From: a virus
Strand: one strand, 5' to 3'
Length of the DNA stretch: 64,000 bases
Virus record (IMG/VR): IMGVR_UViG_3300024299_000001
Span: 1 to 64,000 of that record
Part shown: positions 1-64,000 of the stretch, piece after piece
How the letters are laid out: each line of letters starts with the position of its first letter
Numbering within the stretch: the first letter of the stretch is position 1
The notes under the pieces: model-generated
The model's database searches: none
The model's input: the letters and a program-made list of their open reading frames with translations, nothing else
What the model was told of the DNA's origin: nothing
Made by a program: the position numbers and the translations under genes

Positions 1-300
1 TACATCAGACCTTTTGCCAAAGACCAGATTGCCGTAGTTCCACCTTGACAACCATCCAGTTGTTTCATTAACAAAGTCATCGCAGTCGTGGGATTCTTCA
101 ATATATAATCGTCTGTCTGCTGGATTGGCAACACAAACAGGTTTAATCATCTCTGGTTTTATCAACCTAAAAATCATATCATCTTCGTAAATATCAAAGG
201 GATGAATACCTGTGAGTGTTCTTATCCTTTGCCTTGCTTCATAAACTGATATTTCTCTCATTTCACCAAGATCAGGTACAGGAGGATTTAAAATATCTGC
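1..300. repeat. Conserved arm 2, copy A (partner 56802..57101)
   Basis: By-eye alignment shows only scattered substitutions over about 300 nt, followed by rapid divergence. Confidence 0.85.
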
Positions 301-573
301 GTAACCTTGAGCTTTAAACATTGACCAATCCCCTGCAAGCCACGCCACTAATTCATCCCCTGTTATCAACCCCATCGGATTAAGTATCTCAGCAATTAAA
401 ATATCAGGATGGATTGAAGGCTTCGGGCATTTCTCTTTAACAGCGATAGAAACCATCTGAAGCTGTACGCTGTCTGGCTGACCGAAACAAGCTATGCAAT
501 CTGCGTATAGACGTTCGTATTGAGTAAAATGGTAATATCCGCCTTCTATGAGATAGTCTTTAATTGTTTTCAT
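1..573 (-). CDS. Paralog of the 256-aa protein at 56628..57398; C-terminus runs off the left window edge
   Basis: Hand translation from ATG (rc) at 573..571 gives MKTIKDYLIEGGYYHF.... The region encoded by nt 1-300 is almost identical to the 56802..57101 product (GYADILNPPVPDLGEMREISVYEARQ...ESHDCDDFVNETTGWLSRWNYGNLVFG). The N-terminal third is diverged. Confidence 0.75.
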   Translation of the reverse strand, partial: MKTIKDYLIEGGYYHFTQYERLYADCIACFGQPDSVQLQMVSIAVKEKCPKPSIHPDILIAEILNPMGLITGDELVAWLAGDWSMFKAQGYADILNPPVPDLGEMREISVYEARQRIRTLTGIHPFDIYEDDMIFRLIKPEMIKPVCVANPADRRLYIEESHDCDDFVNETTGWLSRWNYGNLVFGKRSDV

Positions 574-631
574 TGCTGCCCACCTGTGCCGTTGCTGTAG
601 TATTGTATTAGTGCTTGTTTAATGTCCATTG

Positions 632-2977
632 TTACTCCGCATATATGTTGTCGAGATAATAGTCTAAGGCAAACGAAAAAGTGTCTGAACCTTGATTGCC
701 AGAGTCTATCCCGTTCAAAGTCCAATCATTAGCATTTCCGCTTACGTCATTTCCCATATCACCAGATGCTGCAAAATCGACATGAAAACCGTTTGTGCCG
801 TATGTCCCAGAGAAAGTCTTTGGAATCAGAACACCACCCTTAGTTTCTGTAAAAGATGCTGGTGTAAGAGCGTACCCATCAATAAAATAAATATCTGCTA
901 TTGCCCCCGTCATCGGAATTAAGCCTGAGTTATATGCCCCTATACCATGAAGTGCGGCACTATTAAATCCAGGCTCTGCATTTTGAACTGGAGTTATAGA
1001 CGTAGTAAGTGCTTGATCCGCTGCGTTAACATATATTTTCATACGGTCAGCAGATGTTGCATTTGCTGAATCGTATACAAGCGTTATATGATACCATGTA
1101 CTTGTTGTATTAAAAGCATTATCCGTGGTAACATTCCCCTTTGCAACACCGCTTGAGTTCATTTCCCAGGTAAATTTGCCTGTTGTATGCCAGTAAACAT
1201 CATCGTGGTTAGTTCCATCAATAGCGTTAAAAACATCTGTTATCGTTGAAAAATCAGTGCTATATACCCACGCACTAAATGTCCATAGTTTCTGGTTTCC
1301 GCTTCCTGGGGTTTGGGTTAAATATTCATCTGTTCCATTTAAAGTACAAGTGTCCATAGTTGGGCCTGTGTCTACAACCTTCGCCTGAATCTGGTCAATA
1401 GCATCCTTATCCGCATCAGCAACCCCTGAGATATCCCACGAGTCTGTTTGGTATGTGTCTGCTGAGGTTATGTCTATTGTGTGGGTTGTGAAAGGGTCTT
1501 TATACAGTGTTGCCGATTCAGCATCTGATATTATTTTATCAAAATATCGAACTTGATCTATTTCGCCATTAAAAAAATGAGAGCCATTAAATGAGCCGAT
1601 CCGTGTATATTGACCATTTGTCCACGCAACACTTGCTTGCCCTGATATCTCAGTTTTAACTCCGTTCATTATTGTCTTTATACTGCCAGAAGAATAATCA
1701 TAAGATATAGTTACAAAATTCCATGCATCTATTGTATAATCATTTGTAGTTAATTCTGCGTATGTCGCACCCGCACCTACGATACCGGCATAACATTGTA
1801 ATTTATAATTACCAGTTGTGTTATTCATACCAATTGAAAAAGTATACGGTGGAACGTGCTCAGTTGAAATTAAAGATTCTATTTCAGCATTAGGTTTGAA
1901 CCACATTGAAATCGTAAAATCTGTAAAGGCTTGGAGAGTGGATTCTTGTGTAGTAGATGTACTACCATTAAAAACAGCACATTGATTATATACCCCATCT
2001 GTGTATGTAATGTCTGTAGGAGTAGCATCGTTATTGCCACTTTCATCTGTTGCATCATTATTAAATAAATATAGGGCTTTACAAGAACTATCAGAAAATA
2101 TGTCAAGTGTTGTTTCATCTGAGTACTCATTCCTGATATTAAACTCCAAATTACTACCAGTGCCAGTTGACCGGGCATCGAGCTTGATTGTGTTCTTGCC
2201 TGTGAGATCGAGAATATCCCCGCCTGTTAAGGTCTTGGTAACTGTTTCGTTAAGGCTGTCTGTTGTCGCTGAGAGTTTAAGTGCGTAATCGCCTTGGGTT
2301 TTTATTGTGGATTCGGAGAATGAGTTTAGGGCTGTGGTTTGGAGTTCTATGTGTCTAACCCCTTGAAATTGGACACCTCCATAATTATCAGCAAACTTAA
2401 ATGCGTAATATCTATAAGCTGTTGAATTTGTAAAAGTTATGTACTTTGGATCAGCTACGTTGGATGCTGTATGTTGGTCAAAAGTAGATTGCGAAAGTCC
2501 GGTAATTTGAGTCCAGTTAGTGTCTGTGGCATATGTTAATTCAGCAAAAGCTGCCGCATTATCTGATCCCCATAAAGTAAAATTCTGGACACCGTTTGTC
2601 GTGCTGTTGCCGGAATCGTGACTATTTTCATAATAAACTCTATTAATTATTTTGCTTGACCCTAAATCAATATGGAATCTCTGATTTGTTATCTCGTCAT
2701 CACTCAACCAGTTTGTATCAGTATCGCTCCCAGTTAAAGATGCAGTAGGGTCTGTCGCAGCCCACGGTGGTGTAGCAGCACTATTATAGGTTGTAGCTTT
2801 AACATAAGTAGTGCTTTGTGCAGTAGGAAACTGCCCCGTATAAGCCGTTGCAGACGTAACATAAGCACTCTGAGCAGCACCGTCTGTGGCGTACTCCATG
2901 TAGTCTATTTCGAGGGCAGCAGGACTTGAACCTCTGATAAAGGCAAGAACTCTTTTATGAGCTAATTGAATAGTCAT
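632..2977 (-). CDS. Distal receptor-binding tip A: discoidin (F5/8 type C)-like domain plus two LamG/concanavalin-like lectin domains
   Basis: The long ORF starts at MTIQLAHK (ATG rc 2977..2975). That is 1 nt after the upstream TAA, with GGAGG inside the upstream C-terminus. The WLSDDEITNQRFHIDLGSSKIINRVYYEN...FTLWGSDN pattern is discoidin-like. FTISMWFKPN and WTFSAWVYSTD blocks are LamG-like. Confidence 0.8.
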   Translation of the reverse strand: MTIQLAHKRVLAFIRGSSPAALEIDYMEYATDGAAQSAYVTSATAYTGQFPTAQSTTYVKATTYNSAATPPWAATDPTASLTGSDTDTNWLSDDEITNQRFHIDLGSSKIINRVYYENSHDSGNSTTNGVQNFTLWGSDNAAAFAELTYATDTNWTQITGLSQSTFDQHTASNVADPKYITFTNSTAYRYYAFKFADNYGGVQFQGVRHIELQTTALNSFSESTIKTQGDYALKLSATTDSLNETVTKTLTGGDILDLTGKNTIKLDARSTGTGSNLEFNIRNEYSDETTLDIFSDSSCKALYLFNNDATDESGNNDATPTDITYTDGVYNQCAVFNGSTSTTQESTLQAFTDFTISMWFKPNAEIESLISTEHVPPYTFSIGMNNTTGNYKLQCYAGIVGAGATYAELTTNDYTIDAWNFVTISYDYSSGSIKTIMNGVKTEISGQASVAWTNGQYTRIGSFNGSHFFNGEIDQVRYFDKIISDAESATLYKDPFTTHTIDITSADTYQTDSWDISGVADADKDAIDQIQAKVVDTGPTMDTCTLNGTDEYLTQTPGSGNQKLWTFSAWVYSTDFSTITDVFNAIDGTNHDDVYWHTTGKFTWEMNSSGVAKGNVTTDNAFNTTSTWYHITLVYDSANATSADRMKIYVNAADQALTTSITPVQNAEPGFNSAALHGIGAYNSGLIPMTGAIADIYFIDGYALTPASFTETKGGVLIPKTFSGTYGTNGFHVDFAASGDMGNDVSGNANDWTLNGIDSGNQGSDTFSFALDYYLDNIYAE

Positions 2978-3300
2978 GTTAAACCTCCGGTGTCCAACCA
3001 TTAGTTGTGATAAGCCAATCGTCTGCTGTGTAGTATTGAAAGACCGCTATATCTCCAGCGGTTGACAAGTTCGTAAGGTTCTTACCTTCAGCGTTTGTTG
3101 TGCCGTCCATTAGATAACCATCATTGGCATTTGTATCTACGATAACCTCTATTGCTCCGAGTGTTATAATGGTGAAGTTCATTCCTGCTACCATTAGCGG
3201 GAGTTGACAAGTGCCGGTTACGTTGCAAATGAACGTACCACCGTAAAGATTAGCTCCGGTAAAGTTTGCTGCGAAATTTGCTGCTGAGTCTGTAACCGGA
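2955..3300. repeat. Conserved arm 1, copy A (partner about 58473..58818); spans the fibre C-terminus, the gene junction and the tip N-terminus
   Basis: By-eye alignment. The encoded 109-aa fibre C-termini differ at only 2 residues (I/V, N/A). Confidence 0.85.
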
Positions 3301-4298
3301 GTAAGACTTGGTAAAGCTCCCGCACTTGTAAGTCCTGTTAATGATGTAATGTCACTATTAGCACCATCTGAAGCAGCATTGGCAACTTTGGCCAAGGGTA
3401 TACCATCGTTGTCAAGACCTGTCATTGAGGTGATGCTAGAGTTAACTGGACTTATACTTGCCACTGCAGCGTCTGCTAATACTACATCTGCGTTAGTTGT
3501 TACTACATCTGCGTTAGTTAGTACTACATCTGCTGCTGTATCTATAGCGTCTTGTGCTGTAGTTGCTGCGTCTGCGGCAGTATCTATGGCGTCTTGTGTC
3601 GTTGTCACTACATCTGCATTTGTTGATACTACATCTGCGTTAGTCAGTACAACATCAGCATTTGTTAGAACTAAATCTGCTGCTGTCGCGATTTCATCAA
3701 GTGCTGTTGCAGCAGCGTCTGCTGTAGTTGTTACTACGTCTGCATTCGTTAGTACAACATCAGCGTTAGTTGATACTACATCAGCATTTGTTGACACCAC
3801 GTCTGCAGCTGTTGCAGTTGCATCTGCGTCAGTTAGTATCTCATCTGCTGCAGCCGCAGCTGCAGACACAGCAGCAGCAGCAGCAGATGCAGCAGCAGCA
3901 GTAGTATATGAAGATACGCTACTCATGAGTATAAACTGAGTATTGGCTAAATCATAGCTCAACATAGCTAAACCAGCTGCAGGTAAGTCACCAGCAGCTA
4001 AAGCTGTACCGTCTGGTTGAACAATTGACTTAACACCAATAGAATCTATATTTATAGTACTAGCACCAGTATTTGCGTCTGTAACACGCATCAAGACGGG
4101 CAAACCATCTGTGTATGAAGTAATTGTATTTGTCATTGCCAGAGTATACGCATCAGCTGCACCGCCAGTATCTACGATTCCATAGTTCTCAAACTTAGCA
4201 GCAAGGCCAAACAATTCTGTCATATCGGCTTGTAATCTTGTTATGAGAATCGTTCCCATAGTGTCTGATGTTGCATAAGTATCTTGTGACACACTCAT
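2979..4298 (-). CDS. Tail fibre A (proximal or shaft protein) with Ala-run and heptad tandem repeats
   Basis: 439-aa ORF with RBS GGAG. It has a poly-Ala tract, a TNADVV(S/L/T) repeat array, and a C-terminal 109 aa shared with the ORF at 58498..59352. Confidence 0.8.
   Translation of the reverse strand: MSVSQDTYATSDTMGTILITRLQADMTELFGLAAKFENYGIVDTGGAADAYTLAMTNTITSYTDGLPVLMRVTDANTGASTINIDSIGVKSIVQPDGTALAAGDLPAAGLAMLSYDLANTQFILMSSVSSYTTAAAASAAAAAVSAAAAAADEILTDADATATAADVVSTNADVVSTNADVVLTNADVVTTTADAAATALDEIATAADLVLTNADVVLTNADVVSTNADVVTTTQDAIDTAADAATTAQDAIDTAADVVLTNADVVTTNADVVLADAAVASISPVNSSITSMTGLDNDGIPLAKVANAASDGANSDITSLTGLTSAGALPSLTPVTDSAANFAANFTGANLYGGTFICNVTGTCQLPLMVAGMNFTIITLGAIEVIVDTNANDGYLMDGTTNAEGKNLTNLSTAGDIAVFQYYTADDWLITTNGWTPEV
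3459..3848. repeat. In-frame 21-bp (7-aa) tandem repeat array inside tail fibre A
   Basis: Repeated units actacatctgcgttagttgtt and variants encode TNADVVS/TNADVVL/TNADVVT, interspersed with DAIDTAAD units. This is about aa 151-280 of the ORF. Confidence 0.85.
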
Positions 4299-4299
4299 A

Positions 4300-6303
4300 T
4301 TAAATCTCCAATTGATAGAATTTAAACATCATTCCGTTTATAAATACTGGCTTTCCAGCTATGTGTATACTTGAAACTTTGACTTGAAATGAATAGCAAT
4401 TTATGTTAAGATCAAAGTACAATAATGAGCCAACTGGAGTCAACGTTACGTTTTCTAAGTCGGCCAGAGGTATATTTTCTATATCAGCTAGTGTAATTGC
4501 GTCCGAGATTGCTAAAGCTAAAGACTTAGTTAACTCAGAAGTGCCTCTCTGGCCGTTCTTGTAGAAGTCAAATACAATATTTGAGCCATTGATACTTGAG
4601 GCCATAATCTGACCTTGTACTAAGTCTCGTGTTCCAAATGGCATTTCTACGTAAGCTGTTTTATAAGACGGTGCTATTTGTGTAGTGCCTAAGTCTTTGT
4701 ACTGTGTAGTACCTATTTCGTACATGTAGCCATCAGAACAACCTATTACAAACTTTGCACCAATTTGTTTAAAAAACGTAGGTGTCACAGGTAATTTATA
4801 CCTCGACCAGGGATAACGTACTTTGCCATTCTTCATTCTAATTGGTTGTTTTGTATGGCATATGTATGTATATGTACCACCTAAGTTTAACCAGTATTGA
4901 CCATCCGCTGCATGATACCCTGCGATAGCTGTACCTGTTACCCAGTTAGTAAAAGCATCTCTTATAGGATCAGAGAATGAGTCTGTACGTAGATCACCAA
5001 ACTCTTGTATACCAGTTAGATTATCTGTGCCTGTCGCTGAGCTAAACCATAAGTCATTATTTGTATTGACCAAAGTTTTAATTGTAGACCAAGACTTCTG
5101 AAACAGTAGTGGAAGTTTATACGTACTTGGAGTCGAGCCTTCTAACTTACACATGAATGAATGTTCTTCTGTACCTAGTACGTAAAGTGTGCCATATAAA
5201 TCTTCAAATCCACCAATCGGGAATGAGTTAGCATTATCGTCTACTACACCAACATAACCACCGCCACCACTTGTAGACCAATCAAGATGTGTTAAGTTAC
5301 CATAGTATGCACGACCTGGTTCATCTGGATTCTTGATCCACGGTCTGTTACCAGCAACTACGCCATAAGATGCTTTAGGCGGACGACCAGGATAAACCTT
5401 CATTATAGGATCACTTGTTGCTGTCTGAGCCCACGATCCTGTCCATACCCATGCAGCACCAGCGCTTGCTACTGTAGTACCTTGAACTAAGAAATTTGAT
5501 CCTTCTAGACAAGCATAGTACGCTGTGCTCGGTAGCATTTCAGATGATACATCTGCACTTGTAAACACTATAGATATATAGTCTGCTGATGCACTTGGTA
5601 CAATGCCTGTATAAGCTTTAGTTGCTACAACTGCGTCTGATGATACAAGTCTTAATGTGGCGGTGATTGCCGCAGTACCGCCTGATTCTTGTACTTTAGC
5701 TTCTATTTTAGTAATTGGAATAGTGTACCCAGCATCCCAAGCTTGACTTGTAAACTTAGCTGCTATGCGATCGTCTGTACCAGCAGTAAGAACTGCTGCA
5801 GCATCGTCTTGACCAGAATAGTTATCGTATTGTGTACCATCGTCGCCACCATCATATGCTATCTTAATTGTAGTTGTATCTTCACAGTATTTAAGATACG
5901 AACCATCACATATTAGCGCTACGTCGTTGTACGATACAAGCGTAGTAAGACCAACCATTGTCTTGGTGTCTACTTGTGTCGGTGTTAGCGTACTCATGTA
6001 ATATACTTTATATACACTACTAGCATTATCAGTACATAGTGTATACTCAGTGCCACCTAGAGTCACTGATGCAGCATCTACGAGTGACCCTATAGCAGTA
6101 TCTGACCATTTATATACTGCACCACGTGTTTCTAACTGGCCGCCTGGATTAAGCTTTAAATCGATACACTCAGCTAGTTCTTCTCGTTCCAGTTGAAAGG
6201 AAGGTACTGATGTATTCTCACCTAGTGGCCACCCAACAAATGCAATACCTTCTTCTTCAAGAGGTTGTGTTTGTGAGTTTATATATGCTGGAATTTCTCT
6301 CAT
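4300..6303 (-). CDS. Large tail structural protein (nozzle / tail-tubular-B position)
   Basis: 667-aa ORF between the adaptor-like gene and the fibre genes. Its start overlaps the upstream stop. Function comes from position and size only. Confidence 0.5.
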   Translation of the reverse strand: MREIPAYINSQTQPLEEEGIAFVGWPLGENTSVPSFQLEREELAECIDLKLNPGGQLETRGAVYKWSDTAIGSLVDAASVTLGGTEYTLCTDNASSVYKVYYMSTLTPTQVDTKTMVGLTTLVSYNDVALICDGSYLKYCEDTTTIKIAYDGGDDGTQYDNYSGQDDAAAVLTAGTDDRIAAKFTSQAWDAGYTIPITKIEAKVQESGGTAAITATLRLVSSDAVVATKAYTGIVPSASADYISIVFTSADVSSEMLPSTAYYACLEGSNFLVQGTTVASAGAAWVWTGSWAQTATSDPIMKVYPGRPPKASYGVVAGNRPWIKNPDEPGRAYYGNLTHLDWSTSGGGGYVGVVDDNANSFPIGGFEDLYGTLYVLGTEEHSFMCKLEGSTPSTYKLPLLFQKSWSTIKTLVNTNNDLWFSSATGTDNLTGIQEFGDLRTDSFSDPIRDAFTNWVTGTAIAGYHAADGQYWLNLGGTYTYICHTKQPIRMKNGKVRYPWSRYKLPVTPTFFKQIGAKFVIGCSDGYMYEIGTTQYKDLGTTQIAPSYKTAYVEMPFGTRDLVQGQIMASSINGSNIVFDFYKNGQRGTSELTKSLALAISDAITLADIENIPLADLENVTLTPVGSLLYFDLNINCYSFQVKVSSIHIAGKPVFINGMMFKFYQLEI

Positions 6304-6911
6304 TAGAAACCTGCGTCTTTAATGGCTTGTTGACGTACTCTACGAACGGTCTTAGATACTATGGTCTGTCTGAAAAACTCATGTAAAGCAAAGTCACCAA
6401 CTATCTTACGTTCATTTCTGTTCTTCGCAATTATTATAACTCCTCCACGGAGTTCGTTGTTAAACTCATCATTGTATGGCATTGAGTTGCCACTAACTAG
6501 AGTTGTAGATTTCTGGTTGTATTGTAAAAAAACTGTTTGCTCTGATGATGCTGTTCTTTCGAAAATCATATTTGTTTTATGAATACCATAGTAACTAGGT
6601 ATTCCAGTAGCGTTTTCTTGGAGTTCTTCATTTATCCAAGCAACACTCTTTTTCACTAAATCTGTATCGTCAATTTGTACTAATATGTCTGTACTGAAGT
6701 CAGTAGGTAGTGCAACACTGCTATTCGATATTGGTAGAGTTAAAGAAGTTGAATTAAATACCCAGTCTGACTGAACTGAGCCAAGGAAAGTTGCTAAGGC
6801 CTCAATTACTCTGTTGTAGAAAGCTAGTACCATAGTAGCTGAGTATTGCGTGGAATCCTCATCGCGTATATCAAACCTTGTCTGTGTTATTTCTGCATCT
6901 ATAGTTGCCAT
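6303..6911 (-). CDS. Head-tail adaptor / tail-tubular-A-position protein
   Basis: 202-aa ORF directly downstream of the capsid block. Function comes from position and size only. Confidence 0.45.
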   Translation of the reverse strand: MATIDAEITQTRFDIRDEDSTQYSATMVLAFYNRVIEALATFLGSVQSDWVFNSTSLTLPISNSSVALPTDFSTDILVQIDDTDLVKKSVAWINEELQENATGIPSYYGIHKTNMIFERTASSEQTVFLQYNQKSTTLVSGNSMPYNDEFNNELRGGVIIIAKNRNERKIVGDFALHEFFRQTIVSKTVRRVRQQAIKDAGF

Positions 6912-6920
6912 GTTAAATAT

Positions 6921-6940
6921 GGGAGGGATTGCTCCCTCCC
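6921..6940 (-). terminator. GC hairpin (GGGAGGGA-ttgc-TCCCTCCC) after the capsid and head-protein block; possible attenuating terminator
   Basis: Perfect 8-bp stem in the 38-nt gap between 6950 and 6911. It is followed on the transcribed strand by an AT-rich stretch rather than a clean U-run. Confidence 0.4.
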
Positions 6941-6949
6941 ATCCTCAAA

Positions 6950-7636
6950 TTAATGATTAATGCAAAGTGCAACTACTTCAAATTTAGCGCCGTCAAGATC
7001 AACGTCACCGTTAGTTGTAGAAGCTACGATGTCAATAGTATCTGCAGAAGCGAAGTACAATGGAGAAGCTGCCCTAGGTGCCTTAAGTACAAAAACCTCT
7101 GCTGTAGCGGACGCTAAATCAATAGCCCCTCCAGTGTTATTTGCAAGTACAACAGACACTGTATCTTCTGCTGTAACAGTTGCTGTAATAACAAGGTCTA
7201 CAAGATCTACACCAAGTGTAACTAAAACAGGATTACCTATCGCAGCACCTGCAACAGTTATATCTTTAACTTCTTCATTACCGTCGTCAATTGACGCTGC
7301 ATCCCATGTAGAAGTCGCTGTTAGAACTGTTGATGCATTACCAGTAGCATCTAAATTGAGGTCTTGGCCCCAGTAATCAGTATCAGAACCATAACCAAGA
7401 TGAACTGTAGCATCTGCTGTTTCCGCTGTAATAACATTAATATACGCATTTAACACTGTAGTGCGAGCTGGAATAGCTAAACACTGCGCTACATCAGTTT
7501 CACCTGCATCAATTGTCTGAATTGAACAGTCAATAGTGTTTCTGCGAACTTGAAAATCTGGGTCAATAAGGAGCTTCTGTGTAGCTGTTGCACCCCCGGT
7601 GACTGAACCATCACAAAAATTATATGTGGTTGCCAT
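6950..7636 (-). CDS. Head-associated structural protein, long paralog (putative decoration or cement protein)
   Basis: 228 aa with a strong RBS (AAAGGAGG). The N-terminal 90 aa are homologous to the 7649..8104 product (MATTYNF.DGS...DVAQCL.IPA.TTVL.AY..V.TAET). It lies directly after the MCP gene. Confidence 0.55.
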   Translation of the reverse strand: MATTYNFCDGSVTGGATATQKLLIDPDFQVRRNTIDCSIQTIDAGETDVAQCLAIPARTTVLNAYINVITAETADATVHLGYGSDTDYWGQDLNLDATGNASTVLTATSTWDAASIDDGNEEVKDITVAGAAIGNPVLVTLGVDLVDLVITATVTAEDTVSVVLANNTGGAIDLASATAEVFVLKAPRAASPLYFASADTIDIVASTTNGDVDLDGAKFEVVALCINH

Positions 7637-7648
7637 GTCTCACCTCCT

Positions 7649-8104
7649 TTAATAAGTGTCGACGTGTTTAAGGCAAACAGCAAAAACTTCTACTTTAAGT
7701 CCGTCCAAGTCAACATCTGCGCCGTCTGTAGTCGCAGTAAGGTCAATAGTGTCAGCAGCAGCGAAATAAACTGGAACATTACTTCCAAGCCCACCTACCG
7801 TTACATCAGCAGCAGCGGCAACATCAAGAGCGTCGCCCCACTGATCAGCGTTTCCACCATAACCTAGGTCAACGGTACCATTAGCGGTTTCTGCAGTCAT
7901 CACTCGTACGTAAGCAGTGAGTACTGTAGTAGCTGCAGGAATAATCAGACACTGCGCGACATCAGCCGCGCCAGCTTCAATATTCTGCAATGAAAAATCA
8001 ACAATGTGCCGGAGTATAGTTAACTCATTTTCCCGAAGGGTAGTCTGAGTCATTCTAGGAACACCAGCGATACTTCCATCTGTAAAATTATATGTGGTTG
8101 CCAT
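7649..8104 (-). CDS. Head-associated structural protein, short paralog (putative decoration or cement protein)
   Basis: 151 aa with RBS AAGGAGG. It is a paralog of 6950..7636. Confidence 0.55.
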   Translation of the reverse strand: MATTYNFTDGSIAGVPRMTQTTLRENELTILRHIVDFSLQNIEAGAADVAQCLIIPAATTVLTAYVRVMTAETANGTVDLGYGGNADQWGDALDVAAAADVTVGGLGSNVPVYFAAADTIDLTATTDGADVDLDGLKVEVFAVCLKHVDTY

Positions 8105-8117
8105 TTAGGTCACCTCC

Positions 8118-9188
8118 TTAACTATGCGCAGCAGCATAAGAGCTAATGGTCATAACCCCAAAGTCTTTGCTGTTGAAACGGGTTTTTTGCATACCAAAAC
8201 AACTGCCGGCTGCAAGACCTTTTTTGTTACCATAATCCTGGCTTTTTTCAACCCAGGTAATATAGTTGTCTTTACCAACTTTCTTTTGGTCCATTCTGTC
8301 ATAAGCATTACCCAACGCAAAAACACCAGCTTGTGCACCCAGGAAGAGATTCCTTCGTACGTTAGTTGTAGGTGTGTAAATACGATTTGATTCATAGATG
8401 ATGCATTTATTGTAAACACCAAGAGCTCCGTTAAAGATCGGATTCTTGAGTCCACGAATATTTGCATACTGCTGAATTTCATGCCATTTAACACTTGAAG
8501 AACCTGTACCAAGGGACAATTTCATGTCAGTCACTGAGTAAGGATGAAGCACAACTACAAAGTAGTCGTCGCCATCGATACGAACAGGACGCATGGGAAC
8601 GTCATTGGTAGTCGCTTTTTCTTTTGCGTAATCAATATCTTCAAGCAGGAATTTATCATTTGAATCCAGGGCGCCAGTGCTTGTTTCAGCAGTTGCGTTA
8701 CCAGAATAAATGATATGATCTGAGTCAGGAGTTCGGCCAGTGTTGCTACCGTGGGTCAACGAGGTGTCACCGCAAAGATACCTGAACATATACTCTTCAA
8801 GCTTGTTGCTCCACCATCTTGACAAGGCCCACTGTCCGTCCTTTCTAAGATTATGAATTGTTCTCTGCTGGGACATTTTTCCAAAGATATGTGCATGTCT
8901 CAGCTGATTGATTTTAATACTGTCCTGATAAAAAGTCAACTGTTCTTCGTTGCCTTCCAGGGTGTTGTCTCCAGTTACGCCAGCGCCTTCCATCTCAACT
9001 AAGAGATCGTAGACTATATTATCACCAGCGTTCTTCTCGAGGTCTTTTGCCATATAAAGGATCGCATCTTCATTAGTTCCGAGAAACTTGCGGAAGAACA
9101 AGGTACCCTTAAGGGCCTCGTACCATGTCTTTTTAGACCAAAGTTTCACCGTTTGACTTGACGATGTGCCGAACTCTGTCTCTGCCAT
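8118..9188 (-). CDS. Major capsid protein (HK97-fold; resembles the N4-gp56/DUF4043-type family from memory)
   Basis: 356 aa, sited after the scaffold gene. The motif pattern GDNIVYDLL...GAGVTGDNTLEGNEEQL...IKINQLRHA is typical of that capsid family. Confidence 0.8.
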   Translation of the reverse strand: MAETEFGTSSSQTVKLWSKKTWYEALKGTLFFRKFLGTNEDAILYMAKDLEKNAGDNIVYDLLVEMEGAGVTGDNTLEGNEEQLTFYQDSIKINQLRHAHIFGKMSQQRTIHNLRKDGQWALSRWWSNKLEEYMFRYLCGDTSLTHGSNTGRTPDSDHIIYSGNATAETSTGALDSNDKFLLEDIDYAKEKATTNDVPMRPVRIDGDDYFVVVLHPYSVTDMKLSLGTGSSSVKWHEIQQYANIRGLKNPIFNGALGVYNKCIIYESNRIYTPTTNVRRNLFLGAQAGVFALGNAYDRMDQKKVGKDNYITWVEKSQDYGNKKGLAAGSCFGMQKTRFNSKDFGVMTISSYAAAHS

Positions 9189-9207
9189 TTGTGACTCCTG
9201 TTAATAA

Positions 9208-9840
9208 TTATGAATATTTATCTTTATACTCCACAACTTTGTGTAGTAGATCTTCGTTTGACTCTATTGTACCTAGTAAAGTATTACATCTAGGACACAG
9301 TAACCCTCTAACCTTATTTGTATCATGGTCATGATCTATGGATGCTCTAGTAGATAACTCACTGAAATCTTTACTGCAAATTTCACAGCAGCCTTTTTGT
9401 TGATTCATCATATCTTGAAAATCAACTTCAGTTAAGCCATAACTTGTTTTAATACTAGCCATACGAAAATAATGATCACGTTGTTTACGTTCAGCATTAT
9501 TTTTTGCACCAGTAGGGTTATACTGTTTTCGTCGTAAGTGCTCACAAGTTTTACAGTTAACCATTAAACCATTTTTATCTCGGTTGTCAACTCCGAATAA
9601 TTTAACTGATAAAGTTTGTTTACACGACGGACAATACTTTTTACCTTGTTTAAGCTGCTGAACGCGTCGATTAGTTTCTTCGACACTTTTCTTGCCTTTA
9701 CCATTTGCCCAGCATTTTTTATTTGACTTACTTGCACATTGTCTACAGTATGATTTTAAACCGTCTTTACTTCGCGCTTGTTTGTTAAACTCAGTAATAC
9801 TTTTTTCTACTTTACATCCACTACACGTTTTAGTCTTCAT
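9208..9840 (-). CDS. Endonuclease VII-family HNH nuclease with repeated zinc-ribbon modules (free-standing, homing-endonuclease-like)
   Basis: SIDHDHDTNKVRGLLCPRCNTLLG matches the DHDH..RGLLC..CN..LG signature. Two upstream CxxC...F...DG...C..C modules are present. The likely start is MKTKTCSGC (ATG rc 9840..9838) rather than the ORF-track start at 9945. Confidence 0.8.
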   Translation of the reverse strand: MKTKTCSGCKVEKSITEFNKQARSKDGLKSYCRQCASKSNKKCWANGKGKKSVEETNRRVQQLKQGKKYCPSCKQTLSVKLFGVDNRDKNGLMVNCKTCEHLRRKQYNPTGAKNNAERKQRDHYFRMASIKTSYGLTEVDFQDMMNQQKGCCEICSKDFSELSTRASIDHDHDTNKVRGLLCPRCNTLLGTIESNEDLLHKVVEYKDKYS

Positions 9841-9956
9841 TTTACTAGCCCTCGCTATTTCCTGTAAAATAAATACGAGGGAAAGAATGTAGGTTGCATC
9901 CCTTTTCGACTTGCATTGTCTATCCCTCATAACTGTATAATTCATATCAGTTTTCC

Positions 9957-10934
9957 TTAACCTGTTTTTTCCAGTAGACGATCGATTTTCGCCATCGTTC
10001 GAGCGTCTAAGTTCATGAATTCTTCAGTCGGCATATTTGCAACTCTAGCAAGTAGAGTCTCGTTTACTTCGCCTCCTGAAGAGTTTGCTCTTGCTAGTGA
10101 AGCTGGTCGATCTGTATCCAATAGTTCATTGGTGTTGTTAGCTTCAGTTATTGCAAGGTTTAAGGCTTTTCGTACATACCGTGGGGTCGCAATCAAGTGC
10201 GCTTCCAAAACACTTTCCATGTTTAAAGACGGAAACTTCTTTGTAAAAGCGTCATTGATTGTTTTCGAGTTCAACGCGATGTCAATAGCTTGATCAGCTG
10301 TAGTAGGCGCTGCAATTCCGCGCTTTACTAAGTAGTCATCAAATAAGTCATCTTTCAAGTAATCCCACGCGCTTGAAACTTTTTTGTGAGCGTCAGCATA
10401 GCCTTCGTTCTCGCTCAATAAAGTGTTTAACGCTTCGCTTTCTGACGCTTTAGTATGCATAGTTGTAGTTGCATTTCGCAACATGTCAACCTGATTCTTA
10501 AGCTCCAAAAGTTCAGCATTATCTCCAGTACTCAGGTTCATCAATTTAGAAGTATCCAGGTAGAGATTCCCTTCTTCATCAAAGTCGATAGGGATGTTGG
10601 AGTACTTCTTGTCATCAAGTTCGTTCTCCAAGTCCTTAGTCTCTTTGAAAGTTGCTACGGCAGTTTTAATTTCATCTAACTGCTCCTGTAGTCCCTGTCT
10701 AATACCTCTTTGTGCTGATAAAGATTTAATTAAACCTTTATTGGCAATTTCTAACTCAGACATCTTCTTAGCAATAGATTGTACGTCGTCTACATCCTGA
10801 TCTGCATCATCATCTGCATCATCATCCACATCATCCACATCTGCAAATTCATCCAACACATCTGTGTCATCAACGTCAACTTCATCTAGTGCTGCGAGTT
10901 CTTCTTTTGTTAGATTTTTGTTATCCTCAGCCAT
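9957..10934 (-). CDS. Scaffolding protein
   Basis: 325 aa with a highly acidic N-terminus and a helical, coiled-coil-like composition. It lies between the portal and capsid genes. Confidence 0.6.
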   Translation of the reverse strand: MAEDNKNLTKEELAALDEVDVDDTDVLDEFADVDDVDDDADDDADQDVDDVQSIAKKMSELEIANKGLIKSLSAQRGIRQGLQEQLDEIKTAVATFKETKDLENELDDKKYSNIPIDFDEEGNLYLDTSKLMNLSTGDNAELLELKNQVDMLRNATTTMHTKASESEALNTLLSENEGYADAHKKVSSAWDYLKDDLFDDYLVKRGIAAPTTADQAIDIALNSKTINDAFTKKFPSLNMESVLEAHLIATPRYVRKALNLAITEANNTNELLDTDRPASLARANSSGGEVNETLLARVANMPTEEFMNLDARTMAKIDRLLEKTG

Positions 10935-10976
10935 ACTAACTCCTTTTCGCCCGATCCCCGGCGTCGGTAGTCACCC

Positions 10977-13064
10977 TTATGTAGGTGTCACATTTGTTGG
11001 TGTATTATTCTGTGGTGCTGCAGCCTGTTTCTCTGACGCACTCACCACAAATTTAAGTAGCTCAAGCATAGAACTTTTCTCGTCTGCGTCCATATCAGCC
11101 ATCTTAGCAGCTAAGTCACGCTTAGAGTCAGTGTCTTTCTGAGCTATTTGCTCCCTTGATATTGCACCGTCTTGCATCTTGCCTTTCGCCATTATTTCTA
11201 ACTTCTTGCTCTCGTTTTGTACCTGTGCTGTTTTATGCTTATCGTCACTTTCCAGCTTTTTGGCTTTCATCTGCATCTCAATACCTTGCAGTTTCTGTTT
11301 GCCTTCTTCTTGTTGCTTAATGTAGTTTTTCCAGTTTGCTTTTTCAATTGGAGATAAATCAAGTTTGTCAATCACAGTGAATGGATCAACTGGGAAGCCT
11401 TTTTCCATCATTTCCATAAAGGTTGCCAGCTCAGCCATCATCTTAGTTAAGCCACCAGGGGCTTCTTCCATTCGAATATTGTAATTTAGGTCACGAATTT
11501 TTCTAATCGGCGCAATCATTCCACGCTGTTGATCTACTATATAACCTTGTTGAAAAGTGTATTTCTCAGTTTCACCGAGTATCTTTCTAATCTGTGTCTC
11601 AGGCATAAAGCGTACGATTATCTCAATCTTCCGCTTGTATACTTCTTTAAGTGCAGCTCGATGATTAGCAAATAACTTAGCCAAGATAGTAAGTCCTTGC
11701 TGTTGTCTCAAACGAAGATTTATTCCTGGTTCACGACGCTGCTGTGCAATACCCATCAAGTCAGGATTCACACCACTGATCATCTTCATTGCTTCCCGGT
11801 TCATCTCTTCAAGCTTCATTGGTGCATCAGGGAATTGTGGAACAGATTTTTCTTTAACCTTGTTCAAACCCCCCTTGGTCATAAACGTAATTGCATCAGG
11901 ATCAGCCCATGAGTCTTGCGCTTGTGTGAGATCATGAAATGCATCAATCTCAGCCATGACGCCAACGCCTTGCTTACCCAGGAGTTTAAGTGTATGCATC
12001 CAACGTCTATTGCATTCTTTCTGTGGGTCAATCATACCCTTCACAAGCCCATAGGCCTTGTGCTGCCGGGTTGATCGATCGATATATGCTCTTGCACGAC
12101 AGAGTGAGAAGTTCTTCTTATAGACAGGTGAATCACCTTCCCACAAAATCCGGTCATGTGTGTAGTGCAGCCAATGAATCTTAGTGTCATATACTTGAGT
12201 CAGTTGACCAGATATTTTTTCTTTCTTCAGGAGGTTGTATTCTTTCTTTGTTAGCTCAGTAATTTCCTTCTTGTCACTTATAAAGTAGTATCGCAGATAC
12301 GCAATTCTGTACTCTAAATGTGAGACCAAAACTCGCTTGTTTTGTGAGTCGTAGAACTCAAAAGAATCTGCTTGCACTACGTCTTGGTCTAGATAACCAA
12401 GAGAGTGATCTGAATGCTTACCTAGTCCTTCCAGGCCATCAGTAAAAATTTCTTCCATATCCTTAATGTGCTTAGGATACCTGATGTGAAAGTCTTCTGC
12501 TGTAATCCACTTCTCATAGATGATGTACCGTGCATCACTAAGGTTCGACTTCCTACACATTGGATCAACTAATACCTCATACCCTTCTAATGAGAATTCG
12601 TAGAACTGAAGTTCTTCAGGATTTGCCGGATCAGGTCCTACGTCGACTACTACATCACCAACACCTGTGATAAGTTCATTCTCAAATAGTGTCTTGTGCT
12701 CATCTGCTGCGTCAAGTTGACTTGTGTCAATGTACTTGACAATATCCTCAAGTACTTCACATAAGAAGTCATCACTCTTCTCAACTGGGTATGGATAAAT
12801 ACGTACTGGATTTTGCGACTCAATCCCAACGGCTAGTTCTACAGTAGGATGGATGTAGTTCCATACTAAAGCTTCACGACCCTGCTGCTCTAGCTTAAAC
12901 TTCTCATCATCACTCCACTGGTCACCGGCTTTAAACTTCTGCGCAAGCTGAGCTGACTCAAGCCACTCTAGATTTGCAGTCCAAGCTTCGTCTCGCATCT
13001 CTTTCGCAACTGTCAGTCGATCTTCTTTTGAGAGCTCAGTAAATGATGTATACCAACCAGCCAT
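10977..13064 (-). CDS. Portal protein
   Basis: 695 aa, immediately downstream of the terminase genes, with a charged C-terminal tail. Function comes from position and size. Confidence 0.7.
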   Translation of the reverse strand: MAGWYTSFTELSKEDRLTVAKEMRDEAWTANLEWLESAQLAQKFKAGDQWSDDEKFKLEQQGREALVWNYIHPTVELAVGIESQNPVRIYPYPVEKSDDFLCEVLEDIVKYIDTSQLDAADEHKTLFENELITGVGDVVVDVGPDPANPEELQFYEFSLEGYEVLVDPMCRKSNLSDARYIIYEKWITAEDFHIRYPKHIKDMEEIFTDGLEGLGKHSDHSLGYLDQDVVQADSFEFYDSQNKRVLVSHLEYRIAYLRYYFISDKKEITELTKKEYNLLKKEKISGQLTQVYDTKIHWLHYTHDRILWEGDSPVYKKNFSLCRARAYIDRSTRQHKAYGLVKGMIDPQKECNRRWMHTLKLLGKQGVGVMAEIDAFHDLTQAQDSWADPDAITFMTKGGLNKVKEKSVPQFPDAPMKLEEMNREAMKMISGVNPDLMGIAQQRREPGINLRLRQQQGLTILAKLFANHRAALKEVYKRKIEIIVRFMPETQIRKILGETEKYTFQQGYIVDQQRGMIAPIRKIRDLNYNIRMEEAPGGLTKMMAELATFMEMMEKGFPVDPFTVIDKLDLSPIEKANWKNYIKQQEEGKQKLQGIEMQMKAKKLESDDKHKTAQVQNESKKLEIMAKGKMQDGAISREQIAQKDTDSKRDLAAKMADMDADEKSSMLELLKFVVSASEKQAAAPQNNTPTNVTPT

Positions 13065-13077
13065 AATAAGTCACCTT

Positions 13078-13299
13078 TTATTTTTTTGGAGTAGGCTTAA
13101 CTGTGCCAACTGCCGGAATCTTCGCAGTTTCTTTTGTACCAATGTAGATGACCGCGGCAGACTTAAGTACATCACCGCTCTCAAGATGCACACTGTTCTC
13201 TACATTTCGTGTAACCATCTTCATCAGTCTCTCATGATCGTACTGAGCCAACTCAATTGTGTTACCGTCAATCATTCTTGCATAGTATCTTGTTCCCAT
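13078..13299 (-). CDS. Hypothetical protein between terminase and portal
   Basis: 73-aa ORF with RBS GGGAG, tightly packed in the operon. Confidence 0.5.
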   Translation of the reverse strand: MGTRYYARMIDGNTIELAQYDHERLMKMVTRNVENSVHLESGDVLKSAAVIYIGTKETAKIPAVGTVKPTPKK

Positions 13300-13311
13300 T
13301 ACTCTTCTCCC

Positions 13312-14766
13312 TTACATTACCATTCTTCGTTGTTTATATTTCGCCATCAGTGCGTCTACTTCATTCAGGCGTTCCTTTGTATAGCCAGAAAGGCCCCTGA
13401 TACGCATCATCACATACTGAAGAGCATCGTGGACATGACTGTACTTATTCTTGGCAGGCGTATCTGCAAATCTCTCTTCACCAACAACCTGCAGTCTTCT
13501 AAACTTATAGCCTCCATTAAATCCCTTTCTCAAATGGTTGCAGTCAGGATGTAAGTTGAATGCAGGCTTGCCGTCCCTGAGTGCAGTAAGATAGAATCGT
13601 ACTGCTTCAAGACGTGGATCTAGCACATTGGTATTTGCTTCTTCACACATGATACCTAAGTCGGCTAGTTCTTTAAAAACTGTTTGTTCGTCTGTTTGTG
13701 CACGTTGATTGCCGGCTGGGTCACCGATGAATGAGATATCTGTGTCGGGGTAGTGCTGCTGAATATGTGGCAGTAAGCAGGTCTCAGCAAACTGCTTAAT
13801 ACCCATGTCAAAGGAGACTACTTCAGACAGCACATTCACACCGCCACGTGTTGTTGGTTGTACAAATACTGCAGAGGGAGTTAAGCCAAAGTCAAGGCCG
13901 CACAGTAATTCCTGATCCTCAACATGCACGATATGTTCATTTAGATGAAGGGCTTCTGACCACTGTTCTTTGTAAATCGGCCTTCCATCTTCAACACTCC
14001 CGAATTGATTTGCTAGGTTGACCTTTATCCAACTGTGTGTCTTACCTTCTTTTCCTCTAGTGTAGTATCCCTCAGGTAAGTTTTGTATGTTCTCAGCCAA
14101 AGGATTGGATTCCCATTCTCTAGTTACGGGGTTCTCTATTAACCCACCAGGTTGTGTAAAAAAGGTCCAGTCCCTTGGCTTGGTAACTTCTTGCAGTTCG
14201 TAAAGCCAGTGATCATCATCCACTTGATTGGTGTCACCGATTATCCCGTACCATGACGGCCCGCCATCAATAGCTGACGGATATCTGCCGATACGAAAGT
14301 CGAGCATATCCAGGATAGCTTTCGGTAATTCTTTTATTTCGTTGAGCCAGGCCCCAGTCAACTGTGATCCCCTCACCTTCTTGACAGCTTGCGGTCTGTC
14401 AAGAGCTATGAAGACTAGGTCTGAGTCAACGATGGTCTTATCTGATAGTTTAAATTTTATATGGTGGTTGGGTGGTTGAATACCAGACCCTTTAGAAAAC
14501 TTCCCTAGATGCTCGAATAAGTCAAGCCAATCCTTGATCGTAGTAGAGAAGAGTTCTCCATATGTGTTCCTGACAGCGTACCATCTACTTTTGCGTATGC
14601 CTTGCCGGTTTGGTCGCTGCTCAGTCATCTGTGTCAAGATGCGTTCACAAGAGCCATAAGTTTTGCCGCTACCTAATGGCCCTGTGATAATACCAACACG
14701 CCCTCGATGATGAATGTAGTCACCGAGTACCTGCCCTTGCGCCTTGGTTTTCATCACAAACTTCAT
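13312..14766 (-). CDS. terL: Terminase large subunit
   Basis: Walker A is GPLGSGKT and the Walker-B-like block is LTGAWLNE. The C-terminal nuclease-type acidic blocks are GLDFG, IGDPAG and HVHDAL. Confidence 0.9.
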   Translation of the reverse strand: MKFVMKTKAQGQVLGDYIHHRGRVGIITGPLGSGKTYGSCERILTQMTEQRPNRQGIRKSRWYAVRNTYGELFSTTIKDWLDLFEHLGKFSKGSGIQPPNHHIKFKLSDKTIVDSDLVFIALDRPQAVKKVRGSQLTGAWLNEIKELPKAILDMLDFRIGRYPSAIDGGPSWYGIIGDTNQVDDDHWLYELQEVTKPRDWTFFTQPGGLIENPVTREWESNPLAENIQNLPEGYYTRGKEGKTHSWIKVNLANQFGSVEDGRPIYKEQWSEALHLNEHIVHVEDQELLCGLDFGLTPSAVFVQPTTRGGVNVLSEVVSFDMGIKQFAETCLLPHIQQHYPDTDISFIGDPAGNQRAQTDEQTVFKELADLGIMCEEANTNVLDPRLEAVRFYLTALRDGKPAFNLHPDCNHLRKGFNGGYKFRRLQVVGEERFADTPAKNKYSHVHDALQYVMMRIRGLSGYTKERLNEVDALMAKYKQRRMVM

Positions 14767-14769
14767 ATC

Positions 14770-15279
14770 TTAAACTCCACTCAAGTCTCGGATGATCACA
14801 GTGGGGAGCCCAGACTCATCTTTGCCCATCGAAATTGCACTGTTGAGTCCCTGAATGTCCTTGGTCAGCGCTTGAAACACGCCAGAGAGTGTGGCAATAT
14901 CTCTAACACTCTCTTCATCGACTGCCTCAATCGCACTGCGAGCTTTTGCCAGTAACTTAGTTTCTAAGTCAGCATATAATTCGACAAGTGCGAGTTGCTT
15001 GGCCATGTTAAACACTTGAAGTCTTTTTCGGTTTTTATCCAGGAATTGATCTGCGCGAACGGTAAAGATATCTTCACCCTCTAAAAGCTCTTCACCCTCT
15101 GTACCTTCAACCAGAGAGAAGGAGGACGAATCGTCTTCTGAAAACCACTGCTGCCATTCTTGTTCTTTGGCAATCTTCTCCATCATAGAGAGAGGTAAAC
15201 CTAGAGTATCTGCAAGATCTTTAAGAGGGACGCCTAGAATCTCGTAAGATAATCTAGGTACTTTCATATTGGTTTCCAT
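14770..15279 (-). CDS. Putative terminase small subunit (N-terminal HTH-like)
   Basis: 169 aa, the first gene of the late arm directly upstream of terL, with RBS AAGGAG. Function comes from position. Confidence 0.5.
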   Translation of the reverse strand: METNMKVPRLSYEILGVPLKDLADTLGLPLSMMEKIAKEQEWQQWFSEDDSSSFSLVEGTEGEELLEGEDIFTVRADQFLDKNRKRLQVFNMAKQLALVELYADLETKLLAKARSAIEAVDEESVRDIATLSGVFQALTKDIQGLNSAISMGKDESGLPTVIIRDLSGV

Positions 15280-15368
15280 ATCAGCTCCTTTTACTTTCTT
15301 ATTTAATTATAAGCTATATATTTGGATTTGTACAGCTTTATTTGAAAATAAAATACAGTAATACCACT

Positions 15369-15757
15369 CGTGGGAAAAGTGTATCATACCATATTATATA
15401 GGCGAATTTTTTCTACAGTTTTGATCTTTTTTAGTATAAGCACATCAGTTTGGCAGAGCAATACACGTATTATAGTATTTTAGTATCGGGGTTATACTTG
15501 TGTAAAAAGTGTATATTTTAGTAAAAACAGAGAAATTTTTTTGTTTAGTTTCTCGGTGTTATACTTGTGTAAAAAGTGTATATTTTAGTAAAAACAGAGA
15601 AATTTTTTTGTTGGGATTCACAGAAGAGTGGTGTAAAAAGTGTATATTTCACTGTGTACGAGAAATTTTTTTGTTGGGATTCACAGAAGAGTGGTGTAAA
15701 AAGTGTATATTCTATTGTTTACGAGAAATTTTTTTGTCGGGATTTACATAAGCAGAG
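15369..15757. repeat. Tandem array of 63-67-bp units (4 good copies plus 1 degenerate) with core GTGTAAAAAGTGTATAT ... GAGAAATTTTTTTGT
   Basis: Cores lie at 15500, 15567, 15631 and 15694, with a degenerate copy at 15372. The array is in the divergent intergenic region. Confidence 0.85.
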
Positions 15758-15786
15758 CTTATTAACCCACGGGCCCCCTATACCCC

Positions 15787-15950
15787 ATATTATATATTTA
15801 TTTTATTTTAAAATATTTTTAAATAAATATTATATTATATATTAAATTTTATTAAAAATATATAAAAATTTATTTAATTTTTTTATTTACAAATTTATTT
15901 TTTTATTATATAATATATATATTAAATAAATAATAATTATTTATTTAATA
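15787..15950. other. 164-nt tract composed of A/T apart from a single C (candidate DNA unwinding element or UP region)
   Basis: Direct reading: only C15890 interrupts the A/T run. Confidence 0.8.
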
Positions 15951-15955
15951 GATCT

Positions 15956-15984
15956 TTGACATAATATAAAAGCTTTTATATGAG
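15956..15984 (+). promoter_or_regulatory. Candidate early promoter: perfect -35 TTGACA, 17-nt spacer, weak -10 TATGAG
   Basis: TTGACA lies at 15956..15961, immediately after the AT tract. The -10 lacks the final T. Confidence 0.3.
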
Positions 15985-16116
15985 AAGGCTAGAAGACTTC
16001 ACTCTTCTGTAAGAAGAGCGCGAGACTGAATAGCCTGCTTATAAGAAGAGTGTATAACTGTGAGACTCTGATACTGAAGAGTCTCACTCGATGGCCTAAG
16101 CACAAGGAGACTTACT

Positions 16117-16302
16117 ATGAAATCACTAAACTTTGAAACTAACGAAGCTTATATCGCATGTGATTTTGAAGAAACATTCGACAGAACACACTTCAACGAA
16201 TACTTGAAGAATACTGAGATACATGATATGACTGAGTATCTCGAAACTCTTGTACCAGTGTACAGAGCATCGCACACTGACTTTGTTAAACGCCCGTACT
16301 AA
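16117..16302 (+). CDS. Early hypothetical protein (acidic)
   Basis: 61 aa with RBS AAGGAG. It is the first ORF of the plus arm. Confidence 0.55.
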   Translation: MKSLNFETNEAYIACDFEETFDRTHFNEYLKNTEIHDMTEYLETLVPVYRASHTDFVKRPY

Positions 16303-16381
16303 TCAACACAAACATCCGAACAGCGCTCGGGCGATGTAAAACTAAGCGCGTTTACAACACTCAACTTATAAGGAGTACATC

Positions 16382-16708
16382 ATGGCCAAAGCAAAAGAAC
16401 AAAGCGTACAGTTGACTAACACTACAGAGCTGAAAAGCTGGACCAAACCTGAACTTGTAACTGCAGTAATTGAGTATGAAGACTTGCTCCTTGCACTTGA
16501 GAGTAAAATCTCAAGTGTGAAGGTGCCTGTAACAGGGCGCAAAGAACAAGTACTGAAAATCTTGAAGTCAGCTGGACACATAAGCGTCTCAGCTATTGCG
16601 ACGCGCATTGGCATCAGCCAACGCAATGTGTCTTCGCAGATGACATACCTCCGCAAGGACGGTCATGCAATCGCGACCGACTCGCTCGGTCGTAAATTTC
16701 TTGAGTAA
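16382..16708 (+). CDS. Winged-helix DNA-binding protein, paralog 1 (SSQMTYLRKDG family)
   Basis: 108 aa with RBS AAGGAG. The C-terminal 55 aa are near-identical in pattern to the 18233..18562 product. Confidence 0.7.
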   Translation: MAKAKEQSVQLTNTTELKSWTKPELVTAVIEYEDLLLALESKISSVKVPVTGRKEQVLKILKSAGHISVSAIATRIGISQRNVSSQMTYLRKDGHAIATDSLGRKFLE

Positions 16709-16734
16709 TTAACTGATGTCTTCTAGCCTTCTAT

Positions 16735-16786
16735 ATGCGCTGCTCAATAACGAGCAGCGCAACCCTTAACAAGGAGAATGACTATG
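16735..16786 (+). promoter_or_regulatory. Intergenic module copy 1: 9-bp GC hairpin (GCGCTGCTC-aataac-GAGCAGCGC) plus AACCCTTAACAAGGAG RBS plus start
   Basis: This is a nearly identical 52-nt block found three times. The hairpin lies at 16737..16760. Confidence 0.8.
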
Positions 16787-16999
16787 GCTATTGTTTATGT
16801 AGTAATGCTTGACGTAAAGTATGAAGGTTCAACACTCAGAAATTTGTTTAGCAATGAAAACGCAGCACGCAAGTACTGCGCGGCTAATGCCAACGACGTC
16901 GAGTATGATGACGTGAGCTTCTCAATTCACGAGATGACTGTGATTGACGAAGTAAATGTTACCGAGGCTGATGACAAGTATGATCATTACGACTACTAA
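16784..16999 (+). CDS. Early hypothetical protein (acidic C-terminus)
   Basis: I chose the second ATG of ATGACTATG as the start, because the first is only 1 nt from the RBS. Confidence 0.55.
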   Translation: MAIVYVVMLDVKYEGSTLRNLFSNENAARKYCAANANDVEYDDVSFSIHEMTVIDEVNVTEADDKYDHYDY

Positions 17000-17006
17000 C
17001 CTTAAC

Positions 17007-17058
17007 ATGCGCTGCTCAATAACGAGCAGCGCAACCCTTAACAAGGAGGATGATTATG
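17007..17058 (+). promoter_or_regulatory. Intergenic hairpin+RBS module copy 2
   Basis: The hairpin lies at 17009..17032 and has the same sequence as copy 1. Confidence 0.8.
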
Positions 17059-17241
17059 ACTAACCCTAACCGATCTAAAGTTCTCAATGCTGTTCAAACA
17101 TCAATCAAATCAAACGGTTATTACCGTAATGATATGATTGCCAAACAACTCGGTATCCCTAAGCGTGAGGTAAGCAAGATGCTTACTTACCTTAGATGCG
17201 ATAACGGCCACGACTTCACGCGGTATAGAATGAACCGCTAA
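17056..17241 (+). CDS. Short winged-helix-like protein, divergent paralog (KMLTYLRCDNG)
   Basis: 61 aa. The pattern IAKQLGIPKREVSKMLTYLR parallels IATRIGISQRNVSSQMTYLR. Confidence 0.5.
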   Translation: MTNPNRSKVLNAVQTSIKSNGYYRNDMIAKQLGIPKREVSKMLTYLRCDNGHDFTRYRMNR

Positions 17242-17249
17242 CCTTTAAC

Positions 17250-17301
17250 ATGCGCTGCTCAATAACGAGCAGCGCAACCCTTAACAAGGAGAATGACTAT
17301 G
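17250..17301 (+). promoter_or_regulatory. Intergenic hairpin+RBS module copy 3
   Basis: The hairpin lies at 17252..17275. Confidence 0.8.
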
Positions 17302-17490
17302 TCTAAACGTGTTAACATTTCAATGCCTGAAGAATTATATGCAGACGTTAAGAAATATAATCTTAATACTTCTAAAGTATGTCAAAAAGCTTTAGAGACT
17401 GCAATACGATTTGAGAAAGGTAAACGCCGACACCGTCAAAGCATGATTGATAATGCTCATCACATTATCAAAGCTTTACAGCGTGCTTAA
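17299..17490 (+). CDS. Ribbon-helix-helix (CopG/Arc-like) small DNA-binding protein
   Basis: KRVNISMPEELYADVKKY..NTSKVCQKALE fits the RHH strand-helix-helix pattern. Confidence 0.45.
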   Translation: MSKRVNISMPEELYADVKKYNLNTSKVCQKALETAIRFEKGKRRHRQSMIDNAHHIIKALQRA

Positions 17491-17573
17491 AACTCAATGC
17501 CTTAACCATCCGACGCGTCTGGGTGATGTAAAACTTGGCGCACTAACTCTAACCCTTAACAAGGAGGATGATT

Positions 17574-17915
17574 ATGACTGAAACATTATTTACATGTATG
17601 ACACTGGCTGAAGCATTAACTAAAGAAGCTGACGCAGTAAGAAAAACTGAAGACGACATGATGTCTTATGTCGAATGTTACAACGGCCTCGAGCGTATAC
17701 ACCACGATCTGTATACACATGCTGAACTCGATGATCTTAGCGAGACGCTTGAAGCGAACGGCACATGTGACATAAGCATGGACCTTGTACGAATAATGAA
17801 CATATGTCTTGACGGCTTCGGTAAATCTGACGTAGCAAATACACTACGACTACCGATTAGCAACAAGATAATGCAACTCGTACACTTTCTTCATTATCTG
17901 CACAACATGAGTTAA
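17574..17915 (+). CDS. Early hypothetical protein
   Basis: 113 aa. It is preceded by the RBS half of the module (AACCCTTAACAAGGAGG) without the hairpin. Confidence 0.55.
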   Translation: MTETLFTCMTLAEALTKEADAVRKTEDDMMSYVECYNGLERIHHDLYTHAELDDLSETLEANGTCDISMDLVRIMNICLDGFGKSDVANTLRLPISNKIMQLVHFLHYLHNMS

Positions 17916-17930
17916 CCACTAACAAACACC

Positions 17931-17986
17931 AATGCCTCATTGCTTATGATTTACTATCATAGGCGGTGAGGCATTGATGATAGTAA
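17931..17986 (+). promoter_or_regulatory. Two interleaved inverted repeats in A-B-A'-B' order (pseudoknot topology)
   Basis: A is AATGCCTCA (17931-39) and A' is TGAGGCATT (17967-75). B is TTACTATCAT (17951-60) and B' is ATGATAGTAA (17977-86). Confidence 0.7.
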
Positions 17987-18120
17987 GCCCGGCCCAGTGG
18001 GAGAGCGCGGCCAAGTATCAACCAGTACAGAAGATCACGGTCCAGCATCAGCTCACCATCGTCCCAATTTACTATCACCCGGCCCCGCTGGAGAGCTCGG
18101 CCAAGCGCGATACCCAGTCC

Positions 18121-18170
18121 CACACCAATTGCACCCGGCTATTTACTTCCCCGTGCTTTGGTGATATAAT
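18121..18170 (+). promoter_or_regulatory. Sigma70-type promoter cassette P1: TTTACT-17 nt-TGaTATAAT with upstream CACCAATT box
   Basis: The -35 is at 18142-47 and the -10 at 18165-70, with extended TG at 18162-63. Confidence 0.8.
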
Positions 18171-18232
18171 TATATTATAAAGAGTGAGGGAATAATCCTT
18201 CATTTAATAAATACCAAGCAAGGAGGTCCAAC

Positions 18233-18562
18233 ATGGCCAAAGAATTGATGAGTATGACCAAAGAAGAATTGGTGGCAATGATTGAAGCACAGTCAGTAGA
18301 GATCAACAAAGTGAAGGATGCAGCTGGTGGCCGGAAACTTCAGGTATTGAAGATACTTCAGACTGGAGACCACACCACAGTGAAAGCCATCGCTGCAAGA
18401 ATCGGTATCTCAGACAGGAATGTCTCATCTCAAATGACGTACCTCCGCAAGGACGGATATGCCATCGCAACAGACAGTCTTGGCCGGAAGTTTCTTGAAT
18501 CCACAGGTCAGGTGCATGAATCAGCTGGAGCCAAGGTTATAACCAGAAAGAAAGCAGTATAA
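18233..18562 (+). CDS. Winged-helix DNA-binding protein, paralog 2
   Basis: 109 aa with RBS AAGGAGG. It contains VKAIAARIGISDRNVSSQMTYLRKDGYAIATDSLGRKFLE. Confidence 0.7.
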   Translation: MAKELMSMTKEELVAMIEAQSVEINKVKDAAGGRKLQVLKILQTGDHTTVKAIAARIGISDRNVSSQMTYLRKDGYAIATDSLGRKFLESTGQVHESAGAKVITRKKAV

Positions 18563-18620
18563 CAAATAACCTGTGCGGTGAGTCTATCTCACCGCACAAT
18601 TTAATCAGGAGGAACTCAGT

Positions 18621-18749
18621 ATGGTTGATTATTATGATGAGTACAGCGACGAAGAGTATGAGGATCTTGACATTGAATTCTTTGTACCCGACTCGCCAGG
18701 TAGACGGTGTAACTGTGAAGACGCACCGTGTTGTGGATGCAATCAATAA
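18621..18749 (+). CDS. Small acidic, Cys-rich protein (42 aa; hand-called)
   Basis: AGGAGGAACTCAGT-ATG has the same RBS and spacer as the next gene. The product is MVDYYDEYSDEEYEDL...CNCEDAPCCGCNQ. It is below the ORF-track size cut-off. Confidence 0.45.
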   Translation: MVDYYDEYSDEEYEDLDIEFFVPDSPGRRCNCEDAPCCGCNQ

Positions 18750-18764
18750 CGGGAGGAACTCAGT

Positions 18765-18953
18765 ATGGCCAAGAAGAGAGTCTTTAAAGAGCATATCGTC
18801 ACGGCTGTGATCATCAATCACCAGCTGTATGTGATGGACTTTGTTGAGCAGTATGAATCAGTAGAACATGCGATCTTTGCAAAGTTCGGCATCGACGCTG
18901 ACAATGAAAATTATCACGTACTGTGGAGTGGTCCACGATACCACATAGGTTAA
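18765..18953 (+). CDS. Hypothetical protein
   Basis: 62 aa with RBS GGGAGGAACTCAGT. Confidence 0.55.
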   Translation: MAKKRVFKEHIVTAVIINHQLYVMDFVEQYESVEHAIFAKFGIDADNENYHVLWSGPRYHIG

Positions 18954-18957
18954 CAGT

Positions 18958-18996
18958 AATGCCCGGGCATCTCAATGTGTCCGGGCATTTTTATTT
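18958..18996 (+). terminator. Rho-independent terminator
   Basis: AATGCCCGG ... CCGGGCATT is a 9-bp stem followed by TTTTATTT. Confidence 0.75.
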
Positions 18997-19050
18997 ACTA
19001 TCATCGGCGGGACTGGAGAGCTCGACCAAATAAGATCTGGATTCTAGAAA

Positions 19051-19068
19051 AATGAGCGACCGCTCATT
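19051..19068. promoter_or_regulatory. 18-bp palindrome AATGAGCG-ac-CGCTCATT (operator-like)
   Basis: Perfect 8-bp arms. GCTCAT half-sites recur at about 19370 and about 19627. Confidence 0.5.
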
Positions 19069-19386
19069 GTGGCTACTTCATAGCTACATTTGCTCTAAGC
19101 TACTGATTTTACTACATATAACCAGAGGTAAAATCGAGCTAAATTTAGGTCTTTTTATATTCTATTAACTCTTTTTATCTAACTACTTGTTTTTATTATA
19201 TATATTAATAAAATTGAAAGAATTAAGAGAAATATAATATAATAGAAATACAAGGTTGTAAAAGACCTGGGGTTATTGTATATATAGGCTACGGTGTATG
19301 TATTATTGATCCTTTTTACCCTTCTGTAGCTTAAAAGGATAGAAAAGTTTTTATTGAAATTAGCTCATGCTCTTCAAAAAAGGACA

Positions 19387-19600
19387 GAATATCTAATAAA
19401 ATCAGCTACTTAGAAAATAAGAGTCATTTTAAGCAAAATGAGAATACCTAGTTATATCAGCTACTTAGAGACAAAGAATTACCGCGAGGCTCTTTGTAGA
19501 CTACGCACTTTTTGAGAGAATACCTAATAAAATCAATAGCTTAGGCCCATTTTCTCGAAATATACACGAAATAAATTATCTAATAATATCAGCTACTTAA
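19387..19600. repeat. Four direct, imperfect 27-bp repeats (GAATAYCTAATAAAATCAGCTACTTAG) separated by 28, 49 and 29 nt; one inverted partial copy at 19095..19111
   Basis: Copies lie at 19387, 19442, 19518 and 19574. They sit inside an 820-bp non-coding region. Confidence 0.8.
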
Positions 19601-19673
19601 GTTTGAGCCGTCATTCATTTTTTATTAGCTCATTTAACCTGAAATATTAACCCACAAACACACAAAGTGCGCT

Positions 19674-19724
19674 CAACACCAATTATCTCTGGCTATTTAC
19701 TTTCCAGCTCTTTGGTGATATAAT
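19674..19724 (+). promoter_or_regulatory. Sigma70-type promoter cassette P2
   Basis: The -35 TTTACT is at 19696-701, the spacer is 17 nt, and TGaTATAAT places the -10 at 19719-24. A CACCAATT box lies upstream. Confidence 0.8.
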
Positions 19725-19779
19725 TATATTATAGAAGTGAGAAGGAATTAAAAATCAACACTTAAGCAAGGAGTCCCGT

Positions 19780-20121
19780 ATGAGAGACACATTAACACTA
19801 GAGGCTATCCGTGAAGACTTAACCAGTGTGCGCAAGCTCATCAGAGTGCGCAAGCCAGAAACAAAAGAGTATGACTTAGACTACTACAACGCAAGAGACT
19901 TACTTATTAGGTTGAACAACAACTTATACACACTACCTATCTCTGGTTGGCTAGAGAATGAAGGCACACTAGATATAGACATGGCACTAATTGATCTAAT
20001 CTACTTCATCAACAACCACAAGCTCAAACAACTCAATGAAGCACTTTATCAAACTATTAATCTGGTTGACGCGATCAGCTACAGATGCGCAACACGATTT
20101 GACTCACTGACCGAGGTATAA
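19780..20121 (+). CDS. Hypothetical protein
   Basis: 113 aa with RBS AAGGAG. Confidence 0.6.
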   Translation: MRDTLTLEAIREDLTSVRKLIRVRKPETKEYDLDYYNARDLLIRLNNNLYTLPISGWLENEGTLDIDMALIDLIYFINNHKLKQLNEALYQTINLVDAISYRCATRFDSLTEV

Positions 20122-20161
20122 CAAAGTTAAAATTAACACCAAAAGCAAGGAGGCCAACATC

Positions 20162-20494
20162 ATGGCACAGCATGATCCAAGACACCGCAACTCACTCCAC
20201 AAGCTAAGTAACAATGAAGCATACCTTAACTTAGGGTTCATACCCATCACGACAGGCAGAGGCCAACAAGCTCTGTACATGGTAACTACGTTCGGCTCCT
20301 ATTTCTGGTTAACAGACTTAAACGGCGACGCTCTGCCCAAGGACTCAGACAAACAACTCTCATTCTGCATGTACGATGGAGACACTAACGCACTGCTCTA
20401 CTACAAAGACATTCCAAACTTAGTTACTAATGTCGTCATGCACATCTCTCTGGCTGTTGATGACTACATACTTAAAACAAGGAGGCCAAACTAA
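20162..20494 (+). CDS. Hypothetical protein
   Basis: 110 aa with RBS AAGGAGG. Confidence 0.6.
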   Translation: MAQHDPRHRNSLHKLSNNEAYLNLGFIPITTGRGQQALYMVTTFGSYFWLTDLNGDALPKDSDKQLSFCMYDGDTNALLYYKDIPNLVTNVVMHISLAVDDYILKTRRPN

Positions 20495-20713
20495 ATGATT
20501 AGCAACGCTGAATTATCACAAAGGCAAACTCTGCGTGACCGTGGCGAAAGCCCTGACAAGTTAGACAAGGAGACGACTGAGGAGTTTCTGCAACGAGGTG
20601 GTAGGATTGCAAAGATTCCGAGGGGTATGAGTGGTGAGACATTTAACGCGTTCCAATGCACGAAGGAGGCACATAAGGATGGCACAGTCAACGATCCAAA
20701 AGAAACAAAATAA
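20495..20713 (+). CDS. Hypothetical small protein
   Basis: 72 aa with RBS AAGGAGG. Confidence 0.55.
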   Translation: MISNAELSQRQTLRDRGESPDKLDKETTEEFLQRGGRIAKIPRGMSGETFNAFQCTKEAHKDGTVNDPKETK

Positions 20714-20742
20714 GAAATCTGTATTTTATTTTTCTCGGGGTA

Positions 20743-20771
20743 TTTACAAACCGGTCTTTTTATGTTATAAT
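20743..20771 (+). promoter_or_regulatory. Sigma70-type promoter P3: TTTACA-17 nt-TGtTATAAT
   Basis: The -35 is at 20743-48 and the -10 at 20766-71. Confidence 0.75.
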
Positions 20772-20821
20772 AAGAAGATAGGGTAAAAGAGGATTAGTAA
20801 GACTCTCCTTGTTGTTGAGTG

Positions 20822-20861
20822 GTTGGAGAAACTTAGAACTAGGCCACTAGGTTTCTCCAAC
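20822..20861 (+). promoter_or_regulatory. Perfect 11-bp stem hairpin in the 5' UTR of the primase-helicase gene
   Basis: GTTGGAGAAAC (20822-32) pairs with GTTTCTCCAAC (20851-61) across an 18-nt loop. Confidence 0.65.
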
Positions 20862-20917
20862 ATCCTAACCAACACTCGCAGCACCCACATATAACTCTAC
20901 AACAACAGAGGATATTT

Positions 20918-23302
20918 ATGGCAACTACAGTACTACGTAAAGACGATCCACATTTACTAACACTCACACAACTCAACTTTAAGAAAATTCCCAACTCCCT
21001 TAAGCAGCATCCCTTCTGGATACTATGGCAACCTCGGCATCAGCACAACTCTACAAAGATACTTAAGACCCCATTCGGTGGCAAAGCATGGCAGAAACAG
21101 ATACAGTCCTGGGATGACATTGTGCCGCACTATGGCAAGCAACAAAAGAACATACCGACTGGACTGGGTTTCGTGTTCACCAAGGACCATCCATTTGTGT
21201 GCATCGACATTGACGACGTCACACCGACCAACTCAAGGATGCAAAAAGAACTTGACTCATACACTGAGCGATCTCCTTCTCTCTTGGGTACGCATGTCTG
21301 GGTGCAGCTCTTCAGCATCAAGGACAAAGCGAAGTTAGAATCCTACTTCGGCACTAAACGATTTAATAAGACACACAAACGTGATTTGTTTATATCATCT
21401 GGCTATTGTACTATCACTGGGGGACATGTCAAGACTACCCCGACTGATGTGCGCATTTACTCCTTTGAGGACTTAGTTGACATACTAGGCCAGTACTTCA
21501 ATCAAAAGATTGTCTCCCTGGAAGAGCACCGTCAAGAAGCAGTTCAAACAAGCAAGGTACTATTCCCCCGCACCAAGCGACAAGCACCAATCTCTGCAGA
21601 ACAAGCAAGACTCCTACTACGTAAAATCGACGTCCGCACCTTGACATCTGACATATTCGACAACTTGACTCATCCTACAAGACTAGCGATCCTAAACCCA
21701 GATGAGACAGAAGAAGCGCGTGAACCATGGATGACAATCTGTCAAGCAATTCATCATAACTTTGGTGGTGAGCCAGATGGTCTTCTACTTCTACATGAGT
21801 GGAGTAAGAAGGGTAACAAGTATGACAAAGAGGCACTCATGTCGGTGTACGAGTCATTCTCTACGGCGCCAGAGTTTCTTAATCAACAAAAACCAATAAC
21901 AATCGGTACACTCATTGCGCTGGTCAAAGCACAGAGACCGGACTTCAACGATCTATCTCCGAAGGGAAAGCCTGTCTCCACAATTCAAAACTTAGAGGCG
22001 TACTTCAAGTTCTACAAGTATCATATGGCGTTTAACATCGTCACACGTGAGGTAGACATAGCGATGCCTAAAGCCATAGTAACAACTCTGGCCGACAAGA
22101 CTATTAGAATCTTTGATATAGACAGAGCATATCGTATCATCGCGTCTGAGTTATTGAAGCTCGGTTTCGCGAATAAGAACTTTATAAATCTAAGAGAGTC
22201 AATTCTAGACTATGCTAAAGTAAACTCATATAATCCAATAGAAAACTACTTTAATAAGATATATGCTGAATATGATGAAGCTCAAGATCCATTAGAGGAT
22301 CTTATGAACACTATCACGTTCGACAATACGATACGGACTAAGAATGCTCAAGCAGCGGTCAAGGTGTTCTTTAAGAAGTGGCTGACACAAGTTGTCGCGG
22401 CGGCGAATACCTCACAAACACACTCGACCAGGATATTCAACAACCTGATGATCTTGATCGGTGAACAGGGTGTAGGTAAGACTAAGTGGGTTGCTTCGCT
22501 CTTTCCAAAAGAGATTCAACAATTCTGTGCAGGTAGTGGCAACTTACAGATTAACCAATTTAGAACTGACAACGTGAAGCAAGCTATTGAGTTACAGCGC
22601 ACGTTGATCTGCAACATCAATGAAGTAGACTTACTGTTCAAGGAAGGCTCGTACTCAAAGTTCAAGCAACTTCTGGATGAGACGACCAACTCGATGGTGT
22701 TACCTTATGGCAAGACTGCTGTGCAGATGACACGACGAACAGTATTTATAGGTAGCACGAACAAGCGTCACTTCTTAGTAGATCAAACAGGTAACAGAAG
22801 GATAACTCTGGTCCATGTTGACGACATGAACTCAGAACATACTATGGACCTAGGGCAACTTTGGGCACATGCTGTGCACTGGTACCGTGAAGAAAAATGC
22901 TGGTGGCTTGACCCTAAGAATCCAGAAGATAAGGTGGCAATTGAGGTGCAAAACAAACTAAATATGCAAGGTATGTACATTGGTGATGACGGCTTGATGG
23001 AAGACTTAGATCACTACTTCAAGCTAGACGCTAAGTCAATCCACTACAAGAAAGTAACATTTAAAGACATACGAATGCTGATGCCAAGTCTACATGGTGT
23101 AAAGCTCAACTCTAGGGCATTCAATGTAGCAAAGATGACTTTTCATAACTGGCTAAATCAAACTAAGTTTGGCGAAGTTATGAAGAAGAAAAGTGGCGTT
23201 CGTGCCCAGCAATTCTATTTAGTTCCCCCTATCCGCGAAAAGAAACAAGCTGCATCATTCAAGCAAGCTGCACTACTAGATGAACTAGAATCTCTCGCCT
23301 AG
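20918..23302 (+). CDS. Bifunctional prim-pol / VirE-D5-type primase-helicase
   Basis: The N-terminal GLGFVFTKDHPFVCIDIDD is a prim-pol DxD block. The middle PWMTICQAIHHNFGG is PriCT-like. The P-loop is LIGEQGVGKT. Confidence 0.85.
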   Translation: MATTVLRKDDPHLLTLTQLNFKKIPNSLKQHPFWILWQPRHQHNSTKILKTPFGGKAWQKQIQSWDDIVPHYGKQQKNIPTGLGFVFTKDHPFVCIDIDDVTPTNSRMQKELDSYTERSPSLLGTHVWVQLFSIKDKAKLESYFGTKRFNKTHKRDLFISSGYCTITGGHVKTTPTDVRIYSFEDLVDILGQYFNQKIVSLEEHRQEAVQTSKVLFPRTKRQAPISAEQARLLLRKIDVRTLTSDIFDNLTHPTRLAILNPDETEEAREPWMTICQAIHHNFGGEPDGLLLLHEWSKKGNKYDKEALMSVYESFSTAPEFLNQQKPITIGTLIALVKAQRPDFNDLSPKGKPVSTIQNLEAYFKFYKYHMAFNIVTREVDIAMPKAIVTTLADKTIRIFDIDRAYRIIASELLKLGFANKNFINLRESILDYAKVNSYNPIENYFNKIYAEYDEAQDPLEDLMNTITFDNTIRTKNAQAAVKVFFKKWLTQVVAAANTSQTHSTRIFNNLMILIGEQGVGKTKWVASLFPKEIQQFCAGSGNLQINQFRTDNVKQAIELQRTLICNINEVDLLFKEGSYSKFKQLLDETTNSMVLPYGKTAVQMTRRTVFIGSTNKRHFLVDQTGNRRITLVHVDDMNSEHTMDLGQLWAHAVHWYREEKCWWLDPKNPEDKVAIEVQNKLNMQGMYIGDDGLMEDLDHYFKLDAKSIHYKKVTFKDIRMLMPSLHGVKLNSRAFNVAKMTFHNWLNQTKFGEVMKKKSGVRAQQFYLVPPIREKKQAASFKQAALLDELESLA

Positions 23303-23350
23303 CACCAATTCTCTCCAGCTATTTACAATTCAGTACTTTGGTGATATAAT
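23301..23350 (+). promoter_or_regulatory. Sigma70-type promoter cassette P4
   Basis: The -35 TTTACA is at 23322-27, the spacer is 17 nt, and TGaTATAAT places the -10 at 23345-50. A CACCAATT box lies upstream. Confidence 0.8.
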
Positions 23351-23405
23351 TATTTTATAAGTTGATGAAGGTAAAAACTTTAACTACAAAACGAGGAGGC
23401 TTAGT

Positions 23406-23615
23406 ATGATTAAATGGTTAGGTGAAACAGAATGTAATGTATGCCACAAAGATGCTACAAAAGCCAAGTGGTTTGCTGATGCAAAGACCAAGTACGGTCC
23501 CTGGGCATTAGTATGTGACAAATGCTGTAAGAAGCACTGCATAGCTGTTGGACAGATGTATGATCCAAAGACAAAGGAAAAGATATGCGATTTAAAACAA
23601 GAACATATGTCGTAA
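23406..23615 (+). CDS. Small Cys-rich (zinc-ribbon-like) protein
   Basis: 69 aa with CNVC...CDKCC pairs and RBS GAGGAGG. Confidence 0.55.
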   Translation: MIKWLGETECNVCHKDATKAKWFADAKTKYGPWALVCDKCCKKHCIAVGQMYDPKTKEKICDLKQEHMS

Positions 23616-23639
23616 ACACAAGAACTTACAGGAGGCCTA

Positions 23640-23786
23640 ATGTTAAGATTCTGGAAAGTCTGTCTGGTAATTCACTTCTGCTTATTAATAAGCTCCGCAA
23701 ATGTCTATACAAGCTCGATCTTATTGGTCACATTCTTAATTAGTGGCGTAGGCTACTACACAACAAAGGAGAGACTAGATGTCTAA
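23640..23786 (+). CDS. Small membrane protein (48 aa; hand-called)
   Basis: MLRFWKVCLVIHFCLLISS...ILLVTFLISGVGYY contains two hydrophobic segments. GGAGG lies 4 nt upstream. Confidence 0.35.
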   Translation: MLRFWKVCLVIHFCLLISSANVYTSSILLVTFLISGVGYYTTKERLDV

Positions 23787-23982
23787 TGTAGAATACTTAG
23801 AAATAAGCGAACTTGTAAGTGAAAAAGGTTGGTACTTCTGGGATGAAACAGGAGACGCAATCGGACCATGGAAAAACAAGTGGGCTGCAGAAAAAGTTTT
23901 TTCAGCGTATATTTTTAATGTAATTGAAGGTCAAGACTTTCTTCATTTACATCTTGACAAATTCTTACAACTAAGTCGGTAA
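23779..23982 (+). CDS. Hypothetical protein
   Basis: 67 aa with RBS AAAGGAG. Confidence 0.55.
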   Translation: MSNVEYLEISELVSEKGWYFWDETGDAIGPWKNKWAAEKVFSAYIFNVIEGQDFLHLHLDKFLQLSR

Positions 23983-23995
23983 AGGAGAGATTAAC

Positions 23996-24466
23996 ATGAC
24001 AAGCAAACCATTTTACTATGAACACATAGAGCTGGAAAAAAAAGCAGCCAAACGAACTTATGAAAATAGTCTTGCAGACATTACTAGTACCAGGGAAGAC
24101 TTCTACAATGTTGTAAGAGATGTGGCTGAGGAACTTGAGTTGGTTGATTATAAATCTACTATAATGATTGGCTCATGGCCCAAACGAGCATACGTCAGTG
24201 TCAAGTTGAAGAAACACGATACTATCACCAATGGGGTCAATGAGGTTATAGATACTGTTGAAGAGATTCTTACACCACTTGACTTTAAGATGGACTTAGA
24301 CTGCTCCAAACAACAAGAAGGTTACTATGAACTATACTACAATAAAGGTGTGTTTGTAATTAACATATCTGTATTTATTGCGTCATCAGATAAGTGCAAA
24401 GCTAGACAAGTAGAAGTGACAAAGACTAATACAGAAACAATCTATACATGTGAGGAGGTTGAATAA
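23996..24466 (+). CDS. Hypothetical protein
   Basis: 156 aa with RBS AAAGGAG. Confidence 0.6.
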   Translation: MTSKPFYYEHIELEKKAAKRTYENSLADITSTREDFYNVVRDVAEELELVDYKSTIMIGSWPKRAYVSVKLKKHDTITNGVNEVIDTVEEILTPLDFKMDLDCSKQQEGYYELYYNKGVFVINISVFIASSDKCKARQVEVTKTNTETIYTCEEVE

Positions 24467-24636
24467 TGTATTTCTATAAAAACAACTGGTACAAAAAGAA
24501 CAAACAAGGTATGTGGATGATCGGGTGTTACGGCAACACAAAGTCTAAGACTGCCAAGACATGGTTTAGGTATACAGGCCGATCAGACTTTATGAAAAAA
24601 GTGATGAAAGATGGAGACTGCCTTCATGAACTTTAA
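24466..24636 (+). CDS. Small basic protein (56 aa; hand-called)
   Basis: TAATG overlap with the upstream stop, and GAGGAGG upstream. The product is MYFYKNNWYKKNKQGMW.... Confidence 0.45.
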   Translation: MYFYKNNWYKKNKQGMWMIGCYGNTKSKTAKTWFRYTGRSDFMKKVMKDGDCLHEL

Positions 24637-24808
24637 TACTTTTTTACTGATACTGATTCTGCTATGCATTTGTGTAGTAGCTAAAGGCTTAGATATATAT
24701 AACGCAAATATCCAAGCTCAGTTAAACACGATACAGTATCAAACTTCTGGTTGCTATCCGCATCCAACAGAGATACTTAAAGACGTGAAACTAAAGGAGA
24801 AGAACTAA
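24611..24808 (+). CDS. Small membrane protein (start may be the ATG at 24626)
   Basis: NFNTFLLILILLCICVVAKG is a hydrophobic N-terminus. Confidence 0.5.
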   Translation: METAFMNFNTFLLILILLCICVVAKGLDIYNANIQAQLNTIQYQTSGCYPHPTEILKDVKLKEKN

Positions 24809-24809
24809 T

Positions 24810-25139
24810 ATGAGACATCACTCAACACAACTACAAATCTTTAAGGCCCAAACGTACTTACAGGAACATAGAGCTGAGCTTGAAGTAATGAAGCTCGCAG
24901 ACGCCACAAGAGCAATCAACACTGCATGTGCCACAGCTGTGTCAGCGAATACAGTTAAGAACTGGTCTATTATGTTCAGCATCACATTCGCCAAGTCGTA
25001 CAACAAAGGTATGAACAAAACAAACTGTCGTATCAAAACTCTGGCCAACGCTATTGCAGAACTTTATGAGGACGTAGGTTCTAAACAGCATCCTGGAGTT
25101 GCAAAGATTCTTGAAGACTTGAATGGAGGCGACAAATGA
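24810..25139 (+). CDS. Hypothetical protein
   Basis: 109 aa with RBS AAAGGAG. Confidence 0.6.
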   Translation: MRHHSTQLQIFKAQTYLQEHRAELEVMKLADATRAINTACATAVSANTVKNWSIMFSITFAKSYNKGMNKTNCRIKTLANAIAELYEDVGSKQHPGVAKILEDLNGGDK

Positions 25140-25324
25140 ATCCAGACATAATGAAACAAGCAGGCTTTGGTGAAGAATTAAAAGCTGTTAACATGGGTAA
25201 GTGTCCTGGCTGTCACGAAGATGTAGGGCCAAACGACTTCAGAGATACACTATCACGCAAGGAGTACTTTATCTCAGGACTCTGCCAACAATGCCAAGAC
25301 AAAGTATTTGGAGGAGGTGAGTAA
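25136..25324 (+). CDS. Small zinc-ribbon protein
   Basis: 62 aa containing CPGCHEDV...CQQCQDK. Confidence 0.55.
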   Translation: MNPDIMKQAGFGEELKAVNMGKCPGCHEDVGPNDFRDTLSRKEYFISGLCQQCQDKVFGGGE

Positions 25325-25467
25325 TGAATACTGCTTTATGGCAAAAATGGCTAAACGAAGATGTAGATGATCTTAAAGAGGCTTTACTATACTACGGTAT
25401 AACTGGAATCCTGGCTCGCTTTGAAGATTGGTTAAAGTTTAACAAACACTTAATAAAGGAGGACTAA
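25324..25467 (+). CDS. Small protein (47 aa; hand-called), paralog of 33503..33655
   Basis: MNTALWQKWLNEDVDDLKEALLYYGITGILARFEDWLKFN aligns with MDESLYDKWVEEEIEDMQTALLHRGVDGLFFEFERWVKEN. It has TAATG overlaps at both ends. Confidence 0.5.
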   Translation: MNTALWQKWLNEDVDDLKEALLYYGITGILARFEDWLKFNKHLIKED

Positions 25468-26660
25468 TGCACAGTAAGTATTCACCCTCACAACTACCTA
25501 GGATCGTAACATGTCCAGGAAGTGTGATTAGTACAAAGGACGTATCAAAAGAGACTTCTTCATACGCTGAGGAAGGTACAATGCTGCATGCTGTAGTGGA
25601 AGAATGTTTGACTCTGAATGAGCACACAATACCAGAGGCCACGAAACTGAACTTCAACATCGCTGATGATGAGAGCAAGGAACTTGTTGAGGCAGTCCAA
25701 GAAGTACTAGACTGGGTTGTATCTCTACGACTGAAGTACGCTGACTATGAAGATGCGTATGAAGTAGTAGAGCAGCGAGTGTACATGTCACCGTACATCA
25801 AGGCAACAGGTTGTCAGATGCTCAATGATGTACACGGCACACTTGACTACTCCTTCATCATACCATCTGCAGGAGTTGTGTACATCGTAGACTGGAAATT
25901 TGGTAAAGGAGTAGAGGTGTGGCCAGACTCAGAGCAACTATACGCCTATGCTCTTGGCAAGTTAGCGTCCGTGAAGTTCGAAGTCAAGAAAGTATTTCTG
26001 GTCATTGGACAACCAAGATTATATTCAGGTGAACTATTCAAGATTGTTGAAACTACACCTGAAGCACTTAAGTCTTGGTTAGTGTCATCCCTGGTTCCTG
26101 CACTGAACAACAGCATGTCTAAGCACCCAATCTATAAGCCAACAGAGAAGGCTTGTATGTGGTGCGCGATAAAACGTACATGTAAGTATCGTAAAGACAT
26201 GGCGATGCAAGCTGCAGCAGATGTATTTAAGATTCACGCAAAGCTGCCTGACAAAACAGACGATGAAGAGTTATCAGACTTCTTATTCAAGCTACCTGAC
26301 TTAAAGAAGTACATTAGCGACATTGAGTTATATGCTATGAACATCTTAAGAGCAGGTCGTGACCTTCCTAAATGGAAACTTGTTGCAGGACGCAGCATTC
26401 GCAAATGGAAGGATGAAAAAGAAGCTAAGTTATTTTATGCAAACTTGGAAGAGTATGATGCCGAAGACCTTACTATCACCAAGTTCAAGAGTCCTACACA
26501 GATTGAGAAACTGGTAGGGAAGAAAAATGTTACAGAAGAAATGCTGGCGTTAGTGGTTAAGCCACCTGGCAAGCCAACGCTAGTACGTGAGACTGATAAA
26601 CGCCCCGCACTCGAGTTTGAGACAGCAGAAGATAAGTTCAAATCATATGTGGAAGATTAA
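25467..26660 (+). CDS. PD-(D/E)XK nuclease, DUF2800/Cas4-like (C-terminal Cys cluster)
   Basis: VYIVDWKFGKG is the D..K core and CMWCAIKRTCKY is the cysteine cluster. It sits in the typical neighbourhood with a DUF2815 SSB and a PolA. Confidence 0.75.
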   Translation: MHSKYSPSQLPRIVTCPGSVISTKDVSKETSSYAEEGTMLHAVVEECLTLNEHTIPEATKLNFNIADDESKELVEAVQEVLDWVVSLRLKYADYEDAYEVVEQRVYMSPYIKATGCQMLNDVHGTLDYSFIIPSAGVVYIVDWKFGKGVEVWPDSEQLYAYALGKLASVKFEVKKVFLVIGQPRLYSGELFKIVETTPEALKSWLVSSLVPALNNSMSKHPIYKPTEKACMWCAIKRTCKYRKDMAMQAAADVFKIHAKLPDKTDDEELSDFLFKLPDLKKYISDIELYAMNILRAGRDLPKWKLVAGRSIRKWKDEKEAKLFYANLEEYDAEDLTITKFKSPTQIEKLVGKKNVTEEMLALVVKPPGKPTLVRETDKRPALEFETAEDKFKSYVED

Positions 26661-26669
26661 GGAGGAGAT

Positions 26670-26945
26670 ATGCAAGGAGAAGGAAGTGCTAAAATGCCTA
26701 AAAAAACTATGCAAATACGTGAGCAGACTGACATACTTGAGAACAGCACTGCTACAATACTCGACCAAGTTAGTAACTTAGAAGGTCGGTTACAAGCCAT
26801 ACTGCTGCCGTCAGACTGTACTGCTGAAAATGACTCGCCAGAACCATGTCTTGTACCATTGGCTTATAAGATATGGCAAGTAAATGAAAACTTAGCACGA
26901 GTTATGACAAGACTGAGCTCGTTGACGGAAAGACTAGAGCTATGA
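26670..26945 (+). CDS. Hypothetical protein
   Basis: 91 aa with RBS AAGGAGG. Confidence 0.55.
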   Translation: MQGEGSAKMPKKTMQIREQTDILENSTATILDQVSNLEGRLQAILLPSDCTAENDSPEPCLVPLAYKIWQVNENLARVMTRLSSLTERLEL

Positions 26946-26985
26946 TGTAGCTATAAAATTATTTTCTAAAAAGTGAAAATAATTG

Positions 26986-27014
26986 TTTACTTTCCCGCAC
27001 TTTGGTGCTATTAT
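26986..27014 (+). promoter_or_regulatory. Sigma70-type promoter P5: TTTACT-17 nt-TGcTATTAT
   Basis: The -35 is at 26986-91 and the -10 at 27009-14. Confidence 0.7.
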
Positions 27015-27078
27015 AAAGATAATAAATGAATAAGAATAGTTCTTATTTTGCACTAAACAATTTAATTGGAGAAGAAGA

Positions 27079-27591
27079 ATGGCTGAAAAAATCAACAGAA
27101 GACAGCAGGTAATCGATGCAATCACAACAGGTGAAATGACAAAGAAAGAGATCGCAGAGCAGATCGGTGTCAAAGAATCAGGCATCAGTTCACAGATGAC
27201 GTACCTCAGATGGATGGGATACTTCATTATCTTTGATGACGACAAAAAACTGTCCTTCACTGATGAAGCAGGATTCGCTGACTGGGAGGCTGATAAAAAA
27301 GCCAACCGTAAAACCAAATCTACCTCAACAAAGACACCAGCTGAACAGCACGCCACGTTGACCAAGACCATCGCCAACCAGGAAAAAGCAATGGCTAAGT
27401 TTGTTGACAAACAGACCTTGCTTGCTGACGAAGAAGATGCAGATGAAGATACTGTCAATGAAGTGGATGCGAACATCACACTCCTGGATATCAAGATCAG
27501 GCGCAATGAAGCAAAACTCGACAACATTGATCTGAGTGATGAACCTGACGCTGAGCCAGAACCTGACGACGAAGACGAAGAACTTCTTTAA
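27079..27591 (+). CDS. Winged-helix protein, paralog 3, with Lys-rich middle and acidic C-terminal tail
   Basis: 170 aa. KKEIAEQIGVKESGISSQMTYLRWMGY is the shared winged-helix block. The C-terminus is DEPDAEPEPDDEDEELL. Confidence 0.65.
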   Translation: MAEKINRRQQVIDAITTGEMTKKEIAEQIGVKESGISSQMTYLRWMGYFIIFDDDKKLSFTDEAGFADWEADKKANRKTKSTSTKTPAEQHATLTKTIANQEKAMAKFVDKQTLLADEEDADEDTVNEVDANITLLDIKIRRNEAKLDNIDLSDEPDAEPEPDDEDEELL

Positions 27592-27600
27592 CTGACACTC

Positions 27601-27622
27601 GAGGGGAGGTAACACTCTCCTC
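27601..27622 (+). terminator. Hairpin GAGGGGAG-gtaaca-CTCTCCTC (weak terminator or processing site)
   Basis: 8-bp stem with one G-U pair and no U-run. Confidence 0.3.
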
Positions 27623-27646
27623 ATTCAACAATGAAAGGTTTTGCTT

Positions 27647-28321
27647 ATGGAAATAAAAGTGTACGACCAGATGACTATTGAGCTGATGCAACAGCCTAAG
27701 TATCCTGCTGAGATAATAGCCATTGCCTTGAACCTCACAATGAAGTCAGACCCTACATTTGTACCAGCAAAGTTCACTGAGAAGCTCGGTAAGTTTCTAT
27801 TGGATGCAGATCACACATCGCCACTAGAACATATCAACTACACAATACTTATTCAAAATGTATCACGATCATTCCTTGCACAGATAACACGGCACCGCAT
27901 GGGCTCCTTCACTTCTGCATCACAACATTATCAATACTATGACGACTACCCAGTCATCATGGAGAAGTATAAAGAAGAGATGGAGTTTGCCTGTCAGACT
28001 GCGTTCACTATATATCGCAGCTTAGTTGACAAGGGTGTTAGAAAAGAAGAAGCTCGGCAAGTACTACCTAATGCTGCGGCTGTTAATCTACTCTGGACTG
28101 TGAATGCACGGTCATTGATTAACTTCTTTAGGCAACGACTATGCCTGAGAAATGTTAAAGAGATGCGGATGTTTGCCCAACGGTTACTATCATTGGCTGA
28201 GCCCACCTTCCCTGAGCTCTTCAAACACGTCGGGCCGCAATGCTACGAAGGCAAGTGTAAGCAAGGTAAGATGAGCTGCGGCATTGGTCCTTGGGTTAAG
28301 TGGAATAAAAAGGAGAAGTAA
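27647..28321 (+). CDS. thyX: FAD-dependent thymidylate synthase ThyX
   Basis: RHRMGSFTSASQHY matches the ThyX RHRxxSxxxxSxRY signature with one substitution. The size fits at about 225 aa. Confidence 0.85.
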   Translation: MEIKVYDQMTIELMQQPKYPAEIIAIALNLTMKSDPTFVPAKFTEKLGKFLLDADHTSPLEHINYTILIQNVSRSFLAQITRHRMGSFTSASQHYQYYDDYPVIMEKYKEEMEFACQTAFTIYRSLVDKGVRKEEARQVLPNAAAVNLLWTVNARSLINFFRQRLCLRNVKEMRMFAQRLLSLAEPTFPELFKHVGPQCYEGKCKQGKMSCGIGPWVKWNKKEK

Positions 28322-28665
28322 TGGAAGAAATACTTGTACGAATATCTGAGTACCAAAAAGCTATGGGGTATGACTTTGAGAACATGACTCTGCAAGCTCG
28401 GATGCAGGCGTTTAGAAACTACGTATTTGCTTTAGCTGTTGAACAAGCCGAGCTTGCAACAGAGCTGCCAATTAAGCCCTGGAGACCATACAAAGATCAG
28501 CTGTACTCAGCTCCCGAAGTACTTGCTGAGGAGTGGGTAGACTGTCTGTTCTTTCTGGTCGATCAAGCCTTGGTTCTGCAGCTTCCACATGATGTGATTA
28601 GAAAAGCATTTGAAGACAAAATGACAAAAAATTATAAACGTATAAAGGACGGCTATAATGGGTAG
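28321..28665 (+). CDS. MazG-like / all-alpha NTP pyrophosphohydrolase (dimeric-dUTPase-like)
   Basis: 114 aa. The acidic helices EQAELATELPIKPW and EEWVDCLFF resemble the MazG/dUTPase_2 pattern from memory. Confidence 0.45.
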   Translation: MEEILVRISEYQKAMGYDFENMTLQARMQAFRNYVFALAVEQAELATELPIKPWRPYKDQLYSAPEVLAEEWVDCLFFLVDQALVLQLPHDVIRKAFEDKMTKNYKRIKDGYNG

Positions 28666-28888
28666 CATGACTGACAAGCAGACCAAAGAAGTTGAGGGTC
28701 ATATTAAAGATGCGTCCAGAGAAGAGTATAAGTGCAAGCTTACGATTTTGAAAGAGCAGTACTCTGTAATACTTGGTGAGAAAAGGCGGCACTTAGCTGA
28801 CGCTGCGCATTGTGATAAAGGTTTAAATAATGTTGAACTACGTTTAATCGAACTAGTGAAAGGAGGGCTTATGCATAACGGAAGATAA
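28658..28888 (+). CDS. Hypothetical protein
   Basis: 76-aa ORF in the operon. Confidence 0.5.
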   Translation: MGSMTDKQTKEVEGHIKDASREEYKCKLTILKEQYSVILGEKRRHLADAAHCDKGLNNVELRLIELVKGGLMHNGR

Positions 28889-28940
28889 GACCAAAACGGC
28901 AAACACGCAAAACTATTAAAACTTTAAACAGGAGAAACAA

Positions 28941-29489
28941 ATGATCACAGGAGAAGTTATTATAAGCTACCCAGCTATCTGGGAGCCAAAAGCAAACCCA
29001 AGTGGTGCGATGAAATTTTCTTGCTCAGTTCTTATTGATAAGAAAGACAAAGCCACAGTTAAAGACTTCCAAGACGCTATTGCCAAAGCCACTGCAAAGG
29101 GCAAAGGTTCTATTTGGAACAACAAAATACCAAACTTCAGGTACAAACCATTGAGAGACGGCGATGAAGAACTCGAGTCTGGTGAGAAGACAGACAAAGT
29201 GTACAAAGGTAAGTACTTCATCAACTGCTCCTCAAATGACGCTCCAGGAGTTGTAGGTCCTGATGCTAAACCACTCATGGATCAAGATGAGCTATATGCA
29301 GGCTGTATTGTACGCCTCGATGTGAACCCGTTCCCGTACAAAAACTCAGGTAACTCAGGGATTGGGTGGGGTCTAAATAATTTAATGCTTGTAAGAGAAG
29401 GCCCAAGACTCGACGGGCGACAAAGAGCTGTGGACGCGTTTGGCTCTTATGCGTCTAATGAAGTTAATGACGAAAATGATTTAATGTAG
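28941..29489 (+). CDS. ssDNA-binding protein, DUF2815 type
   Basis: VIISYPAIWEPKANPSG..KFSCSVLIDKKDKATVKDFQDAI is the typical DUF2815 N-terminus. The C-terminal tail is acidic. Confidence 0.7.
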   Translation: MITGEVIISYPAIWEPKANPSGAMKFSCSVLIDKKDKATVKDFQDAIAKATAKGKGSIWNNKIPNFRYKPLRDGDEELESGEKTDKVYKGKYFINCSSNDAPGVVGPDAKPLMDQDELYAGCIVRLDVNPFPYKNSGNSGIGWGLNNLMLVREGPRLDGRQRAVDAFGSYASNEVNDENDLM

Positions 29490-29495
29490 TACTAC

Positions 29496-29524
29496 GAAGG
29501 GGAGTGGCTGTTACACTCCCCTTC
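29496..29524 (+). terminator. Hairpin gaaGGGGAGTG-gctgtta-CACTCCCCttc
   Basis: 11-bp stem after the SSB stop, with a weak T-tract (TTCAATTTA). Confidence 0.5.
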
Positions 29525-29556
29525 AATTTAACCACGAATATACACTTTTTACGCTT

Positions 29557-29606
29557 AGCACCAATTAATTCCAGCTATTTACTTCTTGGTGTTTTGGTGA
29601 TATAAT
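29557..29606 (+). promoter_or_regulatory. Sigma70-type promoter cassette P6
   Basis: The -35 TTTACT is at 29578-83, the spacer is 17 nt, and TGaTATAAT places the -10 at 29601-06. A CACCAATT box lies upstream. Confidence 0.8.
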
Positions 29607-29661
29607 TATTATATAAGTGAAAGAAGTATCTTTCATACAACACTTAACGAGGAGTGACACT

Positions 29662-30339
29662 ATGCATGAACTAAATCGCATCAACAAACAAATCTTTGAC
29701 TTACAGGCCCATAAGCGTCAGATTAAAGAAGCAATCCAGGTCATTGATACAAGCAACATGACCAAGCAAGAGATCATCGACAAAGCCATGACACTGCCCG
29801 AGATACCAGAGCATCTCTGGGAAGCTATGCAAGACTTCGGTTTTCAGACAGGCTCCTCAGTATTTGGCAATATAAACACTCCATCAGATATTGACTGGGT
29901 CGTGAACCTCCCAGCCTATGCCTTCTATTATTCTGGTTGTGCCTTAACGTGTGGCAAAATACAGGCCAACTACATTGACGAAGGCAGCAAAGACTTTGTT
30001 CCGTTCTATGCAAACAAAGACGGTAAGCTATACAACATCATCTGCATCGGAAGTTACTACAAGCTGGAAGCGTGGAAAGAAACCACAAGGATTATGACTG
30101 ACTTATCTAACTATGACGCACTTAAAGACATCATGAAGACTAAGTGGAAACGTGTCAGGTTGTTCAGAGCCTTGACTGACGTCTTTGAGCCTGTCAAACC
30201 GCTGTATCATCGTCTTGATATCGCAGAAGCTCATCAATATGACATATGCTGCAGCTGTGGTCGTGAAGCCGTGAACTTTACATGCAAGGCTGCCAAGGAT
30301 CATTACAAGGCAACAGGTGTTTGTGAGAGGTGTGCATAA
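29662..30339 (+). CDS. Pol-beta-superfamily nucleotidyltransferase-like protein with C-terminal Cys cluster
   Basis: TGSSVFGNINTPSDIDWVV fits G[GS]-x9-13-DhDh. The C-terminus is CCSCGREAVNFTC...CERC. The start is set at MHELNR (RBS GAGGAG), because the ORF-track GTG start overlaps the transcription start. Confidence 0.55.
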   Translation: MHELNRINKQIFDLQAHKRQIKEAIQVIDTSNMTKQEIIDKAMTLPEIPEHLWEAMQDFGFQTGSSVFGNINTPSDIDWVVNLPAYAFYYSGCALTCGKIQANYIDEGSKDFVPFYANKDGKLYNIICIGSYYKLEAWKETTRIMTDLSNYDALKDIMKTKWKRVRLFRALTDVFEPVKPLYHRLDIAEAHQYDICCSCGREAVNFTCKAAKDHYKATGVCERCA

Positions 30340-30650
30340 TGGATGTTAAAGAAACTTTGAAGGAAAGACAAGGCACACACGGCGCCTTTAGTGAGAACGC
30401 TGTGGCGTCTCAAGCCTTAAAGACTACTATCACTAACCAGAAAAGTACTCATGTGTACCTAGACGCCGTACAACAAGAAGTGCTGGATGTTATATGTGCC
30501 AAGATTGCACGAATCATAACAGGCGATCCAGACCATACTGACTCATGGCACGATATAGCTGGCTATGCTATGCTTGCGGAGCAAGATATAACTGATAAGT
30601 ATAAAGACACAGGCAAAGAACCATGGGTAGGACACGTAGATGAACAGTAA
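30339..30650 (+). CDS. Hypothetical protein (DUF6378-like pattern)
   Basis: RQGTHGAFSENA...KIARIITGDPDHTDSWHDIAGYAMLA resembles a small family commonly found next to phage polymerases. This is from memory only. Confidence 0.35.
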   Translation: MDVKETLKERQGTHGAFSENAVASQALKTTITNQKSTHVYLDAVQQEVLDVICAKIARIITGDPDHTDSWHDIAGYAMLAEQDITDKYKDTGKEPWVGHVDEQ

Positions 30651-32604
30651 ACTCTGGCTTGACTTTGAGTCGTACAGCGAAGTGGACCTGCGAAAGCATG
30701 GCTCACTTCGCTATGCACATCATGAGTCAACAAACGTAATTTGTCTAGGGTACGCTTTCGACGATGAACTTACACAACTGTGGACTCCTGCTCAAGAGTT
30801 TCCAGAAGCTATACGTGCATACATGGAGAATGGAGGACCTGTGTATGCACACAATGCGATATTTGACTACCGTATATGGAATGAAGTGTTAGTTCCGTCC
30901 TTTGATGAAATCCCCACCATGTCTCTACATCAGTGTGTAGACACCGCTGCGCTTTGTCTTACCTACACACTCCCAGCATCTCTGGCTAAAGCTGGTGCTG
31001 CGTTGAACATTAGCTTACCAAAACTTGAAGAGGGTGTGAGACTAATCAACAAGTGTTGCAAGCCTAACAAAGCTGGCGAGCAGCCATCATACTTTGATAT
31101 ACCTGATACTTTCAAAGAACTATTCATGTACTGTAAAAGAGACGTTGACGCAATGCGTGAGATTGTCAACACTCTACCTCGGCAAGAGCTGCTTCCTATA
31201 GAACAAGAAGTATGGGAACTCACTGCCAGCATGAATAGAACTGGACTACCTGTTGACATACGTACTGTACGAAATGTCTTAGCGTACTTAAACAAGTATG
31301 TTAAAACAGAGATGTCCAAGGTTGCTACTATCACTGGGGGTCGTATACAGACTGTTGGTCAAACACAGAAGATAAGAGACTGGTGTGAAGAGAAAGGTGT
31401 TGTACTACCTAACTTACAAGCACCAACAGTTGCTGAAGCTATATCAGATGAACGTCTGCCAGAAGAAGTACTTAGCCTATTGAAGCTTAGACAAGAACTT
31501 GGTAGAACATCTACAGCCAAGTTTAAGAAGATCAAAGAACTTGAGATGGATGGTTACGTACACGATAACATTCAGTACCATGGAAGTAACACTGGTCGAT
31601 GGGCTGGTCGAGGCTTCCAGATGCATAACTTGCCTCGTGCCAAAGTTCCTAACCCAGAGCACTATATAGAGATGTTTAAAAGTAAGAAGATTATAGATGA
31701 TCCAGTTACGATCGGAAAAGCTCTTATAAGGCCTATGATCTTAGCTCCTAAAGGTATGATGCTTATGGTATCAGATTATAGTTCTATTGAGAATAGGATA
31801 CTAGCATGGCTTGCTGGAGACACTCATACACTAGATGTTTTTAGACAAGGCTTAGATCAATATAAGGACATGGCAACGCATCTTTATAAAGTAGAGTATG
31901 ACGACGTTACCAAAGCACAGCGCCAGATGGCCAAGATGGTGGTTTTGGGATGCGGCTACCAAATGGGCTGGCGAAGGTTTAAAGAATCAGCTCAAGACTG
32001 GGACGTGTATCTAACAGACGAAGAAGCCAAGCATATAGTGGACATGTATCGAGAGAAGTACGACCTCATTGTAGACATGTGGAACGACCTGAAGCTAGCA
32101 GGTATCAGAGCTATAATAACTGGTAAGAAACAAACCTTTGGTCAACTGAATCTAGGTACAGCACGTGTCAATGGTATACGATGGCTGGCGATGCAACTCC
32201 CTTCTGGAAAGAGCATCTATTATATGAACCCAAGTGTGCAAGAGAAGTACATCCCTGGGTATGAGACGATGGGTAAGGTGCCTACTATCATGCACTGGGG
32301 AGTAAATCCATACAGCAAGAAATGGAGTGAACTTAAAGTAACTCCTGGTCGACTGACTGAGAATGCAACACAAGCCACAGCTCGTGAAGTTATGGCATAT
32401 GGTATGCTGAATGTCCAGAAGAATATGCCTGAGGCTACACTGATAGGAACAGTACACGATGAGGCGTTAAGTTTGATTGATGAGAAACTCGCTGTGTCAG
32501 AAACCATGGATAAGTTTAACCTTGAGTTGTGCACTGTACCATGGGCTAAGGACTGTCCTCTGGCAGCAGAAGGATACTTTGAGAAACGTTATAAGAAAGA
32601 CTAA
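30640..32604 (+). CDS. Family A DNA polymerase with 3'-5' exonuclease domain
   Basis: The exonuclease motifs are LDFESYS, HNAIFDYRI and YCKRDVDAM. The polymerase motifs are A (DYSSIENRILAWLAGD), B (RQMAKMVVLGCGYQMG) and C (VHDEAL). Confidence 0.92.
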   Translation: MNSKLWLDFESYSEVDLRKHGSLRYAHHESTNVICLGYAFDDELTQLWTPAQEFPEAIRAYMENGGPVYAHNAIFDYRIWNEVLVPSFDEIPTMSLHQCVDTAALCLTYTLPASLAKAGAALNISLPKLEEGVRLINKCCKPNKAGEQPSYFDIPDTFKELFMYCKRDVDAMREIVNTLPRQELLPIEQEVWELTASMNRTGLPVDIRTVRNVLAYLNKYVKTEMSKVATITGGRIQTVGQTQKIRDWCEEKGVVLPNLQAPTVAEAISDERLPEEVLSLLKLRQELGRTSTAKFKKIKELEMDGYVHDNIQYHGSNTGRWAGRGFQMHNLPRAKVPNPEHYIEMFKSKKIIDDPVTIGKALIRPMILAPKGMMLMVSDYSSIENRILAWLAGDTHTLDVFRQGLDQYKDMATHLYKVEYDDVTKAQRQMAKMVVLGCGYQMGWRRFKESAQDWDVYLTDEEAKHIVDMYREKYDLIVDMWNDLKLAGIRAIITGKKQTFGQLNLGTARVNGIRWLAMQLPSGKSIYYMNPSVQEKYIPGYETMGKVPTIMHWGVNPYSKKWSELKVTPGRLTENATQATAREVMAYGMLNVQKNMPEATLIGTVHDEALSLIDEKLAVSETMDKFNLELCTVPWAKDCPLAAEGYFEKRYKKD

Positions 32605-32640
32605 AGGAAAATAAAAAAATGCTTAATCCTTTTAAAAAAG
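32603..32640. repeat. Direct repeat copy 1 (AAAGGAAAATAAAAA(AA)TGCTTAATCCTTTTAAAAAAG)
   Basis: It covers the RBS region plus the first 7 codons (MLNPFKK). Confidence 0.85.
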
Positions 32641-32933
32641 CGATGCTTGAATGTGATGATCAGGATGGAAAAGAAAGACTGTGGGGATGGTTTGAATTAA
32701 GTTATGCCAGTTTTTTAGTTATTCCAAGAGTTTTGATGCACTCGATGCCCGATGATTGGCAGAACCAAATGGCTTCCTTGCTTGAAGAATATCAAGACAC
32801 CTTTCCAAACCAACCTCATATCGGAACAAGGGTTCAGGCCACAAAGAACGGCAAGCTTACTAAAATGCCAGAATTTTTAAAAAACTATCGGCACCCTGAT
32901 CATAGGGTTATCGAAAAGATGAAAGGAAAATAA
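32619..32933 (+). CDS. Hypothetical protein (MLNPFKK N-terminus)
   Basis: 104-aa ORF. Confidence 0.55.
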   Translation: MLNPFKKAMLECDDQDGKERLWGWFELSYASFLVIPRVLMHSMPDDWQNQMASLLEEYQDTFPNQPHIGTRVQATKNGKLTKMPEFLKNYRHPDHRVIEKMKGK

Positions 32934-32957
32934 AAATGCTTAATCCTTTTAAAAAAG
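32923..32957. repeat. Direct repeat copy 2
   Basis: Same block as 32603..32640, minus 2 A residues. Confidence 0.85.
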
Positions 32958-33211
32958 AACGCTTCATAGTTTGGCACAATGATACTGCTGATCGTGTGAT
33001 TGTTGAAAGAAATTGGTTTCAACGGTTGTTGTATCCTATTTGTTTTGCAACTTGTACCGAAATTATGAAGTCAAGCCAGATTAAAATAAAAATAGATTCT
33101 GCTGAAAAGTTTGTTGAGCATATAAAATCACATCTTGCCGATGATGAATATGTAGTTTGTAAGATATGTGGAAAATCCGTTGAAGAAATATATATAGATT
33201 CAACTAACTAA
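32936..33211 (+). CDS. Hypothetical Cys-containing protein (MLNPFKK N-terminus)
   Basis: 91-aa ORF. Confidence 0.55.
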   Translation: MLNPFKKERFIVWHNDTADRVIVERNWFQRLLYPICFATCTEIMKSSQIKIKIDSAEKFVEHIKSHLADDEYVVCKICGKSVEEIYIDSTN

Positions 33212-33238
33212 TATATATAATTTAAAGAGGTGGTTATT

Positions 33239-33499
33239 ATGACGTTTAGGCAAAAAGTTTTAAAACTTGCAAAAAGTTTTAAAGCTGCGGTGACTGTAGA
33301 CAAAACAGAAAATGAGTTTGATATAGAAGTTCTCGCACCGGCTGGCTTCTATTGGGCAGAAGGTGGGGATTGTCATATACTCGTAGCAAATAAATACTAC
33401 ACTGAAAGTATTAAAACCGAAAACCTTTGGAAAGACCTTTATTTAAGAATGTCTGAAGGTTTAGAAAATTGTAAAAATCATAAATGCGAATGGGCGTAA
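33239..33499 (+). CDS. Hypothetical protein
   Basis: ATG at 33239, 5 nt after AAAGAGGTGG. Confidence 0.55.
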   Translation: MTFRQKVLKLAKSFKAAVTVDKTENEFDIEVLAPAGFYWAEGGDCHILVANKYYTESIKTENLWKDLYLRMSEGLENCKNHKCEWA

Positions 33500-33502
33500 A
33501 CT

Positions 33503-33655
33503 ATGGATGAATCTTTATATGATAAATGGGTAGAAGAAGAAATAGAAGATATGCAAACAGCATTATTACATCGTGGTGTTGATGGATTGTTTTTTGAGTT
33601 TGAACGATGGGTTAAAGAAAATTATAACGTAACCCAAAAGGATAAAAAAATATGA
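33503..33655 (+). CDS. Small protein (50 aa; hand-called), paralog of 25324..25467
   Basis: See 25324..25467. Confidence 0.5.
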   Translation: MDESLYDKWVEEEIEDMQTALLHRGVDGLFFEFERWVKENYNVTQKDKKI

Positions 33656-33783
33656 CAAGAGGTGGTCAAAGAAAAGGTGCAGGGCGAAAGCCCTCACCTG
33701 ACAAAAAGAAAGGCTATTCGACTAAGCTAAGATCATTGTGCAATGGGTTCAATAATAAACGTAGAACAATTGGACATATTTAG
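33652..33783 (+). CDS. Small basic ORF MTRGGQRKGAGRKP... (43 aa; possibly degraded)
   Basis: ATGA overlap with the upstream stop. It is followed by about 90 nt of non-coding sequence containing hairpins. Confidence 0.3.
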   Translation: MTRGGQRKGAGRKPSPDKKKGYSTKLRSLCNGFNNKRRTIGHI

Positions 33784-33878
33784 CGGCGTTGCTGGAAAAT
33801 CCAGCCAATAAGCCATTGCAGCAGGCTGCGCAAGCTTGCTGCTGAATTTAATATTATAAAAATTGCTTGGAGGTAAAA

Positions 33879-34103
33879 ATGGAAAGATACAAAGTTGATG
33901 AGCGTGTGGGGTGTATCGCAATTCTTGACACTGATATACCAACACCCAGTAACGGTTTGCATAGTGATGACAGACACATCGTAAAATACTGGCAGGGTGT
34001 CAATCTTTATAAGTGTTACAATAATCAAACCATGTGGCATGTGCCTGTTTTCCTTCGTCGTAGGGCCAGGAAGCTTTGTTATGCTATGAACGCAATTTTA
34101 TAA
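33879..34103 (+). CDS. Hypothetical protein
   Basis: MERYKVDERVGCIAILD..., with RBS GGAGG 6 nt upstream. Confidence 0.55.
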   Translation: MERYKVDERVGCIAILDTDIPTPSNGLHSDDRHIVKYWQGVNLYKCYNNQTMWHVPVFLRRRARKLCYAMNAIL

Positions 34104-34158
34104 TAAGCCGTTACACCTGATTGCTTCGCACAGGTGAACTTCTTATTGGACGGACTAA

Positions 34159-34344
34159 ATGAATAATGAACCGTGGTGCAAAAAACATAATACCTTCTTA
34201 TGGGACTGTGGATGCCCTGATCCAAGGGCCGTCCAATACTCAGATGCAACGAGTTTAAAGCCCTGCGCTCGTTCCTACCATAAGAAATGGCAAAAAAAGG
34301 GTTTCGATTTCTGCCCAAAGTGTGGAAGGGCTTTAAATCGGTGA
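34159..34344 (+). CDS. Small zinc-ribbon protein
   Basis: It contains WDCGCPDP ... FCPKCGRAL. Confidence 0.5.
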   Translation: MNNEPWCKKHNTFLWDCGCPDPRAVQYSDATSLKPCARSYHKKWQKKGFDFCPKCGRALNR

Positions 34345-34374
34345 TCCCCGACATTATTTTTCTTGGAGGCTTCG

Positions 34375-34560
34375 ATGAAAATTGTAATTCGTATAACCAG
34401 AACGAACAAGGAAGAGGCATACACCGAATACACATCAACCGGGGTAATGCCATCTATAAAAACCAAAACAACTTTTACCACTGTTGATATTCCTGATGAT
34501 GATGACCGATTCGTCTTCGACAGCGTTTCAGTAGAGGAGCGCAAAGTATGGATAAAATAA
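34375..34560 (+). CDS. Hypothetical protein
   Basis: MKIVIRITR..., with RBS GGAGG. Confidence 0.5.
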   Translation: MKIVIRITRTNKEEAYTEYTSTGVMPSIKTKTTFTTVDIPDDDDRFVFDSVSVEERKVWIK

Positions 34561-34817
34561 CAGAGGATTTTTTAAAGCATAGCAATATTAAAACATCGCT
34601 AAAAGGTATGGACAACAACACAATATGTAAGATGATATTAACTCATGTATGGTGCAGCTTAGACAGTACCTCTATAGAAGCTGCTTTATTAGGCGAAGCA
34701 ATTCATAGGCTTAAAGAGGCTGATAAAAAATACGATTGTTCAGCATGGCATGAAGCCAATCAGGATAAAGACGATATATGCTGCTATTGTAATAAACCTC
34801 TTAACCCAGATTTTTAA
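34548..34817 (+). CDS. Hypothetical protein
   Basis: 89-aa ORF. Confidence 0.5.
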   Translation: MDKITEDFLKHSNIKTSLKGMDNNTICKMILTHVWCSLDSTSIEAALLGEAIHRLKEADKKYDCSAWHEANQDKDDICCYCNKPLNPDF

Positions 34818-34835
34818 CCTTATTATATAGGAGGT

Positions 34836-35294
34836 ATGATGTACACTGACTATGAGTTTCTTGACAAGACAGCTTTTGTCAAGATGAAGCGTAATATTTC
34901 CAATTGGAATAAGACCGCAAGTATCATCTACAATACAACAGATCTTGATATAATAAGGCATGTGTTGTATGTTGAGAAGACTGTGTATTCACGTGAGTAT
35001 AACAAGCAACGTATTTACATGCGGTTTAGTAGAGTTAGAAGTGATTGGGAAAAGCGGCATATGAGTCTGTTCCTCAAAGACGTGGAAGTTGAATCTACTT
35101 ATCAAGATGTGCTTAAGAGTCAATACACATTGGCACACTATTTAAAGCATTGGCGTGTTAACATTAACAGAACTCTTGCGCTTCTTAAGACTGAGTATGA
35201 AGGTCAACGCCGTCCTCATATAATGAAGGCCCTTCATAGCAGACTTAATAAGCTTAGGAAAAAACAGGATATGGTGAGCATGGATGGAATCTGA
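34836..35294 (+). CDS. Hypothetical protein
   Basis: 152 aa with RBS AGGAGG. Confidence 0.6.
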   Translation: MMYTDYEFLDKTAFVKMKRNISNWNKTASIIYNTTDLDIIRHVLYVEKTVYSREYNKQRIYMRFSRVRSDWEKRHMSLFLKDVEVESTYQDVLKSQYTLAHYLKHWRVNINRTLALLKTEYEGQRRPHIMKALHSRLNKLRKKQDMVSMDGI

Positions 35295-35583
35295 GAAAGA
35301 TGTAGAAAGGTATTTAGTAGAACAAGTAGAGGCAATTGGAGGCTTATGCCGCAAGTACGTATCACCAGGTGTAAGAGGAGTTCCTGACCGCTTATGCTTT
35401 ATGCCTGGTGCATTTCTTATGGCTGTCGAGTTAAAATCTGAGACTGAAGAACCAACAACGCAACAAGAACGCGAGCATACGCGTATAAGAAGCTGTGGGT
35501 TTAAAGTTTATGTAGTTGATACAAAGGTAAAAGTAGATAAACTCTTACGAGAATGGATATATGAATACGGACAAACAGATTAA
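35284..35583 (+). CDS. VRR-NUC domain nuclease
   Basis: GVPDRLCFMPGAFLMAVELKSE...TQQE is the PD-ExK core typical of VRR-NUC. Confidence 0.75.
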   Translation: MESEKDVERYLVEQVEAIGGLCRKYVSPGVRGVPDRLCFMPGAFLMAVELKSETEEPTTQQEREHTRIRSCGFKVYVVDTKVKVDKLLREWIYEYGQTD

Positions 35584-35594
35584 GGAGATGAATA

Positions 35595-36758
35595 ATGAAT
35601 CACATTGAAACATTCAAAGCTTTACGTGCAACACGAAGTCGTAATGAAAAAATTGACATACTCAAACAATCAGATGATATAACACAGTACATACTAGCAG
35701 CTGCATATAATCCATTTCTACATTACTTCATTAATAAGAAGTTAGTGTACAAGCCAGAGGATATGATACTGTACACATTAGATAGCGCGCCAGGTTTTGC
35801 AAGAATACTAAGCCGACTTTCTACTAGGATATTATCTGGTCATGATGCCATCACAGCAGCTACACGATTTATGAATACTTTGCAAAAAGATGACGCCGAG
35901 CTATTCATGCAGATTCTTAAAAAGGACCTTCGCTGTGGTATATCTGCAAAGACTATCAACGCTGCAATTCCAGGACTCATTCCTGAGTTTGGTGCTATGT
36001 TAGCGAAGAAGTGGGAAGAGAGTCGGTTCAACAAGAACTTAGTTATGTCACTCAAGTATGACGGCTTACGTGCCATATTTAAAGGAGGCAAGTTTTACTC
36101 TCGCAACGGTCATGAATTCCAAGGGCTACAACACCTCGAGCAAATCATACCCAAAGAATATTCATTTGACGGTGAGCTACTCATGCCAGGTGAACACTTT
36201 CAGGACTCATCAGGCAAGCTGCGTAGTGATGATCCTACTCCTGGAGCAGTCTACATGGTGTTTGACATACCTGAGAGTACCATGGAATTTACTCGACGCT
36301 ATCAGCTATACAAAGATGTATGTGAGCAACTGGACAGTAGTTTTGTGAAGCCTGTTAAGCACATCAACGTACGAAGCCTAGGACATATAGACCGTACATT
36401 TGAGATGTCTCTCGACAAGAAGTATGAGGGCTTAGTCATCAAGACAAAGGGTCATCGGTATCAAACCAAAAGATCCTGGGACTGGATGAAGCTCAAGGCA
36501 CAGAATGATGAAGACTTAGAAATTGTAGAGTATTATGAAGGCGAAGGAAAGTATGAAGGCATGCTAGGTGGTTTTATTGTGGACTATAAAGGAAAAGAAG
36601 TACGCGTAGGAAGTGGCTTCAGTGACGCAGAACGACACGATTTATGGTTTAGTAAACATAGCCAGATAGGTAATATTATTGAAGTAAAGTATCATGAGGT
36701 GACTCCAGATGGAAGCTTACGTCATCCTGTATTTGGCGGATTTAGATATGACAAGTAA
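35595..36758 (+). CDS. ATP-dependent DNA ligase
   Basis: Motif I is KYDGLR (adenylation lysine), motif IV is EGLVIK and motif V is WMKLK. Confidence 0.88.
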   Translation: MNHIETFKALRATRSRNEKIDILKQSDDITQYILAAAYNPFLHYFINKKLVYKPEDMILYTLDSAPGFARILSRLSTRILSGHDAITAATRFMNTLQKDDAELFMQILKKDLRCGISAKTINAAIPGLIPEFGAMLAKKWEESRFNKNLVMSLKYDGLRAIFKGGKFYSRNGHEFQGLQHLEQIIPKEYSFDGELLMPGEHFQDSSGKLRSDDPTPGAVYMVFDIPESTMEFTRRYQLYKDVCEQLDSSFVKPVKHINVRSLGHIDRTFEMSLDKKYEGLVIKTKGHRYQTKRSWDWMKLKAQNDEDLEIVEYYEGEGKYEGMLGGFIVDYKGKEVRVGSGFSDAERHDLWFSKHSQIGNIIEVKYHEVTPDGSLRHPVFGGFRYDK

Positions 36759-36946
36759 TGGCATCTGACAACGAGCACAGTGATAAAGACATCACAATAG
36801 CGAGGTGTCCTAGATGTGGAAGACTTCACAAAGTCTTTATCTTCTGGACTGGTCGAGGCAGGCCACGCATATACTGTGAATCATGTCTTGCTATACTGGC
36901 ACAGAGAGATAACGTAAGATACCACGTACACTTAAAGGATGATTAA
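36758..36946 (+). CDS. Small zinc-ribbon protein
   Basis: It contains CPRCGRLH...YCESC, with a TAATG overlap. Confidence 0.5.
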   Translation: MASDNEHSDKDITIARCPRCGRLHKVFIFWTGRGRPRIYCESCLAILAQRDNVRYHVHLKDD

Positions 36947-38311
36947 ATGACACTACCAAAGATGCATCCATACCAAACTAAAGCTTTGCAGTTTAGCTTA
37001 GTCAACCCTCAAACTTATCTGGCGTTAGATATGGGGCTCGGAAAAACTCGCATAGCTTTAGAATGGGCAAAACCAAAGTTAGACAAAGGAGTGCTTGTCA
37101 TAGCTCCACTAAAAGCCATCTATACTACATGGCCAGATGAAATCGAGAAGTGGGAGTTTGGCTACTCGTACACTATACTTCATGACACTGAGAAGCTTGA
37201 TAGGTTAGGGTTGAAACGTGACATGTACTTTCTTAACTTTGAAGGCATACAGTGGCTATTTGACTCTATGAAGCAGCTCTACAAGTTAACCAAGAGAGTA
37301 CCATTTAGATACATCATAATTGATGAAGGCTCAATGATCAAGAGCCCCAAGACTAAGCGGTTCAAGGTAATGCGTAAGCTCAGAGATATATTTCATGGAG
37401 CTACGATCTTGAGTGGCACACCTGCACCTCAATCTCTACTAAATCTCTGGTCACAGTATTTCTTTCTGGATGGTGGTGTTCGTCTAGGTAAGACGTATGG
37501 TAAATTTCAAGAGAAGTACTTCATGCCTCTGGACTATAAGCAGTTCACTTGGGGCATACAAAGTGAAGAGAAGAAGCAAGAGATATATGAGCGGATCAAG
37601 GACATCACGTATAGACTTGATGCAGGTGACTACATTAAGTTGCCACCTAGGATTGACAACATCATCAAGCTCAAGATGCCGCCTGAACACATGGCGCAGT
37701 ACAAGACACTCGAGAAGAAGTTCTTCCTGAAGCTGGAAGAGTCTGAGATTGAAGTATTTAACTCTGCAGCTCTGTCAATGAAGCTTCGGCAGTTTATACA
37801 AGGCGGAGTATACACAGATAAGAAAGGTACTTACGAGATAATCCACAAAGAGAAACTTGAGAAGCTTAAAGAGCTTGTTGAAGCTGCAAATGGCCAGGGG
37901 ATACTCTGTCCTATCCAATTTAAGTTTGAGCTTGAGATGATCAAGAAAGTGTGGCCCAAGGTACCTGCTCTAGTGGGTGGCATAGCAATCAAGGAATCTG
38001 CTAAGCACATTAGGAATTGGAACAAAGGCAAGATTCCTCTACTGATATGCCATCCCAAGAGTGTAAGTCATGCTCTCAACCTGCAGACAGGATCACACTT
38101 AATTGTGTGGTACGGCTTGACCTGGAGCACAGAGCAATACTTACAACTTAACAAGCGTGTACATCGACAAGGACAGAAGAACACAGTCATTGTACATCAC
38201 TTAGTTATGCAGAATACTATCGACACGTCAATCATGAACGCACTTAAGGCTAACATTAAGACACAAGCGGAGTTATTAGACTTTATTAAAAACTATAGAG
38301 AGGAAGAATAA
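36947..38311 (+). CDS. SNF2/DEAD-like superfamily 2 helicase
   Basis: The helicase motifs present are DMGLGKT (I), IIIDEGS (II), LSGTP (III) and HRQGQ (VI). Confidence 0.85.
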   Translation: MTLPKMHPYQTKALQFSLVNPQTYLALDMGLGKTRIALEWAKPKLDKGVLVIAPLKAIYTTWPDEIEKWEFGYSYTILHDTEKLDRLGLKRDMYFLNFEGIQWLFDSMKQLYKLTKRVPFRYIIIDEGSMIKSPKTKRFKVMRKLRDIFHGATILSGTPAPQSLLNLWSQYFFLDGGVRLGKTYGKFQEKYFMPLDYKQFTWGIQSEEKKQEIYERIKDITYRLDAGDYIKLPPRIDNIIKLKMPPEHMAQYKTLEKKFFLKLEESEIEVFNSAALSMKLRQFIQGGVYTDKKGTYEIIHKEKLEKLKELVEAANGQGILCPIQFKFELEMIKKVWPKVPALVGGIAIKESAKHIRNWNKGKIPLLICHPKSVSHALNLQTGSHLIVWYGLTWSTEQYLQLNKRVHRQGQKNTVIVHHLVMQNTIDTSIMNALKANIKTQAELLDFIKNYREEE

Positions 38312-38538
38312 TGAAGCTCATTAAAGACTTAGATGAAGATATTGAGTATCTTGACCTGGAAGAAACAGATATAGATTGTCACGATATGCATATACATAAT
38401 TGTGATGGATACGGCGCCTATGATGTTCAAGTATTAGATTATATACTAACTTGGGCACAAGTCGACGTACTTAAGAACGGTATCGCCGAAGCTGAGAGAT
38501 TATGGAGAAAAGATAATAAATCGGATAAAAGCGAGTAG
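38311..38538 (+). CDS. Small acidic protein
   Basis: 75-aa D/E-rich ORF. Confidence 0.5.
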   Translation: MKLIKDLDEDIEYLDLEETDIDCHDMHIHNCDGYGAYDVQVLDYILTWAQVDVLKNGIAEAERLWRKDNKSDKSE

Positions 38539-38671
38539 AAAAGATGAAAAATCATTTATCTCGGAGCCACCACTATAGCCAGAAACTCGTTTTCAGCTTT
38601 TCTGAGTATAGTAGATCGAGTAAATGAGAGATATGGAATTTGTGTATATTAACTAAAATAAGGAGAAACAC

Positions 38672-38893
38672 ATGGGAGATGAAATTAAAATTAAAATTGA
38701 CAATAAGTTGTATTCAGTGGAAGACGCTAAAGCAATTTTTCAAGCGTTAAAAGATGTTTTTGAACCTACACCAGCGCCAGTGCATATCTGGTATCCTGTA
38801 GCATACCCAGCATACCCAACATATCCTGACCCAATGAATCCGCTTCCAATTACATATAGTCCATCTACAGGAACATCAAATGGAAACAACTAA
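38672..38893 (+). CDS. Hypothetical protein (Pro/Tyr-rich C-terminus)
   Basis: 73 aa with RBS AAGGAG. Confidence 0.5.
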   Translation: MGDEIKIKIDNKLYSVEDAKAIFQALKDVFEPTPAPVHIWYPVAYPAYPTYPDPMNPLPITYSPSTGTSNGNN

Positions 38894-39308
38894 GCAAGCT
38901 TTATGGGATAAAAGGCACTTAGGCTTGGCAAGACATGTAGCAGGGTGGTCAAAGGACCCAAGAAAACGAGTTGGATCAGTGGTGACCAAAGATAATTACG
39001 TTAGAGGAGTCGGCTACAATGGCTTTCCCCGAGGCATAGCTGACACTAAGGCGAGACTTGCCGATCCTGCTATCAAGCTTGCTCTGATCATACACGCTGA
39101 AGTGAATGCCTTAGCAGCGGCAGAGGACGGTGACTGCATATACGTGTACCCCTGTTTACCTTGTACACTGTGCCTCGGACAGATCATACAACGCGGCATC
39201 AAGCGGATTGTGACCATGAAAAGCAAGCCTAAGACAAAGTGGTCACCCGACTTGGTACTATCACTGGCTGAAGAAGCTGACATGGAAGTTGTGATTATTA
39301 AAATATAA
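38880..39308 (+). CDS. dCMP deaminase (CDA fold)
   Basis: It carries the HAEVNAL and PCLPCTLC zinc-binding motifs. Confidence 0.85.
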   Translation: METTKQALWDKRHLGLARHVAGWSKDPRKRVGSVVTKDNYVRGVGYNGFPRGIADTKARLADPAIKLALIIHAEVNALAAAEDGDCIYVYPCLPCTLCLGQIIQRGIKRIVTMKSKPKTKWSPDLVLSLAEEADMEVVIIKI

Positions 39309-39317
39309 GGAGGTAAT

Positions 39318-39431
39318 ATGAGAGCTGCGTGGATACTAGTAATTATATTTTCGTGCATAGGGCTTGGTGTAACTACTGTCGGAATATTATGGGTAGTTAG
39401 TAAAATATTACAACTAATACTAGGAGGTTAA
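39318..39431 (+). CDS. Small single-pass membrane peptide (37 aa; hand-called)
   Basis: MRAAWILVIIFSCIGLGVTTVGILWVV..., with RBS AAGGAGG. Confidence 0.4.
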   Translation: MRAAWILVIIFSCIGLGVTTVGILWVVSKILQLILGG

Positions 39432-39610
39432 AATGGGTTATAAAAAGTTTTTTGAACGACATGGTGAGGATAACTTAATGTATCACGACTACCCTGAGCA
39501 TGGTCCAGGGGTATTAAAGTAGAGGATATGTACAAAGCTTTTAAAGAGCGGATACTTAATGAACATAACATAGTGCTGAAGTGGTACTTAGAAGGGCACG
39601 AGGAGGCTAA

Positions 39611-39805
39611 ATGACTGAACTTAAGTACTTTGAAGAAAAAGCAACTGAGTGTCATTACGGTAAGCAAGGTATTGTTCTAGGCCGGATATTTTCTCTTCGA
39701 AAGACTAAGAATACAATTGTAATCACAGAAGATGGCTATAAGCTACACTGTAATAGACAAGGTATCTCGACAAGAGATACTAGGCTATACAGCATATTGG
39801 GATAA
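39611..39805 (+). CDS. Hypothetical protein (last plus-strand gene)
   Basis: 64 aa with RBS GAGGAGG. Confidence 0.5.
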   Translation: MTELKYFEEKATECHYGKQGIVLGRIFSLRKTKNTIVITEDGYKLHCNRQGISTRDTRLYSILG

Positions 39806-39846
39806 ACAAAGAGAAAAACAGGCTCCCAAGCAGCGGGAGAAGAGGA

Positions 39847-40077
39847 CTACTTGATCCGCCGGTTCTTCTCTTTGGCCATTACGGCAAGGTTACCGAGAGA
39901 GCTATTCTTGACATTACGATCTTTATGATGAACATCCTTGCCATCGCCTTTTCGGACCTTACCTTTTCGTGCCATCATACGACGTGCTTTGTTACGCAGA
40001 GCACGTCGTTTTATTTCTTTTTTCTTTCCGTGATATAATTCATATTCTCGCTTGTAGTTTCGTTTCTTAGGCATCAC
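39847..40077 (-). CDS. Small, very basic protein with HNH-like KGDGKDVHHKD...N motif
   Basis: 76 aa. The motif is KGDGKDVHHKDRNVKNSSLGNLAVMAKEKN. Confidence 0.5.
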   Translation of the reverse strand: MMPKKRNYKREYELYHGKKKEIKRRALRNKARRMMARKGKVRKGDGKDVHHKDRNVKNSSLGNLAVMAKEKNRRIK

Positions 40078-40625
40078 GTCTCTCCTTGCTGAATGATAAA
40101 TCCACCAGCAGCTTGAATTAAGTTAACACATAATGTAGGATGAACAGTCCAAGGTCTCACAGTACTCCACTTCAGTGCTTTGACGATAGGAGTAATAAGT
40201 TCCTCTGAGCAGAAAGTTTTCTCTGGGTCTTCTTTGATGAATTTGTATCTAAAGTTGACAATACCGGCCCAGTCGTATTCTTTCTTATCTTCACATGACT
40301 TAACATAATGCGCTAAGCAGTACTCCCAGTCAAGTCTTGACATATTAAGTGCCCATATCTCATAAGGTGTTCCTGAAGTGTGGTCGTGCATGTCATTGTA
40401 GTCCATCCAGGATTTTATACGACCGCTATGCGGCCACTGCTCCATTAAGTTCATCTGATCAAGCTTTATCTTGGTTGCTCGTTCTTCGCCGATAAGAGTC
40501 TTGATATATAGACGTTCTGCGTCATCAATATAAACTGCGCTGTGTGAGTAAGGTCCTGTCTGATTCTGAATAACTTTTGATATAGTTGATAATCCGTAGA
40601 AGTGTGCTGATTTCAGTGTGATCAT
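40074..40625 (-). CDS. Permuted papain-fold (YiiX/C92-like) amidase; candidate endolysin
   Basis: YSHSAVYID ... YDWAGIVNFRYKF...FCSEELI shows a His-then-Cys order typical of the permuted family. It sits next to small TM proteins. Confidence 0.5.
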   Translation of the reverse strand: MITLKSAHFYGLSTISKVIQNQTGPYSHSAVYIDDAERLYIKTLIGEERATKIKLDQMNLMEQWPHSGRIKSWMDYNDMHDHTSGTPYEIWALNMSRLDWEYCLAHYVKSCEDKKEYDWAGIVNFRYKFIKEDPEKTFCSEELITPIVKALKWSTVRPWTVHPTLCVNLIQAAGGFIIQQGET

Positions 40626-40780
40626 TTCTTAGCGTCCTTTACTTTATCAAATAAACTTAACAGCAGATCAAAGTCACCAGAATATGCTGCAGCAATAATA
40701 AGTGTTACTAATATTAATGTGATACAACCCATAGCCCATCTCTTTGTCGCTGGTTCCCAGTCTTTAATCCACTTAATCAT
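40622..40780 (-). CDS. Small TM protein (52 aa; hand-called); holin or spanin candidate
   Basis: MIKWIKDWEPATKRWAMGCITLILVTLIIAAAY.... GGAG lies 6 nt upstream, and there is an ATGA overlap with the amidase start. Confidence 0.45.
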   Translation of the reverse strand: MIKWIKDWEPATKRWAMGCITLILVTLIIAAAYSGDFDLLLSLFDKVKDAKK

Positions 40781-40782
40781 AA

Positions 40783-41229
40783 TTAACTCCGTTCTACATA
40801 GAAGGGATCACTAAATGCAGTCACAGTGACCTCTCTTAAAGGATTTACTTTATATACGCCTTCCCACTTAAACACATACTCCCCTGGTTCTGCTGAACTC
40901 GGAATCTTAAGTTTGACTTTCATTTTTCTCTTACCTACAGGTATATTTCCGTATATAGGAGAGTACGTAATAATGAAGTCGTTGATAAGCTGTTTGTTTA
41001 TCACAGCCGCCAAGGGTAATTTTTTATCTACATCCATTTCATACACCAAGTATTGTCCAGGCTGTACAACTCGATCTGAGTTACAAATCTTTATATTGTT
41101 AACCACAAATGGATTATAGGGCCAGAATAGCCAGAAGGTTACAATACAATAGCCGCTGATAACAAGAGCTGAGATGCATCTGTGTCTCAGTAGTTTAAAA
41201 CGTGATTTATCTGTTCTACGCTTATTCAT
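40783..41229 (-). CDS. Membrane-anchored protein (lysis cassette member?)
   Basis: 148 aa with an N-terminal TM segment (ISALVISGYCIVTFWLFW). Confidence 0.5.
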   Translation of the reverse strand: MNKRRTDKSRFKLLRHRCISALVISGYCIVTFWLFWPYNPFVVNNIKICNSDRVVQPGQYLVYEMDVDKKLPLAAVINKQLINDFIITYSPIYGNIPVGKRKMKVKLKIPSSAEPGEYVFKWEGVYKVNPLREVTVTAFSDPFYVERS

Positions 41230-41450
41230 GGTATAATTACCTCGCCTCCTGGTTTAGAGTGTTTATGTTTGAAGAGCTTCTTAAGAGTTTCAGTTCGCTC
41301 AACACAAGTATCAACTGTAACTTTACTGTTTAACCTCACCTCTATTTTATCCACGTCTTTATTAAGCTTGATCATCCAACTTTTGACAAAGAACCCAGAT
41401 ATTACAAATAGAAATGAAATCGCGCCCCATAGCATTTGTTCTTTCGTCAT
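41226..41450 (-). CDS. Small TM protein (holin or spanin candidate)
   Basis: 74 aa containing WGAISFLFVISGFFV. Confidence 0.5.
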   Translation of the reverse strand: MTKEQMLWGAISFLFVISGFFVKSWMIKLNKDVDKIEVRLNSKVTVDTCVERTETLKKLFKHKHSKPGGEVIIP

Positions 41451-41693
41451 ATAAAACTCCTTAATAAGTCTCTGTACTCAACGATAAGCCACCGAGCTGA
41501 TAAACCAAATAGCCGGTATACCCAGGGATTGTTATTAGTATTCATACAGTACTAGTACACTATGTGAGGTTTCTTTGCACTGATAAAATGAACGAAAAAT
41601 ATAATAATGCAACTCCTGACTAAAACAACACACCCATTCTCATCTTGGAGCTTCATACCGTCTGTTGTTCCACCGCTTATACCAACCATTGTG

Positions 41694-41963
41694 TTACCTC
41701 AGTACCATCAAAACTAGATTTGGTGTACCAGCAGACGCTTTAGCGTAAAATATAGTCTCACCTTTAGCTTGTGCTATATCTATATTAAAAGTTTGATTTG
41801 CTAAAGTTAAGCCATTTACTGTACCTGCTGTAGTATCAGATATATAAAATGCTGTTCCGTCGTCTACCCAAAAACTAATTGACCCGCAGCTTTGTGAAGC
41901 ACCTAGCGATATAGCAGTGTAGGTACTTGTGTTTAGCGCTGTTACGACCAGAGGTTGAATCAT
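41694..41963 (-). CDS. Small beta-rich structural protein
   Basis: 89 aa. Its ATG overlaps the stop of the giant gene. Confidence 0.5.
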   Translation of the reverse strand: MIQPLVVTALNTSTYTAISLGASQSCGSISFWVDDGTAFYISDTTAGTVNGLTLANQTFNIDIAQAKGETIFYAKASAGTPNLVLMVLR

Positions 41964-44900
41964 AATGTACTCCTTTGTTTTTCGTACTTGTTTGGTTTAA
42001 AAGTTTGCTTCAAATTTCTATTTAGCCATTTGCCAGTTATATAAGGTATCAAGAGCTTGGGCTTAGAAGTATACACTGCATTGTTGTATGCACGTATCTT
42101 GTCTGCTAAGTCCATTAATATTTCTGGGTCTTGCTTATATAGTGGCAAAGTGTAAAATCTGTTGTAGCGTCGTAGTATGTCAGACCGGTCTGCAGTGTAC
42201 TCTCTACGTTCTTGCGTCTCTGACCATTGACGGTCACGGATAGCCGAGAGTCTTGACGGACTGAATGAGAAGAGTCTGAGTATAACTTCATACGGTGTGC
42301 TCTTCAGTGGTGTCGTACCGTGATACACAGGTGCATATGAACCAGTAGTAAGTCCTTCAGTAAACTCTCGTTTACCCTTGATGATATTACCCAGTGCTCT
42401 AGGTGCTAAGTCCTCAAGTCCTTTCTCAGTTTCACCAAATGTGAAGTGCTCGTACGCTTTGGCAAAGTCTGACCATATGGCAAGTGGTGCACCACCAATC
42501 TCTATGACCTTCTTAGGAAATGGACTATTCATCTGGAGTGATCCAGTCATGTCTATTCCAGTTGTTGCACCAATTAAACCTGTACGAGCTATAGTATCTG
42601 ATCCAGTTAAGTCTTCAATAAATTGGTAGAACCTTTCTTCTGGGTCTTCGTGTCCTGGCCACATAGCTTTGATAAGTGTAGTTAACATAGTAGCTGGTAC
42701 TCCAGCCAATAGAGCTGGCGCCATCAGCATATACAGTGGCGCAATAATCTGTTTCTTGTTAAGTCCAAGGTCAAGCATGTTCAGTATGTAGTTGTGCTGA
42801 AACTTCATAAATGTAAAGGGCAAGTCAAGTAGTCGTATCTTCTGGATAACCCAAGGCTTGGCTGCTTTACCATATGTACCATGAGCTTGACTTGATATTT
42901 CTTTGGCATGCTGCAGCAGTTCTTTATGCGCTTTCTCAATCAGCTTGGGGTCTTTAGAAGAGTTCAAGGTAGTGTTAATTCTCTTATACATCTCCTTATC
43001 AGACTGTCTTAGAGCTTTATAAGCAGCAAATATAGTTGTAGCACGATTCACCTTCTCAGTTGCTCCAAACATGACCATAGCGTGTTTTAGAATCTCATTA
43101 AAGACTCTAGAACCTATACCTTGTATTACACGAGCAGCCTCATAGTTGAAATTTGCTTCATCCCAGCCTTGACTTGTTATGTAGTCAAATATCGCCTTAT
43201 CTTCAGCTGATAACGTGCCTGAACCAACCAGACTATGTATACCTAGTTTCTTAGATAAGCCAGCTCTGTATTTTGTATACTGAGTAACACTGTTTGCTAC
43301 ATGCTTTCCAGACTGTGCAAGATTTAAGCCAGTGTAACCAGTAATTGTAGCAGGTACAGCAAGTACCATATTTGTCAAGTTGACTGCTGCTGAACTTACA
43401 CGACCACCTAAGTACATGACGACTGCTAAAGCTTTGAAGTAACCAACAGCTCTGTCAAACCCTGTATCAGGCTTTAAGAAGAACTGCATGTATAAACGTG
43501 TTGCTTTATATAATCCTTTCTGGGTAGTAGGATCAATTGCTTTTTTCTTTACTTCAGTCAAGTAGTCCGTGTACGTGCCTTTCTTGTTAGTCTTCTGCCA
43601 GTCTTTAAATGACGTTTCACGACCTGTAAAAGCTAGGAGCATGTTACGTGTTGTTGTACGACGTGCTTCACCAGCAGCAAGTCGCTGTGCGTAACTTGTA
43701 AAAGCTTTATTCATGTCAGTCTCGAAGCCAGCGTAGTATCTTTTAGATCGCTGTTTACGTGATGTCAGTCTACCTTTTATCTTATACACGTCTGCAATGT
43801 TCTGCGCCATTTGATTGTGTATAGACTGCAGTACTTTAGTATCAGCGTCTTTCTTAACATTTTCTTCTGCGTTCTTAAGTAACGAGTCCATAGATGTTAT
43901 GAGCCCAGGAACATCAAAGATCACATCAGTAGGTGTAGGAGTTACTTTTATACTTACGTCATAACCGAGTGCTTTAAGACGTCTTGCTTCCACACCAACT
44001 GGCATTCTTGTATTAATCAACTGACGTGTCTTATTTACCCAAGGAGAAGACAATACGTTCTGTGGCAGATACCCTGAGTAAGTCTTTGTCACTAACTTAC
44101 CGTTTGAGTGCTCCGCTTTTAGAACATAGGCTTTACTCTGTCGTTCTCTAGGAAAGTAAGTACCTCGTAAGTCGCCTATCCTTGTTATTAACTGGCTAAT
44201 GGCGAGCTGCCGTGTTTTGCCTTTGTCATCTGTATATTGTGCTGTAGGAGCTTTAAGTCCATTCTCTTTGGCACTTGCAACTTGGCGTCTTAGCTCTTCT
44301 GTTAGTAGTGTAAAGCCTCGGTCAGTCAACAAACGTGCTTCTTTCACCATGTCCAGAGATGCTTGATTGAACTTGCGTTTCTTGAGCATCTGCTGCTCGA
44401 ATGATATCATCTTGCGTGTGGCTTCTTCTTCAGTCTTAGCTCTTCCAACAACTTTGTTAGATGGGTTCATCACTAGCCATGTAGTCTTCACCACTTTAGC
44501 GTTCTCAGTCTTTGTCACTGTGCTCTTAGTCTTTACTGAATATCCTCTACCTGTTGCATCTGTCTGCAGTAAGTAGTCATTAGCAATCTTGTAAGCTTTC
44601 TTGTAGCCACTAGTCTTCTTAAGATTCTTAATCAAGTTAGTCCAGTTACCGAGCACGAACTTCTCAATAGTATATTTAAGGTTATCTTCTCGTAATGCAT
44701 GACTCATAACCTTCTTGGCTTGTGCACCACGTCTCAAGTAATACTCAGGAGAGTTAAACAGTAAGCCCATGATACCGATGTTCTGCTCATGTGCTTTCCT
44801 TGTGAAGCCGTCACTTTCATCAAGCTTGTCAGATTCGTCAATCACGTTGTTGAATAGCTTAGCAATCTTAGCACGTAAAGGCACTTTAGAGGTTTCTTGA

Positions 44901-47900
44901 TCTTTCATCACGTCTCTAAAGAGCTTCTCTGCCTCTGCCTTATTGTCACCCAATATCTCGCCATCTAGTTTAGCTTGTTCAGCTTTAGTACGCACCTTAG
45001 CTGCGAGTGGTACTTTATCAGCAGATACGGTGTCGATAAGCTCTTGATTAAACTCAAACGAATTAAATTCTTTACCTGCTTTTGCGTAGTCTTTTATCTT
45101 GGTTGTAGTTAACTTACCACCGCCATATGGTTTAAATAACTTAGTAATAGTTTGTGGAAGATACTCTGTGTACTTCTTTACTATACCATCAACTATTTGA
45201 ATACCTTCAGTTGAGTCATATATCCATTTACCATCAGCATCTTGTCTAAAATTACTAGGCCAACCTTCTATAGCTGCTACATGATAAGGAGTCTTTGCCC
45301 AGATAAGTTTTGTGTGTCCTAGTGCTACGGCTTCCATAACCGCTCGTTTAAGAGCTAACTGAGTAGAATTGTCTTTAAATGGAAGATCGGGCTGTGCTCT
45401 AAGACTTTTTTTAGCTAAGAATGCTGGTTCTATAAGTTTTTCCATAACTTTTGAATCACGAATTATACTTTCTACGTCTTGTACAGAGATAGATTTACGT
45501 ACGTCTCTAGACAATCCACGTATTATATTAATCGCTAAATCTTCTGCGTCTACGTAAATAGCGGGACTATATGGACCAAAAGGACCAAAGAAACGTCCTT
45601 CCACGTGTATTTTAAAGTTTCTTTTTACGTCTTTATCATCTAAGTTTTTCTTCGTTATAGGAATAGTATCGTGCATCTTATTGACTATATAGTTTACATA
45701 ATGTTTAACTTTGGCATTTCCAGGTTCAGTTAACTGCCTTAGTTTAAGCGTATTTTTATCATATGTTTTTTTATCAGTATACCCGTACTTCTTTGCGTCT
45801 TGATGAGTATCAGACTGAATCTCGTGTATATATAATCCGTCACCTATAGAAGATACACGTAAATGTACTACTTCATTTTCTAACCTAAAGTGTTTACCTT
45901 TTTTACTAAGTTCAGTGTCTTTTATAGCTGGAATTTGTATAATTATCTCTTGGTAGTCTTTTAAACCTGTGGCTGTTGGTAAAGTAACATAGTCAGCTTC
46001 AACAGGCGCATTTCTATAAGCATCGCTAAATAAGGCGTCTTGTACCTCAGTTAAGTAACCTTGATCTTGTACAGCGTCTCGAATAATTCGCCAGTCTTCT
46101 ACTAAGTCTTCGTCAGCAAGTAAAAAGTCTTTGCTTTGTTTACTCATTAAGTCAGAGCTAATTGGAGCTAAACTATCTCTAAGAGAATTACTGTCTAAAG
46201 ATGTGTCGTTTAAAACATTAATTAAAAGATGATCCCGTACTTCAGGATATACACCTAAATTGTCTAACTTATCACGAATTATGTCTCTGAATACTATATA
46301 CTTATCATCCACAGCTACAATTAGTGTAGCAAAAGTATAAGACTCGCCTTTATTAAAATCACCATTTATATCTGGATACTCAGTTTCATTAATAGGCTTT
46401 GTTAAAAGTTCATTAACTCTATTAACAGCAGGTCCCGAAAACCCACTAGCTCGTTCAGCTATATAGTCTTCTGGATTTATACCTTCTTCATGTAACTGAT
46501 CAAATAGTGTTATATCGCGACCACCTAGTACAGTCTCATCCATTCTTGCTTTTAGGCCGTACTTAGCTAAGTGGTCCATAACTTGCTGCTTAGTAACTTT
46601 GCCTTTCTGTTTCTGCATCCACTCACGTAAATTAGAAAAGAAGAACTCTTCTTTTACATGAATCGGCATAGACTTGTTTGTCCAAGACTTAAATGTGTTA
46701 AGCCAGTTTTCAGGAGTCGCTTTACCTGGACCCTTAGCTTGTATGAAGTCGTCTTCAAGTCGTGAAGAAAACTTAGGTGCCAACTTAGAAGCTTTAGGTT
46801 TCGTTGGCGGTTTTAAAGGCAGTATATCAGCGTTCTTTCTGTCTTTGGCTTTCTCTAGTACGGTAATATTTCCAGGTGTTGTCATACCACCCTGAGGCTT
46901 AGCTTTATAACCACCAAAAGCGTCATCATATACTTTTGCAAAAGCTATCATGCCAGAAGTTAAAAAATCATATCGTTGTTCTAACTCAGCTTTTAACTTC
47001 GTGTACTCCCTAAATTTAAAAATACCTATTTCAGCTGTTAAAGCTTGCTTAGCATTCCATATTTTCTTTCTAGCTTGTACGTCAGTATCTTCAGCTTTTA
47101 TACCTGTTGCAGCGTCCCAAATTTTAAAAACTTCAGGTCGCATAGCATAATAAACTCGATCAGCTACTTCTACAGGAGTAATTGCAATTCTGTCGTTTAC
47201 CGACGTTTTATCGTAAGCCGACTTTGCAGGGAATTTTATTATTTTAGAAGCTAAGGGAATATCATTACGTTTTTTAACTACAGTTTGATTTAGTATTTTT
47301 TGATCCCATATAACGTAGTTAAAAGTTTTTCTTTCGTATCTTTTATACCGCGTCCAACCATCAATGAAACGTAAACCTGGAATACCAAATTTTTTAAACT
47401 CTAATGACGCAGCTTTATCTGATCCAAGCGCTTTAGATACGGCTCTGTATATATAACTACCTAGAGTATTATTATTTATACGCCGCATGTGAAGCTTGTT
47501 TTTGTATGGCACACTGTTTTTTCTTTGTACACTGTTAATAAGCTTGTGCATCTTTGCTCGTGCCATTGGTTTTTGTTGACCTAATGTTCTATCCCAATGA
47601 AAAAGTTGACTTATAGCAGGCGAAGGCATTTCTAACTTATACAAAGACGCGTCTTTATTAGTTGAGCGCGTAAAGTTTATCTTAGCTTGTTTAAGTTTCC
47701 AAGCATTTATAAGATGCCCTGCTTGATCATATAAAGGCAGTAGCCGTGCATTTTCAAAAGATGCTTGATCACGACGTAAGGCTTCAAGTTCAATATCTAA
47801 ATACCACAAAGCATCTTCATATATTTCTTGTGTGTCGTGTATATGTGTAGTACCATTAAATGCAAATCCTACATATGCAAGTGCTATATCTTCAGCAGTA

Positions 47901-50900
47901 TTAGCGTCAACAAACTGGCCGAATAAAATTTTAGTATTATATGCAGTAGGATTGAACTTAATTTTCTTGCCATTTACTGTTACACCTGTTATATTATACG
48001 CTGGAAACTGAAAATACTTATAGTAGTCTAATCCAGTAGCCTTCATTTGGGCCCCATAAAAACCCCAACCATAAGTTTGTACGCCTGATCCAGTACTCAT
48101 TTTATCTAAACGCGGTCTACCGTGTTTAAATCTTGATTCTTTTTGCCAAGTAACTGGACTGCCATGATATACTCTAGACGCAAGTGGAGCTGAACTTGTT
48201 AGTGTAGTATGTCCAAGCTTATTTCTGAGAATGTTACCGACGATCAAACCCATCTCATATCCAGATAAGTTCTCGGTCATGCCTAACTTACGTTTCAACC
48301 AAGCTTTAAGCTTGAAAACCATCTCTTTATAGAACGGGAGCTTTGTGTTAGCTTCATTCTGGATGTAGTGCATCAGAGTTTCTTCTTCCCATACTTCTGG
48401 TTTACTAGGATACTGTTCCTTTACCCAGTTATGTATATCGAGCAGGACTTTATCTGTCTTGATTCTCTTGGCTGCTGACGCTATGAAGCTGTTATACATT
48501 GCTTTGAATTGCTTGTCTGAAGCCAAAAGTAGATGACCGCCTTCATGGAGTATAACACCCTTGGCTCCACCAGCTCTCACAAGATTCTCAAGCACTAAAT
48601 ATAGCTTGCCTTTCCAGTAAACACCAGCAACTCTGTTCTTTTCACCTTTGGAGTACTTAGGATCGTCAAAGTCAAGTTCCTGAGTTGAGTCATATTCTTC
48701 GAGGTTAAACTCTTTCTTCACTCCATCTGGTAAGTCTTCCTGGTAGTCTACTGCCTCTACTTTTGACAGGGGGTCATCGATACCCATGTCTTGCATATCC
48801 TGCACAACTTGTGACTCTACGCCTCGAATTTTTATTTGTTCAGCTTTAGTTCTTTTAATGACTTTTTTCTTAGGTTTGGAGCCTTTCTTAGCTGGTTTCG
48901 AGCTCTTTTTAGCTTTCTTAGTAGTAGCGCTAGTCTTCTTCTTTTTAGTCGATTTTTGGCTATCTATAGGCTCCGACTTTTCTACTTTTTTCTTAGCTTC
49001 GCTCTGTGATTCAAGCTCGCGTATTTTATCTTCTATTTGTTTAGCAAATTCAGGGTCTTTCTTCTTATACTCAGTCAGCATACCTTTTAATTCAGCTATG
49101 CGCTTGTTAATAGCTTTAACAGATGGAGTACCACCAAAGAACCTATCAATAGCTGCACTCATTTCTTTTTTATCGGTGATAGGAGAAGATTCTTCTTTTT
49201 TAGCTTCGCTCTGTGATTTCTTAAGGTTCATTGTAGCATGCAGACGCTTTACTTTTAAATCATGAATTATCTTTTTTGTATCAGTTATAACGTCTTTATG
49301 TGCGCCACCTTCTTTGGCATGCTTTAATACATACTGCTGCCCGGCTATCTTGGCGTTAATTTTATCTAACTCAGATTGTTCTTTTGATATTACTTTTGTG
49401 TCTTTATTCTTTGGCTTTGGAAGCTTGGTACTCTTCTTTTTTGTCTTTGGCTTTTCTACTTTCGTCTTCTCTTTAGACTTAACCTGGCCTTTCTTATCTT
49501 TTGTAATTGTCTTCTCTTTGAACTTGGGTTTCCAGTCAATTGGTACCCAGCGAACTCTGCCGTCATCAAACTCAGCTCGTTTTATAAAACCTTTTTTCTC
49601 AAGGACTTTAAATGTCTGTGCAGTAACACCAGTTTTAGGACGCTCTTCTTTTTCCATGGCGTCAATGGCTTTTTGATTAAGCCACTTGAAATTACCAACA
49701 ATTTTCTTACCATCCATAATTACAGGATAAGGCTTATAATCGTTTTCATCCAGGAGAGATTCCTGTATTTGACCTAAAGCTAGACGTTGAAATTTACTCA
49801 GAGGCTTTTGCTCGCTTGCTTCAGCAGCGTTAAACGGTGTAAACTCTTTCTCTGTTTCATTCGATTGTACATATGGGCCAACTTTAGTCTTAGTATTTTG
49901 TTTTTTAAGCTGAGCTGAATATACTGTACTTGCAAACTCCGCTTGCATTACTTGTACTTCTTTTTTGTCTTTTGGTAGTCCTGTGTCATTCGTTTTTTTA
50001 TTTACATACGCAGTAAAGCTGGAGTGCTTCTTAGCAAAAGTTAACTTTTGAGCAAGAGACATCTTACCCCATTTTATAGTATCTGGCACAGGTAGTATAG
50101 AGTCTTTGTCTTTTACTTCTTCTGTCTCTTTCTTTAAGCCCTTAGTCTCGACCTTAATACTCTTCATATTAGCTTCGCCACGTAACTCATTCTTCTGAGC
50201 TGCTGAGTATCCTTTCCAGTCTTCTTCTGTTACGTTGGCAAGCTTGATTACTTCAGCATCAGATAGCTTCTTCGGCTTAGGTGTTTTCTTGGGTGCAGCT
50301 TCTGCTTCACCAGTGTCTTCACGTATAACAAAACCACCCTTAACTTGCTGAACTTTAAACTTTTTCTCTGGATCAAGCTTCCGTATCTTAAGAGCACCTT
50401 CTGCTTTTTTCTTTGTTGTATATGGCTTAGTACTACGTGCAGGAAGTAAGTCACTTTCAAGCATGTCACTTAAGTCTTCTTCAGTGATTACTTCTTCTGC
50501 ATCTGTGGTTTCTTCAGTTTCTTCTTCCTCTGTTTCTTCTATTGTTTCTTCTTCAGCATTCTCAGCAAACTGAGTAGTAGTTGGTTCTTGCTGTACTTCG
50601 TCTTGAATACTGTCAGGTACAGATAAGTCTTTTTTAATACCTGACTTAGTTGCTGCTACAAATGCACCAGCACCGCCTATAGCACCACCTGATACACCAG
50701 ATTCTACTATACGTTTTATATTCTCAGGTGTCAGAAACTTCTCATCTGTATTAGCAACAATATTAAGTATTGAACTTACTTCCTGACCAGCTTCCTGTAA
50801 CATTTCTGATGGTATATTTGTAAGCAGTTTTTTAGCAGCACGTTTTAAGTATGACCCAGGCATGCCTTTAGCAATAGCACCTACAAAGTCGTCAACTAAA

Positions 50901-51787
50901 CCGATATTGCCACCTGCGAGTTCCATAAGACCAGAAAGAACGCCAAAACCTAGTGAAGACATAGGAGCGTCTACGCCGTGCTCAGTCAAAAGCTCTCCGT
51001 AATTAAGACCTGCTTCAAGCTGAGATACTGTACCAACCATACCAGCTTTAGTAAGCTTCGCAACAGTTTTACGACCGCTAGCCTTCATATAGCCTTTAAG
51101 TAAGGCTTTTTCGAGTTGTTTCTCAGTAGCCTCTCGTGCAGTTTCTTTTATGACCTTATTTTTGATTTGGTGTGCAACTGCTGCCTTAGCTTTTTCTCTG
51201 ACCATTTTTCTCAAGCCATGTTTTACTACAGAGTATCCGACACCAGCAGATAGAGTTGTACCGATAATTGTTTCAGCTATAATAGGAACTTGGGATGCAA
51301 TTAAACCTTGAAACCAATCTACTCCTGTTCCTATACCTTTTACTTCATCAAGACTCAGAGTAGGATACTGACTTGCTTCGTCTTCGTACTGCGCGTACTT
51401 ATCCATACTAAAATCTTGAACAGCACTACCAGTGTCTTTAACAATGTCTATACCAAGTTTTTCTCCTGCGTACTTTGCTAAAGAACCAAGCACACCACCA
51501 AAGCCAGCCACACCTTGTTTAGTCGTAGCTATACCTTGTTTTAGACCGCGCTCTACATCTCCTAAGCGCAGCTTATTTGCTTCAGCTTGACGCTGTCTTA
51601 AAAGCTGGTGCTGCCAGTCTTCTTCATTAATACCAGACATAGTACGCGCGATTTGACCAAAGGGAACGCCTTGCTCAACAAGTGGTCGAATATCTACACC
51701 TTGATTTACTGCTAGACCTATAGCGATCTCTTGATCTGACATACCTTCTTGTAAGGCCGTCATATAATTTTCAGGAGTAAAGGGCAT
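41960..51787 (-). CDS. Giant (3275 aa) multidomain virion, ejection or polyvalent-type protein
   Basis: Single uninterrupted ORF with an RBS. It has hydrophobic Gly-rich N-terminal segments, an acidic linker and a Lys-rich region of about 550 aa. HEGGH lies at aa 1081 and YHGSP...YGWGFYGA at aa 1207. C-terminal TM helices are present. Confidence 0.85.
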   Translation of the reverse strand: MPFTPENYMTALQEGMSDQEIAIGLAVNQGVDIRPLVEQGVPFGQIARTMSGINEEDWQHQLLRQRQAEANKLRLGDVERGLKQGIATTKQGVAGFGGVLGSLAKYAGEKLGIDIVKDTGSAVQDFSMDKYAQYEDEASQYPTLSLDEVKGIGTGVDWFQGLIASQVPIIAETIIGTTLSAGVGYSVVKHGLRKMVREKAKAAVAHQIKNKVIKETAREATEKQLEKALLKGYMKASGRKTVAKLTKAGMVGTVSQLEAGLNYGELLTEHGVDAPMSSLGFGVLSGLMELAGGNIGLVDDFVGAIAKGMPGSYLKRAAKKLLTNIPSEMLQEAGQEVSSILNIVANTDEKFLTPENIKRIVESGVSGGAIGGAGAFVAATKSGIKKDLSVPDSIQDEVQQEPTTTQFAENAEEETIEETEEEETEETTDAEEVITEEDLSDMLESDLLPARSTKPYTTKKKAEGALKIRKLDPEKKFKVQQVKGGFVIREDTGEAEAAPKKTPKPKKLSDAEVIKLANVTEEDWKGYSAAQKNELRGEANMKSIKVETKGLKKETEEVKDKDSILPVPDTIKWGKMSLAQKLTFAKKHSSFTAYVNKKTNDTGLPKDKKEVQVMQAEFASTVYSAQLKKQNTKTKVGPYVQSNETEKEFTPFNAAEASEQKPLSKFQRLALGQIQESLLDENDYKPYPVIMDGKKIVGNFKWLNQKAIDAMEKEERPKTGVTAQTFKVLEKKGFIKRAEFDDGRVRWVPIDWKPKFKEKTITKDKKGQVKSKEKTKVEKPKTKKKSTKLPKPKNKDTKVISKEQSELDKINAKIAGQQYVLKHAKEGGAHKDVITDTKKIIHDLKVKRLHATMNLKKSQSEAKKEESSPITDKKEMSAAIDRFFGGTPSVKAINKRIAELKGMLTEYKKKDPEFAKQIEDKIRELESQSEAKKKVEKSEPIDSQKSTKKKKTSATTKKAKKSSKPAKKGSKPKKKVIKRTKAEQIKIRGVESQVVQDMQDMGIDDPLSKVEAVDYQEDLPDGVKKEFNLEEYDSTQELDFDDPKYSKGEKNRVAGVYWKGKLYLVLENLVRAGGAKGVILHEGGHLLLASDKQFKAMYNSFIASAAKRIKTDKVLLDIHNWVKEQYPSKPEVWEEETLMHYIQNEANTKLPFYKEMVFKLKAWLKRKLGMTENLSGYEMGLIVGNILRNKLGHTTLTSSAPLASRVYHGSPVTWQKESRFKHGRPRLDKMSTGSGVQTYGWGFYGAQMKATGLDYYKYFQFPAYNITGVTVNGKKIKFNPTAYNTKILFGQFVDANTAEDIALAYVGFAFNGTTHIHDTQEIYEDALWYLDIELEALRRDQASFENARLLPLYDQAGHLINAWKLKQAKINFTRSTNKDASLYKLEMPSPAISQLFHWDRTLGQQKPMARAKMHKLINSVQRKNSVPYKNKLHMRRINNNTLGSYIYRAVSKALGSDKAASLEFKKFGIPGLRFIDGWTRYKRYERKTFNYVIWDQKILNQTVVKKRNDIPLASKIIKFPAKSAYDKTSVNDRIAITPVEVADRVYYAMRPEVFKIWDAATGIKAEDTDVQARKKIWNAKQALTAEIGIFKFREYTKLKAELEQRYDFLTSGMIAFAKVYDDAFGGYKAKPQGGMTTPGNITVLEKAKDRKNADILPLKPPTKPKASKLAPKFSSRLEDDFIQAKGPGKATPENWLNTFKSWTNKSMPIHVKEEFFFSNLREWMQKQKGKVTKQQVMDHLAKYGLKARMDETVLGGRDITLFDQLHEEGINPEDYIAERASGFSGPAVNRVNELLTKPINETEYPDINGDFNKGESYTFATLIVAVDDKYIVFRDIIRDKLDNLGVYPEVRDHLLINVLNDTSLDSNSLRDSLAPISSDLMSKQSKDFLLADEDLVEDWRIIRDAVQDQGYLTEVQDALFSDAYRNAPVEADYVTLPTATGLKDYQEIIIQIPAIKDTELSKKGKHFRLENEVVHLRVSSIGDGLYIHEIQSDTHQDAKKYGYTDKKTYDKNTLKLRQLTEPGNAKVKHYVNYIVNKMHDTIPITKKNLDDKDVKRNFKIHVEGRFFGPFGPYSPAIYVDAEDLAINIIRGLSRDVRKSISVQDVESIIRDSKVMEKLIEPAFLAKKSLRAQPDLPFKDNSTQLALKRAVMEAVALGHTKLIWAKTPYHVAAIEGWPSNFRQDADGKWIYDSTEGIQIVDGIVKKYTEYLPQTITKLFKPYGGGKLTTTKIKDYAKAGKEFNSFEFNQELIDTVSADKVPLAAKVRTKAEQAKLDGEILGDNKAEAEKLFRDVMKDQETSKVPLRAKIAKLFNNVIDESDKLDESDGFTRKAHEQNIGIMGLLFNSPEYYLRRGAQAKKVMSHALREDNLKYTIEKFVLGNWTNLIKNLKKTSGYKKAYKIANDYLLQTDATGRGYSVKTKSTVTKTENAKVVKTTWLVMNPSNKVVGRAKTEEEATRKMISFEQQMLKKRKFNQASLDMVKEARLLTDRGFTLLTEELRRQVASAKENGLKAPTAQYTDDKGKTRQLAISQLITRIGDLRGTYFPRERQSKAYVLKAEHSNGKLVTKTYSGYLPQNVLSSPWVNKTRQLINTRMPVGVEARRLKALGYDVSIKVTPTPTDVIFDVPGLITSMDSLLKNAEENVKKDADTKVLQSIHNQMAQNIADVYKIKGRLTSRKQRSKRYYAGFETDMNKAFTSYAQRLAAGEARRTTTRNMLLAFTGRETSFKDWQKTNKKGTYTDYLTEVKKKAIDPTTQKGLYKATRLYMQFFLKPDTGFDRAVGYFKALAVVMYLGGRVSSAAVNLTNMVLAVPATITGYTGLNLAQSGKHVANSVTQYTKYRAGLSKKLGIHSLVGSGTLSAEDKAIFDYITSQGWDEANFNYEAARVIQGIGSRVFNEILKHAMVMFGATEKVNRATTIFAAYKALRQSDKEMYKRINTTLNSSKDPKLIEKAHKELLQHAKEISSQAHGTYGKAAKPWVIQKIRLLDLPFTFMKFQHNYILNMLDLGLNKKQIIAPLYMLMAPALLAGVPATMLTTLIKAMWPGHEDPEERFYQFIEDLTGSDTIARTGLIGATTGIDMTGSLQMNSPFPKKVIEIGGAPLAIWSDFAKAYEHFTFGETEKGLEDLAPRALGNIIKGKREFTEGLTTGSYAPVYHGTTPLKSTPYEVILRLFSFSPSRLSAIRDRQWSETQERREYTADRSDILRRYNRFYTLPLYKQDPEILMDLADKIRAYNNAVYTSKPKLLIPYITGKWLNRNLKQTFKPNKYEKQRSTL

Positions 51788-51797
51788 ATATCCTCTC

Positions 51798-53402
51798 TTA
51801 TGCTTGTACTGCTTGTGAACGTTCCTGAGCTATTTGAGCGATAGCCAGTTTAATAATCTGGTCTTTCGTGTTCAAAGGCTCTCCTGACTCTTCTTTTGCA
51901 ATAAGTTTTCTAAGCCAATTTTGTATTATAGCCATTCCGCCTTTTTTTAATTCTTCTGCTGTGCTTTGCACGGCAGCTTGTATTTTAGGCGACAACTGTT
52001 GCTGACCTGGCTGACTAGCAGTATTACCTTTTAAGATATTATCAAGCGCTCCGCCAGGTATAGTTTCAGAACTTATAGGGTTGTTTTGCTGTGTAGCTGG
52101 TCCAGTAGGTATTCCAGAAGAATGGAATTTATCAAGAACTGATTTAGCTTTAATTGAAGCTGGGACTGGGTCAGTTAAGTCTTGTATTGTTATGCCATCT
52201 ACTGTCATTGTAGGCGCTGGAGCATTAGTAGGTATCGTGCCAGCGTCTGTAGGTACTGTCCCGCCTGCAAATGCAGGTATACCTGATGTGCTAGTAGGTG
52301 CTTGAGCATTAACTGTAGGTCTTATTGAAGATGGTATCGCACCTCCTGCACTAGCTGGTATACTTGATGTATCAATAGGTGTTTGTTTTACGGGTGTATT
52401 TACTACATGACTTGGTAAAGCTTCTTTAGGAGCTTCTGACTGTGCTTGTATAAGTGCTAATTTCTTTGCAGAGTCTTTAGGAGTTAAAGTTGCAGGCGTA
52501 TCACTTGGATTGTCACCTACTATTTTTGCCACATTTGGATTAGCCATTTTTAAAGCCATTAGTCGTACTGCAACTGGATCAGCTCCGACTTTAAACCAAT
52601 GTCCTTCATTTCCGTTTACTTTTTCTTGTTTACTTTTACCAAATGTTTTAAGACCCATAGATTTTAACATGGTTCTAAATTCTTTTATATCACTTATTTT
52701 TGCGTCTTTAGGACTTAACGGAATATGTATTCTGTAAGAATTTGGACTACCAGCCATACCTGGTACAGTTTCTGTGGGCCAAATTACACCAGTTGCTTTA
52801 GATACATAACCGTTAATCTCATTTATTCGGTTATTAATAACTGAAGTAGCGTACTCTAGTTGATCTTTATTAGACGCATTTAAAGGAGGCGGTGTTTCGC
52901 GTTCTTTTATTTGGGATAGTATATTTAACTTATCTAAATGTGCTTTTGATGCTGCTGTTTTATTAGCTGACTGAGTCTGCACATCTGTTAAGTATGTGGC
53001 TGGACTATTTGTTTTAAGTTTATCTGTATAGTTAGCTATGGCATCTACGTTACCTGTTCGTCTAGCCTCAGTAAGATTTGCCAAAGTCTTAGTTGTTTTA
53101 TTTGCATTCACACGTGACTGACCCTCAAACATATCTCTACCGACTGCCATAGCTGTCTTAACTGCTGCCATTACAACAGGTGCAGGATACCCTTTACTTT
53201 GTAGCGCTTGCAGTACCTTACTCATAACATCTGAGTTAGTTTTTTCTTCATCTGACAAGCCACCTAGCATCTGCAACACATCTTGAGCTGCAGCTGTTAC
53301 TTGATCACGTAGTGTACTAGCTTCTCTTCTATCAGCAAAATTTGCCATTGTAGTAGCAAAACTCGATGCGTTAGTGGATGATTGTGGACTAAAAAATGCC
53401 AT
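51798..53402 (-). CDS. Internal virion or ejection-type protein with Pro/Ala/Thr-rich repeats
   Basis: 534 aa containing IPASAGGAIPSS...GIPAFAGGTVPTDAGTIPTNAPAP. Function comes from context. Confidence 0.55.
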   Translation of the reverse strand: MAFFSPQSSTNASSFATTMANFADRREASTLRDQVTAAAQDVLQMLGGLSDEEKTNSDVMSKVLQALQSKGYPAPVVMAAVKTAMAVGRDMFEGQSRVNANKTTKTLANLTEARRTGNVDAIANYTDKLKTNSPATYLTDVQTQSANKTAASKAHLDKLNILSQIKERETPPPLNASNKDQLEYATSVINNRINEINGYVSKATGVIWPTETVPGMAGSPNSYRIHIPLSPKDAKISDIKEFRTMLKSMGLKTFGKSKQEKVNGNEGHWFKVGADPVAVRLMALKMANPNVAKIVGDNPSDTPATLTPKDSAKKLALIQAQSEAPKEALPSHVVNTPVKQTPIDTSSIPASAGGAIPSSIRPTVNAQAPTSTSGIPAFAGGTVPTDAGTIPTNAPAPTMTVDGITIQDLTDPVPASIKAKSVLDKFHSSGIPTGPATQQNNPISSETIPGGALDNILKGNTASQPGQQQLSPKIQAAVQSTAEELKKGGMAIIQNWLRKLIAKEESGEPLNTKDQIIKLAIAQIAQERSQAVQA

Positions 53403-54855
53403 ATTTTGTCTCCTTGTCTAATCCTGTAATAGCGCCCCATAGGTCAACTAAGCCAGTGCTTGCTTTACCCAGAGATAATATATTGTCAAATAATCCTGGT
53501 TTGTTTGCATCTATTTTTACATTCGCAATGTCTACGTCCTTGTCGATGCCGTACTTCTTGAGTGCAAGTTCTATATTGCCCAAGTTAAGTGTTTCATCCC
53601 GCACACCAGTTGCTCCTAGCAGAGCTAAGTACTGTAGTATGCCTTTAGCAGGTGAACGGTCACTCACAGTTGCGTACTTCTTATCTTCTGCATTGATTGA
53701 GTTGGTCATCTGATTGGCAGCCAGAAGAGCTTGAAGTGCCCCTTCGTCTTTCTTGAACTTAGGAATGTATGAGTAGTCTTTGCCACCTATGTTTACGGTA
53801 GTAGGAGTATACGCACCTGTGCCAGTAGCTAAGTTCTTTTCAAGGCCTTGTAGAACTGCGTTGTTCTTATTCGTAGCTGTGTCAATTGCAGTGCCGTAAC
53901 CCTCAGCTTCTGTCTTCTTGAAGTTCGCATCATTCTTAATTGCTTCTTCTGCTTCAGCAGTAAACTTATCTATATAAGTATCCCACATAGACATTGGATC
54001 ACTTGGGTCACTTGTTGTGCCTGTTGTATCAGCTGTCACGAGATTTCCGTCCTTATCCAAAGATAGCTTACCTAAGGTGTCTAACCCTCCTGGTGTATTT
54101 GTGTTCAGTCCGTTATTTTTTGATACTCTTGAATTGTTAAGGTAGTCTTTAAGCCATTTGGGAGTACCAACCTCTCTTGCTTTATCCCAGGCCCCTGAAC
54201 CTGTGTTCCAGTTTTGAACAAGGGTATCTACTTGTTGGTTGTAATCTTGGAGGTCTTTACCACCAGCAGGAGGAGGCCCCATCACTACTTGAGCCATGAT
54301 CTTGTCAGCCTCTTTCTGTGGCAGCGTTCCATCTAAGGCACTCTGAATTTTTGCGTCATTCAAAACAGACTTCATGTATGTTAATTTATCTGGTCGACTG
54401 TCTTGATCTAACGCACTCCACGCAGCACTTACCTCAGCAAGAATCTCATTGCCAGTCTTTTCACCATAGTTAGCAAGTATAGCGTCATTTGCTGCTTTAA
54501 TAGTCTTCATGTTATTAAAACTATCAATTAGTAATGAAAGCTTACTTAAGCCCCACTTAGCAGATTTCTTAAACATCTTTTTACCAAGACTAGATAGAAG
54601 TGCTAGCTGAGCTTCAATAGCTTGGTTCTTCTCAAAGTCATTGATATATTTAGCAGCTGCATTTGGGTCACCTTCAAACGCTGGAACACTTCCCATAATA
54701 CTAGCCATCTGAGACGCTCCAAAGCCAACAGGAGGACCACTACCAGAGCCACCTCCAACGTTGCCACCATCTGACGCACCGCCTTGAGGACCGTCAACTC
54801 CAGGGCCATAAGAGTTAATCAGCCAATGGAGTTTCTTTGAGTTATTAAAAATCAT
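53389..54855 (-). CDS. Internal virion or ejection-type protein (Gly-rich N-terminus)
   Basis: 488-aa ORF. Function comes from context. Confidence 0.55.
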   Translation of the reverse strand: MIFNNSKKLHWLINSYGPGVDGPQGGASDGGNVGGGSGSGPPVGFGASQMASIMGSVPAFEGDPNAAAKYINDFEKNQAIEAQLALLSSLGKKMFKKSAKWGLSKLSLLIDSFNNMKTIKAANDAILANYGEKTGNEILAEVSAAWSALDQDSRPDKLTYMKSVLNDAKIQSALDGTLPQKEADKIMAQVVMGPPPAGGKDLQDYNQQVDTLVQNWNTGSGAWDKAREVGTPKWLKDYLNNSRVSKNNGLNTNTPGGLDTLGKLSLDKDGNLVTADTTGTTSDPSDPMSMWDTYIDKFTAEAEEAIKNDANFKKTEAEGYGTAIDTATNKNNAVLQGLEKNLATGTGAYTPTTVNIGGKDYSYIPKFKKDEGALQALLAANQMTNSINAEDKKYATVSDRSPAKGILQYLALLGATGVRDETLNLGNIELALKKYGIDKDVDIANVKIDANKPGLFDNILSLGKASTGLVDLWGAITGLDKETKYGIF

Positions 54856-54867
54856 ACGATGCTCCTT

Positions 54868-55950
54868 TTAATTTCCGTAAATATCTTTTGATAAAGCTGT
54901 TAGCATTAATTCTAAAGGTAGTAAAAATTGTGTAGCAGTCTGTGCGTTTGTATTGAGTGCCTGTGACATAAGTTCTGGAATCTTCATCTTCAGTTCTGCG
55001 CCTTTCATGACCGCATCACTTGACTTGCTTGCTACGTCAGTTGCTATCTTACTCAAAGCTGAACTCATAGTGTCTGATGTTATACTAGACTTGAGCATAT
55101 TCTTGGTTGCCATTTCATCAAGCACACTCTGACTGACACCCTTGATCATGTTACGACCTTCTGATCGCGCACCTTGTTGTGCTGCAGCGATGTACTTATC
55201 TATATCGTCATTTAGACCAGTTATTTTAGTTTGTAAAGCTGTGTTAAGAGCTGAGTTATCAAACGTATTACTATCGATATAGCCTTGTATTTGTTCTATA
55301 ATTCCTGCGAATGGTGACTGTTGTCCGGTGTTGGGGTCTACTCCTGGATCGGGCCCTGGTGAAGGCTTCCCTGGGTCAAGGTGTATTTTCATGTTAGCCT
55401 TTAAAGTATCATATGGTATACCTGTAAGGTTCGCCATGTCGATATAAGATGCACCTGTTGTGTTCATATACGCAGAAATAAACTCATTTTTATCGGGAGC
55501 CGCATCATAAAGTTTTGTGAACCCTGCCTGGTCATTGGTGAAAAATTCAGTGCCTTGCTGAGTTGTTGTGTTGCCACCTGACACTCGGTTCACTGCATTA
55601 ATCAAGTCCTGTTTAGAGGCTCCGTATGTGCCTAAGTCTTGGTAAACTTGAGTAGGAGTGGCAGTTTTAATATAGTCTGATACATCGTTTTCAGTGCCTG
55701 ACCATGTGCCTATTGTTACAGGTTTTGATGGTTCAGGTGCTTTTGGCAACACACCATAATCTATAAAGGAATCCGCTTGAGATGCTGTATAATCAGAACC
55801 AGGGTTAAGGTCATTTATAATATTCGACAATGTAGCACCTGATACACCGTATTTAATTGCATCACTTCTAATTTGGCCCGGTGTATTTCCAGCGAAATAA
55901 GACTTTAAATCGTCTGCTGTATAGTCCGTCCCACCTATATTATATGCCAT
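54868..55950 (-). CDS. Virion-associated protein with three N-terminal repeats of about 40 aa
   Basis: 360 aa. The repeated pattern is D..(S/Y)Y....TP.Q...D....G.S...L.N.VN. Confidence 0.55.
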   Translation of the reverse strand: MAYNIGGTDYTADDLKSYFAGNTPGQIRSDAIKYGVSGATLSNIINDLNPGSDYTASQADSFIDYGVLPKAPEPSKPVTIGTWSGTENDVSDYIKTATPTQVYQDLGTYGASKQDLINAVNRVSGGNTTTQQGTEFFTNDQAGFTKLYDAAPDKNEFISAYMNTTGASYIDMANLTGIPYDTLKANMKIHLDPGKPSPGPDPGVDPNTGQQSPFAGIIEQIQGYIDSNTFDNSALNTALQTKITGLNDDIDKYIAAAQQGARSEGRNMIKGVSQSVLDEMATKNMLKSSITSDTMSSALSKIATDVASKSSDAVMKGAELKMKIPELMSQALNTNAQTATQFLLPLELMLTALSKDIYGN

Positions 55951-56170
55951 TTTACCCTTTCTCCTACATTACTATATTAATTATATCCATTCTATCCACG
56001 TCACCAATTATAGGAAGATTAACAAGGTCTCCATAATCCCATTTGATTGCTGTATTTTGGCTGTCCCTGAATCTTATAACCTTTTCTCCGTCTGGTTTTA
56101 CACAAACTGCAATCCTGAAAGAGTGACCGCAACTGCGTATCGCTGTAAGCTTTTCCGTTTAATAAGTAAC

Positions 56171-56533
56171 TCACAATGTTCTCCTTGTGTTTTGGTGCAC
56201 TTGTATATGAAAATGTAAAACTCCGGTTTTTGTTTTATGTAATAAAGCTACTCTCATAGTTGGTCTCTCATAGTCATATACCCAGTTATCGTTAATCCAA
56301 CGCTCTATTTCTTTTGGTTCTAAATAAACCCATTCTGTTAAGTCTATCGCTCTTACTGGTCGTACGCCGTGTAGATCGTTTCTGTGCATCTTTGGTCTGT
56401 ATGACTCTGACATTCTGAGTCCAAACTTATCAGCTATAGCGCATATAATATTAACCAAAAGAGGCTCATAATTATACTCCATTAGACCACGTAGAACACT
56501 AGTATCTTTTATTACTATTTTGCCTGGTTTCAT
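56171..56533 (-). CDS. Possible peptidase-M15-like cell-wall hydrolase
   Basis: 120 aa. DLHGVRPVRAIDL and GVLHFHIQVH loosely resemble the H..G.A.D and H.H zinc ligand blocks. Confidence 0.35.
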   Translation of the reverse strand: MKPGKIVIKDTSVLRGLMEYNYEPLLVNIICAIADKFGLRMSESYRPKMHRNDLHGVRPVRAIDLTEWVYLEPKEIERWINDNWVYDYERPTMRVALLHKTKTGVLHFHIQVHQNTRRTL

Positions 56534-56627
56534 ATACCCAAAATATAACTAAAATGTTTCCCCATACTAGTAAGCATACCACTAGAGCTCCGATCGTTAT
56601 TGCAATACAGCCAATGAGCTGTTCCAT
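56499..56627 (-). CDS. Small TM peptide (42 aa; hand-called)
   Basis: MEQLIGCIAITIGALVVCLLVWGNILVIFWVY.... Its ATG directly follows the TGA of the upstream gene. Confidence 0.3.
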   Translation of the reverse strand: MEQLIGCIAITIGALVVCLLVWGNILVIFWVYETRQNSNKRY

Positions 56628-57398
56628 TCATACTGTCATCCTTAAAATTCTTATTTCATCATATTTGGAATAAGGTGGTTTATCTCCATATTTCCAAACA
56701 AAAGTTTCCACCTGTGGATCGTACATCCATAGATCCATGTTGTCATCAAGGATATGAGTGATTGCGTGTTTAATTATATCCTGCCCTTCATACCTTAATA
56801 TTACATCAGACCTTTTGCCAAAGACCAGATTGCCGTAGTTCCACCTTGACAACCATCCAGTTGTTTCATTAACAAAGTCATCGCAGTCGTGGGATTCTTC
56901 AATATATAATCGTCTGTCTGCTGGATTAGCAACGCAAACAGGTTTAATCATCTCTGGTTTAATTAACCTGAAAATCATATCATCTTCGTAAATATCAAAG
57001 GGATGAATACCTGTGAGTGTTCTTATCTTTTGCCTTGCTTCATAAACTGATATTTCTCTCATTTCACCAAGATCAGGTACAGGAGGATTTAAAATGTCTG
57101 CATACCCTTGAGTATTGAACATTGACCAATCACCGTCCAACCATCCGACAAGATTTGGCCCTGTTACTATTCCCATTGGATTAAGAATTACAGAGATTAA
57201 AAGATTTGGATCAAGCAATGGATTAGGGCATATTTCTTTTGCACAAATAGCAACTATTTGGAGTTGAATACTATTAGGAATACCAAAACAATTTTGAGTA
57301 TCAGCATACAATCGTTTAGATCCATTGTAATTATAGTACCCACCGTCTTCAAGATAGTTTTTAATTGTCTTTACCATTGCTTGTTTTATTGTTGTCAT
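56628..57398 (-). CDS. Cassette-associated 256-aa protein with Cys..His..Asp arrangement (possible papain-like fold)
   Basis: It is a paralog of 1..573. It contains ESHDCDDFVNETTGW, KHAITHIL and MYDPQ. The start may be the MVKTIK Met at 57377. Confidence 0.7.
   Translation of the reverse strand: MTTIKQAMVKTIKNYLEDGGYYNYNGSKRLYADTQNCFGIPNSIQLQIVAICAKEICPNPLLDPNLLISVILNPMGIVTGPNLVGWLDGDWSMFNTQGYADILNPPVPDLGEMREISVYEARQKIRTLTGIHPFDIYEDDMIFRLIKPEMIKPVCVANPADRRLYIEESHDCDDFVNETTGWLSRWNYGNLVFGKRSDVILRYEGQDIIKHAITHILDDNMDLWMYDPQVETFVWKYGDKPPYSKYDEIRILRMTV
56802..57101. repeat. Conserved arm 2, copy B
   Basis: Partner of 1..300. Confidence 0.85.
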
Positions 57399-57406
57399 GG
57401 TTTATC

Positions 57407-57529
57407 CTATTGGTTCGATCTCTTACGCCTGTCACCATTCCGCAATTCTTGAGAAGTGAAGTAACTCTTAGCATGATGAGATGTTATACCAGATCGTCTT
57501 TGTTTTTTTCTTCTGTTATTTTGTCCCAT
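57407..57529 (-). CDS. Very basic 40-aa ORF (hand-called), absent from cassette copy A
   Basis: The product is MGQNNRRKKQRRSGITSHHAKSYFTSQELRNGDRRKRSNQ. Confidence 0.3.
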   Translation of the reverse strand: MGQNNRRKKQRRSGITSHHAKSYFTSQELRNGDRRKRSNQ

Positions 57530-57538
57530 TGCTTACCC

Positions 57539-57628
57539 TTATTGAAACTTATATTTTATAACCACTATTCCTGAACCACCTGTGCCTGAGCTGTAGTATT
57601 GTATTAGTGCTTGTTTTATTGTTGTCAT
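57539..57628 (-). CDS. 29-aa mini-ORF joining the shared N-terminal leader to the C-terminal strand of the glycine-rich family
   Basis: Its product MTTIKQALIQYYSSGTGGSGIVVIKYKFQ compares with the GGSGIVIIRYQFQ end of the 57636..58496 product. The copy-A counterpart is at 570..629 (MDIKQALIQYYSNGTGGQQ). Confidence 0.35.
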   Translation of the reverse strand: MTTIKQALIQYYSSGTGGSGIVVIKYKFQ

Positions 57629-57635
57629 GGTTTCC

Positions 57636-58496
57636 TTATTGGAACTGATAACGGATTATAACAATACCTGAGCCGCCCGCTGCTCCGAGCCCGCTAAAAG
57701 ACCCGCTTTCACCGTTTCCGCCGCCACCGCCGCCTAAATTATCTGTCCCTGCTATTGCCTGTGTCGTACCGTTAGCACCAGCACCACCACCACCAGTACC
57801 ACCAGGAGCCACCCCCCCTGATTGAGCACCACCGCCGCCGCCGCCGCAATAAACAACGGCACTTCCCGTTATTGAGTTAGATGTACCATCTCCACCATCT
57901 CCAGGATTACCTGCCCCGGAATCTTCTCCAGCTTGAGAGTGTCCTCCACCGCCTGCACCAAAACCAACACTGGCATTTCCAGTTCCTCCATCACTACCTT
58001 GATCTCCTGTACCTTTGGCATTACTACCTGTGCCCAAACCAGTACCGCCGCCGCCAGAACCTCCATTGCCGCCAGGATAGGTTGTTCTCGTACCACCAGA
58101 ACCGCCACCATTAGCAGTTATAGAGCTAAACACTGAGTCTTCACCAGTGCCAGCAGGACCAGTACCATTAGGGCCACCCGCACCACCATCTCCAACTGTG
58201 ATTTCATACGCCTGGGCTGTTACAGCAAAACCAGAAGCAGTTCTATAACCACCAGCACCACCACCACCCGCAAAAGCTGCTCCTCCTCCTCCACCACCAC
58301 CTGCAACAACCAAATATTCAACAGTCCCAATACTACCAAGAGTTGTTACTGTAAAATCAGTACCAGTATCAGCAAGAAGAAATTCATGTACTTTATAATC
58401 ACCGTCTGTGGTTATGGTTCCACCTGTGGCTGTCATGTAGGACACAGCGCCTTTAAGACGAGCCAACACCGCTTTATGGGCTAATTGAATAGTCAT
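57636..58496 (-). CDS. Distal tip B: glycine-rich domain protein
   Basis: The start at MTIQLAHK (ATG rc 58496..58494) lies 1 nt after the upstream TAA. Long GGGG/GGxG tracts are present. Confidence 0.75.
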   Translation of the reverse strand: MTIQLAHKAVLARLKGAVSYMTATGGTITTDGDYKVHEFLLADTGTDFTVTTLGSIGTVEYLVVAGGGGGGGAAFAGGGGAGGYRTASGFAVTAQAYEITVGDGGAGGPNGTGPAGTGEDSVFSSITANGGGSGGTRTTYPGGNGGSGGGGTGLGTGSNAKGTGDQGSDGGTGNASVGFGAGGGGHSQAGEDSGAGNPGDGGDGTSNSITGSAVVYCGGGGGGAQSGGVAPGGTGGGGAGANGTTQAIAGTDNLGGGGGGNGESGSFSGLGAAGGSGIVIIRYQFQ

Positions 58497-58818
58497 GTTA
58501 AACCTCCGGCGTCCAACCATTAGTTGTAATAAGCCAATCATCTGCTGTGTAGTATTGAAAGACCGCTATATCTCCGGCGGTTGACAAGTTCGTTAGGTTC
58601 TTACCTTCAGCGTTTGTTGTGCCATCCATTAAGTATCCGTCAGCAGCGTTTGTATCAACGATAACTTCTATTGCTCCGAGTGTTATAATGGTGAAGTTCA
58701 TTCCTGCTACCATTAGCGGGAGTTGACAAGTGCCGGTTACGTTACAAACAAACGTACCACCGTAAAGATTAGCTCCGGTAAAGTTCGCTGCGAAATTTGC
58801 TGCTGAGTCTGTGACTGG
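58473..58818. repeat. Conserved arm 1, copy B
   Basis: Partner of 2955..3300. Confidence 0.85.
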
Positions 58819-59352
58819 TGTTAATGATGCTGTACTACCTGTTATTATACCATTCACTTCTAACTCTGTGGCTGGACTCGCAGTCCCTATGCCTACGTTG
58901 CCTGTATCACCCTCAACAACCAGTTTATCAGTATCAACCGCAAAATCATCTCCGGCATCGTTGTGAAGGTTTATGTTCACCCCTGCCCCTGTTGATTCGA
59001 TTGTGATATCTGCTGCGTTTGAGATTGAAGTTAGAGCGGTTGTGCCAGTTATGTCCGTATTAGAGCCTTTTCCAGCATAAAGAGTGTCTAAATAAGTTTT
59101 AAGAGTAGCTTTAATATTAGCCCAAGTAAGTTTCTTAAGAACACTAGAAGCAGCACTATCAGAAATACCGATAACATCAGCGTCAACTGGAGTTGTCTTT
59201 CCGGTAGCTGTGTTAATTGGTTTTGCTAAAGCATTACTTAAAGTTACTTTTTTCTGTAATGGTGAGCCACCAGGATCGTTGACTACATATATTAAATCAT
59301 CGCCTGTTGGAGCAGTGTCTTCTGTCAGTGCTGTTAATTTTGAGTCAGCCAT
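58498..59352 (-). CDS. Tail fibre B (short shaft) sharing the 109-aa C-terminal domain with fibre A
   Basis: 284 aa with RBS AGGAG. The N-terminus ADSKLTALTEDTAPTGDDLIYVV is typical of phage fibre N-termini. Confidence 0.8.
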   Translation of the reverse strand: MADSKLTALTEDTAPTGDDLIYVVNDPGGSPLQKKVTLSNALAKPINTATGKTTPVDADVIGISDSAASSVLKKLTWANIKATLKTYLDTLYAGKGSNTDITGTTALTSISNAADITIESTGAGVNINLHNDAGDDFAVDTDKLVVEGDTGNVGIGTASPATELEVNGIITGSTASLTPVTDSAANFAANFTGANLYGGTFVCNVTGTCQLPLMVAGMNFTIITLGAIEVIVDTNAADGYLMDGTTNAEGKNLTNLSTAGDIAVFQYYTADDWLITTNGWTPEV

Positions 59353-59374
59353 AATAACTCCTATGTATTAAAAT

Positions 59375-62300
59375 TTATTTACTAAAAAACATTTTTAAAT
59401 AATTAACTGGAAGTATGCTATCAACCGAGTCTACAAAGAAACTGAAAGGATTACCAAAATTTGAAAACATATTCTTTGTTACTCCTGGGATAGAATTATT
59501 AATATTATCTGCACCTATATGTGTAGATAAAAATAAAGCTGCAGCTACATCAAACGGTTTATCCATTGCATTATTTTTAATTACTTTAAGTATTCTTATC
59601 GCATATTTTGTAAAGCGTAGCAAGCCGATACTATTTAAGTATTCCACCATACGGTGGGTTGGGACTGCAAAATTAACAAATTCTTCTATTGCTTCGGCAA
59701 CTGCTTCTTCATGAGACATCTGTTCATCACCCCGGGCACTTGAAGTGTAATAATGGTACAACACGTGTCTTGCTACAAAATCGGTCATTTTAACGGCATT
59801 GTTAAGAACCTGGTATGCTTGGGTGTCTTGAGTCAGAAACGTAACCTTTCCTACGTTCTGCACGATCTGAGGTAGCTTATCTGTTAGCTTAGTAACTCCC
59901 TTCTCAAATTCACTTGGAAAATTTGAACCAGAAATAGTAGTATTAACATCATCAATAAACTGAGGCATTAGACCTGCTTCAATGGTTTTTGTTGTTGGGT
60001 TAATTTCAATAGTATTTTTAAGACGCATTATTTGGTTATCCAAGTCAAGTAATGACTGAGGAGCAGCACCTTTACGTTTAGCCAGCATTCTACGTTTTAC
60101 TTCAAGATCAGCTAATTTCTGTATATCAGCTTGGTATTTGAGTCCCATAGAGAAAGCTTCCCAAGCTGATTTAATTATAACATTAAAAGGTATTCCTTTG
60201 CTTCTAAGTACAAATAAGTTACTGCCAAAGTTATTTAATGTAACTGATAGAGACCTTACTATAATATTATTCTTAGCAAGTTTGGCCAACTCAATCATAG
60301 CCCCTTCTAAAGTATGTGCTCGGCGTACTCCTTTTACCTCTCCACCAAACAGACTCACTATGCCAATAAGAAGTCTTTCTAGTTTAGCTCTATCTTCAGG
60401 ATTCTTTGCAAAGGACTCCACTATGTTGTACTGCCGGTAACCAAAAGAAATATCTAACACGTCTTTAGGAATAAACATTGAGGGTCCGCCCCAAACTGTG
60501 TCAACAGTTTGTTTGGCTTTATCTGGCATCATATGGTATATGTCTCTTAGTTTTGGGTCAGGTGAGTTGGGCCCAATTTCTATGAAACCTCCAGGATTAC
60601 TCTGGTAATCAGCATCAAACATATCTTTTAAAAGGACAATTAGTTCTTCATTAATTATTGGTGTCCTTTCTTTATCAATTATCTGCCCAGCCATGGCACC
60701 CATGATTTTATCATACTCATTAACTTTTTCTAAAAAATTATCTTTAGTAGTTTCAGCCATCATGTATCTGTATTTTGTGGTAATTCCATTTTCATCAACT
60801 TGTGGAATCATCTGATTACTTGGTTTTAATTCAGGCTTAATATTAGGATTAGCCATATCACGAATTATCTTTGCTTTATATTTAATTATTTTAGCATTAT
60901 TCTTTTTACCTTCTTTAGTGGATATATCCATTTGCTGAGCTATTGTAAGTGGATCAGTACCTTTACCTCTGTTACCGGTATAAGAGAAAATAGTTGATAG
61001 TAAATCATTTATACGACCCGTTTGAGCAGTGTACACATAAATGTCTATATGTTTTAATGGATCTGCCTCATCCCGATCAATAGGAAATTCACTTCTACTA
61101 TAGCCTATTTGTGCAAGTTCCTCTTCTTCAGCTAAAGTACCATATTGGTAATTAGTACGGGTATTAACGATTTCTTTAGTATACCCTTTAATAAATTTAC
61201 GCTCATCTCCGTTAAAAGCTTTCTGTAAAGAGTCCTCTTTAAGAACTTGATGTAATTCAAAGAATTTATTAACTCCTTCAGGATCAGTATCAATTAATTC
61301 TTTAAATACCTGCCTGGAAGCTTTATCGGTATGTTGCAAAGCATATAGTGAACCAAGTTGATTAATTAGTTCTTCAGCCCTTAAAACCTCAGCGGCTGTT
61401 AATGGAACTGTTACATCATCTCTAGCTTTCATTTCAGCAATAACCAGGGCATTCTGAAAAACCTCTTCACCTGTTCTGCCTCTACTATGAATCATAAAAT
61501 GCCCCATGGCATCGGCTGCTTGCTTATAATAAGTTAAATGAGGCGCTAGAGCTGTATCAGTTTTAATTTGGTTAAGTACATTATTGATTGCTTTTCTTAA
61601 TTCATTTGGATCACCTAAAACTTTACTAATTCCATCCATACTAAGAGAATCTAATAAAGCAACTGTATCAGGCTTTAAACCAATTTTAGTTACTACTACT
61701 TTTTCTGCATCAGTAAGTTTGGTTTGCTTTGGATCCCGGAACTTAGTAAACAGTTTACCTGCTATACCGGAGTACTGTGCAATAGTAAATTCTTTAGCAC
61801 TGTCCAACCAAACTCCTCTTCTGTTCAGTAATTGATATATTGGGGCAAGTCGGTCAGTACGTCCTCTTAATTCTGTAACTAAAGATTTAAATAACCCATA
61901 CTCCAGTCTATCATAATCATTAGTCATCTTTCGTAGCTGATCACCAGCTAAAGAGTCTTTATCTTTATGGGTTTTAACTGCAGTCTTTAAACCTTTAACA
62001 ATTTTTAAAGGCCCTGAAGTAGCAGCTTTCTTGATATACTTATTAGAGAGATCAGCTACTTTTCTGTATTGTTGTTCAAATTTACTTTGGGTTTCAAATA
62101 ATTTATTTTTATGGTTCGAGTCTATTTTAGAAAGTAGAATGGCTAAGCGCTCTAGTTCTCGATCCATTCTTAAGTCATTTTTACTGGCATTAAATTTACT
62201 GTAAAAGAAATCAAATATCTTTTGAGCAATATTAAGAAGAGTCTGTTGGATATTACCTGCCTGAATATCTGACCAAGTACTGGTTGTATACATTCTTTCA

Positions 62301-64000
62301 GGTAGTGCTATACCAGATAAAGCTTTCAAGAAATTTTCATTAGTTAAACCAAGAATAACAAATTCAGCTAAATGGGGAGAGTGTCCTGATTCCCGGGTAA
62401 TCTTTGTTGCAGTGTCTGTTTGTTCAGATGCTTTGCGTTGAGCAGCAGTCCTGGTGTTACGAAAGATATAATTATATCTTTTCTGGGCAGCTTCAATTTC
62501 ATATTGATTTGCAGGATCATTCAACCAAGCAGCATTTACAGTTGGGTCGTTTAAAAAAGCTCTATAATCAAGCTTTCGGTAAGCCAGTTCATATAAGGTA
62601 TCCACTTGAGCACCTAATCTTGCATTAAGGCGTAAACCAGCTTCAAGTACCGGATGTAATAATTCATGGGTGTATACTTCACCAGAAGACATCCGGATAC
62701 CATTATTTAGGGCCCCAGTTATTGGGGCTGCAATTTGATTAGTCATAAAGACCTGACGAGTCTGGGATACAAATTTTCCTTCTGGTTCAGCATAAGGATT
62801 AGTTTTCATATACAGATCAACCGGCTGGAACACTGAATGTATCAAAGTCTTTAGAATTCGTTGCAGGTGATTATCATGCTGTACACTGTCTGTTACAGTG
62901 CTTTCACCCTTAATGTCATTGTAAACCTCTAATACATTCTTACTGCTTATTTCCTGAGCCCTGCCATATTTAGCTGGATCAATGGAAAGAGTGGAATCAT
63001 CTTTTGAACCAAGAGAATCGTTCGAATCTTCTTTAAGCATCTCAGCAATAAAAGCTTCTTCCAGTTCTTGTACAGAAAGATTATAATCAGCAAGAGCTTG
63101 TTGGTTAATTGTTGCTTGTGAGTACAAACCAGGCTCTGTTTTTGTTTCTACTATATTTACACCACCTATACTGGTTTGAGGAGCATTACCAGTTTTCCAT
63201 GCACCATCTCTATGAAAATAATGGTTAAAAGCAGTAACTGCATTCAGAACTCTGGCTTTATTTATTTTGGTTACTCTTACAATTTCCTTAATACCAAATT
63301 TCTTTTTACGTTTACCTTTCTCAGGAACACCATTTACTGTTTCATCCACTACTTGCTGTACTGATTTAGTCCAAGTTTTATTGTTGTAAGAAGAAACACC
63401 TTCTGTTAAACCCATTTCTTTAAAAACTTTTTGAAGTACTCTGTCTTTCTTTTCTTCTCGGGCAGGGTTTTCATTTGCGAATTCTGTAAAAGCTTCTATG
63501 GAAGTGGTAAAGGCTTCTACAATTTTTTCAGGTATACTGTCCAAAGACATATCGGTATAGAGGCTTTTATTTATAATTTGACCCATTGCGCCACCATTGG
63601 TAATGGCAACATAAAAACCATCATGAACTCCTAATACACCAACTCCCTGGTTATTGCCCATTGCTCTATTAGCAGAACTAGAATCATAATTTTGCACACT
63701 TATAATAACCGGTTTTACACTGGGATCTCCTAGTGTACTGAGTTTCTTTGCTCTATTATGCATTGGCTGGTAATGTACATTACTACCATCTGGTTGATAA
63801 GACTGAGTAGAGGTTCCTTCTACAGCAGTAGTATATTCAAGATTTGTAGCAAATTCAGCTAAAGGAACTTTCCCACCTAAAGAAGATTTTAAAACAGGAA
63901 AGATTTTCTTTATTCTATCACGAATTTGTTGTAACTGCTCTTGGGTCATTACACTACCAAATTTAGCAACATGCTCTTGAACTAACATTTTCTGCGCAGC
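59375..64000 (-). CDS. C-terminal 1541 or more codons of a giant virion-type protein; reading frame open to the right window edge
   Basis: There is no stop in the 12 nt upstream of the first Met and no RBS before it. HELLH is encoded at 62654..62668, and GVLGVHDGFYV lies near the window edge. Confidence 0.8.
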   Translation of the reverse strand, partial: AAQKMLVQEHVAKFGSVMTQEQLQQIRDRIKKIFPVLKSSLGGKVPLAEFATNLEYTTAVEGTSTQSYQPDGSNVHYQPMHNRAKKLSTLGDPSVKPVIISVQNYDSSSANRAMGNNQGVGVLGVHDGFYVAITNGGAMGQIINKSLYTDMSLDSIPEKIVEAFTTSIEAFTEFANENPAREEKKDRVLQKVFKEMGLTEGVSSYNNKTWTKSVQQVVDETVNGVPEKGKRKKKFGIKEIVRVTKINKARVLNAVTAFNHYFHRDGAWKTGNAPQTSIGGVNIVETKTEPGLYSQATINQQALADYNLSVQELEEAFIAEMLKEDSNDSLGSKDDSTLSIDPAKYGRAQEISSKNVLEVYNDIKGESTVTDSVQHDNHLQRILKTLIHSVFQPVDLYMKTNPYAEPEGKFVSQTRQVFMTNQIAAPITGALNNGIRMSSGEVYTHELLHPVLEAGLRLNARLGAQVDTLYELAYRKLDYRAFLNDPTVNAAWLNDPANQYEIEAAQKRYNYIFRNTRTAAQRKASEQTDTATKITRESGHSPHLAEFVILGLTNENFLKALSGIALPERMYTTSTWSDIQAGNIQQTLLNIAQKIFDFFYSKFNASKNDLRMDRELERLAILLSKIDSNHKNKLFETQSKFEQQYRKVADLSNKYIKKAATSGPLKIVKGLKTAVKTHKDKDSLAGDQLRKMTNDYDRLEYGLFKSLVTELRGRTDRLAPIYQLLNRRGVWLDSAKEFTIAQYSGIAGKLFTKFRDPKQTKLTDAEKVVVTKIGLKPDTVALLDSLSMDGISKVLGDPNELRKAINNVLNQIKTDTALAPHLTYYKQAADAMGHFMIHSRGRTGEEVFQNALVIAEMKARDDVTVPLTAAEVLRAEELINQLGSLYALQHTDKASRQVFKELIDTDPEGVNKFFELHQVLKEDSLQKAFNGDERKFIKGYTKEIVNTRTNYQYGTLAEEEELAQIGYSRSEFPIDRDEADPLKHIDIYVYTAQTGRINDLLSTIFSYTGNRGKGTDPLTIAQQMDISTKEGKKNNAKIIKYKAKIIRDMANPNIKPELKPSNQMIPQVDENGITTKYRYMMAETTKDNFLEKVNEYDKIMGAMAGQIIDKERTPIINEELIVLLKDMFDADYQSNPGGFIEIGPNSPDPKLRDIYHMMPDKAKQTVDTVWGGPSMFIPKDVLDISFGYRQYNIVESFAKNPEDRAKLERLLIGIVSLFGGEVKGVRRAHTLEGAMIELAKLAKNNIIVRSLSVTLNNFGSNLFVLRSKGIPFNVIIKSAWEAFSMGLKYQADIQKLADLEVKRRMLAKRKGAAPQSLLDLDNQIMRLKNTIEINPTTKTIEAGLMPQFIDDVNTTISGSNFPSEFEKGVTKLTDKLPQIVQNVGKVTFLTQDTQAYQVLNNAVKMTDFVARHVLYHYYTSSARGDEQMSHEEAVAEAIEEFVNFAVPTHRMVEYLNSIGLLRFTKYAIRILKVIKNNAMDKPFDVAAALFLSTHIGADNINNSIPGVTKNMFSNFGNPFSFFVDSVDSILPVNYLKMFFSK

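Follow-up and report, generated by a model that had tools for sequence, protein, structure and literature searches.

A receptor-binding gene module shared by co-occurring marine phages and the very probably chimeric contig built on it

The window (the whole stretch of 64,000 nucleotides analysed here, whose positions are marked w where confusion could arise) carries two cassettes of three genes, all on the minus strand in both copies. In cassette A, fibre A (4298..2979, 439 aa) includes an N-terminal part, a shaft of 7-aa repeats and a conserved C-terminal domain of about 109 aa (2982-3308). It is followed by tip A (2977..632, 781 aa), which starts with the peptide MTIQLAHKRVLAFIRG and continues with a discoidin-like region and two LamG_3 domains. 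The third gene (597..1), a homologue of MOA-type cysteine peptidases, is limited to the first 199 of its 248 codons because the window start truncates the open reading frame. Cassette B comprises fibre B (59352..58498, 284 aa; conserved C-terminal domain encoded at 58501-58827), tip B (58496..57636, 286 aa), composed of the peptide MTIQLAHKAVLARLKG and a glycine-rich domain (PF21722), and a third gene (57398..56628, 256 aa) that in the window is a hybrid of two alleles, one from each of the two phages described below. A relic ORF encoding MTTIKQALIQYYSSGTGGSGIVVIKYKFQ* (57537..57626, minus strand) corresponds to the N-terminus of another third-gene type fused to the 3' end of a Gly-rich tip. 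Its counterpart in copy A is located at 570-629.

The unique part of phage 1 (1..56789, minus strand) represents a Bcep22-like podovirus of about 56.8 kb. It encodes an MCP (8118-9188, phrog_334), a portal (10977-13064, phrog_156), terL (13312-14766), a primase-helicase (20918-23302, plus strand), a DNA polymerase (30640-32604, plus strand) and a giant ORF of 3275 aa (41960-51787). The closest cultured relatives of its capsid proteins are Bcep22-like phages (36-38% at the amino acid level), whose genomes measure 62-64 kb. Phage 1 has a GC content of 40.4%, against 36-38% for phage 2, and carries sigma70-type promoter repeats. A tRNA scan identified none; the short repeats at 15-30 kb are not tRNAs but promoter-like and hairpin elements. 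A second virion RNA polymerase (vRNAP) was considered for the 3275-aa ORF but is without support, as the ORF has no PHROG or Pfam match.

The unique part of phage 2 (56928..64000, minus strand) belongs to an N4-like phage with a circular assembly of 74,358 bp. The window includes the C-terminal ~1540 codons of its vRNAP gene (59375..64000, minus strand; 3603 aa in full; phrog_2206, E 7e-226), and cassette B lies immediately downstream. Genes upstream of the vRNAP were read by walking overlapping IMG/VR contigs; they include an N4-type portal (phrog_1216) and MCP (phrog_1357), found in contig L036. The vRNAP shares 28% identity with those of N4-like vibriophages, which have genomes of 75-78 kb, and a homologue search with the vRNAP fragment returned one match (35%). 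Phage 2 thus has the giant vRNAP, the N4-type portal and capsid genes and the genome size (within ~70-78 kb) expected for Schitoviridae. The portal/MCP sets of phages 1 and 2 are mutually unrelated, each phage having its own.

Three segments of the cassettes align by blastn: 2954-3302 with 58473-58821 (93.1% nucleotide identity over 349 nt, E 3e-150), 1-577 with 56802-57381 (82.1%, E 2e-166) and 580-623 with 57576-57619 (91%). The original prediction described the similarities well. Over their last 109 residues the fibres do differ at two positions only (I/V and N/A), and the resemblance between the third genes is real. The fibre shafts differ as announced, the heptad repeats of fibre A being encoded by tandem repeats of 21 nt (7 aa). 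The N-terminal parts of the two fibres are mutually unrelated and backbone-specific, and Pfam and PHROG profile searches matched no anchor family there. The genes between the conserved arms are unrelated, with the exception of the first ~16 tip residues, to which the similarity of tips A and B is confined. Glycine-rich character is borne out for tip B (Gly_rich_2, E 2.8e-23). For tip A, the two LamG domains are well founded (Laminin_G_3, two stretches, E 2e-22) while the discoidin-like Pfam matches do not rise above the cut-off. The order fibre, tip, third gene applies to both copies, but the gene of copy A is cut at 199 codons and the 256-aa gene of copy B is the hybrid. The relic ORF has the appearance of a scar left by recombination.

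The fibre C-terminal domain is carried by 16 IMG/VR loci distributed over at least three phage backbones (66-100% amino acid identity). It defines a large family, with 643 clusters at 50% identity, that has neither a Pfam nor a cultured-phage match: no Pfam model matched the domain, tblastn found neither it nor the third gene in cultured phages, and megablast of both cassettes against GenBank phages gave no match. In the best 150 matches listed, the domain is located at the C-terminus or a few residues from it. The fibre arms of A and B show a dS of 0.35 and a dN of 0.026 (dN/dS about 0.07). Judged from these substitution rates, the domain is under strong purifying selection, and such a dS combined with so low a dN argues that selection has maintained the arm over appreciable divergence. 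The AF2 model (single chain) is beta-rich, with a pLDDT above 90. Its best Foldseek matches in the PDB are the Pa223 capsid spike, the KP1 baseplate and the Mu fibre; no T4 gp10-like structure was matched in the PDB, and one BFVD match is annotated 'Baseplate structural protein Gp9/Gp10' (E 2e-5). An intramolecular chaperone of the Peptidase_S74 type was also considered for this domain and rejected, since there is no Pfam match and the predicted fold differs.

The tips start with a peptide of ~14-16 residues (consensus M[TS]IQL[AM]HKAVLAR) which precedes at least six unrelated bodies: a LamG/discoidin body of 781 aa, Gly-rich bodies of 283-300 aa, a LamG body of 236 aa, a Kelch body of 299 aa, a retroelement-targeted tip of 413 aa and a more diverged tip of 265 aa (in L032, where the fibre domain is at 78% amino acid identity). 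In the window both tip genes begin 1 nt past the fibre stop, and a spacing of 0-4 nt is observed in most loci with a readable next gene and in every locus having the peptide. The amino acids of the peptide are conserved although the codons have diverged (pS 0.6 over the first 12 codons), and the peptide is retained alongside fibre domains as low as 78% identity. The original prediction of conserved arms around a variable insert consequently stands across populations (16 loci, at least six tip bodies) but not as a duplication in one genome. The 413-aa tip, found outside the window in L029-L031 and matching no Pfam model, has a VR at its 3' end, with a TR adjoining a reverse transcriptase (DGR); TR and VR differ at 22 positions, every one of them an adenine in the TR, a likeness to the Mtd DGR of Bordetella phage BPP-1.

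Exchange between backbones is also visible in other loci. In the short contig L019, the phage 1 fibre shaft is joined to a B-type fibre end and tip B. This contig is probably a natural recombinant, as its sequence shares only 26 nt of exact identity at the crossover; another assembly chimera was judged unlikely for the same reason. The third gene is shuffled among backbones in L026/L007, L015/L016 and L028, A-type third genes being present on a phage 2 backbone in L026.

The third-gene product (248-256 aa) often accompanies fibre and tip. A structural model of moderate confidence (pLDDT 68) retrieves 6tsl, 5mu9 and 5mua with Foldseek (E 2e-4, probability 1.0). Residues C172 and H211 are invariant and align with the MOA/PSL motifs DCDDF and HA, and the (D/E)PQ motif of MOA is present as well. 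In MOA the catalytic residues are Cys215 and His257 (PMC4764322). With its predicted papain-like fold and the Cys/His dyad in place, the phage protein is a putative MOA-type cysteine peptidase, sharing fold and motifs with the C-terminal papain-like cysteine protease domain of MOA and PSL1a (PDB 2iho, 5mu9, 3phz; PMC4764322). Unlike MOA, it has an unrelated helical N-terminal region of ~110 aa and is without the ricin-B lectin domain, and the sequence similarity to MOA is marginal (E 0.008). The cassettes have in this way brought to light a predicted phage MOA-like peptidase. Between A and B, dS is low (0.13) in the middle of the third gene, which argues for recent exchange.

Anchor-branch receptor-binding systems are known from podoviruses, among them the N4-like E. 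coli phage G7C (gp66/gp63.1), the Klebsiella phages KP32/KP34 (RBP1-RBP2) and the adapter of K1-5 (PMC6872550, PMC13352976). The module resembles them in the backbone-specific N-terminus of the first fibre, in the second protein encoded immediately after it and in the conserved short N-terminal peptide preceding a swapped body. The partner region of the first protein and the peptide are likewise retained together across phages. The first fibre seems to be without a receptor-binding body of its own, which brings it nearer to the truncated anchor of the KP34 type. However, the partner in this candidate interaction is a beta-rich C-terminal domain of ~109 aa without T4 gp10 similarity in the PDB, and the pair is common to different phage families (N4-like, Bcep22-like and others). 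The shared module is in line with the tip swapping known from such systems, the phages here being marine and uncultured.

We tentatively propose that the fibre domain and the tip peptide could form a new, non-gp10 docking interface common to N4-like phages, Bcep22-like phages and at least one more family. As in anchor-branch systems, the conserved fibre end would serve as the docking site of the conserved tip peptide. Through recombination within the conserved flanks, tips (lectin-like, Kelch, Gly-rich or retroelement-diversified), hence host specificity, would be exchanged across phage families, and families swapping tips would probably meet in the same host. The MOA-type peptidase would travel along as an assembly/maturation factor. 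The module would then be a natural example of one proposed docking joint reused across families with at least six kinds of tip.

A different reading is that the arms were kept only by recent transfer (hitch-hiking), or that the fibre C-terminal domain is itself a receptor knob, the tip being independent and non-docking. Phage fibre C-terminal domains are usually the receptor binders, and fibre ends are among the similar folds retrieved by Foldseek (Pa223 capsid spike, tail-fibre proteins, head fibres) while no T4 gp10-type branching domain occurs among the PDB matches; the recent exchange indicated by the third-gene dS would also suit hitch-hiking. Nevertheless we regard this reading as unlikely. 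The dS and dN of the fibre arm indicate selection over appreciable divergence, and the peptide is conserved as protein in spite of its codon divergence, on at least six bodies and with fibre domains down to 78%. The tip start remains within 0-4 nt of the fibre stop in every peptide-bearing locus. Moreover, variability within a fibre should peak at the end that binds the receptor, whereas here this end is the most conserved part.

Under the docking proposal, the module can be compared with the mosaics of tail-fibre modules among P2, Mu, lambda and T4 reportedly described by Haggard-Ljungquist et al. in 1992. Patches of high nucleotide identity, sharp boundaries, relic fragments and occurrence in unrelated phages are common to both. 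In contrast to these mosaics, the conserved patch here would be the joint between two proteins and not the receptor-binding end, and the phages are marine and uncultured.

The presence of both cassettes in the window very probably has another origin. A stretch of 138 nt in the third gene (56790..56927, minus strand) is identical in phages 1 and 2. The same exact repeat is found at the window start (1..126, minus strand; w1-126 is an exact 126-nt match to w56802-56927), where the contig ends and the third gene of cassette A is interrupted. In alignments, the window corresponds to phage 2 above w56790 (L009, L011, L012) and to phage 1 below w56927 (L002). All 34 mismatches with L002 are above w56927, and beneath this position the identity to L002 and L004 is 100%. 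Positions 12000..1 are also 100% identical to L002 and L003, and positions 64000..56790 to L011 and L012. The latter two contigs terminate at w56790 and w56801, L003 terminates 12 nt past w1 and L037 starts exactly at w1. The break-point is thus inside the exact repeat, where these four contigs and the window itself end or begin. In the hybrid third gene, the 5' part (57398..56928) is derived from phage 2, and 56789..56628 together with everything downstream from phage 1. Compared with L009, which carries the true 3' end of phage 2, the window shows 9 differing sites from 56789 to 56635, and below about w56630 the two sequences are unrelated.

We take the largest k of the JGI metaSPAdes assembly to be 127, below the length of the 138-nt repeat. 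The SNPs that tell the two phages apart, w56928 and w56789, have a spacing of 140 nt, so that assemblies with k=141 could resolve the repeat. These assemblies contain the parental linkages A-A and B-B, the one hybrid contig shown being a JGI record. In the A-A linkage, cassette A is directly followed by genes for 120, 360, 488, 534 and 3275 aa, in L002 (MEGAHIT k141_496968, 55,432 bp) and L004. In the B-B linkage, cassette B is followed by genes for 50, 192, 608 and 274 aa and by convergent ligase genes, in L009 (k141_558301, 74,499 bp) and also in L013 and L014. L002 and L009 come from the same sample (ERZ27250148). Hybrid JGI contigs excepted, cassette A occurs on phage 1 contigs only and cassette B on phage 2 contigs only.

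The sizes agree with two separate circles. For phage 2, 74,499-141 and 74,485-127 both give 74,358 bp, the same size in three samples; for phage 1, 56,939-138 gives 56,801 bp, which is the distance from w1 to w56802. The sum 74,358 + 56,801 + 115 equals 131,274 bp, the length of the longest contig with fibre B, which is known by its size only. In a JGI record of 97,263 bp, the coordinates follow r = 131275 - w, so that w1 becomes 131,274. By this arithmetic the record would hold ~74.4 kb, the whole phage 2 circle, before the junction and 22.8 kb of phage 1 after it, whereas the window contains the whole phage 1 circle after the junction.

The window is very probably a chimeric contig of two co-occurring marine phages, with a genuine shared receptor-binding module underneath, as far as can be judged from sequence comparison. 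Bcep22-like phage 1 (cassette A) and N4-like phage 2 (cassette B) would have been threaded into one contig of 131,274 bp, the assembler having mis-joined them because both hold the identical 138-nt stretch. The window would be the final 64 kb of this contig, and would for this reason start at the repeat (w1) and cross the mis-join at w56790-56927. The two sides continue differently in independent contigs. Each part is a complete replicon by itself, and the essential genes of the two are not homologous. The duplication in one genome claimed by the original prediction is accordingly not supported: the copies most likely come from two phages, of ~56.8 kb and 74.4 kb, mis-joined at the repeat. The further suggestion that one virion could carry two receptor-binding sets is unsupported because the portal and capsid genes of the two phages are unrelated, each phage having a set of its own, the cassettes being on separate replicons apart from the hybrid JGI contigs; each virion would carry one set. 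Two sets flanking the vRNAP in one phage would be notable, but they very probably result from mis-assembly.

A true single genome of at least 97-131 kb, with both cassettes flanking the vRNAP or present as a cointegrate, would allow two sets to be displayed. The hybrid junction is indeed found on at least two contigs (two or three, including L010; the exact hybrid 256-aa protein on two only), and in an assembly graph, one 131-kb circle with the 138-nt repeat present twice in direct orientation would look the same as two circles that have a single repeat in common. This explanation is nonetheless very improbable. Both parental linkages were assembled in one sample (L002, L009) at a k of 141, larger than the repeat, and three samples give a closed phage 2 circle of 74,358 bp. 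The reciprocal junction expected of such a genome (A5'-B3') does not occur in the six contexts listed, out of the 23 contigs with tip A. The genome would hold two unrelated sets of portal, capsid and replication genes, it would have about twice the genome size of the cultured relatives of either family, and the window begins exactly at the repeat.

There is very little room for a natural recombinant of normal genome size, in which the left arm of phage 2 would continue into the right arm of phage 1, with the hybrid third gene as the sign of the crossover. Shuffling of the third gene among backbones, as in the loci cited above, would be in keeping with it. However, by its coordinates the 97,263-bp record would have the whole phage 2 circle before the junction and 22.8 kb of phage 1 after it, and the window holds the whole phage 1 circle past the junction. 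No packageable genome size results, and either side would duplicate or miss essential modules. Finally, a window wrapping around one N4-like genome of ~71 kb with the cassettes flanking the vRNAP was rejected, as phage 2 closes without cassette A and phage 1 without the vRNAP.

The probable mis-join of the two phages has the traits of a repeat-induced chimeric contig in a de Bruijn assembly: an exact repeat of 138 nt, contigs ending there, partners that close alone and sizes that sum. It does not depart from the ordinary case; its repeat is biologically meaningful, a horizontally shared gene. Horizontally shared fibre modules can in this manner fuse two complete phage genomes into a plausible contig (131 kb, with a 97-kb version in public JGI data), and such contigs can contaminate viral catalogues and the size and host-range statistics. 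A scan of metagenome contigs for the exact shared repeat returned two contigs, both further variants.

Both receptor-binding cassettes lie on the minus strand. Cassette A consists of a 439-aa fibre (4298..2979), a 781-aa tip (2977..632) and a third gene whose 199 visible codons run past the window start (597..1); cassette B consists of a 284-aa fibre (59352..58498), a 286-aa tip (58496..57636) and a 256-aa third gene (57398..56628). The similarity claimed between them is borne out by a blastn comparison of the window with itself, which yields three matches: 2954-3302 with 58473-58821 (93.1%, E 3e-150), 1-577 with 56802-57381 (82.1%, E 2e-166) and 580-623 with 57576-57619 (91%). It is real and well above chance. 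The fibre ends are indeed nearly identical (2 differences in the C-terminal 109 residues), tip B is a glycine-rich protein as proposed (Gly_rich_2, E 2.8e-23) and the repeats announced in the fibre A shaft are found as 21-nt tandem repeats. The original prediction gave tip A both LamG-like and discoidin domains. The former stand as two Laminin_G_3 stretches (E 2e-22) while the discoidin-like matches are at or below the cut-off.

The two cassettes belong to different phages. In its share of the window, phage 1 encodes terL, a P22-type portal (phrog_156), a major capsid protein (phrog_334), a primase-helicase and a DNA polymerase. Its nearest cultured capsid proteins are those of Bcep22-like podoviruses (36-38% aa, genomes of 62-64 kb). 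Phage 2 is recognisable in the window by its N4-type virion RNA polymerase (vRNAP), of which the C-terminal part lies at 59375..63988 (phrog_2206, E 7e-226). Its upstream genes were read from the IMG/VR contig 3300022888_000011, 99.3% identical to window 64000..59048, and include an N4-type portal (phrog_1216, E 9e-224), a major capsid protein (phrog_1357) and structural proteins. The vRNAPs of N4-like vibriophages (75-78 kb) show 28% identity to that of phage 2. GC content is 40.4% in phage 1 versus 36-38% in phage 2. Both phages are complete and mutually unrelated.

Hybrid JGI contigs aside, public assemblies keep the two apart. The exact tip A protein is present on 23 contigs and, wherever these continue, the third gene (248 aa) is directly followed by genes of 120, 360, 488, 534 and 3275 aa, as in contigs L002 (MEGAHIT k141_496968, 55,432 bp) and L004; in the window, these genes come after cassette B. 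The exact fibre B protein is present on 20 contigs. The order vRNAP, fibre B, tip B, third gene is found in L009, L013 and L014, which continue past the third gene with other genes (50, 192, 608, 274 aa and further ones) and convergent ligase genes. L009 (k141_558301, 74,499 bp) comes from the same sample, ERZ27250148, as L002. The window's own arrangement is seen only in L010 (JGI Ga0233445_1000176, 97,263 bp) and two similar places.

The point of transition can be located. Over 64000..56790, the window matches L011 and L012, phage 2 contigs that terminate at 56790 and 56801, at 100% identity. The same 100% identity holds with L002 and L003 over 12000..1, and with L002 from 56927 down. L009, which carries phage 2's own 3' end, shows 9 differences from the window between 56789 and 56635 and is unrelated to it below about 56630. 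The 138-nt stretch 56790-56927 is identical in both phages, and the window is phage 2 above it and phage 1 below it; the switch therefore lies inside this stretch. Positions 1-126 are the same stretch as 56802-56927, L003 ends 12 nt past position 1 and another JGI contig (L037) starts exactly there. Positions in the 97-kb record and in the window sum to 131,275, which places window position 1 at 131,274, and the longest contig with fibre B measures 131,274 bp. Two assemblers agree on a phage 2 circle of 74,358 bp (74,499-141 and 74,485-127), the phage 1 circle is 56,939-138 = 56,801, the distance from position 1 to 56802, and 74,358 + 56,801 + 115 = 131,274. The window is thus most probably the final 64 kb, reverse-complemented, of a contig circling phage 2 once and phage 1 once.

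The SNPs that distinguish the two phages on either side of the repeat (56928 and 56789) are 140 nt apart. MEGAHIT contigs, for which k = 141 can span the repeat, show the parental linkages. The largest k of the JGI metaSPAdes assemblies is 127, too short to span 138 nt, hence their breaks or hybrids. A single circle with two direct repeats would produce the same graph shape as two circles sharing one repeat. A 131-kb molecule carrying two unrelated virion gene sets is implausible as a phage genome, and a chimeric contig of two phage genomes is by far the most probable reading of these contig-level comparisons. The duplication within one genome and the two receptor-binding sets on one virion, both put forward originally, are thus artefacts of this chimera, the cassettes being found on separate phage 1 and phage 2 contigs apart from the JGI hybrids.

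The record Ga0233445_1000176 (JGI 3300024339; also L001) joins a complete N4-like genome to Bcep22-like podovirus sequence. The 131,274-bp contig is probably a second public fusion, the partner podovirus genome being partial or entire across the two. Catalogues could mistake such fused contigs for very large phage genomes.

The idea of conserved arms with swapped tips finds support between genomes and not within a single one. At 66-100% aa identity, 16 IMG/VR loci from at least three backbones have the fibre C-terminal domain, and a library of 1.84 billion proteins contains 643 clusters with it (50% identity). In the best 150 matches listed, the domain lies at the C-terminus or within a few residues of it, in proteins of 84 to 1812 aa. 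Its AF2 model is compact and beta-rich (pLDDT above 90), with phage fibre or spike ends as structural neighbours (e.g. the Pa223 capsid spike 9ny6, E 8e-5). BFVD gives 196 matches, several labelled tail fibre, head fibre or Gp9/Gp10. The domain is not assigned to the T4 gp10-like family because no such fold is among the PDB matches to the model. In most loci with a readable next gene, 0-4 nt separate the fibre stop from the start of the tip gene, whose product begins with M[TS]IQL[AM]HKAVLAR. Beyond this peptide the bodies are unrelated: LamG/discoidin (781 aa), Gly-rich (283-300 aa), LamG (236 aa), Kelch (299 aa), a 413-aa type and a more diverged 265-aa type in locus L032. Between phages 1 and 2, dS is 0.35 and dN 0.026 in the fibre arm, and the tip peptide is conserved at the protein level with different codons, which argues that selection, beyond recency, maintains the joint.

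A phage 2 strain (L035, IMGVR_UViG_3300022888_000011), 99.3% identical to the window over vRNAP, departs from it at 59048, about 300 nt inside fibre B, and stops 126 nt further at the contig end (14941-15067), about 100 nt short of the conserved arm (58821). This looks like another cassette variant at the level of strains, or else a point where the assembly broke off.

In three related loci (L029 5898-8519; L030, IMGVR_UViG_3300024336_000171, 845-3469; L031 736-3357), a diversity-generating retroelement (reverse transcriptase PF00078, E 2.4e-16) adjoins a 413/414-aa tip with the same conserved N-terminal peptide. In L030, the template repeat (2184-2307) and the variable repeat at the 3' end of the tip gene (1962-2088) differ by 22 substitutions, 22/22 at template adenines. 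This targeting supports a probable role of the tips as ligand-binding parts.

The fibre/tip module is a new example of an already known kind of system. In the anchor-branch phages G7C and Klebsiella KP32/KP34, docking of a peptide on a branching domain was shown experimentally (PMC6872550; PMC13352976). The module resembles these in its backbone-specific N-terminus, the conserved distal domain of the fibre, and an adjacent gene with a short conserved N-terminal peptide and a swappable body. By analogy, the fibre C-terminal domain would be the docking site of the tip peptide, and phages meeting in the same host would swap tips by recombining in the conserved flanks.

Signs of natural shuffling exist. 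Contig L019 combines the phage 1 fibre shaft with a B-type end and tip B, the crossover lying within only 26 nt of identity; L026 carries an A-type third gene and a different tip on a phage 2 backbone. Relic ORFs, both on the minus strand, occur between tip A and the third gene (570-629, MDIKQALIQYYSNGTGGQQ-stop) and between tip B and the third gene (57537-57626, MTTIKQALIQYYSSGTGGSGIVVIKYKFQ-stop). In both, the sequence matches the N-terminus of a different third-gene type (exemplified by L023); in copy B it is fused to the 3' end of a Gly-rich tip. They look like scars of earlier recombination or replacement.

The third gene is itself mosaic. Compared between phages 1 and 2, synonymous sites are saturated in codons 1-95, while dS is 0.13 over codons 95-200 and 0.37 at the 3' end. 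Its family is small (12 clusters in a word-indexed search; 248-256 aa), with members in uncultured phage contigs only. Two residues, C172 and H211, are invariant. The AF2 model (pLDDT 68) resembles the papain-like protease domain at the C-terminus of two fungal lectins, MOA and PSL1a (probability 1.0 and E 2e-4 in Foldseek). In a profile search, DCDDF, HA and (D/E)PQ line up with their counterparts in MOA and PSL, and these motifs contain the catalytic Cys215 and His257 (PMC4764322). Together, these features point to a putative MOA/PSL1a-type papain-fold cysteine peptidase, which might serve in the maturation of fibres or tips, or have no link to adsorption.

Downstream of the third gene, a 120-aa protein (56171-56533, minus) matches nothing in Pfam or PHROG and is 100% identical to a protein of a third distinct phage backbone (L028/L008; L028 12781-13143). 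It may be another horizontally shared gene. The 3275-aa ORF (41960-51787, minus) occupies 17% of the 56.8-kb phage 1 genome and has no match in PHROG or Pfam; the ORFs of 360, 488 and 534 aa preceding it have no significant family match, with sub-threshold Pfam hits only. Like the giant proteins known from Bcep22-like phages, the 3275-aa product may belong to the virion, either internally or as a protein that is ejected.

On the plus strand, a hairpin with a 9-bp stem (GCGCTGCTC-AATAAC-GAGCAGCGC) is repeated at 16720-16790, 16993-17063 and 17238-17306, with a partial copy at 17551-17579. The conserved ribosome-binding site and ATG of small early genes lie directly 3' of it. The hairpin may serve in RNA processing or in regulation. 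An intergenic element of about 75 nt, present in 4 copies on the same strand (18122-18193, 19676-19748, 23296-23370, 29552-29626), contains in each copy a strong sigma70-like promoter with an extended -10 box (TTTACT-N17-TGATATAAT), which suggests that phage 1 depends on the host RNA polymerase.

Follow-up and report, generated by a model that had tools for sequence, protein, structure and literature searches.

The window analysed here is a 64,000-nt stretch of the IMG/VR virus record IMGVR_UViG_3300024299_000001 (positions 1 to 64,000). Its minus-strand late arm contains a terS-like gene, TerL (13312–14766), portal, endonuclease VII and a major capsid protein of the N4 gp56 family, and a plus-strand arm departs from 16117. 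The 837-bp non-coding region between the two arms harbors a tandem repeat array (Table 1). At the far end of the window, a minus-strand ORF (59375–63988; the feature runs to 64000) encodes the C-terminal ~1,500 residues of an N4-type virion RNA polymerase (PHROG 2206, E = 7e-226) and matches residues 3052–3444 of the solved N4 vRNAP chains, the polymerase domain itself not being seen within the window. Since this ORF runs past the window end, the genome must exceed 64 kb. TerL shares about 50% identity with the proteins of BcepC6B, KL4 and Pseudoalteromonas phage Y3, of which BcepC6B is a member of the epsilon15 group (PMC4819975), and the replication genes are T7-like. The combination of an N4-type vRNAP, a BcepC6B/epsilon15-type TerL and T7-like replication genes indicates a mosaic phage with an N4-like two-arm layout. 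With coliphage N4 (Schitoviridae) it shares the virion RNA polymerase gene and a late arm that starts at the terminase genes and diverges from the rightward arm. By comparison, the TerL type, the T7-like replication module and the lack of RNAPII genes among the ORFs tested set it apart from N4, which in turn has no tandem array in its gp69/gp70 divergent region or at its left end. Searches for DNA similarity to cultured phages returned nothing for the array region or its flanks, and no close cultured relative was found; a leftward extension of the window met contigs that end there.

Several other features of the window were recorded. A giant 3,275-aa ORF (41960–51787, minus strand) has no Pfam, PHROG or PDB sequence match. 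The endonuclease VII gene (9208–9945, minus strand), with zinc-ribbon-like repeats, is inserted between the scaffold-like and major capsid genes and is missing from the relative L106. In the tail-fibre region, the segments 1–401 and 56802–57202 are duplicates with 91% identity, and a 789-aa Laminin_G_3 protein (632–3001) occurs in two other contigs only, which suggests a variable host-recognition module. In the early arm, successive small ORFs are preceded by a 68-bp repeat (16723–16790, 16995–17062 and 17238–17305, with a partial copy at 17551–17579). Within it, a hairpin whose stem measures 9 bp (GCGCTGCTC-AATAAC-GAGCAGCGC) comes ahead of a ribosome-binding region and start codon that are identical from copy to copy.

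The array itself comprises four tandem units (15496–15757) offset by 67, 64 and 63 bp. Tandem Repeats Finder describes it as 3.9 copies with a period of 63 (15500–15752; 86% matches, score 286) and, over 15486–15612, as 1.9 copies with a period of 67 (98% matches). A repeat finder located two cores in every unit, box A (GTGTAAAAAGTGTATAT; spacing 130, 67, 64 and 63 bp when counted from a degenerate copy at 15370) and box B (GAGAAATTTTTTTGT; spacing 67, 63 and 63 bp), both of which match exactly in all four units, with 17 and 15 identical nucleotides. The two programs thereby confirm the original prediction of four to five units of about 65 bp with 67/64/63-bp phasing, and the gene positions confirm the predicted location between terS of the late arm and the early arm. 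Read toward terS, each unit presents an A-tract box (AAAAAAATTTCTC), 14–15 nt of free sequence and a core box (ATACACTTTTTACAC) with the half-site TACAC. The composite AAAAATTTCYC-N12-17-ATACAC, in minus-strand reading, occurs four times in the window against 0.00 in shuffles, and the full combination of box B and box A is confined to the array within the window. Units 1 and 2 are 94–98% identical and units 3 and 4 are 94% identical; the two pairs have only the boxes and part of the right flank in common, whereas the 12–13-nt spacer between box A and box B differs. The degenerate box A lies 130 bp (2 x 65) ahead of unit 1, its centre is ~78 nt upstream of the point where terS transcription is predicted to begin, and the intervening segment 15431–15495 looks like a decayed unit and includes an inverted ATACAC at 15461–15466.

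Table 1. Features of the array region and of related sites in the window
Feature	Coordinates	Strand	Description
terS-like gene	14770–15279	−	169 aa; N-terminal helix-turn-helix, acidic linker, long helices, C-terminal GLPTVIIRDLSG tail
Predicted terS/late-operon promoter	15306–15358	−	CTGTATTTTATTTT-N10-TGTACA-N17-TATAAT
Degenerate promoter-proximal unit	15366–15430	−	box A-like GTGGGAAAAGTGTAT at 15370–15384; weak box B-like GGCGAATTTTTTCTA at ~15401–15415
Unit 1 composite site	15500–15544	−	box A 15500–15516; box B 15530–15544
Unit 2 composite site	15567–15611	−	box A 15567–15583; box B 15597–15611
Unit 3 composite site	15631–15674	−	box A 15631–15647; box B 15660–15674
Unit 4 composite site	15694–15737	−	box A 15694–15710; box B 15723–15737; minus strand AAAAATTTCTC-N14-ATACAC
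G/C-rich motif	15766–15786		CCCACGGGCCCCCTATACCCC; border of array and AT tract; also in L119, L124 and partly L130
AT tract	15787–15950		164 nt, A/T throughout save one C; holds the first plus-arm promoter
Predicted near-consensus sigma70-type promoter	15884–15914	+	TATTTACA-N17-TATAAT, into the plus-strand arm
Early winged-helix protein	16382–16708	+	108 aa; coiled-coil and winged-helix; favoured candidate box A binder
Winged-helix paralog	18233–18562	+	109 aa; 67% identical, recognition helix the same
Isolated box A	29540–29556	+	ATACACTTTTTACGC, one mismatch in 15 nt; also given as ATATACACTTTTTACGC

On the side facing the early arm, the array is bordered by the G/C-rich motif, which reads GGGG-TA-GGGGGCCC-TGGG on the terS-forward strand (also at 1195–1214 in L119 and ~31–52 in L124), and then by the AT tract. 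The latter is made of two A/T-only runs of 103 nt (15787–15889) and 60 nt (15891–15950) separated by one C; no other A/T-only run in the window exceeds 26 nt. The adjoining AT tract of the original prediction is therefore exceptional in the window, but it is missing in L117, which keeps the array. The predicted promoter inside the tract is the first of six TATTTACA-N17-TATAAT promoters, all on the plus strand (0.01 expected).

Two promoter families were observed in the window. Family 1, CACCAATT-N9-GCTATTTACW-N17-TATAAT, has four plus-strand copies at 18140, 19694, 23320 and 29576. Family 2, CTGTATTTTATTTT-N10-T(G/T)TACA-N17-TATAAT, comprises the minus-strand terS promoter (15358–15306) and the plus-strand primase-helicase promoter (20719–20771), in which the CTGTATTTTATTTT element has the same spacing; this element is kept before terS in relatives. 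The CTGTAT element is conserved ahead of terS in relatives and is palindromic in L130. A further motif, AGAAGAG(T/C)G, occurs on the plus strand in the array spacers (15622 and 15685) and again between the early promoter and the first early ORF (16012 and 16044 on the plus strand, 16000–16008 on the minus strand), where CTCTTCT-GTA-AGAAGAG forms a 7-bp stem with a 3-nt loop. At the matching place L119 carries GTTAGAAGA twice. This motif may mark a virion RNA polymerase promoter or some other binding site.

Conservation of the composite unit in related phages

Diverged relatives were reached via the capsid protein, terS and the winged-helix protein, and the regions upstream of terS were compared in eight lineages, the window plus seven whose terS is 31–58% identical to that of the window (L108/L119 52%, L117 45%, L122 52%, L124 58%, L125/L126 48%, L127 53% and L130 31%). 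All seven relatives carry one to six units upstream of terS, with identical box order and orientation, and their composite reads AAAAA(A)TT(T)CYC, 12–17 nt and ATACAC toward terS. There are three copies with a period of 74/69 in L119, three units of 74 bp plus a degenerate proximal one in L124, at least three units of 65 bp in L125, two to four units of 61–71 bp in L117 and six units of 43–80 bp in L130, whereas L122 and L127 show one clear unit each before the contig ends. The spacers are unrelated among lineages and the period ranges over 58–80 bp, so the original suggestion of a phasing of about six helical turns is weakened: the phasing is not kept in the relatives. In five lineages (the window, L119, L122, L124 and L127), a unit is found at a distance of ~105–165 nt from the start codon of terS.

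The A-tract/TTYC block and ATACAC(TTT) have the highest information content, and the positions separating them have little. What follows the core differs from lineage to lineage. A second direct TACAC is found in the window, L125 and L127, giving TACAC-N4-TACAC with repeats 9 bp apart in the window; L119 and L124 have AGAAC or AGAGC; L130 has an inverted GTGTA, which creates the 13-bp palindrome TACAC-AAA-GTGTA; and in L117 the inverted arm is 12 nt off (ATACACTT-N12-AAGTGTAT). The half-site symmetry expected for a dimeric helix-turn-helix or ribbon-helix-helix protein is thus present as the L130 palindrome, the L117 inverted arms and the direct TACAC repeats of the window.

Since the boxes are kept while spacers and period vary freely, selection acts on the boxes. 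The homogeneity of the units within one phage, described above for the two pairs in the window, would also be expected of a neutral minisatellite, that is, a recent slippage duplication without function. This explanation is contradicted by the conservation of boxes, spacing and orientation in eight lineages with unrelated spacers, and we regard it as extremely improbable. The same pattern implies that the units are selected binding-site modules, beyond recent duplication alone, and the comparison supports the view of the array as a conserved cis-element composed of such modules.

Wider searches did not extend this set. In IMG/VR, exact box A gave single chance matches only, and the composite pattern gave the known relative L108 and chance matches only. 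A genome collection scan found nothing, and the two closest matches of a metagenome scan with the TerL profile (64% and 74% identity) come without the upstream region. Among distant TerL relatives (Y3, BcepC6B, Rollin and L001), no array was seen upstream of terS, and the gene order is different. Assemblies in ENA, JGI and Logan contain further copies of this phage, which are 100% identical over 20 kb and therefore uninformative on conservation; one Logan contig stops inside unit 1. Contigs of several lineages (L017, L121–L129) likewise stop 70–500 bp upstream of terS, most simply because the tandem units break assemblies. At its end (1–43), the L122 contig carries TAAGCCCC five times, immediately upstream of the one composite unit it has, and L130 has an unrelated ~33-bp tandem repeat of three to four copies, CTAATACTATAAATCCCAATTTCTATATTATT, between array and terS promoter (3190–3330, minus-strand reading). 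The longest contig listed in the terS protein cluster is 131,274 bp.

Candidate binding proteins and a proposed platform upstream of the late promoter

Single copies of box A are found away from terS as well. The isolated copy at 29540, the single extra site in the window, lies in a 127-bp intergenic region past a terminator hairpin, 36 nt upstream of and co-oriented with the promoter motif 29576–29606 of the DNA-polymerase operon, and a related ACACACAAAGTGCGCT is located upstream of promoter 19694 at an equal distance. In L130, the exact 18-mer TATACACAAAGTGTACGA is found at 5699 and 6019, in the non-coding region following the second winged-helix paralog, and no further copy exists outside the array in the 7.7 kb. 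The motif is thus present at other promoter or regulatory regions in both phages, from which we infer that box A behaves like an operator.

The seven exact copies of ATACACTTTT in the window all point along the local direction of transcription, which could also mean that each unit is itself a promoter, firing toward terS and used either by an RNA polymerase of the phage or by a modified host polymerase; the phage does have the C-terminal part of an N4-type virion RNA polymerase. This tandem-promoter explanation is very unlikely, given that no sigma70 spacing fits and that the motif is missing from the other late-arm intergenic regions. Consistent with the original statement that no good sigma70 promoter fits inside the units, a sigma70 consensus scan of 15000–16400 stayed at chance level (7 sites against 6.8 expected), with no −35/−10 pair at 16–18 nt in each unit; the only match within the units, weak and in unit 1, is a minus-strand TTTACA-18-TAAAAT. 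A sigma70 promoter array was accordingly rejected. N4-type promoters require a hairpin with a 5–7 bp stem and a 3-nt loop (PMC3715699). Promoters of this kind were rejected as well, as the window repeats are direct rather than inverted, folding is not significant (z = −0.98 for DNA and −2.31 for RNA) and a hairpin can be formed in L130 only. A structured RNA was discarded too, with no Rfam match at E <= 1 and no conserved helices on folding.

Going outward from the array, a winged-helix gene comes first in L119 and in L130, and second in the window. These are the three of eight lineages in which this adjacency is checkable; the other five contigs end before that side. Among these three, the C-terminal domain is ~80% identical and the recognition helix, RNVSSQ(M/L)TYLR(K/R)DG, is almost invariant. 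The ATACAC core and this helix are both near-invariant, which we count in favour of a winged-helix binder. Distant winged-helix relatives (38–51% identity, 23 loci) have no ATACAC arrays. The ribbon-helix-helix protein encoded at 17293–17490, or terS itself, could be the binder instead.

Taking these observations together, we tentatively favour the array as a platform on which a phage DNA-binding protein assembles cooperatively to control the late promoter, the winged-helix protein being the probable binder. The early sequence-specific protein, most likely the winged-helix protein together with its paralog, would fill the cores cooperatively, and the A-tract bends would promote a higher-order complex upstream of the promoter of terS and the late operon, which in turn would set the timing or level of late transcription. 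The same protein may also occupy the single box A sites before middle promoters. The identity of the binder and the transcriptional output are inferences, and the effect may be activation or repression. The original prediction had offered three options, a replication origin, a packaging-initiation or terminal region and an array of protein-binding sites; of these, the last fits best with the conserved boxes, the single box A elsewhere and the adjacent winged-helix gene, while the other two retain the lower probabilities given below.

In the window, the strong units lie ~200 to 400 nt upstream of where terS transcription is predicted to start, and in L130 they lie further away; the distance from the nearest full unit to terS also varies between phages. 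Such placement is unusual for an activator contacting RNA polymerase directly. This geometry would therefore suit a structural nucleoprotein complex better than a simple activator. Furthermore, the array is clear of the early promoter in the window, L119, L124 and L130, so direct repression of the early promoter is not evident.

The proposed regulatory platform resembles the switch region of phi29, where p4 sites lie between the divergent A2c/A2b and A3 promoters. Common to both are several regulator-site copies, A-tract curvature and a position in the early/late non-coding region, binding being a prediction in the present case. In phi29, one p4 site is centred ~80 nt upstream of the late start, compared with ~78 nt for the degenerate box A here, and by analogy the proximal unit would act like p4 at A3. 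The two systems differ in that phi29 shows no sequence or protein homology to the array phage and p4 is not a winged-helix protein. Moreover, phi29 has four sites in ~220 bp that overlap the early promoters, whereas the array phages have four to six composite units of 58–80 bp, mostly far upstream of the late promoter and clear of the early one.

Genome packaging and replication as alternative roles

The position of the array also invites a packaging role. As a cosB- or pac-like site, the composite units would be bound by a terS oligomer, the A-tracts would bend the DNA and TerL would cut nearby, for example at the G/C motif. Packaging would then proceed across terS and along the late arm, so that the plus-strand arm would go in last and come out first at injection, and the array could lie in or beside a terminal repeat. 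An upstream location with fixed orientation relative to terS, as seen in all eight lineages, is what a cos or pac site would show. In addition, the order AT tract, G/C motif, array and terS is common to the window, L119, L124 and L130 (G/C motif and AT tract partly in L130), paralleling the order cosN-cosB-Nu1 of lambda. The comparison with lambda cosB (R3-I1-R2-R1) and SPP1 pacL/pacR extends to repeated sites and bending between a candidate cleavage site and terS, oriented terS-ward; by contrast, the present units are more numerous and longer, and their core motif is also found singly at promoters elsewhere. A variable distance to the terS promoter poses no problem for packaging. Furthermore, defined ends and injection of the early arm first would be required of a phage that carries an N4-type virion RNA polymerase, so packaging should start on the terS side.

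A structure model of the terS-like protein itself (mean pLDDT 64) starts with a generic helix-turn-helix, predicted with confidence, and continues with an acidic linker and long helices to strands at the C-terminal end. Searches of Pfam, PDB and Foldseek gave no match and no similarity to Nu1 or G1P was detectable, so the terS name rests on position, architecture and the C-terminal tail; a search of cultured phages gave no protein homologs of terS or of the winged-helix protein. The helix-turn-helix and its near-invariant first helix, LSYEILN, are compatible with DNA binding by terS in the packaging scheme. Its predicted third helix, however, varies among the same phages in which the ATACAC core does not, and a comparison of box variants with this helix revealed no pattern of co-variation across the few lineages.

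Other observations also weigh against packaging. Box A is not specific to the terS region, being found singly at promoter regions far from it (window 29540; L130 5699 and 6019). L117 has the array but neither G/C motif nor AT tract, its divergent genes beginning ~80 bp past the array. In N4, which is without such an array, the physical ends lie 1.2 kb beyond the divergent gp69/gp70 region by the terminase genes. Assemblies read straight through the region, and contigs break within the repeats, as repeats alone would cause. The literature on the termini of phages with this TerL type provided nothing usable. On balance, we consider a cosB/pac-like site rather unlikely.

An iteron-type origin would account for other aspects of the locus. 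Here an initiator, possibly the winged-helix protein, would bind the repeats and wrap the DNA, and the AT tract would melt, helped by transcription from its internal promoter. Three or more direct repeats lie beside an AT-rich element in the window, L119, L124 and L130, the element being the exceptional 164-nt tract in the window, and the winged-helix gene is next door. Iteron initiators, among them lambda O and the Rep proteins of plasmids, belong to the winged-helix class, and the T7 origin, of interest given the T7-like replication module, has a promoter beside an AT-rich sequence. The array thus shares one-orientation direct repeats, an adjacent AT-rich tract and a neighbouring winged-helix gene with ori-lambda (O protein) and iteron plasmids (winged-helix Rep). 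On the other hand, the 58–80 bp period is three times longer than, and far exceeds, the ~20–24 bp of classical iterons, the AT tract is dispensable in L117, whose array lacks any such tract, and the array is tied to terS in every lineage.

A second region looks at least as origin-like and is closer to the replication genes, just upstream of the primase-helicase operon. This ~830-bp non-coding region (18954–19779) contains a terminator hairpin, an AT-rich segment (19140–19260), repeats and then a promoter; the repeats are four 31-nt copies of AGAATAYCTAATAAAATCAGCTACTTAG at 19383–19600 (spacing 55, 76 and 56). It is a candidate origin or second control region, and the analogous region of L130 has CCTATAAATG repeats flanked by box A palindromes. 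An origin within the array is accordingly improbable in our assessment.

A control-region array in uncultured marine podoviruses

Judged from its sequence, the array belongs among phage control-region repeat arrays and is conserved in an uncultured clade. The analysis identifies, in a clade of uncultured marine podoviruses, a conserved cis-element whose tandem units have a long period and combine an A-tract with a TACAC core, and it names a candidate partner protein. Neither terS nor the regulator of this clade has a cultured relative. The finding opens no long-standing question by itself. It probably explains the assembly breaks a few hundred bp upstream of terS, offers the motif as a practical marker for the clade and yields three testable hypotheses on the early/late control region of a mosaic virion-RNA-polymerase phage.

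The regulatory and packaging roles may also be combined. In a dual-purpose platform, which we likewise hold to be improbable, the early winged-helix protein would assemble on the units, switch the late promoter on and mark the start of packaging for terS/TerL, with the G/C motif as the cut site or the border of a terminal repeat. If true, late transcription, genome ends and the direction of DNA entry would be coupled via one element.

Follow-up and report, generated by a model that had tools for sequence, protein, structure and literature searches.

The window analysed here, a stretch of 64,000 nucleotides from a phage genome of 131,274 bp, contains four plus-strand genes for small winged-helix (wHTH) proteins, named A to D. 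As shown in Table 1, two of them, A and B, belong to the first early operon, in which A is the second gene, behind a 61-aa ORF; close to the candidate promoter of this operon a TTGACA is also found at 15956. B is preceded by a hairpin and RBS module. C heads a short transcription unit of its own, followed by 42-aa and 62-aa ORFs and an intrinsic terminator, whereas D lies within the replication module, flanked by the genes for a DUF2800 nuclease and for ThyX, a synteny that is fixed in every relative examined. Some neighbouring genes are host-directed in look, encoding a CcdA-like antitoxin and a protein that resembles the RNAP-binding domain of SutA.

Table 1. Winged-helix genes and putative control elements of the window.
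Feature	Position	Strand	Description	Basis
GTAAAAAGTGTATAT, four exact copies	15502..15710	+	divergent control region; second candidate operator class	
Candidate promoter of first early operon (holds A, B)	15886..15914	+	TTTACA-17-TATAAT, 11/12 matches	
Paralog A	16382..16708	+	108 aa; N-terminal amphipathic helix and wHTH, without C-terminal tail	ORF; 71% identical to C
Paralog B	17056..17241	+	61 aa; minimal wHTH only; orphan	family HMM, E 3.5e-7
Degenerate first box copy	17950..18014	+	ACTATCAT part within strong hairpin ending first operon	
Bipartite box ATTTACTATCAC-CCGGCCCCG-CTGGAGAGCTCGGCCAA	18067..18106	+	between first operon and P1	
CACCAATT box	18123..18130	+	upstream of P1 -35; also at P2 19677, P4 23303, P6 29559	
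P1	18142..18170	+	TTTACT-17-TATAAT, TG extended -10, near-consensus	
Paralog C	18233..18562	+	109 aa; helix 10-30, wHTH 34-88, disordered tail ending KVITRKKAV	AF2, alignment
Intrinsic terminator of C unit	18958..18989	+	13-bp stem, then T-run	
Second near-identical bipartite box	18993..19031	+	directly 3' of C-unit terminator	
P5	26986..27014	+	TTTACT-N14-TGCTATTAT; near-consensus extended -10; without upstream CACCAATT box	
Paralog D	27079..27591	+	170 aa; wHTH 7-61, helix 63-75, Lys/Ser/Thr-rich linker, hairpin 87-149, tail ...DEDEELL	AF2
Fifth exact GTAAAAAGTGTATAT copy, inverted	29538..29552	-	just upstream of P6 CACCAATT box; no further exact copy in 131 kb	

When C was used as the query against the whole genome, exactly four loci were detected, C itself, A (E 3.7e-28), D (E 1.4e-8) and B (E 0.012). 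With a profile made from 34 A/C homologues, D (E 4.4e-11) and B (E 3.5e-7) were recovered among the ORFs of the genome, and neither this profile nor the C query revealed a fifth member among the remaining ORFs. Profile-profile comparison of the A/C family with the D family gave a probability of 98% (E 1.3e-13), and hhalign of the A/C family with B gave 95% (E 2e-8). Judged by these sequence matches, all four proteins are homologous. A first-pass annotation of this DNA had described four paralogs with a common wHTH block in one early region. The four ORFs are all present where it had placed them and their homology holds, but they do not form a simple four-fold set, as A/C, D and B are distinct groups. 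It had also regarded B as more distantly related, and the start that it gave for B at 17056 is likelier than the 17050 of the ORF finder. Among 5.8 billion proteins, no homologue of B was found, its sole database match being B itself.

Proteins of the A/C type consist of a coiled-coil and a wHTH, with or without a basic C-terminal tail, the N-terminal helix being putatively dimerising. A and C are 81% identical over the last 57 residues of A, which fits the resemblance over some 55 C-terminal residues that had been noticed before. In the alignment of 34 homologues, the recognition helix and wing hardly vary, with invariant or near-invariant columns at R34, K35, R62, N63, S65, S66, Q67, Y70, R72 and K73, and at T80, D81, S82, G84 and K86 in the wing, and the tail motif KVITRKKAV is present in about 20 of the 34. 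The conserved block compared between A and C showed a pN of 0.18 and a pS of 0.86, the latter saturated; the family is under strong purifying selection. That A and C arose by a recent duplication, or were homogenised by gene conversion, was discarded on the basis of 65% nucleotide identity, saturated synonymous sites and an AU test that rejected their sisterhood (p 0.019). They belong to different sublineages of the A/C group, and the closest relatives of A are the tailed proteins P0012/P0014.

Tail-less forms exist elsewhere, and the lineages L009 and L012 have no tail at all. Both the window and L016 combine a first operon that holds a tail-less copy with a tailed copy behind a CACCAATT promoter. 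The two copies of L016 are sisters, whereas in the window A, which would have lost its tail, is not sister to C, so that such a pair seems to have evolved twice. No C-terminal docking tail shared with other proteins of the 131-kb genome was found.

D represents a separate, single-copy orthologous group in which the wHTH is followed by a Lys-rich linker, then by a helical hairpin, and finally by an acidic tail ending in EELL, the Lys-rich region and acidic tail being those already pointed out by the first-pass annotation. Its 44 homologues (169-206 aa) all have the same architecture. The recognition helix of D, ISSQMTYLRW, is almost identical to the RNVSSQ(M/L)TYLRK of A and C.

The AF2 model of C (pLDDT 79 overall and about 90 in the wHTH) contains, by DSSP, H34-43, b47, H50-57, H61-73, E78-80 and E86-88, all at pLDDT 83-93, and that of D (pLDDT 85) contains H7-17, H22-29, H33-45, E49-52 and E58-61 at pLDDT 92-93. 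The predicted topology is H1-b1-H2-H3-b2-b3, with the recognition helix and beta-hairpin wing that a wHTH requires. The domain superposed on BirA (3rkx, 6ndl, 3v8j) and NiaR (9ebr) with an rmsd of 1.3-1.6 A over 54-60 residues and a Foldseek probability of 1.00, the top matches being bacterial repressor wHTH domains (Mb0332/ArsR-like, NiaR, NolR, CggR, HlyU, MarR/MepR and BirA), so that the earlier assignment of the shared block to a fold of DNA-binding type agrees with the structural search. In a PDB profile search HlyU was best (E 1e-4). For full-length D, the best fold match was PadR on its operator (5x11, 5y8t), a weak one (E 3e-3, TM 0.32), and Pfam PadR was not matched by D at E <= 10.

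At the family level, A and C just passed Pfam HTH_11 (PF08279; 26.2 and 25.5 bits, cut-off 25) and also passed HTH_24 (PF13412; 24.3 and 24.0 bits, cut-off 21.9), whereas D and B matched neither. The ArsR models were not reached, with C at 17.8 and D at 13.0 for HTH_5 (PF01022, cut-off 22) and the four proteins at 26.1, 23.5, 20.3 and 11.7 for NF033788 (cut-off 55). The same was true of the MarR models PF01047 (cut-off 24.6; A 18.4, C 12.4) and PF12802 (cut-off 27; A 17.6, C 19.6), with a weak match to PHROG 1687 (E 6e-5). The family matches are generic wHTH ones near threshold, and these proteins have no dedicated family in Pfam, NCBIfam or PHROG. A role in a defence system was discarded, as the PADLOC matches to Csa3/CasR/CARF (E 5e-6 to 1e-3) were confined to the C-terminal wHTH end and the CARF domain is absent.

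A genome-wide search with the expression TTTAC[TA]-N14-TGnTAT[AT]AT revealed six promoters, all on the plus strand between 18142 and 29578. Two of the paralogs are the first genes behind strong promoters of the sigma70 type, as had been proposed, C behind P1 and D behind P5. The C-type gene of L016, L020 and L021-23 likewise lies behind the P1 cassette. The CACCAATT box lies exactly 10 bp further from the -35 in L021, and an inverted copy is located just upstream of the -35 in L012, which is the pattern expected of a protein site. In L016, L020 and L021-23, homologues of the bipartite box upstream of P1 immediately precede the C-type gene's CACCAATT promoter, and a GGAGAG(C/T)(T/G)CGA box follows the terminator in L020 and L021 too. 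The whole arrangement of box, CACCAATT box, P1, gene and terminator is kept in L016, L020 and L021-23. The conserved boxes flanking the C unit in several relatives are, by their position, candidate operators.

Among the box forms, only the long bipartite box is specific, the degenerate core GRAGAGNYCG occurring four times in the genome against four expected, without enrichment. RNA folding of the region 17916-18125, in which the first, degenerate copy lies, gave a z-score of -4.6 and a hairpin of about 21 bp. For the second candidate operator class, the core AAAGTGTAT was counted seven times in the window compared to 1.5 expected. Assignment of proteins to sites by covariation between recognition helices (R-type vs. 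K-type) and boxes across five genomes was abandoned, as it is confounded with phylogeny.

The family comprises about 200 representatives at 50% identity (E <= 1e-10), and occurs in uncultured phages of 38-131 kb only. In each of four related phage records, of which three are 88-100% complete, there are one D-type gene and one to three A/C-type genes. In L009, L016 and L018, the plus strand next to the divergent terS region begins with genes of the A/C type, and in L020 and L021-23 the C-type unit is monocistronic. No cultured-phage homologue was detected in 50,697 phage records, searched by tblastn with C and D as well as by megablast with 15-20 kb, and the nearest cultured phages by TerL (e.g. 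Pseudoalteromonas phage vB_Pun_Y3) have only the packaging/head module in common with the present one. In 185,579 species genomes, the sole cellular match was a phage contig binned in a Bacteroidetes MAG, and a literature search on the family found nothing. An assembly-dimer artefact of the 131-kb record was also discarded, as no motif or wHTH gene repeats at an offset of +65 kb. On these database comparisons, the family is phage-only and found throughout one clade of metagenomic phages.

The explanation preferred here, with about even confidence, is that the four proteins are sequence-specific transcription regulators, probably autoregulated, that act on the early programme of the phage itself, for which we infer DNA binding and targets from sequence and models. 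It is favoured because of the repressor-type folds, the conservation typical of DNA readers, the conserved gene positions, the promoters and the boxes. A would be made from the first promoter after infection and C from P1. As dimers, both would bind through the helix RNVSSQ(M/L)TYLRK and the wing ATDSLGRKF to the boxes that bracket the C unit, ATTTACTATCAyC...CTGGAGAGCTCGrCCAA, and perhaps also to the CACCAATT boxes of P1, P2, P4 and P6, the candidate A/C sites being ATTTACTATCAyC...CTGGAGAGCTCG and/or CACCAATT. Such binding would autoregulate P1 and set the timing of delayed-early and replication promoters, and A, having no tail, might counteract the tailed C on common sites or occupy them before it. 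D would be a PadR-like dimeric regulator produced alongside the replication genes; more speculatively, it may act on TATACACTTT(TTAC) boxes before terS and P6, with TATACACTTTTTAC as its candidate site.

Some observations were counted against transcription regulators, namely that GRAGAGNYCG is not enriched, that the first ACTATCAT copy lies in an RNA/terminator-like hairpin, that the covariation of helices with boxes is confounded with phylogeny and that the family matches are generic. This reading is also weakened because a strong promoter dedicated to a monocistronic gene is unusual for a low-copy repressor and would better suit an abundant DNA-binding protein. In addition, with the gene on one side of the boxes and an origin-like AT-rich island on the other, their position would suit an origin-binding role equally.

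That role is the basis of the main rival explanation, which we consider unlikely but ahead of the others. Proteins of the A/C type would be replication organisers of the lambda-O/iteron kind that bind the direct-repeat boxes next to the AT-rich, origin-like island, with the basic C-terminal tail recruiting the D5/VapE-type primase-helicase (20918-23302) and D as an accessory of the replication module. The boxes are indeed direct repeats in the same orientation, placed between the wHTH gene and an AT-rich, IHF-site-rich island upstream of the primase, a layout present in the window, L010/G002, L016 and L021. Direct-repeat boxes and an AT-rich island, a putative origin, adjoin the wHTH gene in the window, L010, L016 and L020-23, and L022 has three tandem boxes with a spacing of about 32 bp. 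A conserved order runs from the C-type gene through an island of about 870 bp without coding sequence and a few small genes to the primase, and the fixed synteny of D among replication genes points in the same direction. However, two or three paralogous initiators per genome would be rare, and the tail-less forms and wholly tail-less lineages count against it. Also, primase-helicases of this family often load themselves without a separate origin binder, and the weak PHROG matches to lambda O-like initiators (phrog_391 and phrog_678, E 0.06-0.3) are non-significant.

A competition-based timer, in which the paralogs vie for common operators and thereby switch early transcription to the replication/late stage or gate origin firing, is a rather doubtful possibility. 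All four proteins keep essentially one recognition helix, (V/I)SSQMTYLR, while their oligomerisation/effector parts differ, with a tail-less A produced first, a C with a basic tail and a PadR-like D with an acidic one. On this reading, the pair of tail-less and tailed copies in two lineages would reflect selection for a decoy and its effector.

It is quite unlikely that the proteins are directed at the host, as takeover or exclusion factors acting by binding to host DNA or in escape from superinfection or abortive infection ("Ren-like"). The first-expressed genes of lytic phages often serve host takeover, the neighbours mentioned above would fit such a role, and of 27 D-type proteins, 22 have a match to PHROG 16568, "Ren-like exclusion protein" (best E 1.4e-10). 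Nevertheless, this match spans the wHTH part only (profile positions 69-111 of 129), and the function of PHROG 16568 is known by annotation alone. Phages of 38-50% GC, presumably with different hosts, have a near-invariant recognition helix in common, so a conserved phage-borne target fits better than host targets, and conserved phage boxes adjoin the genes.

Abundant architectural, histone-like proteins similar in role to phi29 p6 or SPO1 TF1, coating or bending DNA with little specificity, are improbable. The near-consensus dedicated promoter and strong RBS on a monocistronic small DNA-binding gene would agree with this role, and several copies may serve dosage, but the conservation of helix and wing is extreme and residue-specific, as is typical of base-specific readers, and the nearest folds are specific repressors. 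Least probable is a protein-protein or RNA-binding module without DNA binding, since although some winged-helix domains do bind proteins or RNA, the conserved basic and polar residues sit here exactly at the H3 and wing positions that touch DNA in homologous repressors, and all close structural matches are DNA-binding regulators.

The four proteins are most likely ordinary gene-timing regulators, small wHTH proteins of an otherwise ordinary phage gene kind. For a widespread clade of uncultured phages, the family is a marker and is likely to be a control element. Identification of the operators would provide the first access to gene timing in phages of a group without a cultured member, and the family is a possible source of compact, orthogonal repressor/operator pairs.

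The statement of the first-pass annotation that the proteins cannot be assigned to a known system still applies, no named system fitting them. With ArsR/SmtB regulators, represented by Vibrio HlyU (3jth, 5znx, 4k2e; best solved-structure profile match, E ~1e-4 over H1-H3), they share the wHTH topology and the small, dimeric format of about 100 aa; however, the alpha1/alpha5 dimer core and the metal or redox site are absent, and N-terminal to the wHTH there is one long helix. HTH_11, with the N-domains of BirA and NiaR, and HTH_24 are narrowly matched by A and C but are generic domain families, not functional ones, and the phage proteins have no ligand-binding or enzymatic domain. D resembles Bacillus subtilis PadR (5x11/5y8t) in its N-terminal wHTH, putative C-terminal helical dimerisation region and length of about 170 aa, with a weak fold match, and differs from it by a Lys/Ser/Thr-rich disordered linker and the conserved acidic ...EELL tail. 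In PHROG 16568, the helical hairpin and acidic tail of D fall outside the matched region. Like lambda O and plasmid iteron initiators, the A/C-type proteins are encoded next to direct-repeat arrays and an AT-rich, origin-like region, but they are much smaller, have several paralogs, and the repeats lie outside the gene. An autorepressor of the Aca type was discarded: aca follows acr in its operon, whereas C opens its unit and in L020 and L021-23 is the sole gene there. The likeness to phi29 p4, T4 MotA and Aca is one of general traits, and no partner for sigma appropriation was identified: all are small early phage DNA-binding proteins near strong promoters and repeated operator-like boxes, as the present ones would be.

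All four ORFs that the first-pass annotation had grouped as winged-helix (wHTH) paralogs, here A to D, are present and carry the common block as described there. A and C are 71% identical, and when C was used as query against the whole genome only C itself, A (E 3.7e-28), D (E 1.4e-8) and B (E 0.012) were matched. A profile built from 34 metagenomic A/C homologues recovered D (E 4.4e-11) and B (E 3.5e-7) and no further ORF in the 131 kb, and profile-profile comparison related the A/C family to the D family (98%, E 1.3e-13) and to B (95%, E 2e-8). Six promoters of the form TTTAC(T/A)-N14-TGnTAT(A/T)AT were found, all on the + strand within 18142-29578, and the claim that two paralogs come first behind strong promoters holds for C, after P1, and D, after P5. 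A belongs to an earlier operon, as its second gene; the candidate promoters of that operon are at 15886 and 15956. Translation of B, and of the genes at 16784, 17299 and 17574, most likely begins at the second of the ATGs in a repeated RBS module, with which the start originally given for B agrees. Three identical hairpins GCGCTGCTCAATAACGAGCAGCGC, each followed by this RBS module, lie ahead of consecutive early genes in 16735-17576, where a fourth module has no hairpin; these may be RNA-processing or cassette-shuffling elements.

The whole IMG/VR phage record, of which the window is the first 64 kb, has 131,274 bp with direct terminal repeats; the GC content of the window is about 40%. Structural and packaging genes are on the - strand, followed by about 840 bp of divergent non-coding DNA, past which the + strand carries small early genes and then primase-helicase, nuclease, ThyX and MazG (see Table). 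The early region had no match in any cultured phage, at either the DNA or the protein level. Two of its small + strand genes gave domain matches. The product of 17299-17490 (63-65 aa), in the first early operon, matched the Pfam CcdA antitoxin/ribbon-helix-helix family (34 bits vs. a cut-off of 22.4, E 3.8e-8) and is an orphan antitoxin-like protein, which could neutralise a host toxin; that of 20495-20713 (72 aa), just upstream of P3 and the primase, resembles the SutA RNAP-binding domain (PF20661; 27.1 bits, below the cut-off of 29.3, E 2.7e-6) and may be a small early protein binding RNA polymerase. Immediately 3' of C lies a 42-aa ORF (18621-18749, +) of extreme acidity (DYYDEYSDEEYEDLDIEFF) with a cluster of Cys residues at its end (CNCEDAPCCGCNQ); in the related phage records L020 and L021 no such ORF is conserved behind the C-type gene.

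Table. Positions of the paralogs, neighbouring genes, promoters and candidate sites
Feature	Position	Strand	Remark
TerL	13312-14766	-	packaging
terS-like	14770-15279	-	packaging
Paralog A	16382-16708	+
Paralog B	17056-17241	+
Paralog C	18233-18562	+
Paralog D	27079-27591	+
D5/VapE-type primase-helicase	20918-23302	+
DUF2800/Cas4-like nuclease	25467-26660	+
P1	18142	+
P5	26986	+
Bipartite box, 38 nt, ATTTACTATCAyC-(GC-rich)-CTGGAGAGCTCGrCCAA	18067-18106		immediately 5' of the P1 CACCAATT box
Bipartite box, second copy	18993-19031		directly past terminator of C unit
Bipartite box, degenerate copy	17950-18014
CACCAATT box	18123, 19677, 23303, 29559		P1, P2, P4, P6, respectively
CACCAATT box in relatives	L021 about 290; L012 about 7700
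TATACACTTT core sites in G002	14480-14570, 18852-18940, 23974, 41240-41512

The 48 closest relatives of the A/C type are metagenomic proteins of 85-143 aa whose N-terminal helix is amphipathic; they share an invariant G-R-K and a recognition helix plus wing that hardly vary, RNVSSQ(L/M)TYLRKDG.AIATDS.GRKF. In about 20 of the 34 homologues, the chain continues into a C-terminal tail with the ending ...K(V/T)I(T/L)RK(K)A. The D type has 44 relatives (169-206 aa), which are built from the same four parts and have ...(D/E)EELL at the C-terminus, and B matched only itself among 5.8 billion proteins. When 1.84 billion representatives were searched exhaustively with the profile, 196 proteins scored E <= 1e-10, and 360 reached E <= 1e-3; among 185,579 species genomes of cellular organisms the family was found on one contig, itself phage, in a MAG. 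Some members are in-frame tandem fusions: P0108, P0106 and P0123, from metagenomes, hold two wHTH copies, or a degenerate and an intact one, in a single polypeptide of 200-277 aa.

The position of these genes recurs in related phages. In L009, L016 and L018, the A/C-type genes come first on the + strand beyond the divergent terS region, which itself comes after a module with SU10-like adaptor, capsid, P22-type portal and TerL. In the window and in L021-23, a non-coding island of about 870 bp comes next after the C-type gene, and a small number of short genes separate it from the primase. The D position is constant, between the DUF2800 nuclease and ThyX and before dUTPase/MazG, Enc34-type SSB and PolA. 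Four related records of 38-63 kb, three of them 88-100% complete, each carry one D-type and one to three A/C-type genes.

Within the block that they conserve, A and C share 81% of their residues but only 65% of their nucleotides, with pS 0.86 (saturated synonymous sites) and pN 0.18. These values indicate that the two diverged long ago under strong purifying selection and speak against recent conversion between them. In a maximum-likelihood tree, the copies of L009 (three), L012 (two) and L016 (two) grouped genome by genome, A fell among tailed proteins, in one clade with P0012, P0014 and others, and C grouped with P0002/P0003; A and C as one group were rejected by the AU test (p 0.019), this grouping having been chosen with the tree already in view. 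The L020 member of A's clade occupies the "C position", behind a CACCAATT promoter, so A looks like an allele of that locus that was imported from a related phage and whose tail was lost afterwards. The gene that ends A's operon (17574-17915) and the first behind P2 (19780-20121) are also distant paralogs (BLASTP E 4e-5, 31% identity over 68 aa), which, together with A and C, suggests that a second early module was acquired from a related phage. In L016, the first copy is tail-less and the second tailed, yet the two are sisters, unlike A and C, so the pairing may have arisen twice.

Along the DNA, the C unit, bracketed by the bipartite boxes as candidate operators, reads box, CACCAATT, promoter, gene, terminator, box. 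The full box-to-box layout is found in L020 and L021, and its upstream part in L016 and L022-23; L010/G002 has four to five bipartite-type boxes right behind its single A/C-type gene. L009 and L012 have other GC-rich direct repeats at the equivalent place, and their recognition helix starts with TKN, not xRN. Genome-wide enrichment of the short core of the bipartite box was sought and none was found. Relative to the -35, the start of the CACCAATT box is 19 nt upstream in the window and 29 nt in L021, a shift of exactly 10 bp or one helical turn, and L012 has an inverted copy just upstream of the -35, behaviour typical of a protein site. An inverted half-site, TTTGGTG, also lies within the promoter spacer. 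The 15-mer GTAAAAAGTGTATAT has four copies in the divergent region before terS (15502-15710), one exact inverted copy upstream of P6 (29538-29552) and no other anywhere in the 131 kb. In the related phage G002 (63 kb), the core TATACACTTT forms inverted pairs, often abutting an RBS, with an AAACGTAT partner about 33 nt off; the GTAAAAAGTGTATAT/TATACACTTT element may serve as a site for a regulator or as a promoter element particular to the phage. The first ACTATCAT copy sits inside a strong hairpin. This hairpin, about 21 bp long and located where the first operon ends (17916-17990), encloses the first TTTACTATCAT copy, the fold z-score of 17916-18125 being -4.6; a simple hairpin accounts for the arms better than a pseudoknot would.

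A predicted role as sequence-specific phage DNA-binding regulators fits the fold, the dedicated promoters, the conserved boxes beside the genes and the way in which helix 3 and the wing are conserved residue by residue. That the proteins bind DNA at all is highly probable, and there is an even chance that they would time transcription of the early programme or autoregulate their own genes. Because the candidate boxes adjoin an origin-like island, the A/C type might instead, with rather low probability, organise an origin. A role directed at the host is less probable again, an architectural role is quite improbable, and a role that does not involve binding DNA is very improbable.

In the AlphaFold2 model of C, made with the homologue alignment, a long N-terminal helix (10-30) precedes a winged helix of canonical form at 34-88 (pLDDT 83-93), and the tail is disordered. 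In the D model (mean pLDDT 85), the winged helix spans residues 7-61 and is followed by one more helix (63-75); a Lys/Ser/Thr linker, disordered in the model, then leads to a helical hairpin (87-149) and an acidic tail that is likewise disordered. Foldseek placed C with bacterial repressor wHTH domains (ArsR-like Mb0332, NiaR, NolR, CggR, HlyU, MarR/MepR and BirA); BirA and NiaR superpose on it at 1.3-1.6 A rmsd over 54-60 residues. In sequence searches, A and C scored just above the Pfam cut-offs of HTH_11 and HTH_24, those of ArsR, MarR and PadR were not reached, and PHROG and PADLOC matches covered the generic wHTH portion of profiles of the MarR, "Ren-like" and Csa3 types. HlyU was the best solved relative in the profile search (E 1e-4), and PadR, with and without operator DNA, was the best full-length fold match for D, a weak one (E 3e-3, TM 0.32). 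These proteins form a new wHTH family, restricted to phages and familiar in functional kind, whose sole unusual feature is the arrangement of several paralogs with one common recognition helix.
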